A DNA stretch of 64,000 nt from a virus, in the IMG/VR virus record IMGVR_UViG_3300042465_007464, positions 32,001 to 96,000 of that record; one strand, 5' to 3'. Shown one piece after another: positions 1-64,000 of the stretch. Below the pieces are notes generated by a model. The model searched no databases, had not been told where the DNA came from, and saw nothing but the letters and a program-made list of their open reading frames with translations. The stretch's first letter is position 1. Every line of letters begins with the position of its first letter. The position numbers and the translations under genes were made by a program.

Positions 1-2128
1 GAAGCGTTTTTTGACCCCAAACAACTACACCCTCATTAGGGAATGATGCAATTGGATTAATACGTGCTTCATACAATGTATCACGCATTGCTTGTGATAA
101 GTTTATGTATGTTTGAGTTACGTTTGTTAAACCTCCACGAGTCAAACCTGCAGGTGCATACCATGGAGCAGCAACACTATCATTGTATGCCAATACTCCT
201 GGTACTACTACGCTTGGTGGAACCCATACTGGTAAATTGTTTGATGGATTCACAATTCTTACCCAAGGATAATAAGTTGCTGTGTAATTGCTATCCAACG
301 TTGATACTTGATTAACTGCAGTTGCAATTGAATCTGTTTGTGCGTTGCTATCCATTACATAGAATGTATCTTGACGTCCTTCTGATAAATTACGTGCTGC
401 TTCTGTTACTGACGGATGTAAGCTATCAATAATACCTGGCGTCAACAACATGTTCATATCATAATAATCTGTATTAGCTAACAAGTTGAATGCAGTTTGA
501 TATGCCGTTGTACCTGCAGCATCGATATCTGTACAGTCAAATCCGAATGTATTAGCAGCAGTTATGTATTGTCCTGAAAATTTAGGAGTGTTTGGAGCTG
601 AACCATCAAATCCTCCTTGGAATGGAACAATGAATTTACGAGTATCTAATGCAACATTTGCAGTGAATGAACCGGAATCTAACGCTCCACCAAGAGAACC
701 TGTATATGGTGCTGTTGTTGAAGGATAACCAGCTTGTTTATTTTGACTACGATCACCTAAATAAAATGCGCTACCGCGGGTTGTTGAACCTGAATCTGGA
801 ATTGGAGATAAATATGCTAAGTTATATCTTGCACTCGTATTATCAAATGCAAATCCAAAATAGTTATTAGGACTATATGTATTGCTACGTACTTGACTCG
901 TATAATATGAAGGTGCAGTCCATCCAGCAGATATAGATCCAGATGCAGTTACATTTGGAATTGGTGCATATAATGCAGCGTGCCCAAACGGAATCAATGT
1001 TTTATCATTAGTGCGATTTGTAACTGCTTTAGTTACTTCAACACGAATAAAATTAGATAGATTTTCATAATCGCCGTTAACTACAACATCACCCGCAGAT
1101 GTAATTGTTCTATAACGATCACCAATTTTTTTCACTATGTAGTTTGATGATAATGGATTCAAATTACAATTTGTAAACGTTTCAACTACTTCAGGTTGTT
1201 TATCAGTATCAGCCGATTTATATGGAGAATTTGGAATATTTGTAGTATTAACTCTACGTACAACTACCGTAAAATCTCCATATCCTTGTGGATCTCCCGT
1301 TTCTGTGCTAGTACGAATATCACGTATTCCTACTTTTACTTCATGACTAACTGATGTACCATGTGATAATGTATGAAAACGGAACAAATCTTTAGTTACG
1401 GTACCAATCTGTTGTGACGTAATCCAAGGAGTTGTTGCATATTGATATGTAGTAGAAAAATCATATGTTGGTATGATTGCTAATGACATTGTCATTTGGC
1501 TGTAATTTGCAAATGAAAGATTTGCATCATACTGTGCATATACTGGGAAATCAATTGATTTCGGTGATGATCCAAATAACTTGGATACATATTGATTACT
1601 CGATGGATTAATTGAACATGTAAAGCCTTTACCTTCACCAATCGTCCAAGAACCGTCCCACCCTAATGCATCTGTTGCACCTAATGCAGTAAATGAACCA
1701 GATAATGTTAATGTAAATGATCCACTACCTAAATTTTGTAAACTAGAAGATTCAAATCCAGTTCCAGATACAACTTGCGTTGGATGTAATACGTGTGTTA
1801 CATATGAAGTAGAACCAGTTTTAGCAACTACGGCTAATACTCCATTTGTTAAAGAATATCCTGTTGAATTCAAAATACGCGTAACTGTCATTGCAGTTCC
1901 ACCATTTTTAAAATAATCAGCTACAACAAATGGAACGTACGATTCATCCGTATAAGATCCATATATTCTTGTAAATTCTTCATAAGACCTAACTGTTGTA
2001 GGTATAAATGCAGGACCTTTTACGGTCGGTCCTACGATTGCTGCACCAATTGATTGAATTGCTGCGGGTAATTGCGATTGGTCAATCTCACGTGTAAATA
2101 CGCCAGGTGACACTATTCTTTCTGCCAT
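1..2128 (-). CDS. Tail sheath protein (gp18-like), C-terminus beyond left edge
   Basis: Not in the ORF track. Manual translation from ATG 2128 gives MAERIVSPGVFTREIDQSQLPAAIQSIGAAIVGPTVKGPAFIPT, the typical sheath N-terminus (SPGV..RE.D...G.T.KGP). An AGGAG SD and a late motif lie upstream. Confidence 0.9.
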   Translation of the reverse strand, partial: MAERIVSPGVFTREIDQSQLPAAIQSIGAAIVGPTVKGPAFIPTTVRSYEEFTRIYGSYTDESYVPFVVADYFKNGGTAMTVTRILNSTGYSLTNGVLAVVAKTGSTSYVTHVLHPTQVVSGTGFESSSLQNLGSGSFTLTLSGSFTALGATDALGWDGSWTIGEGKGFTCSINPSSNQYVSKLFGSSPKSIDFPVYAQYDANLSFANYSQMTMSLAIIPTYDFSTTYQYATTPWITSQQIGTVTKDLFRFHTLSHGTSVSHEVKVGIRDIRTSTETGDPQGYGDFTVVVRRVNTTNIPNSPYKSADTDKQPEVVETFTNCNLNPLSSNYIVKKIGDRYRTITSAGDVVVNGDYENLSNFIRVEVTKAVTNRTNDKTLIPFGHAALYAPIPNVTASGSISAGWTAPSYYTSQVRSNTYSPNNYFGFAFDNTSARYNLAYLSPIPDSGSTTRGSAFYLGDRSQNKQAGYPSTTAPYTGSLGGALDSGSFTANVALDTRKFIVPFQGGFDGSAPNTPKFSGQYITAANTFGFDCTDIDAAGTTAYQTAFNLLANTDYYDMNMLLTPGIIDSLHPSVTEAARNLSEGRQDTFYVMDSNAQTDSIATAVNQVSTLDSNYTATYYPWVRIVNPSNNLPVWVPPSVVVPGVLAYNDSVAAPWYAPAGLTRGGLTNVTQTYINLSQAMRDTLYEARINPIASFPNEGVVVWGQKTL

Positions 2129-2155
2129 TAATATACTCCTTGTTTCTTTTTATTA

Positions 2156-2163
2156 ATAAATAT
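2156..2163 (-). promoter_or_regulatory. Putative late promoter ATATTTAT (example; about 20 copies in window)
   Basis: Same strand-oriented motif at 10409, 11385, 14315, 17826, 19697, 23484, 27298, 32011, 38084, 40221, 42180, 50604, 52936, 55097, 59883 and 62132 (minus), and at 56196 and 57359 (plus). Confidence 0.8.
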
Positions 2164-2181
2164 GGATCATGTACACCAAAC

Positions 2182-2451
2182 TTATTCTGCAGGAGTGAAT
2201 GTGCCGGCAGTTACGTCTATTTGACCTTCGCCGTAATGTTCTTTGAGTTGTGCAATCAATGCAGTTTCTTGATCTCGCAATGCGTCAAATTGTTGCAAAA
2301 CGTTGACTTGCATTTGTTGTATCGATTTCAATTGCGTTTCTGCATAGTGTAAATCTATTGCAATGCGTCCTAATTGTGTGGAATTTTCTGCGTATTGTGC
2401 TTGCAATTTTTGTATTGCATCTACATGGTCCGCATCTAATTTGCGTGTCAT
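2182..2451 (-). CDS. Small coiled-coil hypothetical protein
   Basis: 89 aa helical ORF ending L.E.YG.G.ID...G.F; SD AAAGGA; TTG-N20-TATAAT promoter upstream. Confidence 0.7.
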   Translation of the reverse strand: MTRKLDADHVDAIQKLQAQYAENSTQLGRIAIDLHYAETQLKSIQQMQVNVLQQFDALRDQETALIAQLKEHYGEGQIDVTAGTFTPAE

Positions 2452-2490
2452 AACTGTTGTCCTTTCTAGTTATTATAATGAATTTTTTTA

Positions 2491-5400
2491 TTAAGTCCAA
2501 TCGTTAGATGGTCTAAATTTGAAGATCCATATTGCGCCGGATTCAGTAGATTGATAATAACAATGTCCTAAACGACGGATATAGTTGCCACCAGGTATGT
2601 TAGTATCCATTTCACCCGAAGTGGTTCCATTTTTAATGTATACAACTAAACCGTGATCGACATTTGAAATTATAGGTCCATTTGTTCCGTTATCATCTTG
2701 TAATATATTACCTTCTAGTAATACTAAATTACTGTCTAAATAAATTCCTAACATGCGAGTTGCTAATTGTGTCGTTTGGTCTACAGCATACCACGTACCG
2801 TCATTTTCTAATGCTACTAAATTAAACTGAGCAACACTGCCATTTACACTAGCAACTTCAATTACTTCACCATCCCAGTTTGGTTTATTTATTGTGAACG
2901 ATTCTTGTGTAGTTAATGCAATAGTTTTTCTAAAAAAGTAAGGTGTTTTTATACTATAATTTAAAGATGGTGCTTCCCATTCAAATGATGCAACAGCTGT
3001 GCTATCTATTAATTGTCTATTTGTAGTGTCTAACGCGCCAGTTACGATTAAAGATCCCGTTATAATTACGCTTCCAGAGGTAGTCAATGATCCTGTTATA
3101 ATTACGCTTCCAGACCCATTTGTATTAAAGTTTGAATCGCCTCTAAAAACGCCAGCATCATTGTATTGTATATTATTAGTACTACCACCAGGAGTACCTC
3201 CACCACCTCCACCATTTAATGCATATGATGCAGTTAGTGCATATGATGCGGAAGTTACGGTTCCTACTACTCGAGATGCCGTAATAAATGAAGCTGTACT
3301 AGCAAATGAAGCTGATGTTGCAAATGATGATGTTACGGCACGAGATGATGATATGGCAAAGGATGCCGTCAATACACTACTTGTACCGGATGGTCCGAAT
3401 ACATTGGATGCTGTTATGAATGATGCAGTTAATGCAAATGATGATGTTACGGCACGAGATGCAGATACCGCATTTAAAACATACGATGCTGAAGTTGCTG
3501 TTCCAGTTAGATTACCTACAACGGTTGCTACTGTTAGAGTGTTGAATTTTGGATTATATGAAAGTGCATCACTTCCGCTATCCATATACTCTAGAGTTGT
3601 TACTGAATCAAGTGTGGAGGCAGTTGCAAATAATACGTAATACGTTGCATCAGCATCTGTATTTTTACCAATAGTCACTGCACTTGCCGTTGCTGCTACT
3701 AATGCATTATTTGCCCAACTTGCAGTTCCGTATAAACTACCTGTTATATTAGGTGCATTTAAAGAACCAGTTACGTTTTGGCTACCTGAAACGATTACCG
3801 TTCCAATTAAAGTTTGCGTATCGTTAACAGCATCGCCGAATTGATTCGAACCGGAAGAGTATATTACAGATGCAGTTTCATATGTCGTATTAAGATATGT
3901 AAATGAAGCCGTACCATTAAGGGTTAGATTACCATTAAATGTTAAATTCTGATTCAACGTATTCAAGTATGATGCTGTTAACGTAGTTATCGCAGTTTGT
4001 GCAATGTCAGCAAATGAAGCGGTACCAAACAACGATCCCGTAATACCACTTCCACTAACTAGCAATGATCCTGTAATTACCGCATCGCCAACGTATGGAA
4101 ATCCTGCTCCGCTGCCACCGCCATTCATGGCATATGATGCCGTTAAAGCGTATGAAGATGATATTGCATTTGATACATAAGATGCCGTTGTTGCGAAAGA
4201 TGCCGTACCTGATAAACTACCCGTAATTGATGATGCTAATAAAGAGCCTGTTACAGTTAAACCGTTTGTATAATTACCTGAACCTGATACATCTAACCCA
4301 TATGTTGGATCGGGTTGATTGATTCCAACAAGTGCATTTACAGAACCGCTAATAGTTTCTAATAACGTGTTTCCTGAAATTCCTAAATATAAATTTCTTG
4401 CAAAGATCACACTACCTATATTCATGCTACGCGTGGATCCACTTGGTAATGTTATGTTATTACCGATTATAATGTTACCTTGTCCTAATAAAAATCCTGA
4501 AGATAATATATCGGCATTTCTTCCTGCATTTGGTCCTATAAACGTAGATAAACTAGCAGATGGTTGTCCGTAGCCGGCACTTGAACCGATAAAGGTTGAA
4601 TTGTTTGCTAGTTTAGCATTCTGTCCGGCAGCATTCCCTATAAATGTTGAGCCTCGTAAGTTTATTGCATTGTATCCGGCATTGTAACCTATAAACGTAC
4701 CATTAGTTGTGTCAGAGTTCGGATCTAAATTACCGTTATAACCAGCTTCATAACCTATACTTACTGATAAACTTGAAGTTTTTACAAATCCACCTGCAGC
4801 ATACCCTATGTTAACAGACTGATCCGAATTCACAGACGTATATCCCGAACTATTTCCAATATATATTGAGTCACTACCTGATGTTGCGCCGCCACCAGCA
4901 TCTTGACCAATAAAAATAGATTTGGCTGCAAATTTTGCTGATACGCCGGCATTTTGTCCAATAGCTACAATAGATTCAGTTGATACATTACTAGACACTG
5001 ACAGTTCATAATATCCCGGGATAAAGCTGAACAATGAACTACCAGTAGATGCTAGTCTAGCATTTTCTACAAACGATGCGGTAGCTGCATATTGTACGTA
5101 ACTGGCAGTTTCAACAAATGATGCTGAAATTATTCGTGATGCGGTATCGACAAAACTTGCTGATACTACTCGAGATGCAGTTACTACAAAATCTGCATAC
5201 GTTACAAAACTTGAAGTAATTACGCGCGATGCAGTTTCAACAAAACTTGCTGATATTACTCGCGATGCGGTTGCAACAAAACTTGCTGATATTACTCGCG
5301 ATGCGGTTGCAACTGTGTTATTTTCTGATAAGAAGTTTACATATGATGCGGTTGCAACAAAACTTGCCGATTCTACAAAACTTGCTGTTACTACACGCGA

Positions 5401-7425
5401 TGCCGTTGCAACGAAACTTGCTGATACTACTCGAGATGCAGTTACTACAAAATCTGCATACGTTACAAAACTTGAAGTAATTACGCGCGATGCAGTTTCA
5501 ACAAAACTTGCTGAAATAGATCTGGATACGAAACTTGCAGTTAAAACTAAACTAGCAGTTCTTGCCAAATTTGCCGTTTCTACATAACTTGCTGTAGTTA
5601 TATTGCTTAAAGTTCCTATGTATGATGCCGTACCAAAAAACGAACCGGAAAACGAACCGGAAAACGAACCTGTTCCTGCTAAGTTAGTACCATCGAAAAT
5701 TAATTTATCAACCCCACCGAATGTGTTGTTGTTATTATATTGTATTTGTGTGTTACTTCCACCTGGCGTACCTGCTCCACCACCTCCTCCACCGTTTAAA
5801 GCATATGAGGCTGTAATAGCATATGATGAGCTTATAACGCTGTTAGAACCAAATGGTCCAAATACATTTGATGCTGTTACAAAAGATGATGTTAAAGCGT
5901 TAGTTGTCCAACTTGATGTACCAATTAATGTTCCTGTAAATGAGCCACTAAATGAACCTGTATTACTTAAAAATTGATCTACTCTGTTAGCTGTTAATAT
6001 TACAGATGGGATACCTGGGTGTGTACCTGAGATTGATTCTGCAAGTAATCTTAGATCAGTATCAGCAGATAGCCATATAATTTGGTAATAATCTCCAGCG
6101 GCTGATGTTACAAACCAGTTCCAAGCTGCTACTTGTTTATCATTATTACCACTTAGTGTTAAGGTAGTTGCTGTATCAGTTAAATCAATTCCATTTTTAC
6201 GTAACCATATTACTATTTCATCTGCTCCACTATCTGTTTTATCTATTTGTGCTGAGAATTGTATGTTATATACCCCGGCATTAGTTGTTTTAATATATGT
6301 GTTGAAAGGACTTGTTGATCCTGATATTGATACTCCGTTTGTAATGTCTGTTGAATTAAAAGACATTGAACGAGGTATATTAGCTACTGGGTTTGTTTGG
6401 ATTGTAGTGTCATAAAAACTACCATATGAACCAGTTGCCGTATTAAATCCACCTCCTCCGGTCGAACTAATTGTTACTTGACCTAAACCATTTATTGGTG
6501 ATAGTGTTATATTTGATCCTGCTAATAGTTGAGTTACTCCCCCTCCAGATCCTGTATTCACAGTTATTGGGAATGTATTTCCATCACCTTTTGTAAATGT
6601 AATTGTATTTGAAGATATAGAAGCAGTTACTAATGCATTTGGTGCATATGACGTGGTTAAGGCATTTTCTGCCCAAGATGCAGTACCATATAAACTTCCG
6701 GTTATATTAGGTGCATTTAATGAACCTGTAACTTCTAAACTTCCGCTTACGATTGTTCGACCAATCAACGTTTGCGTATCGTTAACGGCATCGCCGAATT
6801 GATTCGAACCGGAAGAGTATATTACAGATGCAGTTTCGTACGTTACGGTTAAATATGAAATTGATGCAGTTCCATTTAGAGTTAAATTACCATTAATAAT
6901 TTGATTTCCATTAAATGTATTTGAACCAGTCGTTGCTAAACTTGACGACTGCGCCGTAAATATTGGATCTGTTTCTTGATAATATGATGCCGTTGCTGCA
7001 TGCGATGCGGATATGGAAAAACTAGAACTTATAGCATTTAAGACATATGATGCTGTTTGTGCATAAGATGAAGTTGTAGAACGCGAAGCTGATGTTGCAA
7101 ATGAAGCCGATGTTGCATTTAAAACATATGATGATGTAACGGAATTCGTTGCCCAACTCGATGTACCAAATACGCTACCCGTAAATGAACCTGTAAATGA
7201 ACCTGTTGCTCGTAATGTAGTTCCGTCATATGTTAATTTATCAACTCCACTAAACGTATTGTTGTTATTGTATTGTATCTGCGTATTGCTTCCACCCGGT
7301 GTAGTAGTTCCACCACCACCGCCTCCGCCATTCATAGCATACGATGCTGTTACGGCATAACTTGCCGAAATATTATATAAAGATCCTGTTTGTAATTGTC
7401 CTGGTTTGAACTGTCTTGCCATTAT
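2491..7425 (-). CDS. Long tail-fibre/virion appendage protein with TAS[FY] and SGS repeats
   Basis: About 1640 aa. Poly-Gly-TPGGS..IQYN modules x3, TASF/TASY repeats, and IG..AG (YadA-head-like) repeats. Likely start is MARQFK at 7422-7425. Confidence 0.75.
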   Translation of the reverse strand: MMARQFKPGQLQTGSLYNISASYAVTASYAMNGGGGGGGTTTPGGSNTQIQYNNNNTFSGVDKLTYDGTTLRATGSFTGSFTGSVFGTSSWATNSVTSSYVLNATSASFATSASRSTTSSYAQTASYVLNAISSSFSISASHAATASYYQETDPIFTAQSSSLATTGSNTFNGNQIINGNLTLNGTASISYLTVTYETASVIYSSGSNQFGDAVNDTQTLIGRTIVSGSLEVTGSLNAPNITGSLYGTASWAENALTTSYAPNALVTASISSNTITFTKGDGNTFPITVNTGSGGGVTQLLAGSNITLSPINGLGQVTISSTGGGGFNTATGSYGSFYDTTIQTNPVANIPRSMSFNSTDITNGVSISGSTSPFNTYIKTTNAGVYNIQFSAQIDKTDSGADEIVIWLRKNGIDLTDTATTLTLSGNNDKQVAAWNWFVTSAAGDYYQIIWLSADTDLRLLAESISGTHPGIPSVILTANRVDQFLSNTGSFSGSFTGTLIGTSSWTTNALTSSFVTASNVFGPFGSNSVISSSYAITASYALNGGGGGGAGTPGGSNTQIQYNNNNTFGGVDKLIFDGTNLAGTGSFSGSFSGSFFGTASYIGTLSNITTASYVETANLARTASLVLTASFVSRSISASFVETASRVITSSFVTYADFVVTASRVVSASFVATASRVVTASFVESASFVATASYVNFLSENNTVATASRVISASFVATASRVISASFVETASRVITSSFVTYADFVVTASRVVSASFVDTASRIISASFVETASYVQYAATASFVENARLASTGSSLFSFIPGYYELSVSSNVSTESIVAIGQNAGVSAKFAAKSIFIGQDAGGGATSGSDSIYIGNSSGYTSVNSDQSVNIGYAAGGFVKTSSLSVSIGYEAGYNGNLDPNSDTTNGTFIGYNAGYNAINLRGSTFIGNAAGQNAKLANNSTFIGSSAGYGQPSASLSTFIGPNAGRNADILSSGFLLGQGNIIIGNNITLPSGSTRSMNIGSVIFARNLYLGISGNTLLETISGSVNALVGINQPDPTYGLDVSGSGNYTNGLTVTGSLLASSITGSLSGTASFATTASYVSNAISSSYALTASYAMNGGGSGAGFPYVGDAVITGSLLVSGSGITGSLFGTASFADIAQTAITTLTASYLNTLNQNLTFNGNLTLNGTASFTYLNTTYETASVIYSSGSNQFGDAVNDTQTLIGTVIVSGSQNVTGSLNAPNITGSLYGTASWANNALVAATASAVTIGKNTDADATYYVLFATASTLDSVTTLEYMDSGSDALSYNPKFNTLTVATVVGNLTGTATSASYVLNAVSASRAVTSSFALTASFITASNVFGPSGTSSVLTASFAISSSRAVTSSFATSASFASTASFITASRVVGTVTSASYALTASYALNGGGGGGTPGGSTNNIQYNDAGVFRGDSNFNTNGSGSVIITGSLTTSGSVIITGSLIVTGALDTTNRQLIDSTAVASFEWEAPSLNYSIKTPYFFRKTIALTTQESFTINKPNWDGEVIEVASVNGSVAQFNLVALENDGTWYAVDQTTQLATRMLGIYLDSNLVLLEGNILQDDNGTNGPIISNVDHGLVVYIKNGTTSGEMDTNIPGGNYIRRLGHCYYQSTESGAIWIFKFRPSNDWT
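5151..5514. repeat. Intragenic direct repeats (about 100 bp x2, plus a 36-bp tandem x2)
   Basis: 5153-5253 matches 5414-5514. caacaaaacttgctgatattactcgcgatgcggttg occurs at 5238-5273 and 5274-5309. These encode TASRVISASFV units. Confidence 0.9.
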
Positions 7426-8633
7426 TATGCCCACCTTCCATTAATAATTATCGTATCGGTGGAATCTATGGTGTAACCTAATGTTGAAGTATCAAACACG
7501 ATGCTTTGTGTCGTTGTGGTTGGAGTCCATGTGTAAACTGCTTTATCTATGTATTGTCCGTTAATGTATACGTTGAATTCGTTTTTAGTTGCAGCTGCTC
7601 CAGTAACTGGATTTGTTGCTGCAGCTGTGGAAACAGTAACAGTTGTTGATGTTGACCACGTTGCAATTTGATCCGACAATTCGGTTAAATATGATAAAGT
7701 TGCCGCATCTAATGTTCCTGTCGTTGCGCCAGTAACCCGTATCGTCTGTGCAGTACTTGCAATTCGCAATATTGGTGCAGGTACCGTGGTCGTGCTAAAT
7801 AAGTCTACATCTACATCTACAACTGAATCAAATGTTAATTTTTTAACTGAATACATTTTTTTAAGAGTTGATATGCGACTTTCTTGTGCGGATAATAAAG
7901 TACCTTGCACCGTTAATGGTACTGTAGCACGAACCAAACGATCTTCTCCAACCGTGTTTACGGTTTCAAATGAAAATTGTCCTATCGCCGTTGGAAATTT
8001 ATTTCCTTCATTACCCCAAGAAAAACGTCCATATGGTAATATTTGATCTACTAATGCGTTCATTTGTGTGGAAAAATCACACCATAACATCATTTCATAT
8101 TCAACAGTTACATATTTAGGAATATCAATTACGTATATTTTTTCCGATGATTGTGGTTGATTTGTTGGTATTGGAAACAATTCATCTTCATATTGATTGC
8201 GTTTGTTGTAACGTGCTTTATGTGTAAGATAGTTTCCCGTTTGTGGACGATTAACATCCAACGTACGTTGCGTATCTCGTTCCATTACACTGCCTCGTTT
8301 CAACATGATAACGGGAGATTGCAACATTCCTTTTTCATCTCGCAAATAACCTAAACGTCGTACGTTATCCCATTTTTCTCCGTTTGCAAAAATAACAGGT
8401 ACTGGTATGATTTCTTTGTTTGATTCGATTTGCGGACGTATTTCATTGTCTACGTACCATTTAATAGCATAATCAATATCATAAACCGTACGTTGTTTGG
8501 TACGAATCACATCGTCATCTCGTCGAGTTTGCATCGATCGATTCAACAATTGATCTGGAGTCAATCCTTCCGTTGTAGTAGGATTGGGTTTGTTAGTTTT
8601 ACGATCGATATTTTCTCTATTAAACTTTGGCAT
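7425..8633 (-). CDS. Tail completion/sheath stabiliser (gp15-like) with C-terminal extension
   Basis: VPVIFA..EKW and P.YV..EYE...W motifs; follows the neck genes. Confidence 0.6.
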   Translation of the reverse strand: MPKFNRENIDRKTNKPNPTTTEGLTPDQLLNRSMQTRRDDDVIRTKQRTVYDIDYAIKWYVDNEIRPQIESNKEIIPVPVIFANGEKWDNVRRLGYLRDEKGMLQSPVIMLKRGSVMERDTQRTLDVNRPQTGNYLTHKARYNKRNQYEDELFPIPTNQPQSSEKIYVIDIPKYVTVEYEMMLWCDFSTQMNALVDQILPYGRFSWGNEGNKFPTAIGQFSFETVNTVGEDRLVRATVPLTVQGTLLSAQESRISTLKKMYSVKKLTFDSVVDVDVDLFSTTTVPAPILRIASTAQTIRVTGATTGTLDAATLSYLTELSDQIATWSTSTTVTVSTAAATNPVTGAAATKNEFNVYINGQYIDKAVYTWTPTTTTQSIVFDTSTLGYTIDSTDTIIINGRWA

Positions 8634-9154
8634 TAATGTCCTTTATATGCAGGCGAATTATTATTACCACCGCGTCGAATATTTGTTATACCTTGTGGAG
8701 TTTGTCGTGTTGCATGTGCGTCACATACTACAGAAACACTGTAACCATGTTGCGAACCATTTGGCCACGTTTCTGGATTTTTTCCAGCAAAGTATTGATT
8801 CGCATCAACATTGTCTAATTCGTAGTATTCATTATCCCAAAATACAATGTCCCCAACTTCTGGAAAGAAATCTGCAGTTTCTAATGTATCGCGTGACAAC
8901 GCAAATTGTGCTGTACGCGTATATGAATGACCGTAATCATCCATTGTTGCAGTTTTAGTTTCTTTGGTAATCAAACAAGGTATTATGATTGAATCATAAT
9001 ATGATTTAGTTTCGGATTCTCCGTAAATGTTTGAGTTACTAGATTCTACAATTAATTTAAAAAATTCAATTTCAGTATCTACAACCGCATTCATCAATTC
9101 CGAATTGATTGCGGCTAAAAAGCGTGCATCTCTAATCCCTCCAAAAAGTGCCAT
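8633..9154 (-). CDS. Neck/head-closure protein (gp14-like)
   Basis: NIYGES and FPEVGDIV.W...YYE motifs; synteny. Confidence 0.65.
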   Translation of the reverse strand: MALFGGIRDARFLAAINSELMNAVVDTEIEFFKLIVESSNSNIYGESETKSYYDSIIIPCLITKETKTATMDDYGHSYTRTAQFALSRDTLETADFFPEVGDIVFWDNEYYELDNVDANQYFAGKNPETWPNGSQHGYSVSVVCDAHATRQTPQGITNIRRGGNNNSPAYKGH

Positions 9155-9166
9155 ATCTGTTCTCCT

Positions 9167-10390
9167 TTATCCAACATAAATTTTTAATGGAACCTTTGCA
9201 AGAATTTCATTCATCTGAGTTGCTTCTGCATTTTGTCTCGTTAACATTTGTTCTTTTGTGAGTTTATCTAAAAATTCACGAAGTTGTGCAATTAAAGTTT
9301 CTTTTTCACTTTGTCCTTGCGATACTAATTCTGAACCGTTAAGTGTTACTTCTGCTCCTGGTATAGGAACTGATGAATATTTGTTGCGGACAAAGCCTAA
9401 CATTTCTTTTGCAATTGCCGCGCCATATTTAATAATCCACGCACGCCCCATATCATTAATTGTACTGTATGTTTGATACGTGTATGGTATATTTGATGCG
9501 TCACTAACAACATTGTTTACAAGTGCCGTATTACCAAATAACAAGGCATCATTATTTTTTTCATCTTCTAATATGTATTCAACCCAAACTTGTCCGTAGA
9601 ATATACTAGATGCAGAAGAACCTGTACCTGCAGTTGGTATTGGCCAAAATTTAATATCATCACCGTGCAATTCAAATGTGTAATGTGACTTACGTATTTG
9701 ATCGTTAAATTCAATTGCTTGTAGTCTAAACAAATCTGCATGTATTGGCATCATCATGAAACTAATTGATGGCGAAAATCCACCAAAGTTAAATGAATCT
9801 AACAATTGTTGCGAACCTAAACCAGTACCAACAAATGGATCAAAATAACGAACGATTGCTGGAGGTGGATTATGAAGTACTCGTTTAACTTCAATTGCAC
9901 TCCCTGATACGTTTACTCCTGATGCAGATACTGCAGTTTTCAAACTATATGTTTGTTGACCCGGTACCATATCGATTTTGACTTTACGCCATGCAACAGT
10001 ACCACCCGAATCAGCTTCAGTACCATATGCCTTTGAAAGGCGCGTAATATATCCGAATGAATTTCCAACTACATGATCCGTAAAACTAGAACCAGATAAT
10101 GCACCCGTATTAGTTTTTATTCCTAACGTATTCATCAAGTTGTTAACAATATTAACTTGATTAATTTGATTGGAATATTCCATTACCGCAGCTTCAAATG
10201 CTGTATAGAAATTTATAGCCTGGAGTTCAACATCCATTATAGGATAACCTACATGTTGTGCAGCATATTTTGCAAATGAATCTGCATGACGTTGAAACAA
10301 TGGATCACTATCAAAATGACCAAACGGCGTAGATCCTGTTGTAAATGAAGAAGAACCTGACCAAATCGGCTTGTTTTGTGAATAATCCAT
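9167..10390 (-). CDS. Neck/head-tail adaptor protein (gp13-like)
   Basis: GYPIMDVEL at the N-terminus and WI.KY..A..KE.LG.VR.KY..VPIPG..VTLNG at the C-terminus. Confidence 0.75.
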   Translation of the reverse strand: MDYSQNKPIWSGSSSFTTGSTPFGHFDSDPLFQRHADSFAKYAAQHVGYPIMDVELQAINFYTAFEAAVMEYSNQINQVNIVNNLMNTLGIKTNTGALSGSSFTDHVVGNSFGYITRLSKAYGTEADSGGTVAWRKVKIDMVPGQQTYSLKTAVSASGVNVSGSAIEVKRVLHNPPPAIVRYFDPFVGTGLGSQQLLDSFNFGGFSPSISFMMMPIHADLFRLQAIEFNDQIRKSHYTFELHGDDIKFWPIPTAGTGSSASSIFYGQVWVEYILEDEKNNDALLFGNTALVNNVVSDASNIPYTYQTYSTINDMGRAWIIKYGAAIAKEMLGFVRNKYSSVPIPGAEVTLNGSELVSQGQSEKETLIAQLREFLDKLTKEQMLTRQNAEATQMNEILAKVPLKIYVG

Positions 10391-10418
10391 ACGTGTTTCC
10401 TTTTATATATAAATATCG

Positions 10419-11078
10419 TTATTCATTAAGAAGTCGTAAAATTTCATCCAATGAAGCGTGACGATGATTATCTGTTAAAATAATTTCATTCACATACTTT
10501 GAATTTTTTATTTTTGGAACTTCGTGAGTTGCCGAATCATTTTTAAATTTTAAATCTATTTGATGTTTATCGCCACATAAAATCATGATGCTATCTTTAC
10601 CTAAACGAGACAATACCATTTGTAATTGTTGTTTAGTTAAGTTTTGAAATTCGTCTACAATGCAAACTGCATTATCAAAAGTACGTCCTCGAAAGTGTGC
10701 CAATGAAACTAGTTCAATGTTTTCTTCCTTTTCCATTTTATCAAGCAGCTCCGGTTTATTGTAAACTTTACGCATATTGCTTCGAATTGGAACTAACCAT
10801 GGATCCATTTTTTCTTGATATGAACCTGGTAAGAATCCATCATCTTGTGTAGATACTGTAGGCCGCGTTATGATAATTTTGTTTATTCTGCGTTTGAAAA
10901 ACATGTCTAATGCAATTTGTACTGCTAACAATGTTTTTCCCGAACCGGCTTTACCTAATATAAAGTTAAATGGCGTTTCTATTATTTTTGCTTTTGCTTG
11001 TTTTTGTTCTTCTGATAACGTAATTGAATATTTAATTTCAGTTTTTGGTGGAGTTTTCTCCTTGTTTGACGTAGCCAT
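10419..11078 (-). CDS. phoH: PhoH-family ATPase
   Basis: GKAGSGKT Walker A, ITRP, GFLPG...EKMDPW, RGRTFDNA, DEFQN, GD..QIDL. Confidence 0.93.
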   Translation of the reverse strand: MATSNKEKTPPKTEIKYSITLSEEQKQAKAKIIETPFNFILGKAGSGKTLLAVQIALDMFFKRRINKIIITRPTVSTQDDGFLPGSYQEKMDPWLVPIRSNMRKVYNKPELLDKMEKEENIELVSLAHFRGRTFDNAVCIVDEFQNLTKQQLQMVLSRLGKDSIMILCGDKHQIDLKFKNDSATHEVPKIKNSKYVNEIILTDNHRHASLDEILRLLNE

Positions 11079-11093
11079 AGTAACCTTTTTTAA

Positions 11094-11369
11094 TTAAACT
11101 AATTTTGTAAGCGTTGTTTCTTGAAGTGTCATATCCTTAACTGTTTCAATTTTACCCATCGATAATCGACGAATTGCTTGAAATGTTTCTCGTGCCGGAT
11201 ATGGTGTCATTACTTTGATAGTAATTAATTCTTTGTCTGGTCCTAAATCTTGTTCGATATGAACCATAAGTACTAAACGTATAGCCCGTATACGATCTAA
11301 TACATCAACCAATCGTCCGTCATAGCGAATGATGGCTTGCATTGAATACTTATTTCTTGGAACTGCCAT
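11094..11369 (-). CDS. Hypothetical protein
   Basis: Likely start is MAVPRNK at 11369, just downstream of late motif 11385-11392. The upstream part of the track ORF overlaps the capsid terminator. Confidence 0.65.
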   Translation of the reverse strand: MAVPRNKYSMQAIIRYDGRLVDVLDRIRAIRLVLMVHIEQDLGPDKELITIKVMTPYPARETFQAIRRLSMGKIETVKDMTLQETTLTKLV

Positions 11370-11401
11370 ATTATTTCTTTTATAATAAATATTCGGACAG
11401 T

Positions 11402-11432
11402 AAAAAAGGGATGACCGGAGCCACCCCTTTCT
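11402..11432 (-). terminator. Rho-independent terminator after major capsid gene
   Basis: Minus strand AAAGGGGTGGC-TCCG-GTCATCCCTTTTTT. Confidence 0.85.
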
Positions 11433-11479
11433 CATTCCTTAATTCCGTAATTGGTTAAGTGATGTTAATCAACTAACTA

Positions 11480-13174
11480 TTAAAGAACGTTAAGACCGTG
11501 TACGTATACTTTTCCGTAGAATTCTGAACGAACAACTTTCTTCGCGTAACGTGTCATAACACCTTTACGTGGAGTGAAGTTAACTGGATCATATACTAAT
11601 GGTGTCATAATCAATGGAATGTATGGACTAAATACAGCACCCGTTTCTAGGAACTGTGCTCCACGGAATCCCATTAAGATTACGTTTTCTAACATGTATG
11701 GGTTTTTGTATACTGTGTAACGGTTATTGATTGAACCAATTTTTTGTACACCTGCCGCAAATTCCATTTTAGTTCCATCTGTGTCAGCAGCAAATCCTGG
11801 GATAGACTCAAGAATAGTTGCAACTGCTGGAGAAGTTACTAGGAAGTTAGCACCACCACGCAATGTTTTTTGGTGGATTTTGTTTGATACTTTTTGTAAT
11901 TTAGTGCCAAGTGTTTGGAACCAACCACCTTGAGTGTTGTAGTATCCATCACCTGAAGTACTAACACCACCACCTGCAGTAGCTTGAGTAAATCCTGAAC
12001 CATTCCAGAAGTTATTGTTCAATGCTGACCAATATTCAACTGTTGGTGCTGCAGCAATCAACATATCTAAGATTTCCAAATCAATTTCCATGGAAACATA
12101 CTCAGAAAGCATTGAAGTTAATTCAGCTTCAGCATCAATTGAATGGTAAGCATTTAAGTCTTGTGCGAACTCTGGAGTCCATACTGCTTTCAACTTACGT
12201 GTTTTAGCAACGATTGGTTCAGATTGCATTTCCAAGTTAATTTCTGGAATGTCAATATCAACACCGGTATTGATACCCGAATTCGCAGATGACCCTCGGA
12301 ATGGGTTAGCATCTTCAAAATCACCACGAGTGATATCAGTTGGTTGTTTGCTATAATTCAATTTGAAGTTTGTTCCTGCACTAATTGCCGTTTGAATAGC
12401 CGTTGCTTGTGCCGTTGTTACAATGAATGATGCAGTGTAATTGCTTGTAATTGTTGAGAATGCCTGAACTGGAATGATTTCGTCACCTGCAGAACCTGAA
12501 GCAAATGTCCAAGAACGAACTGCATATAAATCAGCATCAGTTGGTACATTGATAGTTACTTTTTTATAGCTTGATAATGATGCTGAATATACGCTATCAT
12601 AATTAACAAGGCCAGCATCTGTCAATGTACCAGCACCAGAACCTGTGTTAGCAGATGTGGATGTTAATGCTGCGGATGATGTGTTGTTGATTGAATAACC
12701 GAAACGACCTGCACCGTAAAGACCACCTGCTGCATCTGAACCAGTTGTAGTAACACCAAACATTGAGTCAGTTGCGTTAGGATTACCAAACGGATCACCA
12801 GTTCTGCTGTTGTTATCTGCATCAAATCCTGGTTGAGCCGTACCGTATTTAAAGTCTAAGTAAAAAATTAGACCCGATGGCAAATTCATTGGTTGAACTG
12901 ATACGAATTCTTTTGCTGCAAATTCAGCAAAGATACGACGTACCAATGGAAGAGCTACACCATTCCATTCTTCAGATCCAGCTGTTGTACCTGTTGAAGT
13001 TGCTTCTTTTACTAATTGACGTGCTTGGTTTTCAAGCAATTGCGCCATACCTGCTTTTTCAGTCTCTGTACGAAGACCTTCTAACAAACCTGTTTTCTCC
13101 CATTTATTAACGATAGCTTTTGCTGCGTTTCTTTGGTTGAAATCGTTTGTACTTAATAAATTTGAAATATCCAT
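11480..13174 (-). CDS. Major capsid protein (T4 gp23-like)
   Basis: LPLVRR, VSVQPM..PSGLIFY, AKTRKLKA.WT.E.AQDL.A.H..DAEAEL, Y.PYIPL and F.P..G.MTRYA motifs. Confidence 0.96.
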   Translation of the reverse strand: MDISNLLSTNDFNQRNAAKAIVNKWEKTGLLEGLRTETEKAGMAQLLENQARQLVKEATSTGTTAGSEEWNGVALPLVRRIFAEFAAKEFVSVQPMNLPSGLIFYLDFKYGTAQPGFDADNNSRTGDPFGNPNATDSMFGVTTTGSDAAGGLYGAGRFGYSINNTSSAALTSTSANTGSGAGTLTDAGLVNYDSVYSASLSSYKKVTINVPTDADLYAVRSWTFASGSAGDEIIPVQAFSTITSNYTASFIVTTAQATAIQTAISAGTNFKLNYSKQPTDITRGDFEDANPFRGSSANSGINTGVDIDIPEINLEMQSEPIVAKTRKLKAVWTPEFAQDLNAYHSIDAEAELTSMLSEYVSMEIDLEILDMLIAAAPTVEYWSALNNNFWNGSGFTQATAGGGVSTSGDGYYNTQGGWFQTLGTKLQKVSNKIHQKTLRGGANFLVTSPAVATILESIPGFAADTDGTKMEFAAGVQKIGSINNRYTVYKNPYMLENVILMGFRGAQFLETGAVFSPYIPLIMTPLVYDPVNFTPRKGVMTRYAKKVVRSEFYGKVYVHGLNVL

Positions 13175-13196
13175 TTCTTTTTTCCTTTTTTAATTG

Positions 13197-14204
13197 TTAT
13201 AGCAATCCTGCTAATTTTTTCCAACGATTAGCTAATTCAAATCCTTCTGACAATACTTGAGTAGTTTCTTTCTTAGGAGCCGTTGATGCAGCTGGTTTAG
13301 ATGCATATGATTCTTTAACTACGCGTTTTTTAGTTGGACGGTTGAATGATTCAGCCAATGTACTAAATACTAATTTTACTTCTCTTGTGTTACCAGCACG
13401 ATCAAATCCTTCAATCACTTTCATTTTTTGACCTTCTGATAAATCAAAATTGCGGAACAATTTGTTTGTGTAAAGAAGTTTTGCGTTTAGAAGATTTACT
13501 TCGTTGATGATGCTTTTCAATTCTCGAACTGTTTTGTAAGCTTCTTCAAGTTGCTCGTTTGCCATCTTAAGTTCGTCACCATGAGTTCCTTCATGACCAG
13601 CATCTTGCATTTCTTCTAATTCTTCTTCCTCTTCTTCTTCACGTAGAATTGATTCAATGATTTCGTCGATGTTGAAGTCTTCAGCTAATTCGTCATCCTT
13701 AGGCATATCATAACCTTCAGTTGCCATGTCTTCTTCCATGTCTTCTTCTTCATTAAGATCGCCTTCTAATTCACGAATAATCGCTTCAAGATTCAAATCT
13801 TCATTGTACTCGTCAGCCATTTCTTCATCTGATACAGGTGCTTCTTCTTCACCTTCCATTCCAGCTTCAGCTCCTGGCTCTTCTTGAGAAAATATGTCGA
13901 ATTCATCAAATTCTCCGTCATTGTTAACGTCAATTGATAAATCACCAACATCTTCTCCAGCACCCATGTCGCCTTCCATTCCTGCATCCATACCTGCTTC
14001 AGCACCCATGTCCATGTCATCCATAGCTGGTTCTTCTGCTGGCATTTCTTCGTCTTCTACTTCATTTGTTAACTGAGTTGCTAACATTCTTTCAAGACGA
14101 GGAGCGAAAGCTTCTTGTAGTGCAATTTTTGCGTTTGCTAATGCTGTTTCTTTAACGGCACGTGCATCGGCGATTGCTTCTTTTAGCAAATCTGATTTTG
14201 CCAT
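13197..14204 (-). CDS. Prohead scaffolding/core protein (gp22-like)
   Basis: Very acidic coiled coil lying between protease and capsid genes, with many L/I-x-E sites; SD AAGGAG. Confidence 0.75.
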   Translation of the reverse strand: MAKSDLLKEAIADARAVKETALANAKIALQEAFAPRLERMLATQLTNEVEDEEMPAEEPAMDDMDMGAEAGMDAGMEGDMGAGEDVGDLSIDVNNDGEFDEFDIFSQEEPGAEAGMEGEEEAPVSDEEMADEYNEDLNLEAIIRELEGDLNEEEDMEEDMATEGYDMPKDDELAEDFNIDEIIESILREEEEEEELEEMQDAGHEGTHGDELKMANEQLEEAYKTVRELKSIINEVNLLNAKLLYTNKLFRNFDLSEGQKMKVIEGFDRAGNTREVKLVFSTLAESFNRPTKKRVVKESYASKPAASTAPKKETTQVLSEGFELANRWKKLAGLL

Positions 14205-14343
14205 AAGTTTTCTCCTTAAATTTGTTTTTTGGAAATAAGATTATTTGAAATCTTAATAGAATATTTTTATTTTATAGTGACGCTATAATAAGAGTGGAAA
14301 TAGCGTATTCTACAATAAATATAAGCACGTTTAGAAAAACAGT

Positions 14344-14376
14344 AAAAAAGTCCTAACTTTTTTTAGCTAGGACTTA
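14344..14376 (-). terminator. Terminator after bS21 gene
   Basis: aagtccta...taggactt inverted repeat with a U tract on the minus strand. Confidence 0.65.
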
Positions 14377-14394
14377 AAATCGGTGTAAGTTGTT

Positions 14395-14640
14395 TTATTT
14401 TGAGTGTTGATCTCGAACCATTTGCATGAATGCAGCTTTAATATTTTGCTGTCTGCGTTGCACACTAGGCTTAATGAATTCTCTGCGATCTTTTGTCGCT
14501 TCAAGCACTCCGGCAGATTTTACTTTGCGTTTCCATGCTTTAAGTGCATGTGCTAAATCTTCTCGTTCTGTTCCTACAACTTGTACTGCTAATGCATTAC
14601 CCGGAACAATTTGTTGATGTTGTTTTTGTTTTTTATTCAT
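14395..14640 (-). CDS. rpsU: Phage-encoded 30S ribosomal protein bS21
   Basis: V.V...EDL..ALK.WKRKV..AGVL...KDRREFIKPSV.RR...IKAAF; the C-terminus resembles Bacteroidota bS21. Confidence 0.88.
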   Translation of the reverse strand: MNKKQKQHQQIVPGNALAVQVVGTEREDLAHALKAWKRKVKSAGVLEATKDRREFIKPSVQRRQQNIKAAFMQMVRDQHSK

Positions 14641-14658
14641 ATAACTTGTTTAATAGTA

Positions 14659-15162
14659 TCAAATAGCTTCTGGTGCCGGTGCTTCTGGTTGTGGACGTTG
14701 TCCTCTTACATTGAAACGAAAATGTTTAATTTCTGGCACTTGTGCAACGTATCCTTGAATCTTTTGTGATTCGCGTCCTGGATCTTCTCCTAAACGAAAA
14801 TAGAAATATCCTACTTTACCTGATTTAGATATGTTTTGTTTAACTATAGTAAATCCTTTTCGTTCTGACCAATCTCGTATATCATTTGCAACGTTTTGTG
14901 CCATTGACGGATCTCGCAATACATATTCAACTCCTCCGCGATAATCTGCAATATGATTAACAAGTTGTGCTTCGTCTATTTCAGATTCATTAGCTGTTAT
15001 TCTAACATTACCACCGGCTTTCTTTGCAGCCACTTGTGCTGCAGTTAATGCATTTTTATCTTTTGCAACAGATGCCGCTATTTCAATATCGTTTGGATTT
15101 TGTTTAGTAGTTTGTTCTGTTATTCCGAAAAATTCTTTATATAATTTTTTTAGTGCATTCAT
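14659..15162 (-). CDS. Hypothetical protein (possible head protein)
   Basis: Likely start is MNALKKLYKEFFGITEQ; SD AAAGG. Confidence 0.6.
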   Translation of the reverse strand: MNALKKLYKEFFGITEQTTKQNPNDIEIAASVAKDKNALTAAQVAAKKAGGNVRITANESEIDEAQLVNHIADYRGGVEYVLRDPSMAQNVANDIRDWSERKGFTIVKQNISKSGKVGYFYFRLGEDPGRESQKIQGYVAQVPEIKHFRFNVRGQRPQPEAPAPEAI

Positions 15163-15204
15163 TTTATTACCTTTAATATAAATAAAAAGATTCAAACATC
15201 CAAA

Positions 15205-15576
15205 TTAATTAACATCGAAGTATTTGTTTAATCCTTGTGCGATATCTTCATATGCTGCACTTAAACGTTGTTGCAACATAGCCATTTCTTTTGCAGTTGC
15301 TTCAAATACTTTGTATGAATCGTTTAGATTTTTCATGTGACGTTTAACTGTTACACTATCAAACCAATCGCCTTTTTCCGTTGCAATTTGTTCTGCTTTG
15401 TTAATGATGTCACGTACATGATCGGTTAATTGATCTAAATCACCTTTTCCATATACCGAATCACTCATTTCAGAAAAACGTTTAACGCGTTCAACGAATG
15501 CAGCTTTTTCTTCTTTAGACAATGGTTTTGGTTGTTCGTCTAACAACGTTTCTAGTATGTATTTTAAATTTCTCAT
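15205..15576 (-). CDS. Hypothetical head-module protein
   Basis: Likely start is MRNLKYILETLLDE; helical. Confidence 0.6.
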   Translation of the reverse strand: MRNLKYILETLLDEQPKPLSKEEKAAFVERVKRFSEMSDSVYGKGDLDQLTDHVRDIINKAEQIATEKGDWFDSVTVKRHMKNLNDSYKVFEATAKEMAMLQQRLSAAYEDIAQGLNKYFDVN

Positions 15577-15578
15577 CT

Positions 15579-16211
15579 TTAAATTATTCTGCATTTACCG
15601 TCTTCGCATAAAATTGAAGTAATAAGTTCATTTACACGTGCGTATTTGTTTGTTTTAACTGTTTTATCTACTGACTCGTGCATGTGCGTAGGCCGCATAA
15701 AAGCCCCATGCGTTGAAGGATTTGATACAAAGTCCCAACATATCAATTCAAAGTCTTCTTGAACTTCAACCGTACCCTCACTGCGTAATTCTTTTACGGA
15801 ACCTAATCCACGGGATGAAATGCCTAATGTGATACCAGCTTTAAAAAGTTCTTTAAGAATTTTTCCTGACGGAGTTTCTAGTATTTGTACTGCTCCTTTT
15901 AAATCATCACCATCCCACCATATTTTTAGTACATTATGAGATACGTTGTTCAAGTTTACTACGGAAGATTCTGGATGATCCAATTCTCCTAGTGCACGAT
16001 GCTGTTGTATGAATTCTTGTTCATATCGTCTACATTCGCGTTCTAGTATGTTTCTTGGATAGATTCTACCATTTTGATTTTTTGCTCCCGCACGTTGTAA
16101 AACTCCTTGAACTACAAAACCACCAGGTATCCCATATGCAGCCCCACTCGATTCAGTAAGTGAACCAATCGGACGAAATGGCATATATTCTACTATTAGT
16201 TGTTTTGACAT
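15579..16211 (-). CDS. Prohead protease (T4 gp21-like)
   Basis: KNQNGRIYP, ALGELDHP, VSH, GISSRGLGS and DFVSNPS motifs. Confidence 0.95.
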   Translation of the reverse strand: MSKQLIVEYMPFRPIGSLTESSGAAYGIPGGFVVQGVLQRAGAKNQNGRIYPRNILERECRRYEQEFIQQHRALGELDHPESSVVNLNNVSHNVLKIWWDGDDLKGAVQILETPSGKILKELFKAGITLGISSRGLGSVKELRSEGTVEVQEDFELICWDFVSNPSTHGAFMRPTHMHESVDKTVKTNKYARVNELITSILCEDGKCRII

Positions 16212-16212
16212 A

Positions 16213-16950
16213 TTATTCTCCTAATGCTCTTACGCGTTCCGATATTTTGACTAATCGTTCTGATATTGTTGATAATGCTTTTTTAGTTCGTGCTCCATAT
16301 GAAGATGCAGCTACACCAGATTCTGTTTTTAATCTTGCGTTATGTTTTACTAGTTCATCAATTTCTTGAAGTTTTTTAGCAATTTCTTGAATGGTGCGAT
16401 TCACTTTTTTATCCGGCGATACGTCTTTATCTGCCGTTGCAAATGACCGATAACCTTCAATCAATTCCTCATATTTACGTTCCATAACATCTTCTACTTT
16501 CAAAGCAGATATTTGTTTGCGAACTCCATGTTGTGGTAAATTTCCTATGCGAGTTGTGTTGTCTTCAATATTGTTCGTACCTTCACCATCCGGATAATAT
16601 TTTACCGGAAACTCTTGATCCGATTGCCACCAATATGATGCATCTGGCGAAAAGGGAAACTTATCATTGAAAATTTCTTCATCTGACTCAGGCGCTTGAT
16701 GTCCCGTTGTTTTCCAATCAAATGTCGGTTTAACATTTATAGATTCGTAACGTGCTTCTTTACCTCGCCATTTTCCTGGTTTAGCAAATGCAGCCGGCGT
16801 ATTGAATCCAGCAATGGCACCCGTTACATTTTGTTCGTCAATTTCTTCTTCATCGCAAACACACTTATCCATAGGACGATCACATGCATCGCAATATGAA
16901 TCTTCTATTTCATGGAATCGTTCTTTCATTTCACGTAATATTGACTTCAT
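16213..16950 (-). CDS. Hypothetical head-module protein
   Basis: 245 aa; CDAC...CVC motif near the N-terminus; F.TP.AF motif; C-terminal coiled coil. Confidence 0.65.
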   Translation of the reverse strand: MKSILREMKERFHEIEDSYCDACDRPMDKCVCDEEEIDEQNVTGAIAGFNTPAAFAKPGKWRGKEARYESINVKPTFDWKTTGHQAPESDEEIFNDKFPFSPDASYWWQSDQEFPVKYYPDGEGTNNIEDNTTRIGNLPQHGVRKQISALKVEDVMERKYEELIEGYRSFATADKDVSPDKKVNRTIQEIAKKLQEIDELVKHNARLKTESGVAASSYGARTKKALSTISERLVKISERVRALGE

Positions 16951-17798
16951 TACTTCAACTCTTTCAATTCGCGAACTAAATCAAAGTAACGTAGTAAATT
17001 TAATACGTGCGATTCTTTGATAGTTTTCATAGATTCTACATTGCATAACATTTCCGACAATTTAGTTACTTTGATTTGTGTAGCAGGATCAGTTATAGTT
17101 TTTGCTTGTGTGGCTAAATCTTTTTTGATTTGTGGTATTATAGTTTCAATGTATTCACGCAATGCAGTTGTATCATTAACGTGAGTAATGTATTTATTTA
17201 ATAGACGTTTTTGTGATTCATCTAATACTGAATATTTTTCATTGAATTTATCAACAATAATTTTATATGTTAATAAACGTATTTCTTTGGGTTGTGATTC
17301 AAATGATTCTAATACCGGGTCTTTTTTCGGTGTAGCACGCTCCGTTACAATGCCATGGTCTATAATTACATTTTTACATTCCATTAATTGTTTTGGATTT
17401 GCTGATTCAGCATATTCAAACAACATGTTGATTGATGCTAATACTTTGTAATTAGTAATATGCATCTTTGCCATATCTGTAAAAACGAATTTTTCAGAAA
17501 TCTCTTTTACTAGATTGTATCTTTGACGTTTCAGTACGCTTTGATTTAATTTATCATACGCAGATTTAACCGTACGTATGTAATCTAATGCTTGTGCTTC
17601 GCTTCGGAATTGTTCTTTAACTAATGCGTTATAGAGTTGCAATTCTTTTGATAACTCTGTATTTCGTCCAAAATATTTTTTGATTATATCTATTGTAACA
17701 GATTTGTTTGACGACAACGTTTCTGAAGTTAATTTGCGTACCAACATTTCAAATAGAATGCCGGTATTTTTATACTTCGAGTGTTTCAATTTCTTCAT
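16950..17798 (-). CDS. Conserved hypothetical (putative prohead core) protein
   Basis: 282 aa helical ORF (KHSKYKNTGILFE) between portal and protease, with its own late motif. Confidence 0.65.
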   Translation of the reverse strand: MKKLKHSKYKNTGILFEMLVRKLTSETLSSNKSVTIDIIKKYFGRNTELSKELQLYNALVKEQFRSEAQALDYIRTVKSAYDKLNQSVLKRQRYNLVKEISEKFVFTDMAKMHITNYKVLASINMLFEYAESANPKQLMECKNVIIDHGIVTERATPKKDPVLESFESQPKEIRLLTYKIIVDKFNEKYSVLDESQKRLLNKYITHVNDTTALREYIETIIPQIKKDLATQAKTITDPATQIKVTKLSEMLCNVESMKTIKESHVLNLLRYFDLVRELKELK

Positions 17799-17840
17799 GT
17801 TCTGTACAGTGCCTTGTCTTTAATAATAAATATGTTTTAA

Positions 17841-19682
17841 TTACAAAATATTGTTTTCATCTAAAATAGTACCAGCGTCTTTATCAGATTCCGTTGGTAT
17901 TGCTGTTTTTAAAGATTCTGTTATTATGGATGCACCTTTATTTTTTATTTTTAAATGTTTCAATATGTTGTTATGTTCTACGGCAACTGTTGCGTTGTTT
18001 TTAAACTTCGGATCTGGCTGAAATGCTGTTTTTTGATTTTCTGGATTAAATGTTTGCTTAATAGTTTTAATACCCGTTGGATCCCATCCAAATTCATTTT
18101 GATGTTGTCCTGATTTAATTCCTTCTGGTGGACGGCCTCCTAAATCTTTTTCTTCAACGTCATCGCTGGACATGTGCATTGATGCTAAATCATGAGGTGT
18201 TCCAAATGAAACTCCCGTTATAGCAGGATCATTTCCTTCTTGTTCAATCTGATTTTGACGGAAACGAAGTTTAAGATCTTCAATAACATCAACACGTTCT
18301 TGAAGCCATTGTTCTTCGGACATATTGAATATAAACTCATAAATGTAACGATCTGAAACAAGTTTTAAATCTTTCATTGTATTTGCTAATTGAACTTTTT
18401 CATTCATTAAAGCAACTTTTTGTTGATCGTATATAATTGATGGTGCTGTTAATTCTAGTTCAAATCCAATTAAATCTTCGCCTTCAAATCCTTGTGAATA
18501 TAAATGCACTATTCCAATTTTAATAAGTTCCGATGTTACGATTTTTTGAATACGTTCGATAGTTCTGGCAAAACGAATATCCATGGATGCTAACGTAGTT
18601 TTACCTTCAACTGACTCGCTATATCCTAAAAATGGTTTAGGAATTTTAAGTGCAGCCATCATTTTATCTTTTACATATTCAATATCATCCATTCCGGTAA
18701 ATGTCATACCTGGTAATGTATCAATTGTAGTAGAAGACTGACCCCCGCGTACTGGCAAATAATAATCTTCTAACATGTTGTTAAGATTGAATCTCATGTT
18801 GTAATTTCCAGTTTGCGGATCGATGTGTGGAATTTTTTTCATTTTATTGATAATCTGTTCCATGAAATTATCAACTTCATTTGGTGGAATATTACCAATA
18901 TCAATTTTAAAGATTCGTTTTTCTGGTGCACGCATTATACGATGAATAAGCATTGCATCTTCTAACATCATTAATTTTTGAAATTCTTTACGTGCTCCTT
19001 CTAACATAGATCTACCGTACGGTAAAAAGTTTGAATCCGACAACATACGGAAATGTGCTATTTCAAACACATCATATGTCATTTGTTCTGACGCAATATT
19101 TTTAAATTTAATATCATATTCACCCGTCGCTTCATTATATTCTTCCCAACGTTCCATTTCATAACTAGAAAATGGACGTGCATTAACTACTCCGTAAGTG
19201 TCTGCGATATCTAATTTCAAAAAGAAATCACCGTATTTGGTCATGTTGCGTATCCACGTCCACAAATTGAATTCAATGTTCAATACATCATAAAACAAGT
19301 TATAAAGTATTTTTTGAATTTGCGTGTTATTAGTTTTGATTGTAAGTATATCTCCGAATTGATCTGCTAATGTAGATTCATCTGAATAAATATCTAAGGC
19401 AGAAGATATGATTGGATCTTTATCCATCATTTCGTAGTCAGCATATAACTGCATACGATTTTGGTGCATATAATAATTAGAATCATATCCACCCATACCA
19501 CCGACACGGTGTTTGTTTGCACCATGCAGTCGAGTATATCGATCTGCAATTTTACTTTGTGCTAAATTACCAGAACCTTGTAGACGATTTGTATCTACTA
19601 CACGTACCTGATCTTTCCCATATGCCCGAACAATTACGTTGGTGCTAAATAGGTTCTGTAAACGTTTTCTTAATGACGCCAT
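17841..19682 (-). CDS. Portal protein (T4 gp20-like)
   Basis: LEDAMLIHRIMRAPEKRIFKIDIGN, EDYYLP.RGG...T.IDTLPG, ALKIP. Confidence 0.95.
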   Translation of the reverse strand: MASLRKRLQNLFSTNVIVRAYGKDQVRVVDTNRLQGSGNLAQSKIADRYTRLHGANKHRVGGMGGYDSNYYMHQNRMQLYADYEMMDKDPIISSALDIYSDESTLADQFGDILTIKTNNTQIQKILYNLFYDVLNIEFNLWTWIRNMTKYGDFFLKLDIADTYGVVNARPFSSYEMERWEEYNEATGEYDIKFKNIASEQMTYDVFEIAHFRMLSDSNFLPYGRSMLEGARKEFQKLMMLEDAMLIHRIMRAPEKRIFKIDIGNIPPNEVDNFMEQIINKMKKIPHIDPQTGNYNMRFNLNNMLEDYYLPVRGGQSSTTIDTLPGMTFTGMDDIEYVKDKMMAALKIPKPFLGYSESVEGKTTLASMDIRFARTIERIQKIVTSELIKIGIVHLYSQGFEGEDLIGFELELTAPSIIYDQQKVALMNEKVQLANTMKDLKLVSDRYIYEFIFNMSEEQWLQERVDVIEDLKLRFRQNQIEQEGNDPAITGVSFGTPHDLASMHMSSDDVEEKDLGGRPPEGIKSGQHQNEFGWDPTGIKTIKQTFNPENQKTAFQPDPKFKNNATVAVEHNNILKHLKIKNKGASIITESLKTAIPTESDKDAGTILDENNIL

Positions 19683-19724
19683 ATTTCTTTTTTAATATAA
19701 ATATAACTATGTTAAGATCAGTGG

Positions 19725-21305
19725 TTATTTTATCAACCAAGTTAATGATTCATCGCCTGACCCAGGATTCCAATTCCATCCATTGTCGCTGTTATTACGA
19801 TTGCCAGTATAAATAACTGGACTCGTTTTTTGAAAAGAAGATAGTGCACGTTTATTCAAATCAATACCTTGTTGACGTAATTTTAGTGCAGTATCGCGTA
19901 ACCATAATCCGATACAAAATGACATTACTAAGTCATCGTTATATCCTTGTTGTGCTTGTGCTTTACCATTAAGCCAAACAAACACTAGTAATTCTTGTAT
20001 TAAACGTCGGCTACGAATAAACGGAGTACGATCTCGCATATACATTTCAAGTGCCGATATCATTAATGGACGTGTACGTGTTGTGGTTGATACTCCCGGA
20101 ACCATTTGGCTCTTATCTTTCATATCATAACCTTTTTTCAATTGTACATCGGCATCTGTATATCCGTCATCTTTATATGTATAATGTAAGTTTTGATAGT
20201 TTCTATCAAGTGCCGGCTGAATTGCGGCCCAACCAATGTTTGCATTTTCAATAGCTAATAACGCATTGTTCCATTCCGTTGCAACCGTTACTAACATGTT
20301 TCCAAATTCATTGGGTGGAATCTTTCCTTTAAATTCTGCTACTTGTCGTACCGTTTCAACTTCTAAAACATGAAATGCAGACCAGTCACCACCATCACCC
20401 CGTGCGACGTCAGCTACTACCATGTAATCACGTGCATAGTCCGGATATTCCCAAATCCAATACGCTCCATCAAATCCACGCTTTTCAATTGGTTCTTCAC
20501 ATTTACCTTCATATTCTAAAAGCAAAGGACCATCTACTACAGTATGTCCCGATGATACGAAGTCACAGTCACATTCTTGTGCCGCACCGCGTTCGCCTAA
20601 TAACGATGTTTGTTCATTACGCCACGTTTGGTCGCGTTCTGGGTGCACATCCCAACGCAAACGAATTGTATGGAAACCGTTAATGTCCGCTTCCGCGTCT
20701 GCCCAAGTTTGGTGAAACCAGTTACCAACACCGTTCGGCGTAGATAATACAATAGCACCACCACCCGTTGATAGGGTTGCTTGCGACGCTATCCATATTT
20801 CTTCAATGTTTCGAATAAATGCAGCCTCATCAATGATTAGCAGAGACAACGCTTCTGAACGTGCTCCTGTGGTTGCTGATGAAACGGCTTTGATTTGCGA
20901 ACCATTTTTAAATTTAAGTGATAATTTGTTATCAGCTTCAACCGTACCTTTCAACCAACTTGGCAAGTTATCGTGCATCACCCGTACTTTCGTTACTAGG
21001 TTTTTTGCTACTTCTTGTGTGGTTGCAATAACTAACACGTTGAAATCTTCTTTGAACAACATGCACCAAAGTGCAAAGCCGGCAGATAGAGTTGATATAC
21101 CTAACTGCCGAGACTTTAATATTACATTGTATCGATTATCGCGAAGCTGTGTTAATGAATCTTCTTGGAATGGAAACAAATTAAATTTGATCTTACCACG
21201 TTTAGGATGTTGTATGTAACAATAATTACGCATAAAAAATACAGGATCTTTAGCACATTGCATGTACTGTTGTTGTATTATCTGCTTAATATTTTGTTGT
21301 GCCAT
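19725..21305 (-). CDS. Terminase large subunit (gp17-like)
   Basis: KSRQLGIST Walker A, IIDEAAF Walker B, STPNG, DVARGDG.D, DDLVM. Confidence 0.96.
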   Translation of the reverse strand: MAQQNIKQIIQQQYMQCAKDPVFFMRNYCYIQHPKRGKIKFNLFPFQEDSLTQLRDNRYNVILKSRQLGISTLSAGFALWCMLFKEDFNVLVIATTQEVAKNLVTKVRVMHDNLPSWLKGTVEADNKLSLKFKNGSQIKAVSSATTGARSEALSLLIIDEAAFIRNIEEIWIASQATLSTGGGAIVLSTPNGVGNWFHQTWADAEADINGFHTIRLRWDVHPERDQTWRNEQTSLLGERGAAQECDCDFVSSGHTVVDGPLLLEYEGKCEEPIEKRGFDGAYWIWEYPDYARDYMVVADVARGDGGDWSAFHVLEVETVRQVAEFKGKIPPNEFGNMLVTVATEWNNALLAIENANIGWAAIQPALDRNYQNLHYTYKDDGYTDADVQLKKGYDMKDKSQMVPGVSTTTRTRPLMISALEMYMRDRTPFIRSRRLIQELLVFVWLNGKAQAQQGYNDDLVMSFCIGLWLRDTALKLRQQGIDLNKRALSSFQKTSPVIYTGNRNNSDNGWNWNPGSGDESLTWLIK

Positions 21306-21307
21306 AC

Positions 21308-21682
21308 TTACTTTACAATTGTTGCAACAAATTTACCTGTTACTACTGCAGTAATGATACCTCCAGTAAACCAAATCATTTTATTGTCATACCAACGTGG
21401 TTTAAGATATTTTTCACGTTCGATGTACAATTCAACGTTTTCTTTTAACAGTTCAATTTGTTTTGATTTATATGCTAACTGCACTGAATCAATTTGTATT
21501 AGTTGTTTTTGAGATTCAATAACTCGTTCATGTTGATATATAATTTCATTGTTCAAAGAATCTAACGCGTATAACGAATCTAAGGTAAATGAAATATCAA
21601 CAATTTCTTCTTGAGTAAAACAAGTGTCAACTTGTCCGTAACTAAAAAATGGAAATAACAATATGATAAATAAACGTTTCAT
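21308..21682 (-). CDS. Exported coiled-coil membrane protein (possible spanin component)
   Basis: Signal peptide ending SYG/Q, coiled coil, C-terminal hydrophobic helix. Confidence 0.45.
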   Translation of the reverse strand: MKRLFIILLFPFFSYGQVDTCFTQEEIVDISFTLDSLYALDSLNNEIIYQHERVIESQKQLIQIDSVQLAYKSKQIELLKENVELYIEREKYLKPRWYDNKMIWFTGGIITAVVTGKFVATIVK

Positions 21683-21684
21683 GA

Positions 21685-22041
21685 TTATTTTTTAGTTTTA
21701 GTATTTTTGTTATTTGGTTTACGACCTTTTTTAGTTTTGTTCAAAATATTTGCTTTCGCATCTACAACATCACGAACTTCAACTACTAAATTGTCTTTTG
21801 CTTCTTTAAGATCTTGTACTGCAGTTACTGCATCCGTAATTTGATCGTTAATTGCTTCTCGTTTTTGTTCCATAACTTCAACAGCTTCTTCAATTTTATC
21901 AATTGTGTCGTTGTTGTTTTTGATTTTATCGTTTAATTCTGATTGTTTTTTACTTTTGTTAGAATTAACTAGGTATAAAACTCCAGCAATTGCCGCAAAT
22001 ATACCTACTACTGCTGCTACGATTTTCTTAATTATTTTCAT
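21685..22041 (-). CDS. Membrane-anchored coiled-coil protein (possible inner spanin)
   Basis: N-terminal TM helix followed by coiled coil and basic tail. Confidence 0.45.
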   Translation of the reverse strand: MKIIKKIVAAVVGIFAAIAGVLYLVNSNKSKKQSELNDKIKNNNDTIDKIEEAVEVMEQKREAINDQITDAVTAVQDLKEAKDNLVVEVRDVVDAKANILNKTKKGRKPNNKNTKTKK

Positions 22042-22675
22042 CTGTTTCCTTGTCTAAATTGTTTAAAAAATCTTGTTTAAATTTATCAAATTGTTTTTGT
22101 ATTGTTTCATCAAATTCTTCAGCAGTCATTCGAGCCGTCCATGCTTCTTGTTGACCTTCTGAATTAGTTACGAAATTTGATGCTTCGGTATATACTTGTT
22201 TTAACATTGCTACATCGCGTTCTGCAGCTGCTAACCAAGCAAGTTTATTTTCACGAATCTTAGATTGTTCGTATTCTTCAAATTTACCTTCTTTTTTCAA
22301 TTCATGTTCCATTTCAATTGTGCAATCAAAACACATTCCATGAATCTTACGCATTTTTTGGTCCAACTGATGCGTTCCAATGCAAGTGCATGTTTCTTTG
22401 CGACAATTTGGAAATGCGCGAATTTCTTCTCGTATAGATTGAAGTGCGTCGCTGGCTTTGGTTTTCTTAACTCGAAATCCATCACGTTGTTCATAAATGT
22501 AAGTGATGCCGGTACTAGAATCCGTCTCTTCCCATGTGTCACCTACTTCATGCCGTTCGTTGCGTTTTGCAACTTGTTCTGCATCAGAGAACCCAACTGT
22601 TTTTTTAGTTTGGAACTTGTGTGTGCCATCCAACATTTGTTGAATCGCTTTGGTGTTTTGTAACTTTTTTGACAT
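22028..22675 (-). CDS. Hypothetical protein with Cys motifs
   Basis: 215 aa; GD.WEE, CTC and CFDC motifs. Confidence 0.7.
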   Translation of the reverse strand: MSKKLQNTKAIQQMLDGTHKFQTKKTVGFSDAEQVAKRNERHEVGDTWEETDSSTGITYIYEQRDGFRVKKTKASDALQSIREEIRAFPNCRKETCTCIGTHQLDQKMRKIHGMCFDCTIEMEHELKKEGKFEEYEQSKIRENKLAWLAAAERDVAMLKQVYTEASNFVTNSEGQQEAWTARMTAEEFDETIQKQFDKFKQDFLNNLDKETDENN

Positions 22676-22691
22676 ATAACTTATTTATTAA

Positions 22692-23462
22692 TTATTCAAC
22701 TTCATTGCTTACATTTGCTAATGCAGCCAAGTTTTGAATTATTTTTTTACGTAATAATACATAAAACGTTTTCGCATCTTTTGGATCTACTTCTTTAGTT
22801 AATTTATCAGCTACATTCATTAATGCAGTAACTTGTTTAACCGTTCCGTCAGATTTTAAACTATCAATGAATTTTTGAGTATTGATTGCTTCTTGTTCTG
22901 CAGGTTCTATTTCAGGTGCTGGAGCTGGAGCAGCTGGTGCTTCTGGTGCAGGTGCGGCAGTTGCATCTGGAGCAGGAGCTGCCATTGGATCCGCAGGAAC
23001 TTCTTCTGCCGACGGTTCTTCAATTGGCTCTTCTGCAGGTACGGCTTGTTCTGCTAACACACGTGCAATTTTTCTACGTACATATTCACGTATCACTCGT
23101 TCTTTTTGTTCACGAGTTAGATTTTCAATTTTATCTTTCAATACGTCTTCAACGCTTTTTTCTTCATCGTCTTGACGTTTCTTAAGACGTTTTGCTGCAG
23201 TTTTAGGATCGTAATCTGCATCTTCTAAATCTTTGTATAAACGATCGTCTGCTTCATATTTCGGAATCATTTTTCCGTCATCTTGCATCTCTTTGTCAGT
23301 TTTACGAAGAACGTTAAGTTGTTTGTCTTTTGTAGAATTCGGATTCATTCCTCCATCTTTATCATCTGTAGTATAATCTTTAATGTCTTTGCGAGGTTTT
23401 GGTTTTTGTGATTTTTCCAAATCCTTTGGTGCTTTGTATTTGCTTTTGTGTTTGTCAGCCAT
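22692..23462 (-). CDS. Hypothetical late protein with Pro/Ala/Glu linker
   Basis: VIREYVRRKIARVLAE/Q followed by an APAP low-complexity linker; late motif upstream. Confidence 0.7.
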   Translation of the reverse strand: MADKHKSKYKAPKDLEKSQKPKPRKDIKDYTTDDKDGGMNPNSTKDKQLNVLRKTDKEMQDDGKMIPKYEADDRLYKDLEDADYDPKTAAKRLKKRQDDEEKSVEDVLKDKIENLTREQKERVIREYVRRKIARVLAEQAVPAEEPIEEPSAEEVPADPMAAPAPDATAAPAPEAPAAPAPAPEIEPAEQEAINTQKFIDSLKSDGTVKQVTALMNVADKLTKEVDPKDAKTFYVLLRKKIIQNLAALANVSNEVE

Positions 23463-23494
23463 TGATAAAATCCTATATTTTATATAAATATCAG

Positions 23495-24076
23495 TTAAAC
23501 AGATTTAACCGATTTTTTATTTAATAACGCTTTTGAAATATTTTCAGAATGTTTTGCAGTTCGCGGTGGTTTCTTTTTATTTTTAAGTGACTTACTAATA
23601 TTAAGTTTATGTTCATCACTCATTGGCCCACGACTTAAACCAGATTTACCTTTATTCCATGGAATGCGCCCCTTTCCAGCTTTAGAAATTTTTTCTCGAG
23701 TTTCTATAGAATATTTAACGGTTTTTCCTTTATTTTGTTTACCTAATTGTTGTACAATCATTTGTTGCAGTTGTTTACAACGACTATATTCTTTCGAACT
23801 AATGATATAATTTCGTTCATGTTTTGAACTTTGATGATTCATCATTCTCCATAGTGCATAATGCAATTTTGTTTCGTTAAGATAAATTTCACAAAGAAGT
23901 TTATGTGCTATGAAATGTTCTCGAGCTGTAAGTAATACTAAATTAGTTTTATTATTTCGTCCATTTAAACATTTAGGAACGATATGATGTCGTTCGAAAT
24001 ATATGCCGCGACCTTTTTTACGATTCTCAGATTGACATCGCGCTATTAATTGTTCGTATATTTTTTTATAATTCAT
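23495..24076 (-). mobile_element. Free-standing HNH homing endonuclease with NUMOD3 DNA-binding repeats
   Basis: ERHHIVPKCLNG.N...NLVLLTAREHFIAH.LL; S.ETREKIS...KG..PWNKG; SDEHK.NIS. Confidence 0.88.
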
Positions 24077-24083
24077 TACTAAA

Positions 24084-27000
24084 TCATCGTGCGTACTTTA
24101 ATACTCCTAGTAACTGATTTACTGGCGCAAAAGCACCTGTCATTTTATATGTATGCCCCTTGTACACAAATACTATGCCTTCTGCTGGTATTATGGCATC
24201 AAATCCTCCAAGCCGTTGTATACGGCGTAATTCCAATTCCAATTTAGATATTGTAGCAGGATTACCTGTTGCTTGTAAATCTTTGATAAGTTCTGCCAAT
24301 TCCGTTTTAATTTGCTGAACTGTTTTATCTGGATTTGCGGCAAGGAAGTTTTCTGCATTTTTCATTACAACTACACCTAATCTTAAAAATATAGATTCAA
24401 ACGGTTCTAAGTTTTGTTTGCGATACGCTTTGAAATCTTTTTTATCGAATTCAGTTACCCATGCGGCAAATTCCGGACTTGCAATTTGTTTTTTAAGCAT
24501 GGCAATATTAGTTGATTTATCATCAAATGACCAACGCAATACGAGTGCATTTAAAACATCTTCTGGAATTTGATATCCCAATTCTTGTGCTTTACTTGCA
24601 ATAACATCGCGCCACCATGCTTTATGATATTCGCGAATCATGTCCTGATCTTTTAATCCGTAACGTTTTTCTAGTTGTTCTATTTCTGCAAAAAATGCTG
24701 CTTGTTGATCTTCGAAATCCACAGCACGTCCCATTTTGATGCGTTGCGGTGGAATAAATGAAAATGTATTTTGCATATGTGCATTTGCATCTTGTATGAT
24801 TCGTTGCATCATTGCGCCCCCACCTAAATCCGTTTCTACAGTATTACCGGCTTCATCATATTCTACTAAATTGTGAAATTGAAGATGTGCTTTGTCATAT
24901 GATATTACGTTTCGAGTTGCTGGATATATTATTTCCATGTTAGCAAATACTCTACCATTTTTGAATATTTGTGCTAATCGTTCTGCAGGTATTTGACGCA
25001 TTGCTTCCGTTAAATCTTCTGCACACGCACGATATGCATCTACGACACGTTGATAATTTGCTCCAGCATCTGCACCATTCTTTTGTGTAGTCTCTTGTTG
25101 TTTGCGTTCAAAATCTGCAATCAATTGATCTGGAGTCATTGGATTAATGATAGTGCCTTTGTTTCTGGCAAATCCTGGCTGTCCATCTTTCCAAGTAACT
25201 TGAATGTTTTGTCCATCAGTTTTTTCAGAAACGGCTTCTTCCATGTCTAATCGACCCGACAATGCACGTGCTACGATTTCTTTCATATCACCAAATGTCA
25301 GTCCGTGATCATCCCATGGATGTGCCATATGCCCTGCTGCGCCTCCGCAAACTAATAATTGTTTAGTTTCGTGTTCAAAAATCATTTCTTGCAATTCGAT
25401 AAAAGAAATAGATGATTTTATATTTTTTGTTTCATTGATTATACTAGGCAATATTTCTAAATTACAGAAATGTGCAATAATATTTGGATCAACATTATTA
25501 ACAAATCCATCGAATATTGAATATTTATGATCTAAATGAAATTTTTTACTTCGTTTCTCTATATCTTTTATTTGATCTTTATATTGTTTTATAGTACGTT
25601 CTGATAGTTTTCTTACTTCATCGCGATATCTAATATATTCTGGTTTTTTATTTGGATCTAAATATCTACCAGATGCATATGCTCGAGTTCGAATTTCTTC
25701 TAATTGTTTTTTCGCGCGTACGATGTTGTGTGGTAATGCTGCAGCATTTGTTACGTTATATTTTTCAAGTAATGTTTTACGTTGTTTTTCAATATTATTG
25801 AAATTCGAATCTCCATACTTATTAAGTTTTGTTTGTTTTATTTTATCTACTAATTGTATATCATTCATTGGATTATTTTCAGATAAGCTTATTCGTAATG
25901 AATCTGAAATAGTTTTTGAATCCGGGAATTGTTTTTTATATTCATTAATTGTAGTTTGATGTTTGAACTTTAAATGATTAGGGGTAATTTGTTTCATAGA
26001 AATGCCACATAATTCACATTTTACGCCTCCTTCTGTTAAAAGTTGTCCTTTGCCCATTGCCGATTCGATACGACTGATACGATAAATAACATCATCTGGA
26101 TCGTTAGATTGCCAGTCTCGACTTTGTGATTTGATAGTACGTGGAATTAATTTAATTTTTCCTTGTTGTCTGTCAAATTCTAATTGGAATGGCATATGTA
26201 TCGGAACATCAAATTTATAATCAGATTCTACACCAGTTAGTTGTTTATTTATAAATTGATCTCTAATTTCTTCACCATATCTATCTGCTAAGTCTTGAAA
26301 TAATAGTTCTAAATCATCCAAACTAATCGGGTCTTCATTTCTAGGATTATTTAATTGATCAATAAAATGCGTAGTTTCGCCTTGAAAATCAACATCGATG
26401 CCATAATCATGAAAGAAACGATCTATGATGGGTTCAATTTCTCGAAGATCCTTGCGCGTAATGTAATCTTCTTTTTCATTGATAATACTTTCAACTAATT
26501 TAGCACCAACCACTGTCTTTGCAAATTTATCAAAATCATATACAAATGATTCGCCGCGATGTTTATCTAAAAATGCACGAAGATGTTTTATTTTTGCGGC
26601 GTGACGTGCCTTCTCTTTTGGAAACATCATGGATTCAACAACATCTTCAACATCTTCTTGCAATTGCGTTTTCCACCACGCTGTTGAAAAAAGTGCAGCT
26701 TCTTGAACTCCGGTTAATATCTGCCAAGCATTTTTTACCGTAGCTTCATCTTGTTCCGGATATGCGTAACGAAATTCGTCATAATTTCTAGTTTGCAATG
26801 CTTGACGAACGTTGGTTGCTGATATCGGTTCTCCCGTTTCATATGTTAATGGCTCAACATCAATCGGCAGTAATGTTGCATCAATACCCGACGGAATTTG
26901 TCGTCCTTTTTTATCTCCAATTGTAGCATATTTGTCTACATTAGGAACGAAATCCATTGCACGAACATAATCATCTCCTTTTTTAGATGCAGCCATTGCA

Positions 27001-27281
27001 TATCGTCCTGTTGCATCTTGCGGCAATGCAAATAAGTATTCATATGCGGCCATGATAGGCGAATTGAATTCGGTAGGTTGCATTTCAATTTTTGGATCTG
27101 AATTCATCAGGTTGAACATTTGCATACTCATTTCGCGAGTAATTCCGTCTCGTTCTTTTGGCCCAATCAACATGATAACACGTCCAACTTGTGGATCTTG
27201 TGCGTAGCGTTGTGCTAATGCTAAATGTGCTCCTGTTAATGGTTTGAATCCTCCCGGGAAAAGTACTGTTATTTTATCCAT
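24084..27281 (-). CDS. Multi-domain protein: HIGH-type nucleotidyltransferase, small alpha/beta domain, inserted HNH, RNA-ligase-like nucleotidyltransferase
   Basis: FPGGFKP.T.AH and ISAT.VR mark the cytidyltransferase-like domain. The C-terminal part has EKTDG (KxDG), NMEII, EGIVF and YKMTG, matching ligase motifs I, III, IV and V. Confidence 0.7.
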   Translation of the reverse strand: MDKITVLFPGGFKPLTGAHLALAQRYAQDPQVGRVIMLIGPKERDGITREMSMQMFNLMNSDPKIEMQPTEFNSPIMAAYEYLFALPQDATGRYAMAASKKGDDYVRAMDFVPNVDKYATIGDKKGRQIPSGIDATLLPIDVEPLTYETGEPISATNVRQALQTRNYDEFRYAYPEQDEATVKNAWQILTGVQEAALFSTAWWKTQLQEDVEDVVESMMFPKEKARHAAKIKHLRAFLDKHRGESFVYDFDKFAKTVVGAKLVESIINEKEDYITRKDLREIEPIIDRFFHDYGIDVDFQGETTHFIDQLNNPRNEDPISLDDLELLFQDLADRYGEEIRDQFINKQLTGVESDYKFDVPIHMPFQLEFDRQQGKIKLIPRTIKSQSRDWQSNDPDDVIYRISRIESAMGKGQLLTEGGVKCELCGISMKQITPNHLKFKHQTTINEYKKQFPDSKTISDSLRISLSENNPMNDIQLVDKIKQTKLNKYGDSNFNNIEKQRKTLLEKYNVTNAAALPHNIVRAKKQLEEIRTRAYASGRYLDPNKKPEYIRYRDEVRKLSERTIKQYKDQIKDIEKRSKKFHLDHKYSIFDGFVNNVDPNIIAHFCNLEILPSIINETKNIKSSISFIELQEMIFEHETKQLLVCGGAAGHMAHPWDDHGLTFGDMKEIVARALSGRLDMEEAVSEKTDGQNIQVTWKDGQPGFARNKGTIINPMTPDQLIADFERKQQETTQKNGADAGANYQRVVDAYRACAEDLTEAMRQIPAERLAQIFKNGRVFANMEIIYPATRNVISYDKAHLQFHNLVEYDEAGNTVETDLGGGAMMQRIIQDANAHMQNTFSFIPPQRIKMGRAVDFEDQQAAFFAEIEQLEKRYGLKDQDMIREYHKAWWRDVIASKAQELGYQIPEDVLNALVLRWSFDDKSTNIAMLKKQIASPEFAAWVTEFDKKDFKAYRKQNLEPFESIFLRLGVVVMKNAENFLAANPDKTVQQIKTELAELIKDLQATGNPATISKLELELRRIQRLGGFDAIIPAEGIVFVYKGHTYKMTGAFAPVNQLLGVLKYAR
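25341..26024 (-). mobile_element. In-frame Zn-finger/HNH endonuclease insertion (aa 420-647)
   Basis: CELC...HLKFKH finger, KQT.L.KYG repeats and HLDHKYSI.DGF......IAHFCNLEIL...N..K. Flanked by QLLTEGG and QLLVCGG; visibly more AT-rich than its flanks. Confidence 0.75.
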
Positions 27282-27317
27282 TACATTTTCTTTTTATATA
27301 AATATATTATTTTCATA

Positions 27318-30300
27318 TTATGCAATTTCGTAACTACCATTCCAAATAAAACGATCGGTGTTTGCCCAAGTAAATGGTTGAGTTGCATTTACATCTAATG
27401 CTGTGCTACCAGTTGATTGGTATTGTATTGCTGTTTTATAATTAAATCCAGCACGTGCACCATTTAATAGGGCATTATACCAAGCAGAACCATTATCTAA
27501 TAAATTTGCTGACATTAATATAGCATCTGCATGTGATGCAGTAAACGGCATCGATACATACCATTCTCCAGATCCAAACGTTGTAGTTGAACCCATTACT
27601 ATGTTGCCTCTAACAAAACATGTTTTACCGACTAATTTATACCACCCTTGTAATGATCCATTTCCAATTGCAGGATTTGAAGATGCGGCTGTCCATGACG
27701 GAGTATATGATGTCCACGCAGTTGTTATGTCTGATCCATTTATCGTTACAGATCCGGTAGATACTATAGATCCTGTTACTCGCAATGATCCAGTAACTAA
27801 AACGCTACCCGTTACATCTAAATTTGCAGATGGTGAAGTTTTACCAATACCAACATTACCTGCAGTATCTATGATAAACGGCGTCGTATCTGGATTTGTT
27901 GAATCTTCTACAAGGAATGATGCTGATGTAGATGTATTGTTGATATGTAATTTTGCCGTTGGTGGATATGCATCGTCACCCATTCCAACGTTACCGTTAG
28001 CCATAATTTGCACCATGGAACTAGTGTAGTTTTGGAACACAAATAAAGGTCTTGTTGATGAACTGGAGATTGCTGTATTATTTGCATATCGAGCTCCCAT
28101 TGATATAAGAGCCGATGTTCCAGTGTCATCTGTTGTTTGTATACGTGTTTGTATACCTAATGCAACTGTGTTTGACCCACTTTGAATTCCTCGTATAAAT
28201 GGAGAAAACACACCGTTAGCAGTAGTACCATTAACTATGTCTAAATATCCATCTGCATCTTGAACTTGTGCTTTGAAAACGTTTTCTGCATTTGCCGATC
28301 CAGATGCAGCTTCTATAGTTAATGGATACGATGATGATGTCGTACGAATACCTATATTACCATTACCTAGCAAAGTCATTGTAGGACGACGTATGCCGTT
28401 ACTACCTACATTTGCAAACATTATTCCACCATCAGGAGTGGTGCCATTGAAATCAGTTTTTTCTATGATTAACCCATCGCCTGAACCTACAGCACCGTTA
28501 TCTTCATATTTAAAACGTGCACCATCTGCCGCAGGAATTCCTGATGATGATTCTGCACCGAAATACAATGCTACATCCCCTACAATACCAGCACGTATTG
28601 AACCACTGACATCTAATAAAGTACTAGCCGGTGGAGTTGTAGTACCAATACCGATATTACCAGCAGCTGTCATCGTCATATAAGTTGTGCCGTTATTTCT
28701 CCATTGAAACAATGGACGGGTTGCGGCTGCGACGGATGAAGCATCAGTTCCAATTCGACTATCAAATACCGTTATTGGAGTTGTTCCAGAATCTACAGCA
28801 CCTCTACCTATTAAAAACGATGCAATTTGTGTTGTTGAATTTTGTCCTAGTATAGTTGGAGTGAAAATACCGTTAGTAGTCGTTCCATTTTGAATTCTTA
28901 AGTAACTGTCAGTATCGTCATCTACTTGGAATCTAGCAATATTTTCTTGTGTACTAGCAACGGCGCTAGTTTGTACATTAAATTGTACTCCGTCGGCTAA
29001 TGCACCAATACCAACTTCTCCAGAACCGGATATCGATAATCTTGGAAAATTATTTGTAATAAGTAATAAATTTCTATCTACAACATTTCCAAAAATAGTA
29101 TTTGTAAGTGAACTATAATCCAATGTTCCAATATGTGAAGATGAGCTCGATTCGATTTGAATTACTGGTCCGTCAGTTTCTAAATTCCGTATATACAATA
29201 TCCCATTTGGATTAGAAACTGATGACGTAAGATAAAAAAATTGAGGATATAATATCGGAATATTAGCATATCCGCCGGCTGGAGATACTTCTAATATTTC
29301 AGATACTTCTACTATGTGTGCAAATTGACGAAATGTTTGTAATGCATTTTCATAATGATTACTTAAATAACTAACAGTCCAAAATTCTGCACTTTGTAAC
29401 AACGTTGCTCGACAATTATAATCTAATGGCATAACCACGCCATCGTAATTTGTTCCCGCAACAGTTGCACGTCCTCTTTGAAATGCAATAGAATAGTTAT
29501 CGTAGCCATCATTGCCTTGAATGTACGAATCGGGCATATTTGGATGTGGTGCATTTTTAGCAAGGTATATCTTATTTGTTTGCGGATATTCCGATTCTAT
29601 AACAATAATTGACCCATATGAACGATATTGTCCAGACGACCCCCAAGAATCTGGATGTATTTTTATAGCACCTATAGGATACATTGTTTGTGATCCGGTA
29701 GAAAAGTTAGCTGGAAATTTTACGAACATTGCCGGCGAGGTACTTCCTGTGTAATTAGAATCGTGACTGCCAGTTAAATTTAAACACATATATGTACGAC
29801 CGCCATACGTATATGTTGACAAATGCGGATCCGAACTACTACTGATTTGTACTACTCGATATACATATAAATCTGCAGTATTAGTTCCTCGAAAATCGCC
29901 ATTACTAGCAGTAATATTTCCTGCACTATCTAAATGAAATCCACTTGATGAAATTTCAATATTACCATTTGCGCCTGATATAAACTGATTAGAACTACCT
30001 ACAAAGAATTTATCCGTACGGATATCTAATTCCGAATCTCGAGTTGAATAACGAAGATAACTTGCGGTATTCGCATACAATTCAATACCTACACCACTAT
30101 ACGCAGCGCCTTTACTTGTAGAACCCGATAATGCAGACCCAGACCATATTAAGAATCCCGGATTGCCTGCATCGAACCCTGTATACCCTAAGGATCTAAC
30201 ATATCCCGTGTTACGTTGTCCGGTAATTGCAATACCTGAACCTAATGCGTCAGCTACATACAATGAACCAGTTATCATAGAATAATCGCCATCTATGTAA

Positions 30301-31991
30301 CGATTTCCACCTTGCCATGATTTATCGTTAACATATGTTATTTGTTTGCTTCGATCTCCAGCTACATTGTAATATTCTATTTTAAATGAAAGTTGATTTC
30401 CTGATTTATGTGCTGTTGGAACTAAACTTCGTATACGAGTGTAATTTGGAGTATATCCTGAATCATTATCCGTTGTAGTTCGTACATCGGAAAATTGCCA
30501 AGTACCATTTTCCAAAACCAATAACAATGTAGCAGTTCCATCTTTATCTGCTTCGAAATTGAATACATAATCATCTAAACGTTGATTATCACTATCTAAT
30601 TCAATTTCTCCAATTCTGCGTCCTAATATAACAGGTAGTTGTTGATTGAATAAATCAGTGGAATCGAAATTGAATGCACTACCAGATAAATATACAGATA
30701 GTTTAGGTAGCAATTCATTATTGCTAGTTCCTATTGCATCAATTGTTATTTTGTATTCAGCTCCGCCAACAAATGTTGCAGCGTACGCAGATTTTATTTG
30801 TGCTACATGAACTGCATCAGATGCAGATACATCCGTACTACTAGAAACTAACATTGCATTGTTAAGTGATGAAGTAGTCCAAGTTAACGTAGGTGCCGTT
30901 GCTGTAGTTTTTCCTATATACGTACGTGCTTCCCAATACGTATCAATTATGCTTTGTGAAGTAAATGAACCGATACTTAAATATGGACTTAATGATGCGG
31001 TGCTACTTACAAACATTTCAGTTTCTACTAGTTCAACATCATTAATCAATTCCCACGTGCCAACAGTACCGTTATTGTTCATAAACGTTTTGATACGTGC
31101 AACATCGCCAGTTGCGGGTTGTAAACCTCGTATTTCTATTGCTGCATACGACTCGGAATTTTGAGTTGCAACATATGTAGGAGTTGCTTCATATGAAATT
31201 GAATATGAAGATGCATCAAAATTTTTGTAAGTATGAACGGTCATACTTGCACTATGTAATACTTGATATTCTGTATCTAATAGTGCTAACGAATCTGATA
31301 GTATTTTTTTTATTGTTGTAGTATACGCAGTTGTAGATAGCGTATAATCGGGAGTTGGAGTAGGATTTTGTGGCGTCGAAACTGTAATAGTTCCACCTAC
31401 CATATCTCTGGTAAATTTTCCGTTGTATAATTGTATAGCTGGTTGTTCTTGATATGATGTATATTGTACGGTGCCTGTTGAATACGTAGGAAATTGACCG
31501 TTCGTATACACGCGGTCTAAATGTACACCTACTTGTTCCGTAATATTTACTGTTGGTAATTCATCAAAAACAATTTCCGTTATATTCGGAGACATCGCAT
31601 TTACCGTAGATTCTCGAGTCCATTTAACGTTAGGAAGTCCTTGCCATTCATCGGGTACGTTAGCTGATTGGCCAATCATCGTAACCGTGCATGCACCAGA
31701 CGGAGTTTCTTCATAAACGTATATGGAAATGATTATGGAACCATCATCTGTTAAATAATCGACTACTTCATAATAAATCGGTTCGCCATTGAAATCAATT
31801 ATTTCAATATCTATAGGACTTCCATAAACAAATGCATCAGGATTACCTTTAAATCTAAATGAATTTTTACCAGCAGTAAATTGCGTAGGAAATTCAGTAA
31901 TTTGAAAATAATCCGGAGAATCTAGTGACGTATCTTCAACGTAAACTGGAGTATTTTGTAAATCTTTATAAATTATTTCTTTGCGTTTCAT
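27318..31991 (-). CDS. Large virion/tail-fibre-associated protein
   Basis: 1557 aa; S/T/G-rich; repeated GNVGIG fibre motifs in the C-terminal third; late motif upstream. Confidence 0.7.
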   Translation of the reverse strand: MKRKEIIYKDLQNTPVYVEDTSLDSPDYFQITEFPTQFTAGKNSFRFKGNPDAFVYGSPIDIEIIDFNGEPIYYEVVDYLTDDGSIIISIYVYEETPSGACTVTMIGQSANVPDEWQGLPNVKWTRESTVNAMSPNITEIVFDELPTVNITEQVGVHLDRVYTNGQFPTYSTGTVQYTSYQEQPAIQLYNGKFTRDMVGGTITVSTPQNPTPTPDYTLSTTAYTTTIKKILSDSLALLDTEYQVLHSASMTVHTYKNFDASSYSISYEATPTYVATQNSESYAAIEIRGLQPATGDVARIKTFMNNNGTVGTWELINDVELVETEMFVSSTASLSPYLSIGSFTSQSIIDTYWEARTYIGKTTATAPTLTWTTSSLNNAMLVSSSTDVSASDAVHVAQIKSAYAATFVGGAEYKITIDAIGTSNNELLPKLSVYLSGSAFNFDSTDLFNQQLPVILGRRIGEIELDSDNQRLDDYVFNFEADKDGTATLLLVLENGTWQFSDVRTTTDNDSGYTPNYTRIRSLVPTAHKSGNQLSFKIEYYNVAGDRSKQITYVNDKSWQGGNRYIDGDYSMITGSLYVADALGSGIAITGQRNTGYVRSLGYTGFDAGNPGFLIWSGSALSGSTSKGAAYSGVGIELYANTASYLRYSTRDSELDIRTDKFFVGSSNQFISGANGNIEISSSGFHLDSAGNITASNGDFRGTNTADLYVYRVVQISSSSDPHLSTYTYGGRTYMCLNLTGSHDSNYTGSTSPAMFVKFPANFSTGSQTMYPIGAIKIHPDSWGSSGQYRSYGSIIVIESEYPQTNKIYLAKNAPHPNMPDSYIQGNDGYDNYSIAFQRGRATVAGTNYDGVVMPLDYNCRATLLQSAEFWTVSYLSNHYENALQTFRQFAHIVEVSEILEVSPAGGYANIPILYPQFFYLTSSVSNPNGILYIRNLETDGPVIQIESSSSSHIGTLDYSSLTNTIFGNVVDRNLLLITNNFPRLSISGSGEVGIGALADGVQFNVQTSAVASTQENIARFQVDDDTDSYLRIQNGTTTNGIFTPTILGQNSTTQIASFLIGRGAVDSGTTPITVFDSRIGTDASSVAAATRPLFQWRNNGTTYMTMTAAGNIGIGTTTPPASTLLDVSGSIRAGIVGDVALYFGAESSSGIPAADGARFKYEDNGAVGSGDGLIIEKTDFNGTTPDGGIMFANVGSNGIRRPTMTLLGNGNIGIRTTSSSYPLTIEAASGSANAENVFKAQVQDADGYLDIVNGTTANGVFSPFIRGIQSGSNTVALGIQTRIQTTDDTGTSALISMGARYANNTAISSSSTRPLFVFQNYTSSMVQIMANGNVGMGDDAYPPTAKLHINNTSTSASFLVEDSTNPDTTPFIIDTAGNVGIGKTSPSANLDVTGSVLVTGSLRVTGSIVSTGSVTINGSDITTAWTSYTPSWTAASSNPAIGNGSLQGWYKLVGKTCFVRGNIVMGSTTTFGSGEWYVSMPFTASHADAILMSANLLDNGSAWYNALLNGARAGFNYKTAIQYQSTGSTALDVNATQPFTWANTDRFIWNGSYEIA

Positions 31992-32018
31992 CCACAGATA
32001 TTCTTTTTATATAAATAT

Positions 32019-35000
32019 CTATGCGTGTTGAATATGGCTGAATCCGTTTATCTTATTTACTTCAATTAAATTATCAACCATGTCTCGCATAGTATCAACG
32101 TGTGAAATAATGATTGAGAAATCAAATTTAGTTCGGAAATAATCAAATAAATTTACTACCGAAGAAATGTGTTCTGCATCTAATGAACCCCACCCTTCAT
32201 CTATTGCAATGAAATTTGGACGAGGCAATGCTGATACATTGATAAGCGCAATTCGTATTGCAAGTGATGAAATGAATCGTTCCATACCACTTGTTAATTC
32301 TAATGGCCAAAAATTATCTTCATCATATATAATGTATCCATTGATGTTTTTTCCATCACTTTGAAGCACCATGTTGAAATCTACAACTTGATTGAGAACA
32401 TTGTTTATTTCAGTTTCAATTTTAGGCATCGCTTTTGTGATTAATTCATATGGCACGCCATCACGTTTAACTGAATCTAAATAATATTCGTATGCTTTGT
32501 ATTCCGTTTCAAGTTGTTTGTACGTTTCAAGTTGTTGCAATGCCGTTTTCTTTTCAGTCTTTGCAACTTCAATTGCCCCATGTTTGCTTCGAATCGTACC
32601 AGTTATAGTTTTTATTTGTGTTGCAATTTCATCGATACGTCCTCGTTTAGTTTCAATTTTCGTATCAACCGTTTTATTGTGTTTGATTGAAGTTTCATTA
32701 GCACGGAATGATTCTTGTCGTTCTAAACATGTTTCTAGTTCAGATTCGCGAGTTTGCAAATCATTTTCTAAAATTTGCAATTGCAATTCTTTGCGTTCCA
32801 TGTTATTTTTATCTGTTACAATTCCTCGTTGCAATGCAACAACTTCACGTTGTGTTTCATATACTGATTGTAATTTTGAAATTGCATCAAACACCGAATC
32901 GCGTTCCGTTTGCAATGTATTCAGTAACTGCAAATCTGCAACAATCGTATTTTGGGCTTCGATTGCATTTTGTACGAAAACGTTAGATGTACAGTATTGG
33001 CAGTTCGGATCGTATTCATGTTCGGCAAGGTGTTCAATTTTTTCTTGTTTTGCATCGATAATTCCTTGTTGTGTCTTAATTTGTTTGTTCGAATCGTTTA
33101 GTTGTGTGTTTAGTTTATCACAAATTTCAATATCCGTTTCAATTTGTTTAACGTCGTATTGTTTGAGTGTGGCTTTATTAGTATTGATTACAGATTCTAA
33201 ATTTTCAATTTCAGCTTCCGCAGTTTCAATTTCAGATTGTAGTTTTGTTATTTTTTGTGTCAGTGCCGTTTCAACGCGTTCCAATTCCGTTACATCTGGA
33301 CCTGTGTAAGTTGTTGGTAATTTAGTTTCAATCAATGCAAGAATGTCATTCTGTAACATGTTGCGTTCTTCTTGCAATGCATCTTCTTCCGTTTCTAAAT
33401 TGTTGATATCATCCTGATTTGCTGAGATAATTTCATCAGCTTCTGTAATGATAATATCGAATTTTGTTTGTTTAAACGTTTTTAATTTACCTGCAGTTTC
33501 TTTGATTTCATCTGCGGCAAGTTGATACAATTGTTCAAACACCGTAATGTCTAAGAATTGTGAAAGCAAATCTTTGCGTTCTTTTTGTGACTTTTCAATG
33601 AAATTGTTGTTGTCAGCTTGAAGTGAAAATGCAGTTAAAATGAAATCATCGTACGTACCTAAATAGCGACGTATTGCTTTATTTGTATCGCTACGTTCTT
33701 CGCCGTTCAAGTTTTCCGATTCAGTATAAAAATCAACATCTACTTTAACGTGCGATTCTTTTTTCTTGTTTTGTAATCCGCGACGTTCAATTGTGTAAGT
33801 AACGCCGTTCATTTCAAACTTAAACGCTCCACGAAACCAATTCTTCTTGTTGTTTAAAACTTCATTCGCTTTACCCGTTTTGCTACATTTATCAAATATA
33901 GTATACGTAATCGCATCTAACAAAGAAGATTTACCAGATGTATTTGCTGCGAATAAACCGCATACGTCTTTTAAATTATCAAAATGTATAACGTTACCTT
34001 CGCCATACGAAAACATGTTATCAAATTCAAAACTTATCGGATGCCACGTTGTGTGACGAATTGATTCAACTGCTGGCAATTTTGAATTGATTGTTCGATT
34101 GATGTGACGTATTGCATCTAGTTCAGCTGGAGTGGCTTGCGGATAATTAACTTCAATGTAATCTGTTATTAGCGTATTCTGATATTCAGCATCGCGAACA
34201 TTACCAATGCTAAATGATGATGTTGCGTTTGAATTTGAAATTGCAGAACTGCGTTGCACCGTAATGTCTTGTACATTGTATTTTTTACGGATAGTTGCAA
34301 TTAATTTTTGCATATCTGCTGCACTCGTATCATGAAACTTGATTCTGATGCGAGGCTTATTTGGCATTCGATGTGGAGATGCTACTATAGAAGTTCCATT
34401 GGTTTCGATAGTTACATAACCGTAATCATTTTGAATTTCAACAAACTCAGCACGCCGAGCTTCAACGTCCCATACCAATATTCCATGGTCCAATGCTTCG
34501 CCGTGATTTTGTTGAATTAATGAACCCGGATATGCAACTGTATGTTCATCATCTAAGAATTGTGCCGGTTTATGAATATCACCTAACAACGTAATGTCAT
34601 GTCCTTTAAACATATCAACCGTTACATGTTCATTTGATATTTGATAACCAATATCAGTTTTTGCAGTATTCACAGCGCCATGATGCAACGCAATTTTATA
34701 AGGAGCGTCGAAATCTGCAGCTTTGATGTATTCTGCCGGAGCTACGTCAACTGCCATGTGATTCCAAGTCACGCCACCAAATTCAAACAAACCATTTTCT
34801 TTTATGAAAATGATATTGTCGTTGTTGATAACATCTAACACGGGGCTAACAGCATCGACACGATGCATATTATTCAAATTCATGTCGTGATTACCTAGTA
34901 TAACAATTGTAGATATTTTGAAGCCGTTAAAGAACTCCACAAGCATTTGCACTAACTCTGGCGACATATCTAACTTACTATGAACAATGTCCCCAGTGAC

Positions 35001-35165
35001 TACTACGATGCTGTTACATGTAGAGTTAGCATCTATATACGCAAACATATTCTTAAACACTTCACGGTATTCCGTGTGTCGTTTTAAGGTACGTATGTGA
35101 ATATCTGATACGTGAAATATTTTGTCAATTCTTTCAATTGTGCTTGGTATCTTTTTTATGCCCAT
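32019..35165 (-). CDS. Fused Mre11/SbcD nuclease - Rad50/SbcC ATPase (gp47-gp46 fusion)
   Basis: SDIH, GDIVH, GNHD and GDIH phosphoesterase motifs; NTSGKSS Walker A; CQYC hook; SGME signature; IDEG..SLD; ISH. Confidence 0.92.
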   Translation of the reverse strand: MGIKKIPSTIERIDKIFHVSDIHIRTLKRHTEYREVFKNMFAYIDANSTCNSIVVVTGDIVHSKLDMSPELVQMLVEFFNGFKISTIVILGNHDMNLNNMHRVDAVSPVLDVINNDNIIFIKENGLFEFGGVTWNHMAVDVAPAEYIKAADFDAPYKIALHHGAVNTAKTDIGYQISNEHVTVDMFKGHDITLLGDIHKPAQFLDDEHTVAYPGSLIQQNHGEALDHGILVWDVEARRAEFVEIQNDYGYVTIETNGTSIVASPHRMPNKPRIRIKFHDTSAADMQKLIATIRKKYNVQDITVQRSSAISNSNATSSFSIGNVRDAEYQNTLITDYIEVNYPQATPAELDAIRHINRTINSKLPAVESIRHTTWHPISFEFDNMFSYGEGNVIHFDNLKDVCGLFAANTSGKSSLLDAITYTIFDKCSKTGKANEVLNNKKNWFRGAFKFEMNGVTYTIERRGLQNKKKESHVKVDVDFYTESENLNGEERSDTNKAIRRYLGTYDDFILTAFSLQADNNNFIEKSQKERKDLLSQFLDITVFEQLYQLAADEIKETAGKLKTFKQTKFDIIITEADEIISANQDDINNLETEEDALQEERNMLQNDILALIETKLPTTYTGPDVTELERVETALTQKITKLQSEIETAEAEIENLESVINTNKATLKQYDVKQIETDIEICDKLNTQLNDSNKQIKTQQGIIDAKQEKIEHLAEHEYDPNCQYCTSNVFVQNAIEAQNTIVADLQLLNTLQTERDSVFDAISKLQSVYETQREVVALQRGIVTDKNNMERKELQLQILENDLQTRESELETCLERQESFRANETSIKHNKTVDTKIETKRGRIDEIATQIKTITGTIRSKHGAIEVAKTEKKTALQQLETYKQLETEYKAYEYYLDSVKRDGVPYELITKAMPKIETEINNVLNQVVDFNMVLQSDGKNINGYIIYDEDNFWPLELTSGMERFISSLAIRIALINVSALPRPNFIAIDEGWGSLDAEHISSVVNLFDYFRTKFDFSIIISHVDTMRDMVDNLIEVNKINGFSHIQHA

Positions 35166-36100
35166 AGCATTCCCATTTTTAATTCCATCAAACGTTCAAA
35201 AGTTAAAACGTCTGTATTTGCTAGTATTTCTGTTATGCGTTGAAATCCTAATTCGGACGCATCGTCGTCTTGTAACTCCACGAAATAAACATTTAAGCCT
35301 TCTCCCATGAATCGTTCTGCAATTTGAATTGCTTTTGATAACGCATCGGCATCCAAGCAAATATAAATATTTTTTACGCGTTCTTCGATTATTTTTCTTT
35401 GCAATGCCGGTTGAATGATTTTACCAAACAACGGAATTGCATTGCGTTTAATTGCAATCGCATCAAATGAACCTTCACATAGTATAATCGGTTCAGCCCA
35501 ATTAACAAACATTTCGAAACCAATGATGTCTTTAGATATTTTTGGATTTTTATGTTTTTGGGTATCTGCTTTGTAAAATGCACGAGTTACAAAATAATTC
35601 AATTGTCCCGTTGCATCATAACTAGGTATTACAACTTTACCGGCATATTCTCCTGATTCGCAATAACCGATTCGATACTTGATAATATCAAATACAGTTA
35701 TGCCACGAGTTGTAACATAATGCAAAGCATTTCGATAATCCGGAGTAGATTTTTTTATCCAAAGTGGTCGATAATCTGCAGGTAATTGTATTGCAGCTGG
35801 TTTTTCAACCGTTGCATCTTGTTGTCGATAACGAGTTGATTCAACTATGCGTTGAAGTTGTTCAAACTTTTCTTTGGGTAAATTTAATTGTTTGAATAGA
35901 GACGCAATGCTTCGTCCTTTACGATCTGATATCCAACAATGCCAAGCATTTTCGCCAGCGTGATTTGTTTTGATATCAATTTCTAATTTTGGTTTGTAAT
36001 GAGAAACAAACGGAGAAAAGAAAGCAATGTTATCACCTGAAGTAGGTTTACCTTTTCCTAATACCGATTCCAGTAATTGTAATAACTTAAGATTCTTCAT
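35156..36100 (-). CDS. DNA primase (TOPRIM)
   Basis: Degenerate Zn-binding domain (SPF..H...WHCW), Y...RG, CEGSFDA, LFGK, LDADA, DASE. Confidence 0.85.
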   Translation of the reverse strand: MKNLKLLQLLESVLGKGKPTSGDNIAFFSPFVSHYKPKLEIDIKTNHAGENAWHCWISDRKGRSIASLFKQLNLPKEKFEQLQRIVESTRYRQQDATVEKPAAIQLPADYRPLWIKKSTPDYRNALHYVTTRGITVFDIIKYRIGYCESGEYAGKVVIPSYDATGQLNYFVTRAFYKADTQKHKNPKISKDIIGFEMFVNWAEPIILCEGSFDAIAIKRNAIPLFGKIIQPALQRKIIEERVKNIYICLDADALSKAIQIAERFMGEGLNVYFVELQDDDASELGFQRITEILANTDVLTFERLMELKMGMLWA

Positions 36101-36289
36101 TACTATAATATAATGAAATACTGTAATGATTCCAATTAATTATAATAATATTAATTAATATATTTATCGTTCATTGCATACATTTCATTTCTGAATGAAC
36201 GAATGATTCAATTAATCATCATTCCTTTAATTAAATAAATTTCATTAAATCTTCATGAATATATTAAATTTTTCCCACATTTCAAACCG

Positions 36290-36772
36290 TTATGCGAAAA
36301 AAGTTTTAATCGATCGAGGTTCTTCACCAGATTTCACACATTCTGCGAGCCATTCATCAGGAATATCCTTTTTTGCAACATGTTTTATGCCCAGCTTCAA
36401 TGCGTAAGATTCATATGTAGTGTTGCTACCTTTTGATATTTTTTGTGTAGGCGATTGAAACACCATGCGAATATCTATTCCAGGATTACTTGCAAGTACA
36501 TGTTTCATTTTTAAACGATCTGCACTAGTCCAACGTCCTTTTGTTTCTACATACATGATTTCTCCGTTGCGTTTTGTAAATACGAAGTCGGGAGTATATT
36601 TTGCTTTACGCTCTGGTACTATATAATTTAATGTTTCCGTCTCGTAATTCAAATCATATTCAGTACTTTTTATGCGTTCCGCGACTGTATGTTCTAATCC
36701 AGATTTATAACCGTATTTCAATGCGTTTGCTCGTTTCGAATTAGCCGCACTGTGCCAATGATTTTTTGCCAT
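36290..36772 (-). CDS. T7 endonuclease I-like Holliday junction resolvase
   Basis: YKSGLE, YTPDF, VETKGRW...DR.K, DIRMVF, IP.EW. Confidence 0.9.
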   Translation of the reverse strand: MAKNHWHSAANSKRANALKYGYKSGLEHTVAERIKSTEYDLNYETETLNYIVPERKAKYTPDFVFTKRNGEIMYVETKGRWTSADRLKMKHVLASNPGIDIRMVFQSPTQKISKGSNTTYESYALKLGIKHVAKKDIPDEWLAECVKSGEEPRSIKTFFA

Positions 36773-36775
36773 AAC

Positions 36776-37336
36776 TTATTTTATTTTGTATATAATGTAT
36801 TGTCTGTCTGTTCCTTTGTATGTTGCAATAGCACCAGTTGAATCTAATTCAAATTCATCTGCTTTTACATACACTTCTGGATGTAATGCTAAATGTCTAG
36901 GATTTTCAATTTTCAAATAACTACCATCTTCCGAACGACCTAATACTGCAACTTCCGGATGTCTTCGTGCATTAACGAGATCAAGCATTTTTTTTATTTT
37001 TGCATTATCGTAATCAATTTTAAATATGTCTGGTTGTTTTTTTGTATTTATATCTGAATCTACTTTAACAACAGTTCCTTCAGCTTTATTTCTAGCATCA
37101 ACATATGTTTGTATTACATTGATAGCTTTATCATAATTCTCCGGAGACAATGCTATTTTCATGTTTTTCCAAGATCCTGATCCTTTTTTTCGTGTAAACC
37201 AAGCTCCATTTTTTTGTACGTATTGCCATGGATCATTTCCAGGATTAATTTGAGTTCCATTTGATGCCGGATCTGTAGTTGAAAATGGTTTAGTTGTATC
37301 AAATGCTTCAAATAGCAAATTTTTTAATTTAATCAT
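36776..37336 (-). CDS. Putative internal head protein (MIKLKNLLFE leader)
   Basis: Leader shared with the two upstream genes; SD AAAGGA. Confidence 0.6.
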   Translation of the reverse strand: MIKLKNLLFEAFDTTKPFSTTDPASNGTQINPGNDPWQYVQKNGAWFTRKKGSGSWKNMKIALSPENYDKAINVIQTYVDARNKAEGTVVKVDSDINTKKQPDIFKIDYDNAKIKKMLDLVNARRHPEVAVLGRSEDGSYLKIENPRHLALHPEVYVKADEFELDSTGAIATYKGTDRQYIIYKIK

Positions 37337-37348
37337 GATATCCTTTTA

Positions 37349-38068
37349 TTACGCTACGTCGATATACGATGTAGGAATCCATCCTTTAACTTTACCACCA
37401 ACGTAAACTACAGAACATTCAAACTTAGCAGTTACATTAGAATCTCTATCTATTGTGTAACTCATTAAAACATAAACATCGCCAACACGTTGTCCTGATA
37501 TTGTTGCAGGTTTAAATGTACTTTGATCTGCGTCAGTTGGCCAACCTCTTTCATTAAATTCTGATAAATCATACTGACGCCAATCTTCATTAAAAACTGG
37601 AACGTATTTATCTGGATAACGAACTTTAATTGTTTTACCAACTAACTGTTGTTTTAATTCATTTTTAGCTGCGATAACCGCATCGTCAAATAATTTACGC
37701 CAATTTGTAGTATATGATTTTGCAGATAATTTTTGTATTTCGATTTTCGGAGACATCCAACCATTTTTATTTCTACGTACTGCTAACGGTTGTATGTTGT
37801 TATCCGTATTATTGTTATCTGTATTATCGGTATTTGCTTGTTGTTTCCGCGCCTGTGCTGCTTTTGGAAACTTTTTATCTAGTTTATCTATAGAAGATTT
37901 CCAAGCTGGATTAGTAGATATATTAAATTCTTTTCCTGTTTGTCTATTTTTTGACCACCATTCTCCATTTTTAATAGCATAAATATATGGATCTTTATCG
38001 TCATAGTTATAAACGTAACCTTTGTATAGCGTGGCTTGTTCCGTTAATATGCGTTTCAATTTTATCAC
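37349..38068 (-). CDS. Putative internal head protein (MIKLKRILTE leader)
   Basis: GTG start with SD; late motif at 38084-38091. Confidence 0.6.
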   Translation of the reverse strand: MIKLKRILTEQATLYKGYVYNYDDKDPYIYAIKNGEWWSKNRQTGKEFNISTNPAWKSSIDKLDKKFPKAAQARKQQANTDNTDNNNTDNNIQPLAVRRNKNGWMSPKIEIQKLSAKSYTTNWRKLFDDAVIAAKNELKQQLVGKTIKVRYPDKYVPVFNEDWRQYDLSEFNERGWPTDADQSTFKPATISGQRVGDVYVLMSYTIDRDSNVTAKFECSVVYVGGKVKGWIPTSYIDVA

Positions 38069-38090
38069 AGCATTTCCTTTTTAATAAATA

Positions 38091-38633
38091 TCACCAATCA
38101 ACTAAAACTAATTTTCCATTCCAGGTCATGATGTTATCGGATTTGAAATCTAAATCCAAATCCAAATCTTCAATTCCTAAACGACGTACATCAGTTTGCA
38201 ATGCACGTAAAAATGTAACTAGTTGCGGATCTGTGTTACGTGCACCGTCGGCATCTAAATAATCGAAGATGCTAGCATCTCCACCTGACGAACGTGCATA
38301 TTGTTTGTATCGTTCGTGAAATGAATCTATTTTTTGTTTAACAACATCTGGCAATGTTTCTGCATTTGCCATTATGTACATGTTTTTATCATTAGTATAA
38401 TATACAGGAATGAATGTAGATATCAATGATGTTTTGCCTATGAGTTCTTGTGCAACTTCGAATTCAGCTGGTTCTGTAGTAATCTTAAAAACTTTGTCTT
38501 CGCCGTTGATTTCATATACTTTACCATTATCACCTGCGGCAACGAAACTATATTCTTTGTTACGAATTTTATCTAAACAACGCTTAATGTCTGTATCTTC
38601 CATTTCGCGAAGTAATTGTTTTAATCGTATCAT
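38091..38633 (-). CDS. Minimal protein-kinase-like protein with MIRLKQLLRE leader
   Basis: AAGDNGKVY Gly loop, VFK lysine, alphaC Glu, DFKSDN catalytic loop, LVDW at the extreme C-terminus. Confidence 0.75.
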   Translation of the reverse strand: MIRLKQLLREMEDTDIKRCLDKIRNKEYSFVAAGDNGKVYEINGEDKVFKITTEPAEFEVAQELIGKTSLISTFIPVYYTNDKNMYIMANAETLPDVVKQKIDSFHERYKQYARSSGGDASIFDYLDADGARNTDPQLVTFLRALQTDVRRLGIEDLDLDLDFKSDNIMTWNGKLVLVDW

Positions 38634-38635
38634 AG

Positions 38636-40192
38636 TTATCCTTTAATTACATTGCGATCCAAATCAATTCGAATTAAGAAATTCGTATCAACATCTTCTC
38701 GTTTACGTATTGGCTGTGCTAATTTACCAACAGCTATTAAATCTAAATTTGAATTATATAAACCAATTGTAGTGACATATGGATCAAACGAACTACCTGT
38801 TGCAAATGATTGATATGTTTCTAAATCATCTAACAATAATGAACGATTTTGTGATATATTAAAATCACCCCCATCTACTTTAACTAATATATTTAATTCG
38901 TAAATCGTTTTAGTGCTATTCCACGATGCGGTTGCGTATGTATTAATTGCATCATTGTATGTGGAATTTGGAGATGAAATAACTGCTATTCCATGTTTAG
39001 TAAAAATATTACCTACTACATTAGTTTGCAAACATGTAGAATATGTTCCTAACGATGTTATGTTTGATGTCGACAACGAACTATTATATATTCGTATTTC
39101 ATCTAAAACTACATCGGATAAATTTTTACTACTAGTGTCGTAACCTCCGATAAATATGTCATGATTGTTACTAATATTAGTAGATTGAGTTGTAGCAGTA
39201 TTTGGTTTTGTTAATATAGTTCCAGATCCTGACGATTCTAATACGCCATCGACATACAATAATAATTTACCCGTGCTAGTTACTTTTTGACAAACAACAT
39301 GATGCCACGAACCAGTAACTTGAGTACTTGATGAAATACTAACAGAATTAGTACCACCTTGTGCCGAGAACACGATTTGATTAGAACCGCTTAATTCTAT
39401 GCGAAATGGATATTGTGGTGTTATGCTACTAGATGCTTTAGTGAGTATTAACGTATTATCAGTTGCTACATTTGAACTGGATATCCAAAACGAAATAGCA
39501 TAACTATTATCTCGATCATACCGTCCATCAATATCAGTTTTAATATATCCAGCTCCAGAAAATTTAGCACCTAATCCAAAAGAAACGGATGCAGATACGA
39601 TGCCGGGTACATATGTTACGCCTGCAGATTCATATGTAATACGAGATGTGTCAAAATATTCATTAAATCCTTCATACAACTTACAATACAATGGCATTGA
39701 ACCAGTATTAATTGATTCATCGTATACATTACCATAACGATCTGATTTCAATGTTCCGAACGTTCCTACTAATTGAAATGATGCCGGTTTAACGCCTTCT
39801 CCGATTTTAATGCTAGGAATAGAAAATACGGAAGCAGATTGATATAGATATTTTGTAGTTCGACTCAAATCCGTAGGTCCATATGATGCCATTGGATTTG
39901 ATTTATGCTTATAATATAAATGATTGATAGATTGATAAATAGTACTTTGTAATTTTCCATTAAGGTTAGTAGCATCATTGTACGTTAAATTGGTGCCTAT
40001 AGCCGGTAATTCTTCAACATAAACTCCTGCTAATGGTAATAAACTACTAGTAGAACTGCCAGATGTAACAGTCCAAGTTTTATATGCTTTAAATGATTCA
40101 ATTGTTATGTCAGATGCATCTATTTTTTTAAAAACCGTTGGATATGCATCATCATTGAATAGATCGTCATTTGAATTTTTTATTTCAGCCAT
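38636..40192 (-). CDS. Baseplate/tail protein with LamG-like domain
   Basis: ISFWI, WHHVV, LYVDG and LDEIRIYN LamG motifs; C-terminal PYVTTIGLYN...AVGKLAQP. Confidence 0.75.
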   Translation of the reverse strand: MAEIKNSNDDLFNDDAYPTVFKKIDASDITIESFKAYKTWTVTSGSSTSSLLPLAGVYVEELPAIGTNLTYNDATNLNGKLQSTIYQSINHLYYKHKSNPMASYGPTDLSRTTKYLYQSASVFSIPSIKIGEGVKPASFQLVGTFGTLKSDRYGNVYDESINTGSMPLYCKLYEGFNEYFDTSRITYESAGVTYVPGIVSASVSFGLGAKFSGAGYIKTDIDGRYDRDNSYAISFWISSSNVATDNTLILTKASSSITPQYPFRIELSGSNQIVFSAQGGTNSVSISSSTQVTGSWHHVVCQKVTSTGKLLLYVDGVLESSGSGTILTKPNTATTQSTNISNNHDIFIGGYDTSSKNLSDVVLDEIRIYNSSLSTSNITSLGTYSTCLQTNVVGNIFTKHGIAVISSPNSTYNDAINTYATASWNSTKTIYELNILVKVDGGDFNISQNRSLLLDDLETYQSFATGSSFDPYVTTIGLYNSNLDLIAVGKLAQPIRKREDVDTNFLIRIDLDRNVIKG

Positions 40193-40199
40193 AATCAGT

Positions 40200-40236
40200 A
40201 AAAACCCTGCTACATTTATAATAAATATAACAGGGC
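40200..40236 (-). terminator. Terminator hairpin overlapping a late promoter
   Basis: Minus strand CCCTGTTATATTTAT-T-ATAAATGTAGCAGGG-TTTTT. Confidence 0.7.
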
Positions 40237-40254
40237 TTAAATCAGTTCGTTATT

Positions 40255-41490
40255 TTAGAAATCTAATTTAACTCGTATCAATGATTCTCTAGTAAATGAT
40301 TTCAACAATGGTTTACTTAGTTTAGCGACTGCTAATAGTTCTTGATTATCATTGTATAATCCAACCGTAGTAATATAAGTTTTAGGATCTGCTTGGAATG
40401 GTGTAATTACGCTACCATTACTTCCGGTTACGAATGATGGATTATTTGAAAAATTATACAATCCATTTTTTACTCGTACGAAATAATGCGTACTTGAAAT
40501 TTTTTCTGAATTTCTTGCTTGGAATCCAAATTTATCGCCAGCAGTATTTGTAAAGATTGCAGATCCGGATAATGAATGAAATAGTACAAAATGATTATTT
40601 GCTTCTGAACTAGAAGATACGTTAGTTTTAAATCCTAATTGTTGATCTAACATTTTTCCATCTAATATCATAGTACCATAATCTGGATATACTAATCCAT
40701 AGTAAATAGGTGAAGTTGAATTATATACTCCATTACTAATAGAACCTGATACGATATTATAAACACGGCCAGCTTCTGTAACGGTTGTTGTCGACGCAGA
40801 AACTGAATCATCGATTAAAGTAATTATTCCGGAGCCAGTAACAACACTTCCTGTTGCGTTAGTAGTTCTTGATGTAATTGCAACCAATGGAATTTCAAAA
40901 TTACCCGGATCCATACGTTCTTTGATACGATCTCGTTTAAATGTAATTACATAAATTGAGTTAGTACTTCCAGAACCTGCTGTTGTAAATTGAGTATCTC
41001 CTGGTGGAAGTAATACTTGTCGATATTGCGAATATACCGCACGTGACGGAGAATCATTCAATTGACCTACAGAATTAGAACCACTACCTAATCTATGTCC
41101 GTATGCAATAGAAAATTGTACTGCAGAACCCGTTGCAGTTGGAGTTAAATTTAAAACATCAACATAATATTGTCTCTGAGAATTGGTTTGAGTAGATGAT
41201 GTAAAATACGTAGTTAACGATGCCGCATTATTAGACCACATTCCTCCGGTTACCGTTTCTTTTTGTTGAGTAACAATATCATCATTTGCAAAAACCGTAT
41301 AAGTTGGGGTACTAATCGGAGTAGGGGTAGCTACAGTTGCACTAACGTTTGTAGTAGCGGTAGTTGTCGTTGTAGTTGCAGTAGGAACGCTTATTGGATT
41401 TCCTGCAGCATCTCTCGTAATACCATCCCTTCCGGTAGTTTGACCTAGACGCGGTTGTTGTTTTAATTTATTATACAATGTTGTTGTCAT
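40255..41490 (-). CDS. Baseplate/tail structural protein
   Basis: C-terminal TYITTVGLYN..ELLAVAKLSKP, paralogous to the 38636 protein. Confidence 0.7.
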   Translation of the reverse strand: MTTTLYNKLKQQPRLGQTTGRDGITRDAAGNPISVPTATTTTTTATTNVSATVATPTPISTPTYTVFANDDIVTQQKETVTGGMWSNNAASLTTYFTSSTQTNSQRQYYVDVLNLTPTATGSAVQFSIAYGHRLGSGSNSVGQLNDSPSRAVYSQYRQVLLPPGDTQFTTAGSGSTNSIYVITFKRDRIKERMDPGNFEIPLVAITSRTTNATGSVVTGSGIITLIDDSVSASTTTVTEAGRVYNIVSGSISNGVYNSTSPIYYGLVYPDYGTMILDGKMLDQQLGFKTNVSSSSEANNHFVLFHSLSGSAIFTNTAGDKFGFQARNSEKISSTHYFVRVKNGLYNFSNNPSFVTGSNGSVITPFQADPKTYITTVGLYNDNQELLAVAKLSKPLLKSFTRESLIRVKLDF

Positions 41491-41509
41491 ATTTCTTATA
41501 TCTTTATAA

Positions 41510-42160
41510 TTACAAAGTTACTTTTTTAACTGTTATTTTTACAGTAACTGAACCACCGGTTTCATTACCAATAATAGTAACGGTAGCGGTACGATCGGCA
41601 TCTGTAAATTGTTTTGCAGTTATAGAAAATTCTAGACCTGTTTTATAATCAGTGGTAGCATCTGCATTAGCACTATCTCCAGTAAAACTAACCGTAGTTC
41701 CTGTCGAAACTAATGGTGCGTCTTTAGCAACAGTTAACGTTGCGACTGATGTATCTGATAATATAGCAGTATAACCATAATTTGAATTACCAATTGTAGT
41801 TGTACCATTTGTTGTACTAGGTACTATTTTACTAGATGCGCCAGATTTAATTGTCAATGCAGTTGATGCTACAGAAATTATTGGTATTTGTTTAGTATTT
41901 TTTGGCAATGTAATCAATTTATATTTCAATGCCTGCGTTTCATCAGGAACTGCTTCAAGAATTGGCATATTATCAATAATAGTTCCATAATATGCAGAAC
42001 CTAATGGATGATCTGTATTCCATAACGAATAATCAATTTCATCATCACCTAACGCAAATTGCGTAATTTTAAATTGATCTGTACCTTTTGCTAATAATTC
42101 GCGTCCTTTCAATGTCAAAATTGCATCAATTGTTATGCTACTATTATCTAAATATCCCAT
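41510..42160 (-). CDS. Baseplate/tail structural protein
   Basis: DAILT.KGRELLA...F.ITQFALGDDEIDY, a fibre-attachment-like N-terminus. Confidence 0.7.
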   Translation of the reverse strand: MGYLDNSSITIDAILTLKGRELLAKGTDQFKITQFALGDDEIDYSLWNTDHPLGSAYYGTIIDNMPILEAVPDETQALKYKLITLPKNTKQIPIISVASTALTIKSGASSKIVPSTTNGTTTIGNSNYGYTAILSDTSVATLTVAKDAPLVSTGTTVSFTGDSANADATTDYKTGLEFSITAKQFTDADRTATVTIIGNETGGSVTVKITVKKVTL

Positions 42161-42195
42161 GTTTTAACCTTATTTTTAAATAAATATAAACAACG

Positions 42196-45100
42196 TTACT
42201 TTTTACCTATGTTTCCTTTACCTCCTTGCGGTTGATAAAACAGCTGCGTTCCTTTTATGTTTCGCCATTCTACAACCGGACCTCCATCTATAGTTTGTTT
42301 AGAAACTACGTTGAATGCTGGCGAAGAAATACGAGTACCAGCGAATTTACTTCTGTATAATCCTGTTGGTTGTAATCCTCGTGCAACGGATCCTGTAATT
42401 ACAGGTGCCAATACTTCATTTATCCAATACGGCGTATCCGCTTCAATCCATGTGCTACCTGAACGAATTAAACTAGTTCGCGTATATGTAAATCCAGAAT
42501 AACGAGAACCGGTTAAATATCCTTGCAATTGGTCATCGTCATATCCGGTTAATGATGTTATTTTCGTTATTTCAGCATCGTATGTTGAATATTCACTCGA
42601 TGCAGTTGGAACCATGTCAATTACAACCGTATTCATATTGTATGAATCAACTTCATATGATACATCAAGTAATATAGTATCTTTGCTACGTTCTAGAACG
42701 TTTGGTTGTATTAATAATCCAGTTAATTTATTAGCACGTGCTGGTAATAATTGTTCCAATTGTTTAAAAAATGATAAATCGAACAATATAAACATGTTTA
42801 TGTACGCATTGATATCATTACGAGATGAATATTTTTTCCAATACGTTTGTGCAAATTGTTGCAATTCAGGATATGATTTTTCATTAACCGTTCCAGGATC
42901 GCCAACATATTCATCCAATGAAATATATCCAAATTGTGCGAATATATCTTCATTTATCATAGTTTGTGGAGAAAAATAAACTCCCAATCTATTACTGTCT
43001 AACGGTGCTTTATCAAATTGACTGCGTTCCGCACGAGTTATAACATCTAGCGGCCCAATTAATTCATTATCTTCAATACGTATTTTGTTATCATCGTGAG
43101 TTCCTGATCCTAGTGATACTGCGTCATAATAATATGTTTCTTCTATAGAATCATATGGATATGTATTTGTCCAACCAACAAATGATGCTGATATATTAGA
43201 TGATACGGGTTGTATACCTGTTAAACTACTAGTTGCATTATGATTGATATTTTCAGTTAATGGTAAACGAAAAATCAATTCATCATATGAATTCGCATTA
43301 CCATCATAAGCAGCAGGTGCTTTAACGTGATTGTTAAATGCTGCATCTTGCAAACTGCTAGTCCACAAACGAAGTTCTTGAAGTTGTCCTTGTATTCTTG
43401 AATAACCAACTGAACTGCTTGCCAATGTAAGTGTACTTGTACTAGCAAATGATGCCGTTGCTGACGCGGACACTGCGGCTACAATTTTACCATACTTAGA
43501 ACGTTTTGCCACAAAATCTAAATTAGTTCCGTTAGTTCTTAATACGGTAGATATCCAACCTCCGTCAAACATTTCCATGTTAGCAGATGCAGTACCATTG
43601 ATTTGAAATTTACCTAATGTACCACTTGCAAAATCAATATCTATCGTATTCGAACCAATAGTATATAAATTCATTTTGCTTGACATTGTTGGATTTGTAA
43701 CAACATTATCTAATCGAAAACGAAGTTCTACGGATTGTATCGGTTTAGTATAATTTACCGTAACAGATCCTGATGGATTTTTTATAGCATCTAACGCATA
43801 ATCAAAATTCAATTTTTGATATACAGGCGCTCTTTCAATACGAGGACCGCCATATTCGTTGATACTTATAAATGATTGTGGAATACCATAACAAGAAAGT
43901 AATGCTTGTACGCTTCGTTTAGTTCCTTTACTTTTAAGAAGCATTGGCAAATTATTTACGATGCGTCGCCATACTGCATAAGTTTGTTCATTGCCTGGTA
44001 ACGAAGAACCTTTAACTGAGTTTGATCCGGTTAATGGAGTTCCATTTTCGTCAGTACCTAATATATATTTCCATAAATCAGCTGACTGTTTGCCGTTTGT
44101 TAAATTCCAACCAAATTGTTTTGCGACTGAATATAACAATTCATTCGGCATACCTAATTTAGGATTTTCTTCACGTTTATTGATTTGGGTCATGTGATTA
44201 ATATACGTATATATTATATCGTAATGATGACCTAACATGTTAACGAATGTAGTTAAATCTAAATTCAATTCATCTAAACGCATATATTCTGGTATTGCGT
44301 TGATTAATTGATTGTTATTCAAAGAATCATAAAGTGATGCCGTTTCGTACAATGCATTGTACCAAGCATCAAATGTAGATGTAGTCGTTGCAACTAACGT
44401 ATATGGGTATGTAGTGTTTGTTTTTGGAACTGGTAATATGTAACTACCTGTTACCGTCGCAACGTTTGGCGAAGGATGTGGGGCATCATATGTAGTTAAA
44501 TTAGAAGATCCAGATTGATAATACAAGTATTGTTCGAATGCATCAAATCCGCTAATTAAGTTAGTTCTTTGATTAGCATAATCTGCGGCATTTGTAGTTG
44601 CAACACTTCCAGAAATTGCTAATATTGCTGAACGTTGACTTGCATAATATTCTAGCAATTCTAATTTGTATCTAAAATTAGCTAAACGTTCCGTTGCTGA
44701 ACTATAAAATATGAAATTATTAAAATCGGAATAATCAATATTCAATTTTATTCCAGATAAACTTCCAGAAAAATACGTATCTACAATCTGTTGTGATGTT
44801 TGTGTCGAAGAACCAAGTAATTGATTCCACGTCTTGAATCCAGTTGCGGCAGATGTATCATATGAATAATTTGCTTGCCAATTTGGATTTGCTAATTTAT
44901 TGTATTTAGTTTCTTCACTACGCGTAGAAATTGTTACGGTATCTACGTACGGTGCTTTTTGTTCTAAAACTACCCAACATTTAAAATCAACTGCAATTGT
45001 ATCATCTAACGGCTGTTTTAATTTAACGTATAGATAATCACCAACCACTACACTATTAACATATGTAGCCGTACGGTTTCTGCTGAAGTTTAATAAATAT

Positions 45101-45603
45101 GTTTCGAAATACGGACTTGATGTTTGTTTGACCGTATTGATGTAAGTTGAAATTTGTTTTAAGAATGTAGGATTATTATCATCGATAGCACGTAAACGTA
45201 CTTCCGTGCGATCTGGAGAAATTTCATCAATTCTTAAATATTGTTCTTCATAACTACCAATTAAATTTTTAAAGAAATTAATTACAATTCCAAAATTTCC
45301 TGAAGTTAAATTTAAACTTTCGAATTGTGTGTATAAGTCTATTGCGACTGGCACAGATACATATGTAATTTCAGCACCTGTTTTTTTATCGCGATATGTT
45401 GGAATATTTTGTACTAATGGCGTTTTATGTATACCAGTAATCCACGTATCTTCTGCATATACGTGCATTTCAATTCGAGAATTGGTAGTTTGTTGTACAA
45501 TGCTAGGATCTACAATTCCAATGTTAGTTGTCAGAAACTGCGATTTTGCCGGCTCTATACGAGCTGGAAATGTTTTAACGATATTTCTTAGTTGTTTTGC
45601 CAT
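42196..45603 (-). CDS. Large baseplate wedge protein (gp7-like)
   Basis: IPEY, F..MLGHH.D and LLKSKGT.RS...L...YG tail/baseplate-I-like motif. Confidence 0.7.
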   Translation of the reverse strand: MAKQLRNIVKTFPARIEPAKSQFLTTNIGIVDPSIVQQTTNSRIEMHVYAEDTWITGIHKTPLVQNIPTYRDKKTGAEITYVSVPVAIDLYTQFESLNLTSGNFGIVINFFKNLIGSYEEQYLRIDEISPDRTEVRLRAIDDNNPTFLKQISTYINTVKQTSSPYFETYLLNFSRNRTATYVNSVVVGDYLYVKLKQPLDDTIAVDFKCWVVLEQKAPYVDTVTISTRSEETKYNKLANPNWQANYSYDTSAATGFKTWNQLLGSSTQTSQQIVDTYFSGSLSGIKLNIDYSDFNNFIFYSSATERLANFRYKLELLEYYASQRSAILAISGSVATTNAADYANQRTNLISGFDAFEQYLYYQSGSSNLTTYDAPHPSPNVATVTGSYILPVPKTNTTYPYTLVATTTSTFDAWYNALYETASLYDSLNNNQLINAIPEYMRLDELNLDLTTFVNMLGHHYDIIYTYINHMTQINKREENPKLGMPNELLYSVAKQFGWNLTNGKQSADLWKYILGTDENGTPLTGSNSVKGSSLPGNEQTYAVWRRIVNNLPMLLKSKGTKRSVQALLSCYGIPQSFISINEYGGPRIERAPVYQKLNFDYALDAIKNPSGSVTVNYTKPIQSVELRFRLDNVVTNPTMSSKMNLYTIGSNTIDIDFASGTLGKFQINGTASANMEMFDGGWISTVLRTNGTNLDFVAKRSKYGKIVAAVSASATASFASTSTLTLASSSVGYSRIQGQLQELRLWTSSLQDAAFNNHVKAPAAYDGNANSYDELIFRLPLTENINHNATSSLTGIQPVSSNISASFVGWTNTYPYDSIEETYYYDAVSLGSGTHDDNKIRIEDNELIGPLDVITRAERSQFDKAPLDSNRLGVYFSPQTMINEDIFAQFGYISLDEYVGDPGTVNEKSYPELQQFAQTYWKKYSSRNDINAYINMFILFDLSFFKQLEQLLPARANKLTGLLIQPNVLERSKDTILLDVSYEVDSYNMNTVVIDMVPTASSEYSTYDAEITKITSLTGYDDDQLQGYLTGSRYSGFTYTRTSLIRSGSTWIEADTPYWINEVLAPVITGSVARGLQPTGLYRSKFAGTRISSPAFNVVSKQTIDGGPVVEWRNIKGTQLFYQPQGGKGNIGKK

Positions 45604-45607
45604 TATG

Positions 45608-46633
45608 TTATTCTATAGGAAAAAATTTATTTTCCGATATCGTTCCTGCATTATTATTAAATTTAAACTTTTGTCCCGTAGCAAGTGTTTTTTGTCCAAC
45701 TTTTGGGCCTCTGCCTTGCAAAGCAGCCCCACGACCGTTTGATTTGAATAGTACCGTATCATCGCCTATCATCCATATACCTGCATTCTTTTCTGTATTA
45801 GCAGGATACCACCCAAATAAACATGGACTGGTCGGTGCATCTACTACTTCAATGATCCAATATGCTGCATCGTTTAATGAATATGCAGTTCTTCCAGCAA
45901 CTACTTCAATTAAGTAAGTATCATCCGTAACAACATCATTCATATCTACAAAATATTGAAATTGTATAGTAGGATATTGTCGATTAGGCGAAAATCCATA
46001 AGTATTAGAATCTCCTGGATATTCTGCTGTGTATAATACTACTTCTGAATGAAATGTTCTAGGCGATTTTTTATTTCTGCGTTGAAATAATAAATTATAA
46101 CCAGTAGCTTTGCCATCTACCGAAGCATCGACTCTAAATTGAGTTTGTATAGTAAAACGAAGCGTTTTTCCTTGTTCGCGTAATGTGTCAATTGTTTCTC
46201 TAGTTAATGTATATGCGTTAGTTGTAATTTGATTAGCATAAAACCAAGGCAATTCTTTATATCCGCTTGATGAAGTTATGCCATCAAAATACCACCATAA
46301 TGATGGAGATATAGTATCTATTCGTTCGTATGGTTGCGGTTGATTTCTACTATCTACGGGTACGGGTAAAGATAATTCCGTTTTAGGTATTGTTTGTTCG
46401 AATTCAGCAATTGCCAATTCGTCTGTTGCCGTTACAAGTGTTGTAACTGGAAATTTAAAATATCGAAATTGTGTATCTAAAACTCGCAATGCAGACTTAG
46501 TAGTAATTTGATTAGTTACCGGATCAATTAACAGTAATGGATTATCTGTTGCTCCTTCTTGCATTGCAATATTACCTGCTGCATCTCTAGGAACGATATT
46601 TGGATCTTTTGAACTATTTTTAGTTTGTGCCAT
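45608..46633 (-). CDS. Hypothetical structural protein
   Basis: 341 aa within the baseplate operon. Confidence 0.6.
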   Translation of the reverse strand: MAQTKNSSKDPNIVPRDAAGNIAMQEGATDNPLLLIDPVTNQITTKSALRVLDTQFRYFKFPVTTLVTATDELAIAEFEQTIPKTELSLPVPVDSRNQPQPYERIDTISPSLWWYFDGITSSSGYKELPWFYANQITTNAYTLTRETIDTLREQGKTLRFTIQTQFRVDASVDGKATGYNLLFQRRNKKSPRTFHSEVVLYTAEYPGDSNTYGFSPNRQYPTIQFQYFVDMNDVVTDDTYLIEVVAGRTAYSLNDAAYWIIEVVDAPTSPCLFGWYPANTEKNAGIWMIGDDTVLFKSNGRGAALQGRGPKVGQKTLATGQKFKFNNNAGTISENKFFPIE

Positions 46634-47751
46634 TATCTAACTACTTTAAAATAAACTTTATCGTCTACGTATTGCTCCATGAATCCATCTTTGATTTTGA
46701 ATTCTAAACGATAATATCGTTCCGGCATAAACCCGTTCATATCAATATGAATGTAATTACTGGTGCTATCGCAACTTAATTTATTATAAATATTATCGTA
46801 CGGAATAATGGCTTCATCCGTAGCAGCATCAAATACTGCGTAATACGATGATGTAGGAAGATATTTAACTGTTTGTGTAGGGAATAGATTGGTAGGAGAT
46901 TTTCTCGGATATTTGTCTCGTGCATACACCCTAATTTTAGCAATCTCAGTATCTTTATATTCAGGTTTTACTTTGCTGTAAATTAAGTATGATTCAAGAT
47001 CAGCCTGTGTTAATGATCCTGTTGTAAATGTACTGTTATCCCAATATGCTGTTATTTTAGGAACATATATAGTATGCGTATCTCTACTAAAAAATCTTAC
47101 ATAACCAGACACATTAGGATCTAATTCATCTGTGTCAGAAAATTGTAGTAAGAAACCATAATTAGGTATAGATGCGCCACCACTACCACTCAACCAAACT
47201 TTTACAGCAGCCGTAACATCCATATTAATATCAGTTGTGCGATATGAAAATGATTCAGATGTAATTAGTCCCGCAGTGCTACCATTCGATGCTGATTGAA
47301 ACATCCACGAACTACCAGTACCGCTACCTGATATGTATAGTGTACTAGTACCAATTCTTTGTTGTTGACTCGATGATATCCAAGAAGATCCGGATTGCGG
47401 ACCATTCCAAGTTACACCATCTGTTGTAGTCGCAGCTTCATATCCGGTACCATTTTTCCATGTTTCGCCTACTAATTTAGCATATATTGCATATTCAGAT
47501 GGCAAATTTTTTGCGTGTGTAGTATATAATTGTAACATGAACTTACAATCATTTACCGTTTTTCCATATGTAGACAATGATGCAGAAATTTCAGACATAT
47601 CAAATTTGATAAGACTTCGAGATTTTAACAAAGTCTCCCCTTGCGTGTCTAAACGTTTTCCGATTTCTAATACTTCATCTAAACCAACGTTGCCATCCGG
47701 TGTTGTTTCGTATAAAGTGGCATCTTTTTCTGCATAAAATATTCTAAACAT
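46633..47751 (-). CDS. Virion structural protein (DNRLRE/CBM96-like N-terminus)
   Basis: KDATLYE..P..N.G.DE.LE, RSLIKFD, W..G.G, NYGFLL. Confidence 0.6.
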   Translation of the reverse strand: MFRIFYAEKDATLYETTPDGNVGLDEVLEIGKRLDTQGETLLKSRSLIKFDMSEISASLSTYGKTVNDCKFMLQLYTTHAKNLPSEYAIYAKLVGETWKNGTGYEAATTTDGVTWNGPQSGSSWISSSQQQRIGTSTLYISGSGTGSSWMFQSASNGSTAGLITSESFSYRTTDINMDVTAAVKVWLSGSGGASIPNYGFLLQFSDTDELDPNVSGYVRFFSRDTHTIYVPKITAYWDNSTFTTGSLTQADLESYLIYSKVKPEYKDTEIAKIRVYARDKYPRKSPTNLFPTQTVKYLPTSSYYAVFDAATDEAIIPYDNIYNKLSCDSTSNYIHIDMNGFMPERYYRLEFKIKDGFMEQYVDDKVYFKVVR

Positions 47752-47761
47752 TTATTTTCCT

Positions 47762-49642
47762 TTAATAATTAACTACGCGTCCTCTAATATCACTGTTTGG
47801 AAATTTTATTTCAAATATGCTTGGATCTAGAGATGGATAAATAATTCCGGTTTTTGTAGCACCTTTTAAATCGTAAGTATTTCCAGAATATCCATCTGTA
47901 GTTTTATATAAATTTTTGAAATTAACTGCAATTACACTTTGTACGCCTTTAATATTTGCTACGGTAGTAATTACATCCGTTTTGATTATAGGTTGGTTGA
48001 TTTGCCAACGATCCGTATCGAAATATGTTTTCAATGCATCAATACATTTTAATAAAACTTCATTGCTATTGTAATTTGAAAGAACTGAAATTTCAAAATC
48101 AATTCCAAAATTTATGATAAATGCATCTTTTATATTTACGGCATCTGTTAAAATACGATAATAATCTAAATACGTTTTGAGATTTTCTTTAACTGCTTGA
48201 TTCAATTCCGTTAATTGTTTAGAAGCATTGTAGCCTAATACATATAAATTTAACGCATACGGATTAGGCACGCGTGCTTGTTGAAAACTTTGTTGAGAAA
48301 TTTGGTCATCGGGTACTATATATGCTTTTGCAACACTACCAAATTTTGCTGGCATTGAATATGCACGAATTATGTAATCTTCTCGAGTTACTAAACGATT
48401 TTGAGTTGCAAAATTAGCTAATGCATTATTTTTAATATCTTGCAACGTGTCTGCAGTTTTTCCTCCTGTTGCTGGAACACTATTAGAAGCAGCTATTGTA
48501 CTTTTAACAAAATTTACCATAGCACCCGCAGCAGTAGTATTAATATCATCATCGTATAAGACTAATTTTATATCAGTTAATACGCCGCTTGGAATATTAT
48601 CAGTTATACCATTTCCGATAGTATACGTTACAGTTAATGTAGTATTTGATGGAGCTTGTCCGTAAGTTCTAGTATATAAAAAATTTGACGGATCTAAATC
48701 TACATTAACTTCTTTTCTAACTCCCGATAAACCATTACCTACATTGGTAGGATTTGGAACTAGCTCTTCATCATTGTTATCAGATATACCAGCACCAAAT
48801 TGTAGTTCTAAACGATTATCGCTTCGTAATCTAGTAATGAATCGTTTAGCAGTTTTCTTCATTTTAAGTAAACTAGGAGCAGATGCTCGATATTGTGATA
48901 AAGTTGGATCATTTTCTGCCAAATTCGGAACTGATTCAAAAATAGTATCTTGTGCTAAATATGGAACTTCATACCAATTATCGCCATCTGATTCAGTTAT
49001 CGAAACAATTTCAATTACATTAGTTTCTGGTAAAACAATTTTATCGTATGCAACTGGAGTTGTAAATGTATATGTTGCAGTTTTTACTTCACCTGAAACG
49101 GCTTTAACTTGTTTTTTCAATAAATAATACGTAGGTTGTTTAGTAGCATCATCAGTTTGATATACGGTAACTTCCGTTGTATTTATAGAAGATGAATATT
49201 TGAAATCAACTGCATCTAATGTTCTAAATATCGCAGCACCATTATTTTGTTTTACTTGCATTCCCGGTTTTATCGACAATGCATACGTATAATCGGGACG
49301 ATTAGATGTACCAGTACCAATTGATGGAACTAATTGAAATATATCCAATGTTACATATGCAGGAACTGCATTTCTTGCTGAATAACCTAAAGAACGAGCC
49401 AAATCATAAATATTTGAACGTTCCGTAGCTTGTTCTAACATAGATTCTTTTAAATTGGTATCAGCATAATATGATAGTACATCACCAACATACGCAGCCA
49501 ATTCAATAAACAACGTACCTGGAGATGAATCGCTAAAATCAGTATAAGTGTTCGGAAAATACTGTTTAGTAAAATCAATTAAGTTTTTTCTAAACTGACC
49601 GAAATCCTTATTTACATATGTTACATCTTTTTTTACGTTCAT
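47762..49642 (-). CDS. Baseplate wedge subunit (gp6/baseplate J-like)
   Basis: KDF...R..L......YTDFS.SSPG..FIELAAYVGDVLSYY.D, FG.G, TQNRLVT.EDY. Confidence 0.88.
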   Translation of the reverse strand: MNVKKDVTYVNKDFGQFRKNLIDFTKQYFPNTYTDFSDSSPGTLFIELAAYVGDVLSYYADTNLKESMLEQATERSNIYDLARSLGYSARNAVPAYVTLDIFQLVPSIGTGTSNRPDYTYALSIKPGMQVKQNNGAAIFRTLDAVDFKYSSSINTTEVTVYQTDDATKQPTYYLLKKQVKAVSGEVKTATYTFTTPVAYDKIVLPETNVIEIVSITESDGDNWYEVPYLAQDTIFESVPNLAENDPTLSQYRASAPSLLKMKKTAKRFITRLRSDNRLELQFGAGISDNNDEELVPNPTNVGNGLSGVRKEVNVDLDPSNFLYTRTYGQAPSNTTLTVTYTIGNGITDNIPSGVLTDIKLVLYDDDINTTAAGAMVNFVKSTIAASNSVPATGGKTADTLQDIKNNALANFATQNRLVTREDYIIRAYSMPAKFGSVAKAYIVPDDQISQQSFQQARVPNPYALNLYVLGYNASKQLTELNQAVKENLKTYLDYYRILTDAVNIKDAFIINFGIDFEISVLSNYNSNEVLLKCIDALKTYFDTDRWQINQPIIKTDVITTVANIKGVQSVIAVNFKNLYKTTDGYSGNTYDLKGATKTGIIYPSLDPSIFEIKFPNSDIRGRVVNY

Positions 49643-49644
49643 GA

Positions 49645-50103
49645 TTAACCTCTATATTCTAATACTTGTTGTACATTCAATGTGCCAGATTCATTGGCGT
49701 TTATTTGCATCATATATATTCGTTCGCTATTCAATGAAAATGTGATAGTAACTTGTACATCATTTGCAATTGTAGGATCTTCATACGACGTTTTACTATC
49801 AATTGAAACTAAATTAATTTCCGGTATCCAACGATTTACCGCATCTGAAATAATTTCATTGATATCTTGTTTTAAAAAATCATTGCTTGGCTCGAATATT
49901 ACATCTAATAGTTTTGTACCAAATGTAGGATTATTATATCGTTCTCCAACTCTAGTTAGTAGTAAATTTTTTAAATTACTTATTACTGCGTCTGCAGAAG
50001 TACGCGTTGATACAAATACAGCCGATCCATTGAAGTTTGAACTAACTCCAATTGAATTATCATTAGAAACATTATCATCTACAAGCTGTATTTTATATGC
50101 CAT
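49645..50103 (-). CDS. Baseplate wedge protein (gp25/GPW-like)
   Basis: NLKNLLLT..GER...P.FGT.L....FE, W.P.I. Confidence 0.9.
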   Translation of the reverse strand: MAYKIQLVDDNVSNDNSIGVSSNFNGSAVFVSTRTSADAVISNLKNLLLTRVGERYNNPTFGTKLLDVIFEPSNDFLKQDINEIISDAVNRWIPEINLVSIDSKTSYEDPTIANDVQVTITFSLNSERIYMMQINANESGTLNVQQVLEYRG

Positions 50104-50588
50104 TATTTGCCTTTCTTAGCATCAATTGCTTTCATTAACGCAGAATAATCACGTGTCATTGCCGCAGCAACTTCAGGTTTAACTTCATAAACTTTACCAG
50201 TTTCAGGATCTTCCATTACTTTAGGAGTTGCAGTAGGTTGCATCATGTTTTGACGCATTACGCCGAATCCTATAGCATCTCGAGATGTCATTCGAATTTC
50301 ATCCATACCTTCTGTCATCATGTCTCGAAAATTACTCATTGGTTGGTTTTCACGAAGTGGCTCAGTTTCATTAAGAATGTCTGCAAATGGAGTATCTGTA
50401 AATACTGCAGTTGATTTTTTTCTTGAAGGTGTAACTGTTTTAGAAACTGGCTTTGATGATTGTTTCATTTCAGTAATTGTAGACTGTAATCCTTCTTGCA
50501 AGATTTCAGTAAGTTCTTGCTTAATTGCCATTCGTATTTCTTCACGAATAACTTTTCGAAGAATTGTTGCAAATGTTTTTGAATCCAT
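50103..50588 (-). CDS. Hypothetical late protein
   Basis: LRKVIREE leader; C-terminal A.TRDYSALMKA. Confidence 0.65.
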   Translation of the reverse strand: MDSKTFATILRKVIREEIRMAIKQELTEILQEGLQSTITEMKQSSKPVSKTVTPSRKKSTAVFTDTPFADILNETEPLRENQPMSNFRDMMTEGMDEIRMTSRDAIGFGVMRQNMMQPTATPKVMEDPETGKVYEVKPEVAAAMTRDYSALMKAIDAKKGK

Positions 50589-50616
50589 ATGTACTTTTTT
50601 TATATAAATATTGTAA

Positions 50617-51474
50617 TTATAAATTTACGGGGTCACCCCAAGCATCAATCGCAGGTTTAGGTCCATAAATCTTATTATTAGTTATATTAATGTAATAATC
50701 GCCGACTTTACCTAAATCAGCCGAAGGAATTCCAGCTTGTTGATATACTTTGCTAGGTGCTTCAAGCAACGACGTTAATAAATTTTGTTGTTGTTCTAAC
50801 AATTGTTCTATAGTATCGGATCTTTGTTGTAAATCACTTTCAGACACATTAATATCTTTATAAAATTCAGTAGGAACTAAATCATTGTAATCAGTATTAC
50901 CATCGGCACCTAAACTAGTATCATCGAATGACCCAGATGGCAATGATATTGCATCTACATTTCCATTACATACAGCTGAAATTTTTTCTAAACTAGCAAC
51001 TAATGGTGGAGATATTGTTTGCAATTTTGATGTAATAGAACCAGGAACTGTTGAAAATTGTTCTAAACTAGATAACGCATTAACTATAGTAGCATCCTGT
51101 ATTGCCGTTAATTGCGTTGCTATGAATAGCGGCGCAGTTACTGGATTAGATAATTGTGCAATTGCAATTGAATTTTTAATAGCAACCGCAACTTTTACAG
51201 CAGATTGTATTTTATTAATAGTTTGTTGTATTTTAGGAATTGCTGTTTGTACGTCTGTAATTTGTTTTTGTATGTCAGTTAACTGTTTTTTAATTTGTTG
51301 AACTCTAGGATCATCACATTTCGCATCAGCTGGTAATTTTATAGAATCTTGCACAGTTTTTGATACATCTTGCAACAATTTATCTGTTTGTTGATCAATT
51401 TGTTTCATTGCGGCACTCACAGCTTTTGCTGGAAGTTTTGGTATAAAATCTAATGGTGGTACTATTGCACTCAT
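50617..51474 (-). CDS. Hypothetical baseplate-region protein
   Basis: Coiled coil; C-terminal P....G..GDYYI......YGPK....W fibre-type motif. Confidence 0.6.
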   Translation of the reverse strand: MSAIVPPLDFIPKLPAKAVSAAMKQIDQQTDKLLQDVSKTVQDSIKLPADAKCDDPRVQQIKKQLTDIQKQITDVQTAIPKIQQTINKIQSAVKVAVAIKNSIAIAQLSNPVTAPLFIATQLTAIQDATIVNALSSLEQFSTVPGSITSKLQTISPPLVASLEKISAVCNGNVDAISLPSGSFDDTSLGADGNTDYNDLVPTEFYKDINVSESDLQQRSDTIEQLLEQQQNLLTSLLEAPSKVYQQAGIPSADLGKVGDYYINITNNKIYGPKPAIDAWGDPVNL

Positions 51475-51483
51475 AACTTATCC

Positions 51484-52491
51484 TTAATATGTTTGTTTCT
51501 TTATAAAATATTTGGAACTTAATAATTTTTGTAGTTGAGTTTGTGCACTAGTAACATTTGATTTGTCAATAAATGTCCCTGTCATCGTTCCGCATTGTAT
51601 TGGAGAATTTAGTTGATTAATTATTTTTTGAAGTATAGATAATAATTCATCTCCATGCACCATGGATTGGTTAGCATCATCAGCTCCTACTTTAATTTCA
51701 CCCGTTGTGTTTAAAACGATAGCTTTTGGAGAATCGATAACTGCAATATCTGTTTTTGCTTTTAATATGATTCTATCTGCAACTGCAATACATTGTGATG
51801 ATTGATATTGAGATTCCGATGGTAAAAAACAAGTTAATGGATTTGGTTTATTTGATTCGCCTAAAAGCAATGTTGGTATGTTTTGTTTGCTAGTTAAATA
51901 AATAGAAGATGCATCTCGTTTAACATCTTCAACGATAAATTGTTTTCCTATAGCAGATTCCGGCGAATTTGATATTATTATAATAGGATCTCCTGCATCA
52001 TTACCTGACCAACTAGGTTTCTGATCATACGAATTGGTAGTAGTTATAGTGCTACCTAATCTAATAGAATTGCCCCAACGACCTTCATATAATATATCTC
52101 CTTTAAAAGGCTGTAATGAAGAAACAACTCGTTCAGGTACTGTAGAATCCGCTTCAAATGTGTTTGAAGTAGTAGGCAATACATTGGAATTAACGGATGA
52201 TTGGATTCCTATAGGAGTTAAATAATACCATTGACGTCGTTTTTTAGCAAATGATGTGGTATGATCATATCCTTGGAATATCAAGACATTTTCACCCTTA
52301 ATTGGTATTTGTTTTGAATTGTTAGATGCCGGTTTACAATTTATAATTTTTTCATTGTTATGTTGTACAATTTTAACGTCAATTGCAAATAATTCATTCA
52401 CATCGGAATTATCATCTTTACGTTTATACGTGCTAGCACCATTGTCAATTACTTCACCAAAATAAAAATTAATTAAACCAACATCAAGCAT
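51484..52491 (-). CDS. Baseplate hub/spike protein (gp5/VgrG-like)
   Basis: P..GE.V.I OB-fold motif, GD...EGRWGNSIR.GS, beta-rich C-terminus with V.GD.L. Confidence 0.6.
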   Translation of the reverse strand: MLDVGLINFYFGEVIDNGASTYKRKDDNSDVNELFAIDVKIVQHNNEKIINCKPASNNSKQIPIKGENVLIFQGYDHTTSFAKKRRQWYYLTPIGIQSSVNSNVLPTTSNTFEADSTVPERVVSSLQPFKGDILYEGRWGNSIRLGSTITTTNSYDQKPSWSGNDAGDPIIIISNSPESAIGKQFIVEDVKRDASSIYLTSKQNIPTLLLGESNKPNPLTCFLPSESQYQSSQCIAVADRIILKAKTDIAVIDSPKAIVLNTTGEIKVGADDANQSMVHGDELLSILQKIINQLNSPIQCGTMTGTFIDKSNVTSAQTQLQKLLSSKYFIKKQTY

Positions 52492-52918
52492 CAGCGTCCT
52501 TTTCTAACTTGCTTTTAGCTGTTGCAATTTTTTGTTCCAATTCTGTATCTTCTGCATCAAATGAATCCAGTTCATCTGTCAATTCGTCTGTCATCGTTTT
52601 TTCTGCCAATTTAAGAAGTTGATCTTTTTCTTCATCACTTAGTAAACCGTCAGCACCAGATATAGTTTGTTTGGTGGAAATATATCGTTGTACAATCGAA
52701 GTTAATTTAACAAGATGATCGTCATTTTTAACTGCAACATCTAAATATTCTTTAATCAACGGAACAATGACAGTAGCATCAGATGCATTGCGTATAAGCG
52801 GTTGCAACTGAGAAATTAATTGATTGATCTGTCTATCTTTCTTTTTAGAATTATGATAAACATCGGACATTAAGTCGGCAAAACTAGTTCCTTTGAATAG
52901 TTCATCATTTTTGTCCAT
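52484..52918 (-). CDS. Conserved hypothetical protein
   Basis: 144 aa helical ORF; late motif and SD upstream. Confidence 0.65.
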   Translation of the reverse strand: MDKNDELFKGTSFADLMSDVYHNSKKKDRQINQLISQLQPLIRNASDATVIVPLIKEYLDVAVKNDDHLVKLTSIVQRYISTKQTISGADGLLSDEEKDQLLKLAEKTMTDELTDELDSFDAEDTELEQKIATAKSKLEKDADA

Positions 52919-52942
52919 AACGCAAATCCTTTAATATAAATA

Positions 52943-53647
52943 TCAAAAAGGCAGATTTACGAAGTTTGATTGTTCATATTCAAGAAATTTGGTTTCGTAG
53001 ATTTGTTTGAGAGTTTTAATAACTCGAGTAATGTTAGTAGTTTCAAGTCCCGTACGTTCTCGAATAAAGATATACAACGCTTTTTTGTTGAAATCTTCAA
53101 TATTTTCACGCGTTTCAAAAATATGTAAAACTGAATCAGCTACGTGGATATCCGTTGGATTTGTAAAAATGTAATTCAAATTATCATAACAATAATCAAC
53201 ATATGCATCCATAAAATATTGAAGCGTTTCTTGCATTTCATCGTTATGTATCTCAATCAACACGTTACGCTGTTCATCTACATCTAATTCTTCTCTGTCA
53301 TTTTTTAATTTGCTATATGCTTTTTGATTTTCAGCAATTAGATAATTGAATGACGTTCTAGTATAATAAGAATATGCCTTTCCTGCTTCAGGATTGAATT
53401 TTCTTAAACGTTCAGTTAAGAACGTAACTAAATCGGTTTGTAAATCTTGAAATGAAGAATCAATATAAGTAGGTTTTACTTTGTTAATTAAGTTTTCCGT
53501 TAATTTCATGAAAGCCGGATATATGAATCGTCGATATATTTTTTCACGTTTAATAGAATCTTCTTCAATTCGATTATATGCCGATATTGCAAGATCCGTT
53601 ATTTTGGTAAAGTAATTGTTACTTTTTTTCTTCGCTCGCTTCGCCAT
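52943..53647 (-). CDS. Late-transcription sigma factor (T4 gp55-like)
   Basis: NYF at the N-terminus and FNPE.GKAYSYYT....NYLI, resembling the gp55 region-2 motif F.P.K..NP.AYFT. Confidence 0.7.
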   Translation of the reverse strand: MAKRAKKKSNNYFTKITDLAISAYNRIEEDSIKREKIYRRFIYPAFMKLTENLINKVKPTYIDSSFQDLQTDLVTFLTERLRKFNPEAGKAYSYYTRTSFNYLIAENQKAYSKLKNDREELDVDEQRNVLIEIHNDEMQETLQYFMDAYVDYCYDNLNYIFTNPTDIHVADSVLHIFETRENIEDFNKKALYIFIRERTGLETTNITRVIKTLKQIYETKFLEYEQSNFVNLPF

Positions 53648-53927
53648 CGAATGTTTCTTTAAGTTCGGTTATTGTTTGCAAAAGCAATTTGAATGTGGTT
53701 CCTGCTTCATCTTCGGCTTCGAAAGATCCTAAACGATCTATCTCTTGCATTGTATTGTATGAATCTACAATTCGGGTATACATGTAAGTGTTAGTAACTT
53801 CTAATTCTTCTATGTATTCTTGTGCATCAGCTACAGAACCAGCTAAATAATAGGCTCTATATCCCAAATACCCTGCAACTGCAATGCTTACTATCAATAA
53901 AAATATAAGTGCTATAATCATAATCAA
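53619..53927 (-). CDS. Membrane-anchored hypothetical protein
   Basis: N-terminal TM helix; IDRLGSFEAEDEAG motif. Confidence 0.65.
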   Translation of the reverse strand: MIMIIALIFLLIVSIAVAGYLGYRAYYLAGSVADAQEYIEELEVTNTYMYTRIVDSYNTMQEIDRLGSFEAEDEAGTTFKLLLQTITELKETFDGEASEEKK

Positions 53928-54709
53928 TCTTCGTTAAATGCTCCGAAAATGCTAGATATGTCATTCAATGTTTGTGCAACATCTGGATTTGAATCCGCTA
54001 AATTCTTTAATCCGTTACTTTTTGTCATTTTTGACTTTTCAACTACCGGAGCTGGAGTTGCTTGTTTGAAATTTCTCCAACGTTCATATTCAATCTGAGA
54101 TGCCATATGATCTGCATGATGCAAAAGCAATGGTAAATTGGTTTTCAATTTAGCTTGTGCGGATCTTGCTATGAAATACGGCTTATTAGCATCATCATAC
54201 ATTCCGTCGTGGATTCGAATTGCTTGATATTCATTCCAAGACGTTTTAACATCGTATTGTTGTAACAGCCAAAGAGAAAGATCTGGCACCATTGTGAACG
54301 GAATACTTTCATTGTGTTTATACATTTTGTTTTGATTCTTGCGATGCCAATCTGAAGTTTCAACTTGATATACTTCATTACCATCACCCGGAAAGCCCAT
54401 TTTACCTAAGTCATGATGCATTGCCGCAAATAACAGTTCTTCTTCAGTATAACCAGACATATCAGATCCTTGTGAACGCCAAGTAAAATGTAATGCTGTA
54501 GCACATTCTATTACTCGAAGTATATGGTCTACATATCCTCCGGCAAATGCATTATGAAAATGTGCAACTGATGAAGCCGGCATAAATATCAAGCGTTCTT
54601 CAAAATCATCATACATTCGATTCAATGCATCTTTACGGGTAGGAAAACTAGTATTAACAATTTCGCGATACTTTTCCCAATTCGATTTTATTTTTTCTGC
54701 TTCTAACAT
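53924..54709 (-). CDS. HD-domain phosphohydrolase (YhaM-like)
   Basis: PAS....HNAF.GGY.DH, HHDLGK, HDG, H.AD. Confidence 0.85.
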   Translation of the reverse strand: MLEAEKIKSNWEKYREIVNTSFPTRKDALNRMYDDFEERLIFMPASSVAHFHNAFAGGYVDHILRVIECATALHFTWRSQGSDMSGYTEEELLFAAMHHDLGKMGFPGDGNEVYQVETSDWHRKNQNKMYKHNESIPFTMVPDLSLWLLQQYDVKTSWNEYQAIRIHDGMYDDANKPYFIARSAQAKLKTNLPLLLHHADHMASQIEYERWRNFKQATPAPVVEKSKMTKSNGLKNLADSNPDVAQTLNDISSIFGAFNED

Positions 54710-54738
54710 AAATTCGTTTTTATGTAAAATATAATGAA

Positions 54739-54900
54739 TTACTTGCGTAACTCCAAAACTTTACCATCTACTAGTTTTTGAGTGCATTCCCAACATGTAA
54801 TGGCTGTTGCTTTTTCATCGACGCGTTCAGATACGTTCTCACAATATTTACATTGCAGACGTTTAAATCCTTTTGCCGGTTGGTGTTTTGATTTTGACAT
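54739..54900 (-). CDS. Small Zn-ribbon protein (53 aa)
   Basis: Manual translation MSKSKHQPAKGFKRLQCKYCENVSERVDEKATAITCWECTQKLVDGKVLELRK; TAATG-coupled to the upstream ORF. Confidence 0.75.
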   Translation of the reverse strand: MSKSKHQPAKGFKRLQCKYCENVSERVDEKATAITCWECTQKLVDGKVLELRK

Positions 54901-55076
54901 TATCTTTGTGTAATTACTCGTTTCAATTCTTCTAGTTTTCTCATTGCAATGAACAAGTTGTTTAACGCAGCTTCTTTGTCTATCGTTCCCGTTTCAATTG
55001 AACGTCCTAAAATTCTGATAACTTCGATTACATCATCGATTCTGTCCGTAACTGGTGTGTTTGTGTTTGTTGCCAT
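54900..55076 (-). CDS. Small hypothetical protein (58 aa)
   Basis: Manual translation MATNTNTPVTDRIDDVIEVIRILGRS...KRVITQR; SD AAGGA; late motif 55097-55104. Confidence 0.7.
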   Translation of the reverse strand: MATNTNTPVTDRIDDVIEVIRILGRSIETGTIDKEAALNNLFIAMRKLEELKRVITQR

Positions 55077-55106
55077 AACTTTATTTTTCCTTTATTATAA
55101 ATATGT

Positions 55107-56129
55107 TTATCCTAAAATCAATGGTGTTGCGTGACAATCGATGCCTACATTCAATAACGCTTGTTCTTTTGCTTTAGCTTCGATAACAACGTCAAGTGCA
55201 TCGACACCGTAAGTGTCAGGTAATGATAAAATGAAGTCGGCATGAGCCTGCTCCTTGATCTTGCTAAATTCTTTGTACATCTTAGCAAATGTCGGCCATT
55301 TCGGTAAATCGTCCCATGCAATATTATGCTTGTCGCAAATGCCTTCGATAAGACGTTGTGCTTCGCGTCGACGAGACTCGCTGTAATGAGTACACTGCGT
55401 AACACCATGCCGTTGCCAAGTCTCACGTGCCATGAAAAATGCTTCTTGTTCTGACAAATCGCCGGTATTGAATGTATGATGCCAATAGTCAAATGTAATA
55501 GGAATAGCAATATCAGCGTGTAACATTTCATACAAGTCACGCACCGAATACATAGATGCTTTGTCGTCATTTTCTATAACGAGACGACTCTTACATGAAT
55601 CTGATAATCTATCCCAATTGCGTAACCATCGTGCAATAGTCGATGTCTTATCGCCGTAAGTCGCACCTACATGTATGTTGATCTTGTTCTCGAAACTAGG
55701 AGCAAAACCCATAAGGTCAAACATCTCGCTATGGCGTTCTAAACCAATGATAGAATTGTCAACTACTTTGGCATCGGCACTACCTAAGATATGAAACGGA
55801 CCAGGATGCGTAGTAACGCGATGACCATGCGCACGTGCATAATCACCTGCCGCACGAAGATGTTTAGCAATTTCATCGATACCTGGCAAATCTTCTAACC
55901 GATAATGATTCCAACGCGGAAACAATTCGCTACCAATACGGAACAGTCGAATATCGTGCTGTTCGTTCCACTGCAAGATAGGCAGCAAGTCACGTGCATT
56001 TGCTAAAGAAATGTCAGAAGCAAGTTGCAAACCACCAAGCTGAAATTTGCGGTCAATCATTGTGCGACCCGTACGGATCTTTTGTTCACTCAACTGCATA
56101 TTGATGCAGGCATAACCATAACGTATCAT
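55107..56129 (-). CDS. uvsE: UV DNA damage endonuclease
   Basis: GYACIN, WN....IRLFRI.S.LFP, HPG.F..L.S, NIHVG, ENDD, FD..HH, HYSES, HAD, EAKAKE.A. Confidence 0.93.
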   Translation of the reverse strand: MIRYGYACINMQLSEQKIRTGRTMIDRKFQLGGLQLASDISLANARDLLPILQWNEQHDIRLFRIGSELFPRWNHYRLEDLPGIDEIAKHLRAAGDYARAHGHRVTTHPGPFHILGSADAKVVDNSIIGLERHSEMFDLMGFAPSFENKINIHVGATYGDKTSTIARWLRNWDRLSDSCKSRLVIENDDKASMYSVRDLYEMLHADIAIPITFDYWHHTFNTGDLSEQEAFFMARETWQRHGVTQCTHYSESRRREAQRLIEGICDKHNIAWDDLPKWPTFAKMYKEFSKIKEQAHADFILSLPDTYGVDALDVVIEAKAKEQALLNVGIDCHATPLILG

Positions 56130-56229
56130 AGACTTTTTTTATAATATAAGAAATAAAATGCAATAATCCTAATTTCGGCGATTTTTAATGCGTATATATT
56201 TATATGAAAGAAACCTTTAAGGATATGCA

Positions 56230-56910
56230 ATGAAAATTAATTTAGCAGAAAATTTGCTTCGTTTTGGAGTAAAAAATTTATCGGAATCTGATTACGAAAA
56301 AATACAAGAACAAACTGCTGCAAAAATATCCATAGCACCAATTAATGTATCGCGTAAGTTTGGAACAAGTGCAACCCCAGTCGTTATTAATGATTTGGAA
56401 GGATATTTAGGCGTACGAACAGATAAAGGTGCTGAATATTGGTTTCCATCTGGAAAAGTAGTTACATGTATTGGCAGTAATGATATATTTAATTTATTAA
56501 TAGGTCCTGCAGGTGTTATTAATGATACTGTATATACACCAAAGTATGAATTATTAGTAATGGTTATTGCCTTAGGGAATGCTGTAAATTCTATGAAACA
56601 AGCAATAGCAAATAATACTGCAACGGGAACAAAACAAGCAGAGGTATCAACTATGAAAGCTAGATCGATAGCAACTTTCGATTTAACGAAAAAAATGAAT
56701 AATACGCCTTACGTAGCAGCATTTATTTTAAAACTATTACAAATTGATATGGAACTAAGACAATCGGTAGATAAAGTATTACTACCAAAAGTTGTTGATA
56801 TCATCAATCTTTTAAATCAAATAGGCGTATATTCAAATACAATTAATATTGATACGGACAAACAAACAATTGACAATTTTTTTATAAAAATGGGTGGAAA
56901 ATTAGTTTAA
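56230..56910 (+). CDS. Cassette protein A1 (MKINLAENLLRF leader), function unknown
   Basis: One of only two convincing plus-strand genes; late motif 56196-56203 and SD AAGGA. Confidence 0.85.
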   Translation: MKINLAENLLRFGVKNLSESDYEKIQEQTAAKISIAPINVSRKFGTSATPVVINDLEGYLGVRTDKGAEYWFPSGKVVTCIGSNDIFNLLIGPAGVINDTVYTPKYELLVMVIALGNAVNSMKQAIANNTATGTKQAEVSTMKARSIATFDLTKKMNNTPYVAAFILKLLQIDMELRQSVDKVLLPKVVDIINLLNQIGVYSNTINIDTDKQTIDNFFIKMGGKLV

Positions 56911-56923
56911 TCACCCACCCATT
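56889..56923. terminator. Hairpin between convergent A1 and B1
   Basis: aatgggtgg (56889-56897) / ccacccatt (56915-56923). Confidence 0.55.
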
Positions 56924-57263
56924 AATGTGTAGAATTAAAATAATATTGTTCAAGTTTATTTTCCTTGAATGCATTATTAATATCAGTTAATCCGGTAATA
57001 AATCCCATTTCGGAATCTTCTGAATATATTTCAATAATTACATCAGAAACAAACGTTGTAGTATCATTCCAAACTATACTTTTAATAACATATCCATTTA
57101 CAGAATATTTTGCTTTAATGATATCAAAAAATTGAGCAACGTGAATATAATCGCTATTTAACGGAACTACGATACCTAAATCATTTGAATTATATGATTC
57201 GCGATCTTGACTAAATACAATACCACTAACTAAAACTGCTACGATTACAATTAACTTTTTCAT
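56922..57263 (-). CDS. Cassette protein B1, secreted (signal peptide, mature Gln start)
   Basis: MKKLIVIVAVLVSGIVFS/Q; host-type promoter upstream. Confidence 0.85.
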   Translation of the reverse strand: MKKLIVIVAVLVSGIVFSQDRESYNSNDLGIVVPLNSDYIHVAQFFDIIKAKYSVNGYVIKSIVWNDTTTFVSDVIIEIYSEDSEMGFITGLTDINNAFKENKLEQYYFNSTH

Positions 57264-57288
57264 CTCTCTTTATTTAATTGGTTTCTAT

Positions 57289-57323
57289 ATTATAAAAATA
57301 AGGAAAAAATCAGTACGATCCAA
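57289..57323 (-). promoter_or_regulatory. Putative host-sigma (early) promoter TTG-N20-TAnnTT (example)
   Basis: Same architecture upstream of genes starting at 2451, 15162, 36100, 54709, 56129, 58601 and 61046; matches Bacteroidota -33/-7 spacing. Confidence 0.7.
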
Positions 57324-57389
57324 CCTTTTTACTAACTTTAATGAAAGTTTTTTTATTGATATTTATATGAAAGAAACCATAAAGGATAC

Positions 57390-58016
57390 ATGATGAAAAT
57401 TAATTTAGCAGAAAATTTGCTTCGTTTTGCACCAAAAAACTTGGATGCTAAAACTATCGAAAAAATACAAGAATTGGCAGAACAAACTGCAACTACATCT
57501 AACATACCGGCTAACGTAGCACAAATTCCAAATTGGAAAACTGTAGCCACGTGGTTTAAAACAAATGCACACGATAAAGGAATTAAAACTGCCGCTTTAG
57601 CATATGGAGATTTTTTATATCAAGCTGAACCAGCTGGTCAAGATTTTCGTTTATCCGTTTATCAAGCACAACAATGCCAATATGGCACATTCCCATTTAT
57701 AGCATTACAACGTTATGCAGATTTAAGTACCGATGGAATGGGAAATATTAAAGATGCAGAAACAACGCCAATGCAAGCACTAGTTAGTTTGCAAAATGTA
57801 TCCAATCAAGTAAGTGCCGGTATACAAGAAGTTAATGATAATTGGAATAATAGTATACCACAAACAAATACAGCCGTTGCACGACAACATATAAAATTAA
57901 GAAAACCTGCATTACAAAACACGATTAATGTTATAAAACAACAATCGAATTTAGCTGAAATAGGTAGCAAATTAACAGGTACTGCTAAAGGTGCATACGA
58001 AGAAATAATTTCATAA
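57390..58016 (+). CDS. Cassette protein A2 (MKINLAENLLRF leader), function unknown
   Basis: Late motif 57359-57366; SD AAAGGA; leader near-identical to A1. Confidence 0.85.
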   Translation: MMKINLAENLLRFAPKNLDAKTIEKIQELAEQTATTSNIPANVAQIPNWKTVATWFKTNAHDKGIKTAALAYGDFLYQAEPAGQDFRLSVYQAQQCQYGTFPFIALQRYADLSTDGMGNIKDAETTPMQALVSLQNVSNQVSAGIQEVNDNWNNSIPQTNTAVARQHIKLRKPALQNTINVIKQQSNLAEIGSKLTGTAKGAYEEIIS

Positions 58017-58037
58017 TATTATTGTATAAACAGTATG

Positions 58038-58068
58038 AATGGGGTAGCTAAAAACTACCCCATTTTTT
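58038..58068 (+). terminator. Terminator between convergent A2 and B2
   Basis: AATGGGGTAG-ctaaaaa-CTACCCCATT-TTTTT. Confidence 0.85.
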
Positions 58069-58601
58069 TATTTATTAGTTAATAATTCTGTAACTCCTTC
58101 GAAATTTGTAAAAAATATAATCGATCCAAATCCACCTTTACCTCGTGCAATGTATACTTCTAAAATATCAATTGATTTTACATTTGATTTTTTATCATTA
58201 ACTTCGATATGTGCAAAGTTTACGATTTTTTCATGTTTCGTACTAACAGCTCCAAAAGCAAATGCCGTCGCATCTTCTAAAACTTTATCGGAAAAATAAG
58301 TTTCGAAACTTAATACTTGATTGGTATCGGGTAACGTTTTAAATCTATATGGAGCCCAATTAACAAATTTTGCATATTCGCTTCTAAGTTCTTTAGAGAT
58401 ATCTGAGTTAGGACCTGCAGGTAAACTATCAACATAACCCGATTCAACTAAATATCTATCATGCGAACCTATATAAAATATGTCATATCGATTCAAAAAA
58501 TCAATTTGTGAAAAAAAGATAGCTTCATATCTTTGATCAATGTTCTGTGCATTAACAATGCCACTAACTAAAACTGCTACGATTACAATTAACTTTTTCA
58601 T
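58068..58601 (-). CDS. Cassette protein B2, secreted (signal peptide, mature Gln start)
   Basis: MKKLIVIVAVLVSGIVNA/Q; 5' region near-identical to B1. Confidence 0.85.
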   Translation of the reverse strand: MKKLIVIVAVLVSGIVNAQNIDQRYEAIFFSQIDFLNRYDIFYIGSHDRYLVESGYVDSLPAGPNSDISKELRSEYAKFVNWAPYRFKTLPDTNQVLSFETYFSDKVLEDATAFAFGAVSTKHEKIVNFAHIEVNDKKSNVKSIDILEVYIARGKGGFGSIIFFTNFEGVTELLTNK

Positions 58602-58692
58602 CTCTCTTTATTTAATTGGTTTCTTATATTATAAAAATAAGGAAAAAACCAATACAATCCAACCGAATCATAAAAAAAGTTTCGAAAAAGTT

Positions 58693-59265
58693 TTATTTCT
58701 TTACGAACCCATTAAGGAAATCACGTTGCTTTTGAATAGCATCATTTAGGCTTGATTCCGTAGAATCTTTTCGCTTTTTTGAATTGCCGTTACGCACTCC
58801 TGCAGTGCTAGGTTTAACAACATTCGATTTGCTAGATCCTCGCTTTTTATTTGTTGGTATCGTTCCACTATCGGCGTCATCAGTTCCTGGGAGTATTGAA
58901 TCGTCATCTCTGCTAGCATCTTCTTTCCCTCCGGCGTTGATAGAAACTGTTGCAATTCGCGTTGGTTTAACGAAGGTTTCAATGCGTTTAATGATTTCAT
59001 CTTGGCCGATGGATTTTGTGTCTTCGAAGAAGATATATCCCGTATGATACGCTGTCTTTTGCCCCTCAATCTGGATACCGCACGGGTAATTGACTCCATC
59101 TGACGACGTAACCATGTATTGAACGCCCCACCCTGTATTTTTATGTTTTTTGACATAACCATATTTCTTTTGACCAAGCCAAGAAAAGAAAACCGCTGCT
59201 CCTACGCGGAACTGCGGTTTATTGAACTTTGCTTGTAATTTATCTGATACTTTTTGTTTTGCCAT
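58693..59265 (-). CDS. Hypothetical protein (SH3-like N-terminus, basic disordered tail)
   Basis: F.VG..V.F.W....YG.V......GVQY.V pattern. Confidence 0.65.
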   Translation of the reverse strand: MAKQKVSDKLQAKFNKPQFRVGAAVFFSWLGQKKYGYVKKHKNTGWGVQYMVTSSDGVNYPCGIQIEGQKTAYHTGYIFFEDTKSIGQDEIIKRIETFVKPTRIATVSINAGGKEDASRDDDSILPGTDDADSGTIPTNKKRGSSKSNVVKPSTAGVRNGNSKKRKDSTESSLNDAIQKQRDFLNGFVKK

Positions 59266-59271
59266 TTGCCT

Positions 59272-59706
59272 TTAATTAATGCAAATTGAATCCGTTTGGT
59301 TGATAATACGAAATATTCGCAAATATCTAGTAACTTTATCCCGTTTGAATGTTTTTTCCATGTTTTTATCACGTTGAATGATATATCCCGATTCCATGAA
59401 CTTGTATATGATATGTCGGGTAGCACGAAGGCTATTAGATTCAATCATAATGTTTTCATCGTCAATCATCACTTCAACAGCATCTTCCGGCAATTCCGTT
59501 TTAGATGAGTGCACGGATTCTGATTCTTGTTGAATAAATTGGTCGCGCAATGATTCAAAAAACGAGGTTAAATTCAACCCGGAACTACGAATCAATTCAG
59601 CTTCATATAATTCAAAGAAGAATTTTACGCGTTCTGCTTTTTTTAATTGTTTGAAGTAACTATACTCTGCATAGTTAACTTGCATTACATCAAATACTGT
59701 TTTCAT
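59272..59706 (-). CDS. Hypothetical protein
   Basis: 144 aa ORF in operon. Confidence 0.65.
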   Translation of the reverse strand: MKTVFDVMQVNYAEYSYFKQLKKAERVKFFFELYEAELIRSSGLNLTSFFESLRDQFIQQESESVHSSKTELPEDAVEVMIDDENIMIESNSLRATRHIIYKFMESGYIIQRDKNMEKTFKRDKVTRYLRIFRIINQTDSICIN

Positions 59707-59866
59707 GAGACAATTCCTTTATTACAAACAATTCTACAATCATATCAACTGTTAATTGTTTTCGTAGTGCAACAAATTCACGTGCCTCGGACAAACTCGT
59801 TGCCATTACACGTCCTATGGGTTCACATTTCTTATCCGTTTTAGAATAGTATACAAATGTTTTCAT
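59690..59866 (-). CDS. Small hypothetical protein (58 aa)
   Basis: Manual translation MKTFVYYSKTDKKCEPIGRVMATSLSEAREFVALRKQL...; SD AAAGGA; late motif 59883-59890. Confidence 0.7.
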   Translation of the reverse strand: MKTFVYYSKTDKKCEPIGRVMATSLSEAREFVALRKQLTVDMIVELFVIKELSHENSI

Positions 59867-59880
59867 AGGTACATCCTTTA

Positions 59881-60273
59881 TTATAAATATAGGCCTAGTT
59901 CGTAAGCTCTCATGGTAGAATTCATTGCGTCTGTGATAGTTTCGGATAATTTACCGATTTCTGTCTTGTTTAGCATGAATGTTCTGCCACGCAATGAAAC
60001 TTCAAATGTTTCTGTTTTACCAACTCTTTCAGCATACAGGTTATTTGATAACGTTTCAATTGATTTAGCGTAATTTAATAAATCTTTGTAACGCATAGGA
60101 ATTACAGCGCCAGCAACGTGCATTTCGCCGATTAATGTCCCTAATGGTTCGGATCTAAAATTGTCTGCAGATATTTTGTCTTGAAAAACAAAATCTAATT
60201 CTGCCCAAGTGTTGCCATAGCGCGTTCTAAATTTGTCGCTAATTGCCCATGGCTGATTGATACTTTTTTTCAT
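59881..60273 (-). CDS. Hypothetical protein
   Basis: 130 aa ORF in operon. Confidence 0.65.
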   Translation of the reverse strand: MKKSINQPWAISDKFRTRYGNTWAELDFVFQDKISADNFRSEPLGTLIGEMHVAGAVIPMRYKDLLNYAKSIETLSNNLYAERVGKTETFEVSLRGRTFMLNKTEIGKLSETITDAMNSTMRAYELGLYL

Positions 60274-60284
60274 GTTTTTATGTT

Positions 60285-60569
60285 TTAACGTTTATGAATT
60301 CGATTTGCAATTCGTTCTTTATTTTGACGTTTTCTCTCTGCCGGCATCATTTTCTTCAAAGGATGGGTTCGATTCATGTTACGTTCGGTTTGCACGGTTA
60401 AAAGTGCGTTATTCCAAGCATCTTCCGGCGTATCACAATCTGGCAATAAGAAAATATCATTAAGATTTTGTTCGTTCCACAAAACAAAGTATTTACCAAA
60501 GGCAGATGCGATATCTGCCCCTGGATAAAATTGATTTACTTTGCGTTGTATGGATTCTAGCTTATGCAT
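60285..60569 (-). CDS. Hypothetical protein
   Basis: 94 aa ORF in operon. Confidence 0.6.
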   Translation of the reverse strand: MHKLESIQRKVNQFYPGADIASAFGKYFVLWNEQNLNDIFLLPDCDTPEDAWNNALLTVQTERNMNRTHPLKKMMPAERKRQNKERIANRIHKR

Positions 60570-60837
60570 GGCATATTGGTAATGCTTCTTCTGCTACTAG
60601 ATCCTTGTAAGGTATGGTGCATTCGATAGCACCACTATCAACTAGCTTCTCAGTAAGCGTTTTGTTGATATAAGTTTGGTTTGATTGGGAAGTTCCTACA
60701 TAAACCACCGCACTTCGGTTCTCAAGCAATACATCATAAACCGTTTGTTTGCTAACAATGTGTTTATCTAATACTACTCCTACTCGATGCGTGTCTCCCT
60801 GGGTAACGATTACCGTATTTCCTGCTCTGTATCCCAT
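60562..60837 (-). CDS. Hypothetical protein (SH3/KOW-like)
   Basis: Y..G..V.V......GVV........YDV pattern. Confidence 0.6.
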   Translation of the reverse strand: MGYRAGNTVIVTQGDTHRVGVVLDKHIVSKQTVYDVLLENRSAVVYVGTSQSNQTYINKTLTEKLVDSGAIECTIPYKDLVAEEALPICHA

Positions 60838-61046
60838 TATTCTAAGATTTTGATGATTTTACTTGCAGTCACTGACTTAACTTCGAAGTCGAATGTGTAA
60901 CCGGTAAAGTCTTTTACAACTTTTGCTTCCGCTTCGGTAACTGACATAGCTTCTACTAGGTAAGTTTCGGTAATTTTCTTGATTTTCGGGCCTTTCGGCG
61001 TGTCAACTTCATCTGTAAGTTGAATTTTTGCTACGTAATAACTCAT
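60837..61046 (-). CDS. DUF4494-like protein
   Basis: KK.TE.YLVEA.S.TEAEA motif, recalled from the Bacteroidota DUF4494 family. Confidence 0.75.
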   Translation of the reverse strand: MSYYVAKIQLTDEVDTPKGPKIKKITETYLVEAMSVTEAEAKVVKDFTGYTFDFEVKSVTASKIIKILE

Positions 61047-61106
61047 TTGTTTAAAAATTTTATAACTTATTTAAAATATAAGGAAAAAAAAGCAAGTTTC
61101 AAATGT

Positions 61107-61925
61107 TTACTTGCTTTTTTCCAATGATTTTTGCAAACGTTTTTGATTTTTATGGAATTCGTAAGACTTACGTATATCTTTTGGATCCAATTTCAAAGTT
61201 AACTGCAATGTATCTAATATGTCAGCAATGATACGTTGCTTTTCGTTGGCAGTTTTGGTTTTTTTATCAATCATATCAATGATTTTGTTCAATTGATAAA
61301 CATACCCTTTTGGTAATCTTTTTAAAATGCGAGAACGTTCTACTGCAATGTCTGTTAATGTAGTAGTTTTCTTGTCATTTTTAGTTTTTTCGCTGATAAG
61401 TTGCTTTGCAATGGTTACTGATTCTTTAAGAATATCGCCGTAACGAACAACCCACGCAACTTCTGGTGCGGGTGCTGGTGGCATTTCCGATCCACCACCC
61501 ATTGCTGCCCCAGATGCAGATGAACCTTTTTCAATTTCGGCTTTATCATCAGCACCTAATCCTTTCACAGCATTAAGACTTAGATTTAATTGTATGGTAT
61601 AATCATTATTACGACCAAAGCCACCATATGGTACAATGGAAATAATTTTTCTTTTGATTAATCCGTTTAATATTTCCGGAGTTAAATTCAAGTCTCGGCC
61701 CGAACGTGCAATGAATTCTTCAATGCCAGCATTCGATTTAGAATACAAAATTCCAATATGGTTTGTACCATATGCATCAAACTTTCCAAGAAACTTTTCT
61801 TCTGCAGGAGTAAATGGAGAATTTTTAGCATCTTTAGGTGCATTATCGGTTTCTCGCTTTACGGGTGCTTCTGGCTGTTCTTGTTCAGCTATGATGCGAC
61901 GAATTATGTGTTCTAGTGGTTTCAT
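61107..61925 (-). CDS. Hypothetical protein (possible head protein)
   Basis: MKPLEHIIRRIIAE/Q leader; further ILKE and LISE sites. Confidence 0.65.
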   Translation of the reverse strand: MKPLEHIIRRIIAEQEQPEAPVKRETDNAPKDAKNSPFTPAEEKFLGKFDAYGTNHIGILYSKSNAGIEEFIARSGRDLNLTPEILNGLIKRKIISIVPYGGFGRNNDYTIQLNLSLNAVKGLGADDKAEIEKGSSASGAAMGGGSEMPPAPAPEVAWVVRYGDILKESVTIAKQLISEKTKNDKKTTTLTDIAVERSRILKRLPKGYVYQLNKIIDMIDKKTKTANEKQRIIADILDTLQLTLKLDPKDIRKSYEFHKNQKRLQKSLEKSK

Positions 61926-62110
61926 TTTCCAGCTTTTGCTTCTGCTAATTGAGTTGAACGATACTTGCTAACTAATTTTTTCATCTCATTGATTGATTTT
62001 CTAGCTCTAACGCCAGCAGCTTTAACTTGTTTTTCTTGGAAACGGGCATGGTTTTCTTTAAACTCTGTCCAATGTGCTTCCATTGCTTCATAGATTTCTT
62101 GTGATGTCAT
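61922..62110 (-). CDS. Histone H1-like (Hc1-family) small basic protein
   Basis: KAAG.RARK...E.KKL...YR motif. Confidence 0.7.
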   Translation of the reverse strand: MTSQEIYEAMEAHWTEFKENHARFQEKQVKAAGVRARKSINEMKKLVSKYRSTQLAEAKAGK

Positions 62111-62138
62111 ATTAACCTTTTTTTATTTATTATAAATA

Positions 62139-62336
62139 TCATTGTCGTACAAAACGGTCCATAAACGCATAAATGTTATCTGATTTAACTTTAAGCGTAG
62201 TATAATCTGTTAATTCGATTATGATATTTTCTTTTTCTTCGTAAACTCGTTGTATATGTATTTGATTGACAAACTGTATGGATTCTGTGCCTTTATCTGA
62301 AATTACAGTAACTGCCACAAAATCCGTTCTCATCAA
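62139..62336 (-). CDS. Small hypothetical protein
   Basis: 65 aa beta-rich ORF. Confidence 0.6.
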   Translation of the reverse strand: MMRTDFVAVTVISDKGTESIQFVNQIHIQRVYEEKENIIIELTDYTTLKVKSDNIYAFMDRFVRQ

Positions 62337-62767
62337 TCTCCAGTATATCTACTTCCTAAATGACCTTTTGATACGTAACTAGGAGAATCGTATGGATTCG
62401 CCGATGTACGTATTCCGGTATCTGGATTTCTTTTTTGCAATTTGTTACCTACTGCTACTCGCAAATCCATCATGCTACTAGGATTTTCTGTTGCATATTG
62501 ATATAGTTCGTCTGCTAACGTTTTTAGATCATCATCAGTACCATTGATTTCACCTTTCAACCAAACACATACTTCAGCAGTATTTGCAAAACGATTTTCT
62601 TTATCTCGCAACATATGCATGATTCCGCGATAATATAAATCTGCATCATTTGGTAAACCTTCTGCAAGTGTACGGCGACCATGTTCTTTGATAATGCGTT
62701 TAGCACGACTTAATTCTTCTCGTAGAATTTCAATGTGTCTCGGATCGTTAAAATCAAAAAGTTTCAT
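62333..62767 (-). CDS. Hypothetical protein
   Basis: 144 aa ORF, translationally coupled to its neighbours. Confidence 0.6.
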   Translation of the reverse strand: MKLFDFNDPRHIEILREELSRAKRIIKEHGRRTLAEGLPNDADLYYRGIMHMLRDKENRFANTAEVCVWLKGEINGTDDDLKTLADELYQYATENPSSMMDLRVAVGNKLQKRNPDTGIRTSANPYDSPSYVSKGHLGSRYTGD

Positions 62768-63144
62768 TATTTCAAGTTTTCTAATTTATAAATGGTTGAA
62801 TAAATCAATTCTTTAACATTATCCATTTGATTTAAAATGTATGTATCTTTGGCATCTAATTTATCGTATGCACGTTCAACGAATTGAGCTAGTGCTTTGA
62901 AATACTTAAGTTCATTTCCATTGTTAGTGTTATCATCAAATTTTTCAGCCGGAGAATATCCTTTAACGATTCCATGTTTTCCTTGATATGCTTCCACTAA
63001 TACATCAGTTAATCCTGGTATTGCATCATAGTATGTGTTGAGTGCTAAGTGACGTGCTAAAGATCCATCACCTTCAGTTTGCCAATGGAAAATATGAGCT
63101 TGGTCTCTCGAAGCCATTAAAGTTGATATTAATTTTTCAAACAT
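62767..63144 (-). CDS. Ferritin/Dps-like four-helix protein (DUF5856-like)
   Basis: H..HWQT......H.AL..YYD......D.LVE.YQG...YKL..L. Confidence 0.75.
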   Translation of the reverse strand: MFEKLISTLMASRDQAHIFHWQTEGDGSLARHLALNTYYDAIPGLTDVLVEAYQGKHGIVKGYSPAEKFDDNTNNGNELKYFKALAQFVERAYDKLDAKDTYILNQMDNVKELIYSTIYKLENLK

Positions 63145-63162
63145 TGAGTTCCTTTATTATAA

Positions 63163-63999
63163 TTATGATTTGTATGACTTAAAAAATGTTTCCGCAGCAG
63201 CCATTCTCTTTGGACTTATTTCACTAGGTCTTTCAAAATATTTTGCAAATGCATAAGCAGCATCGGATGGTGTTGAAGTAGATTTTATTTTAGATAACGA
63301 TCTAGATTCGGTAGTATTCATTTCGTGCCATAGATATTCCAATTGACCTTCTACTGAATTTGGATCAAATCCATTTTCTTTACACCATTTTTCTAAATTA
63401 GTCCAACGTTCATTATGCCATTGTGCTAATCCACGAGATGTACCATTATCGCCAACAGCAGCTGTATTGAATGCAGATTCCTGATTAATGTTACCGGCAA
63501 TACCAGCTGCTTGTTCTGGAGTTAAACCTTTTCCAACAAAGAATTTAATTACATCAGTACCTTTAGTTACAACGCCAGCTGACAATGTTGCAGCAGCAAC
63601 CGATCCGCCACTATAACTAGATCTAGCCGATGCAACAGAAGATCCTGGAGTTCTGTTATTTACCGCATTGGCTGGTGCCGTTTCTGAACCAAGTACTTGT
63701 TTTTTCCATTGATTTGCTAAAGATATATGTGCATCTGGATTCAAATGTACGTGATCTTTACCGAATGCACGTTGTCCGTATGAATTAGTATCTATAGTTA
63801 CATCAGATATATTTTGTGCATTAACCCAACGTGCAATTGCATCATTTGATGGATATCCCGAAGGGCTATAATATTTATCGCCTTGCACTACGAATTGTTT
63901 TGTTGGATTTGATATAGCAATTACCCGTGCTCCACTTTGTTTTGCTATGTTGTACGCATCGGAAAGATTTTTAATTGCCGCATCTGCAGTTTTTGCCGC
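63163..63999 (-). CDS. SGNH-hydrolase + phage tail lysozyme fusion, N-terminus beyond right edge
   Basis: Frame is open to the edge (AAKTADAAIKNLSDAYNIAKQSGARVIAIS). D.VH.N...H SGNH block V, then AAGI.GNI.QES..N.....GLAQW...R...QL.YL..E...F...FERP lysozyme motifs. Confidence 0.82.
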   Translation of the reverse strand, partial: AAKTADAAIKNLSDAYNIAKQSGARVIAISNPTKQFVVQGDKYYSPSGYPSNDAIARWVNAQNISDVTIDTNSYGQRAFGKDHVHLNPDAHISLANQWKKQVLGSETAPANAVNNRTPGSSVASARSSYSGGSVAAATLSAGVVTKGTDVIKFFVGKGLTPEQAAGIAGNINQESAFNTAAVGDNGTSRGLAQWHNERWTNLEKWCKENGFDPNSVEGQLEYLWHEMNTTESRSLSKIKSTSTPSDAAYAFAKYFERPSEISPKRMAAAETFFKSYKS

Positions 64000-64000
64000 A

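Follow-up and report, generated by a model that had tools for sequence, protein, structure and literature searches.

Why would a T4-like phage that probably infects Flavobacterium-type bacteria, whose ribosomes normally ignore Shine-Dalgarno (SD) signals, carry its own copy of ribosomal protein bS21 and place such signals on its abundant late genes? The question arises from a lake phage, record IMGVR_UViG_3300042465_007464, of which a 64,000-nucleotide stretch (positions 32,001 to 96,000; hereafter the window) was analysed. A sequence-only reading of the window had noted a bS21 gene inside the head module and SD sites concentrated on late genes, and had inferred that phage bS21 replaces the host copy and frees the anti-SD in favour of late phage mRNAs. 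The observation is confirmed, and is stronger than could be seen from this one sequence, as the two traits occur together across about 160 related phage fragments. The interpretation is only partly supported, and the residue that had been proposed as its clue does not hold.

The bS21 gene and its surroundings

The product of the bS21 gene matches the Pfam family Ribosomal_S21 (PF01165) at 46.3 bits against a cut-off of 27, over residues 21-69 (45.9 bits in a six-frame search), and also the PHROG for S21. By sequence it matches eight distinct solved bS21 chains, the best being that of Flavobacterium johnsoniae (PDB 7JIL chain z, E 2e-7). An AF2 model predicts helices at residues 26-43, 45-52 and 58-80, in addition to one at residues 3-10 (pLDDT 80-88); a Foldseek search with the model gave no meaningful hit, as expected for an extended non-globular chain. 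At least 240 homologues were found at 64-93% identity, nearly all of 81 amino acids. The gene is the last of a late head operon and lies between the prohead protease gene and the scaffold-like and gp23 capsid genes, on the same strand as these. With its gp23-type capsid, gp20-type portal, gp21-type prohead protease, large terminase and baseplate wedge, the phage is a T4-like myophage. The coordinates are collected in Table 1.

Table 1. Features of the window that bear on bS21 and on SD usage; orthologue counts give the number SD+ among those scored in 59 relatives.
Coordinates	Strand	Feature	Observations
14395-14640	-	Phage bS21 gene, 81 aa
14590-14640	-	Codons 1-17, N-terminal extension MNKKQKQHQQIVPGNAL, absent from the aligned F. 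johnsoniae protein	M1, K4, Q7, H8, Q9 and G14 invariant in 32 sequences
14428-14430	-	Codon of Phe71, at the position of F. johnsoniae Tyr54, which stacks on A1534	Role of Tyr54 from PMC7797042
14641-14658	-	SD-less start region of bS21 (tgatactattaaacaagttat-ATG), 18 nt after the upstream ORF	Orthologues 0/58; T at -3 in 86%, A at -2 in 86%, T at -1 in 82%
14344-14376	-	Terminator-like hairpin plus U-run directly after bS21	Sequence and computed fold
14315-14322	-	Late-promoter motif ATATTTAT, 118 nt before the scaffold gene
14212-14218	-	SD TAAGGAG of the scaffold-like gene (13197-14204), 7 nt before ATG	Orthologues 55/59
13183-13190	-	SD AAAAAGGA of the gp23 major capsid gene (11480-13174)	Orthologues 47/51; Pfam Gp23, E 7.7e-75
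16218-16223	-	SD TAGGAG of the prohead protease gene (15579-16211), inside the upstream coding sequence	Orthologues 40/54; Pfam Peptidase_S77
14659-15594	-	Two ORFs of unknown function upstream of bS21 in the same operon (15205-15594; 14659-15195, or 15162 if the second start is used)	Late-like motif TTATTTATA at 15176-15184
17841-21305	-	Portal (17841-19682) and large terminase (19725-21305), late genes without SD	PHROG hits; orthologues 0/37 and 2/31
7425-10405	-	Three late genes (7425-8633, 8633-9154, 9167-10390) with SDs at 8639-8645, 9162-9169 and 10398-10405	First SD inside upstream coding sequence, second almost wholly so; orthologues 34/38, 40/40 and 42/42
36776-52933	-	Tail/baseplate block with SDs at 37341-37348, 38076-38083, 38639-38645, 42168-42172, 47758-47764, 49649-49652, 50110-50114, 51481-51486, 52497-52503 and 52927-52933	Baseplate wedge PHROG for 47762-49642
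56218-57386	+	SDs TAAGGA (56218-56223) and TAAAGGA (57380-57386) of the only two plus-strand genes	Each behind ATATTTATA
53924-61046	-	Genes behind host-type promoters (TTG-N19-21-TAnnTTTN): 53924-54709, 56922-57263, 58068-58601 and 60837-61046	No SD

Alignment to F. johnsoniae bS21 starts at phage residue 25 (host residue 8) and places Phe71-Met72 of the phage opposite Tyr54 and Ile55, a conservative change that keeps the aromatic ring. The sequence-only reading had pointed to KAAF in place of the host KAAY, but this is not the determinant: Phe and Tyr are interspersed among close relatives, and both kinds have SD-rich genomes. Chen et al. 2022 read the residue at this position as keeping the anti-SD blocked. 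The C-terminal part is less basic than in other phyla, as described for the Bacteroidia-type protein that helps sequester the anti-SD (Jha et al. 2021): the phage tail ...KAAFMQMVRDQHSK aligns with ...KAAYIQTLKDS of F. johnsoniae, whereas the clade of the cultured relative Mel-JY01 has AARKRQRK. The phage protein departs from the 64-residue host form in its 17 extra N-terminal residues, which are the most conserved part of the family and a better candidate than position 71. A basic extension with an (I/V)PG motif recurs in most of the top 150 cluster representatives.

Shine-Dalgarno sites in this genome

Each of the SD sites that had been listed is present at 3-9 nt from the start (genes starting at 2128, 9154, 10390, 13174, 14204, 37336, 38068, 42160, 47751, 52918, 56230 and 57390), and each gene said to lack one does so (primase 36100, HD 54709, endonuclease 56129, 57263, 58601, 61046 and bS21 14640). 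The exceptions that had been noted also hold, in that 2451 and 15162 have SDs while portal 19682 and terminase 21305 have none. SD cores at 3-11 nt occur at 44 of 120 starts (37%), as AAAGGA-type SDs 5-9 nt before the start, compared with 186/2614 at other ATGs and 1453/20000 at random positions on the coding strand (7%). The logo is A(-1) 97%, GG, A(+2) 74%, with GG 7-11 nt before the ATG, and AAAGGA is complementary to UCCUUU in the 16S tail ACCUCCUUUCU, deduced from the numbering in Jha 2021. The motif shows no preference for the GGAGG core, and when duplex energy is used as the measure the enrichment is modest (22% against 13% at -6 kcal/mol or stronger), and motif and position together are the informative measure.

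Statistical enrichment on late genes, whose absence had been named beforehand as grounds for rejecting the idea, was found. Genes behind the late motif ATATTTATA have an SD in 17 of 24 cases and genes behind host-type promoters in 0 of 14 (Fisher p = 1.7e-5), although eight of the 14 are paralogous promoter-leader cassettes and the effective number is smaller. The same trend holds in two complete relatives (16/32 against 1/5, and 17/32 against 2/12). A strictly "late only" rule is too sharp, as about a third of promoter-less internal genes, some of them in the DNA-metabolism block, also have SDs.

Co-occurrence of bS21 and SDs in related phages

The presence or absence of an SD is conserved gene by gene over 59 relatives (Table 1): scaffold and capsid genes nearly always have one, and bS21 itself has none. 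Among T4-like relatives, 112 loci with bS21 have SDs on 998/1947 genes (51%), whereas 52 loci without bS21 have SDs on 54/771 (7%), with a maximum of 24% in any one locus (Mann-Whitney p = 2e-24). Six bS21-less lineages on the capsid tree are all SD-poor beside SD-rich, bS21-bearing sisters, but only 3 of these 6 contrasts sit on well-supported branches and several involve long branches. There is one exception: a bS21-bearing locus, L287, is SD-poor at 1/16, though its bS21 lacks the N-terminal extension.

The bS21-less group includes the closest cultured relative, Flavobacterium phage vB_FspM_immuto (NC_055915; 56.5% capsid identity). Immuto shares the head-module order, the late motif TATTTATA and the early-promoter type (TTG-N20-TAnnTTTA(A/G)GTAT), but it has only 8/206 SD+ genes, and the orthologous genes have G-free, A-rich leaders.

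A proposed unlocking of the anti-SD

Published work shows that Flavobacterium ribosomes ignore such weak SDs unless the pocket formed by bS21, bS18 and bS6 is disturbed. Wild-type F. johnsoniae ribosomes need an SD with dG below about -13 kcal/mol, single mismatches abolish initiation, and pocket mutants free the 16S tail and accept weaker SDs (Arpin 2026, PMC13000457); the strongest SD-tail duplex computed for this phage genome is -9.9 kcal/mol. A bS21-dependent unlocking of SD reading is therefore the best explanation, held with about even confidence; the almost perfect co-occurrence of bS21 and SD use in related phages is what such an unlocking predicts. In this view, the phage makes its bS21 late in infection from a host-style, SD-less leader, and the protein, with a host-like core and C-terminus plus the basic N-terminal extension, exchanges into 30S subunits of a host that is probably a Flavobacteriia/Bacteroidia bacterium. 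Those subunits would become responsive to short AAAGGA-type SDs, most simply because the tail is no longer held in the pocket. SDs would have been placed on genes whose products are needed in bulk (capsid, scaffold, protease, neck and tail), with early genes, low-copy late genes (portal, terminase) and bS21 itself keeping SD-less leaders, and the result would be a boost for SD-bearing phage messages, mainly late, over SD-less host messages. No other candidate was found among ribosomal proteins, bS21 being the only one detected, with no bS18 or bS6 homologue.

What the analysis establishes is the gene, the motifs, their position and conservation, and their co-occurrence with bS21 across relatives; binding to the 30S platform and incorporation into ribosomes, release of the anti-SD, stimulation of initiation by pairing, a role for the N-terminal extension and the identity of the host are inferred. 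Some observations speak against the proposal. The pocket-contacting residue is kept as Phe or Tyr and the C-terminal helix is host-like, and bS21 is transcribed with the very late genes it is supposed to help. The host is inferred only: a profile scan of cellular genome contigs for the closest cellular bS21 found nothing, and a protein-atlas search returned only viral clusters.

A broader version, somewhat less likely than not, is that a large family of T4-like phages uses an N-terminally extended bS21 to convert SD-blind Bacteroidia ribosomes into SD-reading ones, giving a private translation channel for bulk late proteins, and that lineages that lost the protein had to rewrite all their leaders to the SD-less style of the host. 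This would be the first assigned function for the commonest phage-encoded ribosomal protein, and a natural case of a virus re-specialising the choice of messages by the ribosome. It would also explain why SD-blind bacteria retain the anti-SD sequence, as an exploitable feature. In practice, SD density could serve as a cheap marker when annotating Bacteroidia phages and calling their starts.

Alternative explanations

An unlikely but surviving alternative is that phage bS21 behaves like the host protein, keeping or restoring anti-SD sequestration or simply topping up bS21, as Chen et al. 2022 proposed, while AAAGGA works by another route, for example on ribosomes that have lost bS21 during infection, or through bS1 or another phage factor. 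The two traits would then be linked only by common descent. The conserved aromatic residue, the host-like C-terminal helix and the lack of a GGAGG core are consistent with this, and ribosomes lacking bS21 are known to read SDs (PMC9976891). It leaves unexplained, however, why every lineage that lacks bS21 also lacks SDs, and why the most conserved part of the phage protein is an extension that host bS21 lacks.

About equally unlikely is a host effect, in which bS21-bearing clades infect bacteria that read SDs natively, bS21-less clades infect SD-blind Bacteroidia, and phage bS21 does something else, such as a general boost or defence evasion. Mel-JY01, with a syntenic bS21 and 70/216 SD+ genes, is recorded on the cyanobacterium Microcystis, and 56% capsid identity does not fix the host phylum. 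Arg and Gly codon usage differs sharply from that of the AGA/GGA-rich immuto (Arg AGA 79% in immuto against 20-24% in bS21+ phages), which could mean a different host, and the early promoters of this genome (TTGACA-N17-TATnTT) would also fit a standard sigma-70. On the other hand, early genes of the same genome are SD-less, which a natively SD-reading host would not demand. The bS21 of this clade carries the signature reported as specific to Bacteroidetes, an aromatic residue at position 54 and a non-basic C-terminus, which the Mel-JY01 clade does not, and the extended early-promoter motif equals that of a cultured Flavobacterium phage. Six parallel host switches, each coinciding with loss of bS21, would be required.

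It is very unlikely that bS21 is packaged in the capsid and injected to act at the start of the next infection, an idea raised by Chen et al. 2022, with its place in the head module reflecting packaging rather than late function. The gene does sit between the prohead protease or core genes and the scaffold gene, and the conserved extension could be a targeting tag, but early genes are exactly those without SDs, and no T4-type (L/I)xE cleavage motif was seen on reading the alignment of the variable stretch between extension and core. That AAGGA is merely a by-product of the late promoter or transcript start, suggested by the many SDs 5-16 nt after ATATTTATA, is contradicted by the data, since the motif is fixed to the ATG (sd of GG-to-ATG distance 2.0, of promoter-to-GG distance 5.0), 106 of 158 SD+ genes have no late motif within 60 nt, several SDs lie in upstream coding sequence, and bS21-less relatives share the late motif but have no AAGGA.

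Relation to known systems

Phage bS21 genes are already known, and bS21 is the ribosomal protein most often found in phage genomes. Chen et al. 2022 and McNutt et al. 2023 speculate that it redirects translation, but neither names a feature of the messages that it would favour; the pattern found here, of short SDs on late genes that are absent from bS21 itself and scarce where bS21 is absent, supplies that feature. It makes the role of phage bS21 directly testable, and it also connects directly to a system, F. johnsoniae ribosomes, for which toeprint and dipeptide assays and cryo-EM of the platform pocket already exist. If the proposal is true, a virus switches the message-selection rule of the ribosome of its host.

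In the freshwater Bacteroidetes myophages of Chen et al. 2022 (ISME Commun 2:31, PMC9723584), bS21 likewise sits among the terminase, portal, prohead protease and capsid genes, has an aromatic residue at the Tyr54 position, and has a predicted Bacteroidetes host; the late position found here matches the late expression they report. Their bS21 lies on the strand opposite to the structural genes, while here it is co-oriented, and their genomes reach 331 kb, compared with 158-169 kb for complete relatives here. They concluded that the anti-SD stays blocked, without examining SD use.

In bS21 autoregulation of F. johnsoniae (McNutt 2023, PMC9976891; Arpin 2026, PMC13000457; Naeem 2026, PMC13000453), the bS21 state of the ribosome decides whether SD-bearing messages are read, and the same pocket and 16S tail are involved. 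In the host only rpsU carries an SD, a very strong one (13 bp, below -13 kcal/mol) that is read by ribosomes lacking bS21; in the phage, dozens of genes carry weak SDs (5-8 nt) and the bS21 gene is the one that never has one.

The T4-like Pelagibacter phage HTVC008M also encodes bS21 (Mizuno et al. 2019, PMC6375957, which does not mention SDs), and according to McNutt 2023 this protein can enter E. coli ribosomes. It has no similarity to the present bS21 detectable by tblastn at E up to 10, and HTVC008M is not among the 25 best capsid matches listed. In Francisella, a cellular rather than viral system, alternative bS21 proteins are reported to change which messages a ribosome favours (Trautmann et al. 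2022, PMC9578407).

Additional sequence observations

Megablast of the head module, and tblastn of bS21 at E 1e-3, gave no match in the phage collection. At E up to 10 only Mel-JY01 and weak or unrelated hits appeared, one of which, a fecal contig, proved to be a GC-50% sequence with a Firmicutes-type bS21 and was dropped. The bS21 genes of more distant clusters again lay next to T4-like capsid genes, and so provide no unrelated phage family for an extra test. No tRNA was found in the window, and no Rfam family in 13900-15300.

Within coding sequences, SD-like 4-mers are depleted against synonymous shuffles in bS21+ phages (O/E 0.88-0.91) and not in immuto (1.04), and AGGAG is about six times rarer per kb in the genome designated G006 than in immuto. 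The reverse-complement motifs are depleted too, so this is not counted as evidence.

The phage genome and its bS21 gene

The IMG/VR viral contig is 109.6 kb (bases 32001-96000 were analyzed), has a GC content of 35.6%, is linear, and is 65% complete as estimated by CheckV. ORFs were called as the longest ORF with a codon-usage score, without any use of Shine-Dalgarno (SD) sites, and about 120 genes were found, all but two of them on the minus strand. The marker genes are T4-like: gp23 capsid, prohead protease, portal, large terminase and baseplate wedge. By capsid protein the closest cultured phage is Flavobacterium phage vB_FspM_immuto (56.5%), followed by Microcystis phage Mel-JY01 (53.8%) and, far behind, Rhodothermus phage RM378. 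Near-identical DNA occurs only in lake-water metagenomes.

The 81-residue product of the bS21 gene matches Ribosomal_S21 at 46.3 bits. The gene begins 18 nt after the preceding ORF and is in the same orientation as the protease gene upstream and the scaffold and capsid genes downstream; a hairpin with a U-run follows it, and then a late-type promoter for the scaffold gene. The best solved relative is bS21 of the F. johnsoniae ribosome (7JIL chain z, E 2e-7), in an ungapped alignment that runs from phage residue 25 to host residue 8 and puts Phe71-Met72 opposite Tyr54-Ile55. Jha et al. describe the stacking of Tyr54 on A1534, the van der Waals contact of Ile55 with the 3' tail, and a less basic C-terminus as Bacteroidetes-specific; the phage protein keeps the non-basic C-terminus and an aromatic residue. 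It adds 17 N-terminal residues (MNKKQKQHQQIVPGNAL), which are the most conserved part of a family of at least 240 proteins that are 64-93% identical and nearly all 81 aa long. A profile search of 1.84 billion cluster representatives gave 217 clusters at E 1e-10 or better, and most of the top 150 carry a basic N-extension with an (I/V)PG...V.V motif.

Coordinates of features and SD state of orthologues. Positions are those of the window unless another sequence is named; orthologues were scored in 59 non-redundant relatives of the clade of this genome.
Feature	Position	Orthologues with SD
bS21 gene	14395-14640 (-)	0/58
Portal		0/37
Terminase		2/31
Gene	22028-22675	0/28
Scaffold		55/59
Capsid		47/51
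Protease		40/54
Gene	9167-10390	42/42
Gene	8633-9154	40/40
Gene	7425-8633	34/38
Gene	15205-15594	29/55
Gene	14659-15195	37/58
Late-promoter motif (examples)	10408-10416, 19696-19704, 52935-52943	
Starts sharing the TAAGTT(AT)ATG context	36772, 22675, 55076, 51474 and 14640 (bS21)	
Leader of the scaffold gene	14205-14322	
Stretch folded, including the bS21 terminator	14190-14400	
Homing-endonuclease ORF between late genes (PHROG 655, E 1e-41)	23495-24076	
Early genes with a shared leader (locus L005)	genome 100.7-108 kb, right of the window	
RpsU of Microcystis phage Mel-JY01 (PP395634; locus L161)	L161 7185-7412	
bS21 of the SD-poor relative L287	L287 5913-6128	

Promoter classes

Three kinds of upstream signal are visible. 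The motif (A/C)TATTTATA(T/A) lies 21-36 nt before many structural genes and follows gene orientation; on the coding strand it is the inverse of T4's TATAAATA, by analogy with which it is taken here as the late promoter, and it is shared by relatives with and without bS21. A second signal, TTG-N19-21-TAnnTTTA, often TTGACACGCA...TAnnTTTAAGTAT, precedes small genes at the right end of the genome, and a TTCATTATA(T/A)T variant forms the third kind. Immuto has 28 forward-strand copies of TTG-N20-TATNTTTAGGTAT (one mismatch allowed) before its early genes, and the genome studied here (G000) has five copies of the same architecture with A for G at one position.

The small early genes share the leader AAAAAGAGAGAU-AUG, in which AGAGAG could pair, with one G:U, with the last six nucleotides (UCUUUC) of a Flavobacterium-type 16S tail, although this is speculative because the tail is inferred from published residue numbers. 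The scaffold gene has a leader of 118 nt after its late motif. A 211-nt stretch covering this leader and the bS21 terminator folds with z = -3.8, and its minimum-energy structure shows hairpins inside the leader; no Rfam match was found.

Shine-Dalgarno sites and their conservation

Genes were scored SD+ when AAGG, AGGA, GGAG or GAGG ended 3-11 nt before the longest-ORF start. By this rule 44 of 120 genes are SD+, whereas the rate is 7.1% at other ATGs on the coding strand and 7.3% at random positions. Over three genomes (158 SD+ genes) the logo is A-rich, then A (97%), G, G, A (74%), with no preference for G afterwards (16%), and the GG lies 7-11 nt from the ATG. Late-promoter genes are SD+ in 17 of 24 cases, host-type-promoter genes in 0 of 14, and internal genes without a promoter in 27 of 82. 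The sequence-only reading had reported bS21 within the head module and SD sites concentrated on late genes, and that observation is confirmed: every start that it had listed, whether for or against the pattern, checks out.

The possibility that the motif is a by-product of the promoter was rejected, since its position is set relative to the ATG (sd 2.0) rather than the promoter (sd 5.0), 106 of the 158 SD+ genes have no late motif within 60 nt, and several SDs lie inside the upstream gene.

Among the 59 relatives the SD state is a property of the gene. The two genes with mixed states (29/55 and 37/58) show that gain and loss are frequent on this time scale, and the fixed states are therefore maintained by selection. 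High-copy proteins have SDs and low-copy ones do not, as would be expected if the SD raises yield in the infected cell. The bS21 leader has its own conserved, G-poor context. Several genes, most of them SD-less and including bS21, share a second start context, TAAGTT(AT)ATG, for which the consensus in the bS21 family is AAATTTAA-N4-6-GTTAT-ATG, and this may be a distinct initiation signal.

Comparison across related phages

In relatives down to 56% capsid identity, bS21 sits about 1.2-1.5 kb upstream of the capsid gene. Immuto lacks it in its whole genome, where 8/206 genes are SD+ (background 10.8%) and none of the 23 late-motif or 26 host-type-promoter genes is SD+. Its capsid, scaffold and neck genes have G-free, A-rich leaders, but the same late motif.

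IMG/VR was scanned with the capsid proteins of G000, immuto and the related locus L140, and loci with at least 8 genes and at least 3.5 kb upstream of the capsid gene were scored. The 112 bS21+ loci have SDs on 998/1947 genes (median 0.53), while the 52 bS21- loci have SDs on 54/771 genes (median 0.07, maximum 0.235; Mann-Whitney p = 2e-24). On a FastTree capsid tree of 225 sequences the bS21 state changes six times. The bS21-less lineages are the immuto clade (76 rows), the L140 clade (4 rows, support 98), the clade of loci L315, L318, L320 and L325, the L343 clade, and the single rows L282 and L322, and all six are SD-poor beside SD-rich bS21+ sisters. Only three of these contrasts lie on well-supported branches, and long branches are involved, so that the phylogenetically corrected evidence is suggestive, not conclusive. 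The one exception, locus L287 (bS21+, SD 1/16), has a 71-aa bS21 that lacks the (I/V)PG extension and is placed 3.8 kb from the capsid gene, at a different place in the head module; it may be an independent, host-like acquisition. The exception hints that the extension matters, but it is a single case.

bS21 and the reading of SD sites

A link to the ribosome is plausible. Ribosomes lacking bS21 translate SD-bearing rpsU at a higher rate (PMC9976891, PMC13000453). Wild-type F. johnsoniae ribosomes need an SD stronger than -13 kcal/mol (13 bp), and single mismatches abolish initiation, whereas mutations in bS6 or bS18, or truncation of bS21, free the tail and allow weaker SDs (PMC13000457). Duplexes were computed with the tail ACCUCCUUUCU, deduced from the residue numbering in Jha et al.; the strongest phage SD is -9.9 kcal/mol and most are near -5 to -6. 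Such sites should be invisible to a replete host ribosome, yet they are conserved gene by gene. The phage encodes no bS18 or bS6, so bS21 is the only candidate among ribosomal proteins.

The sequence-only reading had inferred that phage bS21 replaces the host copy and frees the anti-SD, with Phe in place of the key Tyr as a clue, and this interpretation is supported only in part. The general idea that phage bS21 makes SDs usable gains real comparative support; the gene, the SD sites and their association across relatives are observed, but the action of the protein on the ribosome is inferred, with no direct proof. The residue-level argument fails. Phe and Tyr at position 54 alternate among close relatives, and both kinds have SD-rich loci. 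Chen et al. found Tyr in 54 of 61 and another aromatic residue in 7 of 61 phage bS21 proteins, and concluded that stacking on A1534, and hence blocking of the anti-SD, is kept. The Tyr-to-Phe change therefore cannot be the switch.

Phage-encoded bS21 is itself already known. Chen et al. 2022 describe it among structural genes of predicted Bacteroidetes phages, together with its late expression, but in their clades it lies on the opposite strand, and they did not look at SDs. McNutt et al. 2023 speculate about exchange of phage bS21 on the ribosome, with no link to phage SDs, and Mizuno et al. 2019 do not mention SDs. Full-text searches found no paper that ties phage bS21 to SD use by phage genes. 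What is added here to the phage bS21 theme is a proposed mechanism that is concrete and testable.

The host

Evidence on the host is indirect, but a Bacteroidia-type host appears likely. The bS21 carries the Bacteroidetes signature and has F. johnsoniae bS21 as its best solved match, the early-promoter type is shared with a cultured Flavobacterium phage, and the early genes are SD-less. Against this, the early promoters would also suit a standard sigma-70, and Mel-JY01, a cultured relative recorded on Microcystis, carries RpsU at the syntenic place, but with a basic, non-aromatic C-terminus. The Mel-JY01 genome has GC 34%, 70/216 SD+ genes and no copies of the Flavobacterium-phage early-promoter motif.

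Codon usage also differs strongly from immuto, and flips between sister clades, which may reflect a different host, a DNA-level constraint or SD avoidance. Arg AGA is 79% and Gly GGA 61% in immuto, against 20-24% and 36-41% in the bS21+ phages (G000 and the related genomes G006 and G007), with Arg AGA at 20% set against the 79% of immuto in the host comparison. AGGAG is about six times rarer per kb of coding sequence in G006 than in immuto, but the complementary motifs are depleted too.

Follow-up and report, generated by a model that had tools for sequence, protein, structure and literature searches.

A candidate hypervariable accessory locus of convergent late and early secreted-protein genes in a phage with a T4-type head

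Introduction

Two convergent gene pairs lie next to each other in a phage genome of 109.6 kb, each consisting of a plus-strand gene (A1 or A2) that runs toward a minus-strand gene (B1 or B2), and the question they raise is what the two members of such a pair have to do with one another. A preliminary description of the 64,000-nucleotide stretch of this genome that we analyzed (hereafter, the window) had taken the pairs for a candidate effector/immunity or self-recognition system. The reading that we prefer, and which we offer tentatively, is that A is a capsid-targeted, processed cargo of the virion and B an early periplasmic partner that is inherited together with it. Its two components differ in strength: A is probably a virion cargo matured by a protease, while a functional match between B and A is a possibility that we entertain with reserve. 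The locus as a whole may well be a hypervariable accessory locus of a phage with a T4-type head.

The phage and the setting of the locus

The head module is of the T4 type, with Pfam matches to Gp23 (E = 7.7e-75), Portal_T4 (E = 1.4e-64) and Peptidase_S77. The latter is a prohead protease of the T4 gp21 family (minus strand, 15579..16211; PF03420, E = 8.9e-32; PHROG head maturation protease, E = 7.9e-54) and the presumed processing enzyme for the A leaders. Among five related contigs, it was found in three, which are the longest, and the two contigs without it are short fragments. The host is probably a member of Flavobacteriia or Flavobacterium-like bacteria, and the capsid protein points to Flavobacterium phage immuto as the closest cultured relative of the phage (56.5% identity). 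Searching immuto with the A leader gave no match, with 5/5 copies recovered from the genome that contains the window as a positive control. In the cultured-phage collection, nothing matched the locus, A1 or the leader by itself, whether DNA or protein was compared.

The locus adjoins uvdE and is distant from the tail genes. All four open reading frames of the arrangement are present as described: A1 (226 aa, plus strand, 56230..56910) faces B1 (113 aa, minus strand, 56922..57263), and A2 (207 aa, plus strand, 57393..58016) faces B2 (177 aa, minus strand, 58068..58601). A1 and A2 had been called the sole plus-strand genes, and they are indeed the only non-overlapped plus-strand open reading frames in the window that reach 100 aa. 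Searched against Pfam and PHROGs, none of the four products could be assigned to a family.

Expression signals of the A and B genes

The late-class promoter motif ATATTTAT precedes A1 at 56196..56203 on the plus strand, 26 nt before the start codon and followed by an AAGGA Shine-Dalgarno sequence, and precedes A2 at 57359..57366 on the same strand. Genome-wide, the motif occurs in 41 copies on the coding (minus) strand, of which 24 lie 14-28 nt upstream of start codons, including those of the portal and other structural genes; the plus strand has six copies, two of them being those ahead of A1 and A2. The motif is also present at 36/41 A genes of related loci. B1 has an early-class promoter and 5'UTR (minus strand, 57264..57325) composed of TTGGAT, 17 nt, TATTTTTA..TATA and AAAGAGAG before the ATG, with a near-identical element at B2 (minus strand, 58602..58665; direct repeat D1). 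The same architecture is found in the block of early genes at 100-108 kb of the genome, and the early-class promoter is kept upstream of B genes in related loci. Judged by motifs, the temporal split suggested earlier holds: A, with ATATTTAT and AAGGA as in structural genes, would be expressed late, and B, with TTGGAT-N17-TTAT.TT as promoter and AAGAGAG as leader, both as in the early block, would be expressed early.

Each pair had also been said to meet at a hairpin, and stable structures are predicted at both A/B junctions (z of -3.3 to -5.1). The A1/B1 hairpin (56889..56923, inverted repeat I9) overlaps both stop codons, its folding energy being -15.8 kcal/mol on one strand (z = -3.3) and -16.9 kcal/mol on the other (z = -3.7); the A2/B2 hairpin (58037..58065) is terminator-like on both strands, with folding energies of -18.8 kcal/mol (z = -4.6) and -19.2 kcal/mol (z = -5.1).

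Such a layout could have arisen by linkage without function. The alternation of the genes would then follow from transcription alone, in which a late plus-strand gene calls for a terminator and the minus-strand gene after it for a promoter of its own. A might be an accessory protein that is capsid-targeted or associated with the virion in another way (e.g. an anti-defence protein like T4 IPI) and B an independent early secreted "moron" that alters the envelope, the two being joined by linkage only. We consider this somewhat unlikely. Minus-strand genes interleaved between runs of A genes in related loci were, every one, signal-peptide proteins with an early promoter, which transcription architecture alone does not demand.

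The A leader and its variable cores

A1 and A2 share an 84-nt direct repeat (88% identity) that covers the upstream region and the leader, in agreement with the near-identical DNA noticed before; a 36-nt identical stretch inside it occurs twice in the window, with zero occurrences expected. The two proteins can be aligned over residues 1-45 only (60% identity), as anticipated for a leader of about 30 aa attached to unrelated remainders. The A1 leader (residues 1-27) contains LAE (5-7), LSE (17-19) and IQE (25-27), followed by Q, and that of A2 (approximately residues 1-30) contains LAE (5-7), IQE (25-27) and LAE (28-30), followed by QT.

Across phages, the leader has a length of 27-33 residues and consists of three parts: a segment resembling the T4 capsid-targeting sequence (CTS; ..LK.ILAE), an invariant ENxxRFGxKNL(S)E module and a spacer ending in L-x-E. 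The L-x-E pointed out previously at the leader end turned out to be one of three fixed positions, the last of which is located where conservation stops. In 52 leader sequences, the first site is present in 51, the second in 36 and the distal one in 47, against a chance of 0.037 for [LIM]xE in the equivalent window of A cores. The distal L-x-E was found in 136/137 independent representatives, the next residue being Q in 70 and A in 39. T4 gp21 cuts after L/I-X-E, and the capsid-targeting sequences of T4 are propeptides of 10-19 residues that are processed at residues 8 and 10 (PMC9026906).

The preliminary description, which showed the leader on A1 and A2, has to be extended: three more full-leader genes, all without a B gene, are found on the minus strand elsewhere in the genome. 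A related 10-residue short leader, MI[KR]LKxLLxE, is carried by approximately 10 genes of the same genome, and in both this and the extended form (MI[KR]LKNILAE) L is residue 8 and E residue 10. One short-leader protein (63163 to beyond the window end) combines a GDSL esterase with a phage tail lysozyme and has no adjacent B gene. Small proteins encoded next to the protease gene have similar N-termini, carrying ITE followed by QT and LDE followed by QP.

At a threshold of E <= 1e-3, a profile of the leader retrieved 1,122 representative proteins, almost all of which carry it at residues 1-35. The best 138 of them form 78 core clusters, and the cores are mostly unrelated. A Pfam scan of 179 A proteins (41 from related loci plus these 138) returned only LysM (3), Lcl_C (1) and Fib_succ_major (1), with no toxin domain among them. 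In bacterial genomes of 185,579 species the leader is essentially absent, with only three weak matches, and the system is thus neither bacterial nor prophage-borne. The leader strings gave no results in a literature search.

The A cores are small, often follow low-complexity linkers and are basic, with a pI above 8 in 80% versus 28% of the proteome. The A1 core has a pI of 9.1, and full-length relatives of A1 show 65-72% identity. For A2, the AlphaFold2 model has a mean pLDDT of 84 (above 90 in the core and 49-60 in the leader). The A2 core had no significant match in the PDB (Foldseek best E = 0.2) or by VIA-align (best Z = 4.4), and its best BFVD match, an uncharacterised uncultured-phage protein (E = 1.4e-3), is not significant either. 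A likeness of the A2 core to pilins and tail fibres was considered and rejected, the weak structural matches being below noise.

The few domains that can be recognized raise a second alternative, in which the A N-terminus would dock a variable adhesin on the exterior of the virion, at the tail or the head, and an early-made B would mask or alter the matching receptor from the periplasm, similar to T5 pb5 and Llp. LysM, Lcl_C and Fib_succ_major are glycan binders, hypervariability is usual for receptor-binding proteins (RBPs), and the weak resemblances of the A2 core, all with Z <5, include tail-fibre tips. The layout itself, a late structural gene adjoining an early secreted exclusion gene, is T5-like, where the pairs are cognate (PMC9586334). 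We nevertheless judge this alternative improbable: the locus lies beside uvdE and remote from the tail genes, the L-x-E triplet together with an S77 protease favors removal of the leader, the A cores are small, basic and often placed behind low-complexity linkers, and small head-module proteins carry the same type of leader. As counterpoints to the packaged-cargo reading of A, the leader exceeds the T4 CTS in both length and constraint (invariant RFGxKN) and might serve for docking at some other site of the virion, and the glycan-binding or adhesin-like domains would be compatible with an exposed A protein, too.

The secreted B partners

A Sec signal peptide is predicted on the B proteins, as proposed from the start. 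Predicted signal peptidase I cleavage falls between VFS and QD in B1, with Gln at +1, and between VNA and QN in B2; the mature proteins are acidic (pI of 4.4 and 5.2, respectively). B1 and B2 share a 93-nt repeat of promoter and signal peptide that is 87% identical when aligned ungapped, the difference being essentially one 1-nt indel, and at the protein level can be aligned over residues 1-20 only (85% identity). Both the near-identity of their ends and the unrelatedness of their mature parts are thereby borne out.

At least 90% of B proteins have Q at +1 of the signal peptide, with signal peptidase I sites and no lipobox, in keeping with the Q-rule of Bacteroidota, i.e. Gln at +1 after signal peptide cleavage (PMC5837995). 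The missing lipobox also speaks against the T5-like alternative. A B1 orthologue (80% identity) is paired with an A1 orthologue in one related locus (L001), and six B2 homologues show 48-81% identity. The predicted structure of B2 has a mean pLDDT of 43, and the ESM Atlas provided no lead for it. Domains in the B proteins comprise CAP (7/29) and DUF2927 (3/29), which to our knowledge are neither typical immunity proteins nor known inhibitors. As a group, the B proteins are acidic to neutral, as opposed to the basic A cores, which speaks against linkage only.

The effector/immunity idea of the preliminary description fared poorly in the light of these data. In its classical polymorphic form, A would be a toxin delivered on infection and B would protect the producing cell, and the constant N-terminus, variable C-terminus and adjoining, co-varying small gene do recall CDI/Rhs loci. 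However, none of the 179 A proteins has a toxin domain that Pfam recognizes, which leaves some room for a toxin fold of an unfamiliar kind, and the B genes are convergent, have their own early promoter and encode Sec-exported proteins that include CAP and DUF2927, domains atypical for immunity. A lytic phage, moreover, hardly needs to shield a doomed cell from its own late protein, and the near-absence of the leader from bacterial genomes argues in the same direction. We regard a toxin/immunity system as very improbable.

Pairing of A and B in related phages

In 22 related phage contigs, the locus was found beside uvdE with one to three or more convergent A-B units each, so that cassette number differs among genomes, a point that the preliminary description had proposed to check. 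The convergent pair is the recurring unit across these genomes, at least 22 in number, with constant ends and variable paired cores. The preliminary description had also asked whether A and B cores form fixed pairs. In 18 comparisons of B homologues, a homologous convergent A was kept in nine by BLAST and in 10 after a pairwise check, compared with a background of 13/512 (Fisher p about 1e-9 to 1e-10), and the divergent neighbour of B homologues was kept in 0/8. There are exceptions as well, such as L008, where a DUF2927-type B lies beside an unrelated A.

Pairs are retained at 23-39% identity in A and 23-74% in B despite changes in neighbouring cassettes. Pairing can be followed down to 24% identity in A and 34% in B; in L025, an extra B2 locus, a B2 relative (34% identity) is paired with an A2 relative. 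Linkage only would have to explain how pairs survive such deep divergence while the cassettes around them change. In favor of linkage only, co-travel would follow from recombination restricted to the conserved ends, which flank precisely the block of A core and B core, and inheritance of A and B as a block would indeed be expected from such recombination even without a functional link. Leader genes without B exist, A-A tandems occur in related loci and there are runs of A without B (in L014, and in L006 and L008 beside uvdE), one B family is found with unrelated A cores, L004 and L014 have the same A family and the same B family in different order, and the B proteins belong to dissimilar families, among them CAP and DUF2927, all of which fits linkage only.

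We also considered concerted evolution of the cassette ends within genomes. For the A ends it is absent (0.72 within versus 0.73 between genomes), and for the B ends it is weak (0.73 versus 0.68). The near-identity seen in this window is thus not general.

Discussion

According to the reading that we prefer, the A genes would be transcribed late and encode leader-bearing cargo. The leader would direct A into the prohead core, where the S77 (gp21-type) protease would remove it at L-x-E, and the basic mature A would remain alongside the DNA inside the head until the next infection, when it would be ejected, by analogy with the T-even internal proteins. Because its promoter is early and of the host type and its Sec signal has Gln at +1, B should arrive in the periplasm shortly after infection. 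Where the conserved ends (promoter and leader of A; promoter and signal peptide of B) recombine, A core and B core would shift jointly. Of the roles that B might have, we favor an action in the envelope that is matched to its A, e.g. by neutralizing or sensing the same type of A coming from a superinfecting phage, by analogy with T4 Spackle.

Some of the leader-tagged cargo appears to target the cell wall, and hence the periplasm, as indicated by the short-leader tail lysozyme/GDSL protein and the three LysM-containing A cores. An extension of the preferred reading, which we think unlikely, would make the cassettes a polymorphic system of phage-versus-phage recognition, with A ejected into the periplasm and the matching B serving as its receptor or inhibitor, so that superinfection is detected or blocked. 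The outcome of a match would be exclusion or a lysis-timing signal, and a swap of cassettes would change which competitors are recognized.

Through the leader profile, the probable packaged and ejected proteome of a large group of T4-type phages of Bacteroidota, as yet uncultured, can be approached from sequence. More than 1,100 non-redundant proteins are recovered in this way, very few of which have a known domain, and the T-even equivalents of such internal proteins are anti-defence factors. If the leader is a capsid-targeting tag, it could serve to load these phages with foreign proteins. A functional pairing, if there is one, would represent a modular, exchangeable system for self/non-self discrimination between phages or for the control of superinfection.

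Comparison with known systems

The internal proteins IPI, IPII and IPIII of T-even phages share many features with the A proteins. Both occur with a T4-type head and a gp21-family protease, have a conserved N-terminal propeptide ending in L/I-x-E in front of otherwise unrelated mature parts, and are late-expressed, basic when mature and present in several copies per genome. Residues 8 and 10 of the extended and short leaders are L and E, respectively, in agreement with the T4 CTS. T-even internal proteins are highly diverse, with the CTS alone conserved (PMC3012670; PMC9026906). Unlike the CTS, to which it has no sequence resemblance, the A leader is tripartite, spans 27-33 residues with the ENxxRFGxKNL module and has three L-x-E sites. 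A1 and A2 are also opposite in strand to the rest of the genome, and each is paired with a convergent early secreted-protein gene. We found no counterpart of this pairing in the T-even internal-protein literature, and know of no T-even ip gene that is paired in this way.

A model for how B could act on A is offered by Spackle (gp61.3) of T4, an early periplasmic protein that binds and inhibits the virion lysozyme gp5 of superinfecting virions (PMC7677548). Spackle and gene 5, however, are neither adjacent nor organized as polymorphic cassettes, and A1 and A2 have no lysozyme or other hydrolase domain according to Pfam.

In T5-like siphophages, pairs of RBP and superinfection-exclusion proteins are cognate and exchangeable (PMC9586334), and judging by sequence the A-B pairs would resemble pb5 and Llp in joining a late gene to an early secreted one and in the exchange of pairs (here, 10/18 versus 13/512). 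In contrast to Llp, which is a lipoprotein, B is a predicted signal peptidase I substrate with Gln at +1, and pb5, whose gene belongs to the tail module, lacks a cleavable L-x-E leader.

CDI/Rhs cassettes, finally, share with the A-B pairs a constant targeting end, a variable payload, a partner gene linked to that of the payload and tandem arrays that vary in number. In those systems the immunity gene is directly downstream and co-transcribed, whereas B is convergent, transcribed separately (early) and exported, its A partner lacks a Pfam toxin domain, and the A-B system is confined to phage genomes.

Cassette layout and promoter classes

The preliminary description had proposed that a late plus-strand gene facing an early gene for a secreted protein occurs twice in tandem, and the four open reading frames were indeed found in the order A1 (56230-56910, +), B1 (56922-57263, -), A2 (57393-58016, +, with an extra Met at 57390) and B2 (58068-58601, -). 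The claimed combination of shared ends and dissimilar remainders was equally evident: an 84-nt direct repeat spans the upstream region and first codons of A1 and A2, a 93-nt repeat spans the upstream region and signal peptide of B1 and B2, and the protein alignments are confined to residues 1-45 (A1 vs A2) and 1-20 (B1 vs B2). Chance alone would give no copy of the 36-nt A start in the window, where exactly two are present. Stable hairpins folded at both the A1/B1 and A2/B2 junctions, as had been suggested. Nearly all genes are carried by the minus strand, in the window as in the whole 109.6-kb record (G+C 35.6%), and A1 and A2 proved to be the only convincing plus-strand genes within the 64-kb window.

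A perfect 18-nt inverted repeat (TTTTTATAATATAAGAAA) has its arms at 56136-56153 and 58620-58637. One arm supplies the B2 promoter with its -10 region. The other lies at the start of uvdE and, read on the uvdE strand (TTTCTTATATTATAAAAA), is similar to the early -10 region that related loci retain ahead of this gene.

The ATATTTAT motif occurs in 41 copies on the coding strand of the genome and in 6 on the opposite strand, and for 24 of the 41 a start codon follows 14-28 nt downstream, as it does for the portal gene and further structural genes. The copies upstream of A1 and A2, each followed by an AAGGA Shine-Dalgarno site, account for two of the six plus-strand copies. B1 and B2 are instead preceded by TTGGAT, 17 nt, TATTTTTA... 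and then a AAAGAGAG leader, an architecture that recurs in roughly a dozen small genes at the right genome end (TTGACA, 17 nt, TA..TTTA, ..AAGAGAGAT-ATG). Because these signals match the structural and right-end gene classes of the same genome, the comparison supports the predicted late expression of A and early expression of B.

Phage identity and head module

The phage possesses a T4-type head module with a Gp23-family capsid protein (11480-13174, -), a Peptidase_S77 prohead protease of the T4 gp21 family (15579-16211), a Gp20-type portal (17841-19682) and a large terminase. Among cultured phages, Flavobacterium phage immuto has the closest capsid protein (56.5% identity), and the B signal peptides are followed by Gln at +1, as the Q-rule describes for Bacteroidota substrates of signal peptidase I (PMC5837995); a host of the Flavobacteriia type is therefore likely.

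In the 564-aa capsid protein the main Pfam match starts only at residue 214, which implies a long N-terminal region or insertion, and candidate cleavage sites are found at LLE/G (residue 32) and LLE/N (residue 48). The module also encodes a basic 81-aa protein (14395-14640, -) and, adjoining the protease gene, two small proteins (14659-15594, -) whose N-termini (..NLKYILE.. and ..LKKLYKEFFGITE/QT) are similar to a 10-residue short leader of the MI[KR]LKxLLxE type; these two may be internal or core proteins of the phage.

The leader and its putative cargo

Searches with A1 and A2 retrieved full-length relatives together with proteins alike in the first 25-40 residues only. Of the representative proteins (clustered at 50% identity), 1,122 matched a leader profile at E <= 1e-3 and 194 did so at <= 1e-10, almost without exception at residues 1-35. 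The top 138 fell into 78 unrelated core clusters, and only four of them contained a Pfam domain (LysM twice, Lcl_C and Fib_succ_major). In 185,579 species genomes of bacteria and archaea the leader was all but missing, and the cultured-phage collection yielded no match. The A cores are basic, with pI > 8 in 80% compared to 28% of the proteome. In the A2 model the core reached pLDDT > 90 and the leader was helical with low confidence; a structural relative was sought for the A2 core and none was detectable.

We aligned 52 leader sequences on the invariant ENxxRF anchor and scored [LIM]-x-E motifs, whose chance frequency in a comparable window of A cores is 0.037. Fifty-one sequences had the motif immediately ahead of the anchor, 36 had it at KNL(S)E, and 47 had it 17-23 residues past the anchor (the distal site). 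The distal site marks the exact end of conservation, with low-complexity or variable sequence thereafter; among 137 independent representatives it was found in 136, the next residue being Q (70) or A (39). T4 gp21 cleaves after L/I-X-E, and T4 internal proteins reach the prohead core by means of 10-19-residue propeptides, with processing through residues 8 and 10 (PMC9026906, PMC3012670). Based on the L-x-E positions, these parallels and the basic cores, we consider it fairly probable that the leader serves as a propeptide for targeting to the capsid and is cut off by the S77 protease.

Three more genes with the full ENMxRFGTKNL leader lie on the minus strand at genome positions 3650-4198, 20229-20684 and 98518-98892 (in L023, L024 and L022, parts of the same genome); they have no adjacent B, and their leaders end in NL.E/S without the distal site. 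Short-leader genes were located at 36776-38633 (three, -), from 63163 to past the window end (-) and at genome positions 97998-100084 (L022), several of them preceded by the late motif. The 360-aa product of L022:1163-2245, with GDSL esterase and Phage_lysozyme2 domains, is probably a virion-borne cell-wall enzyme.

Related loci and A-B pairing

Related loci were collected from 21 viral contigs through A alignment and from one through B2. All 22 share the same synteny of two small genes plus uvdE, A-> <-B units and a conserved 188-aa/144-aa gene pair. ATATTTAT lies within 70 nt upstream of 36 of the 41 A genes in these loci, and the remaining five are each directly behind another plus-strand gene. 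Plus-strand genes of the loci without the full leader start with short L-x-E leaders, and the minus-strand genes between A runs encode signal-peptide proteins with an early-type promoter. CAP and DUF2927 domains were identified in 7 and 3 of 29 B proteins, respectively; B1 and B2 had no family match.

In two related contigs an HNH-type endonuclease gene (..ERHHIVPKC..) is situated between uvdE and the first A cassette (L010:9188-9835, L019:9182-9829), and a similar gene is found inside the window (23495-24076); a homing endonuclease so placed, on the border of the cassettes, could stimulate exchange there. In contigs L006 and L008 uvdE is within the array and not at its edge (A-> uvdE<- B<-), so this conserved gene has itself shifted position with respect to the cassettes. 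A further contig (L018:8738-11128) has two A genes in tandem on the plus strand that share one B; with cores 58% identical, they evidently arose by recent duplication of a putative cargo gene in place.

For homologous B proteins in different loci (18 comparisons), the convergent A was homologous in 9 by BLAST and in 10 after a direct pairwise check of contigs L005 and L011 (E = 1e-7), against a background of 13/512 (Fisher p ~1e-9 to 1e-10). On its other side B has a divergent neighbour, and this was homologous in 0/8. The pairs recur amid varying neighbours and cassette orders and last to low identity, as for the A2-B2 pair in contig L025 (A 24%, B 34%). With one to three or more units per locus, the expectation of fixed core pairs in variable cassette number was thus borne out, with exceptions: a DUF2927-type B beside an unrelated A in L008, A and B families shared by L004 and L014 but arranged differently, some A runs without B that abut uvdE or the conserved genes, and the three full-leader genes elsewhere in the window's genome. 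Pairing does not prove a functional link between A and B, however, because recombination limited to the conserved ends is also expected to yield block inheritance; pure linkage without function is a rival explanation of rather low probability.

Proposed mechanism and comparison with known phage systems

We tentatively favor a reading, plausible on sequence grounds, in which A would be cargo targeted to the capsid and processed by the prohead protease, and B would be an early periplasmic protein, inherited with its A, that most likely acts on the matching A type brought by a superinfecting phage. T4 Spackle, which acts in this way on gp5 (PMC7677548), provides a precedent. A function of the T5 pb5/Llp kind (PMC9586334), with a receptor-binding module and an exclusion protein cognate to it, appears improbable. 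The suggested effector/immunity function fails in its classical toxin sense, and such a pair is highly improbable: a Pfam scan of 179 A proteins gave no toxin domain, and B is exported, convergent to A and under a separate promoter.

It is an established principle in T-even phages that hypervariable internal proteins bear a conserved leader for targeting. The leader of the A genes is linked to the T4 system by three details. Residue 8 is L and residue 10 is E in its longer start variants (MI[KR]LKNILAE...) and also in the products of about ten more genes in this genome (MI[KR]LKxLLxE), as in the T4 capsid-targeting sequence. The small proteins encoded beside the protease gene start in leader style and carry ITE/QT and LDE/QP, and the short-leader proteins include a GDSL esterase fused to a phage tail lysozyme domain. 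For the invariant RFGxKN module, T4 offers no equivalent. The leader family itself is new; it is large, gave no Pfam or PHROG match in the proteins scanned, and its strings were not found in the literature searched. Also new are the division of the leader into three parts, its presence in phages of Bacteroidota type and the systematic pairing of a leader gene with an early secreted protein.
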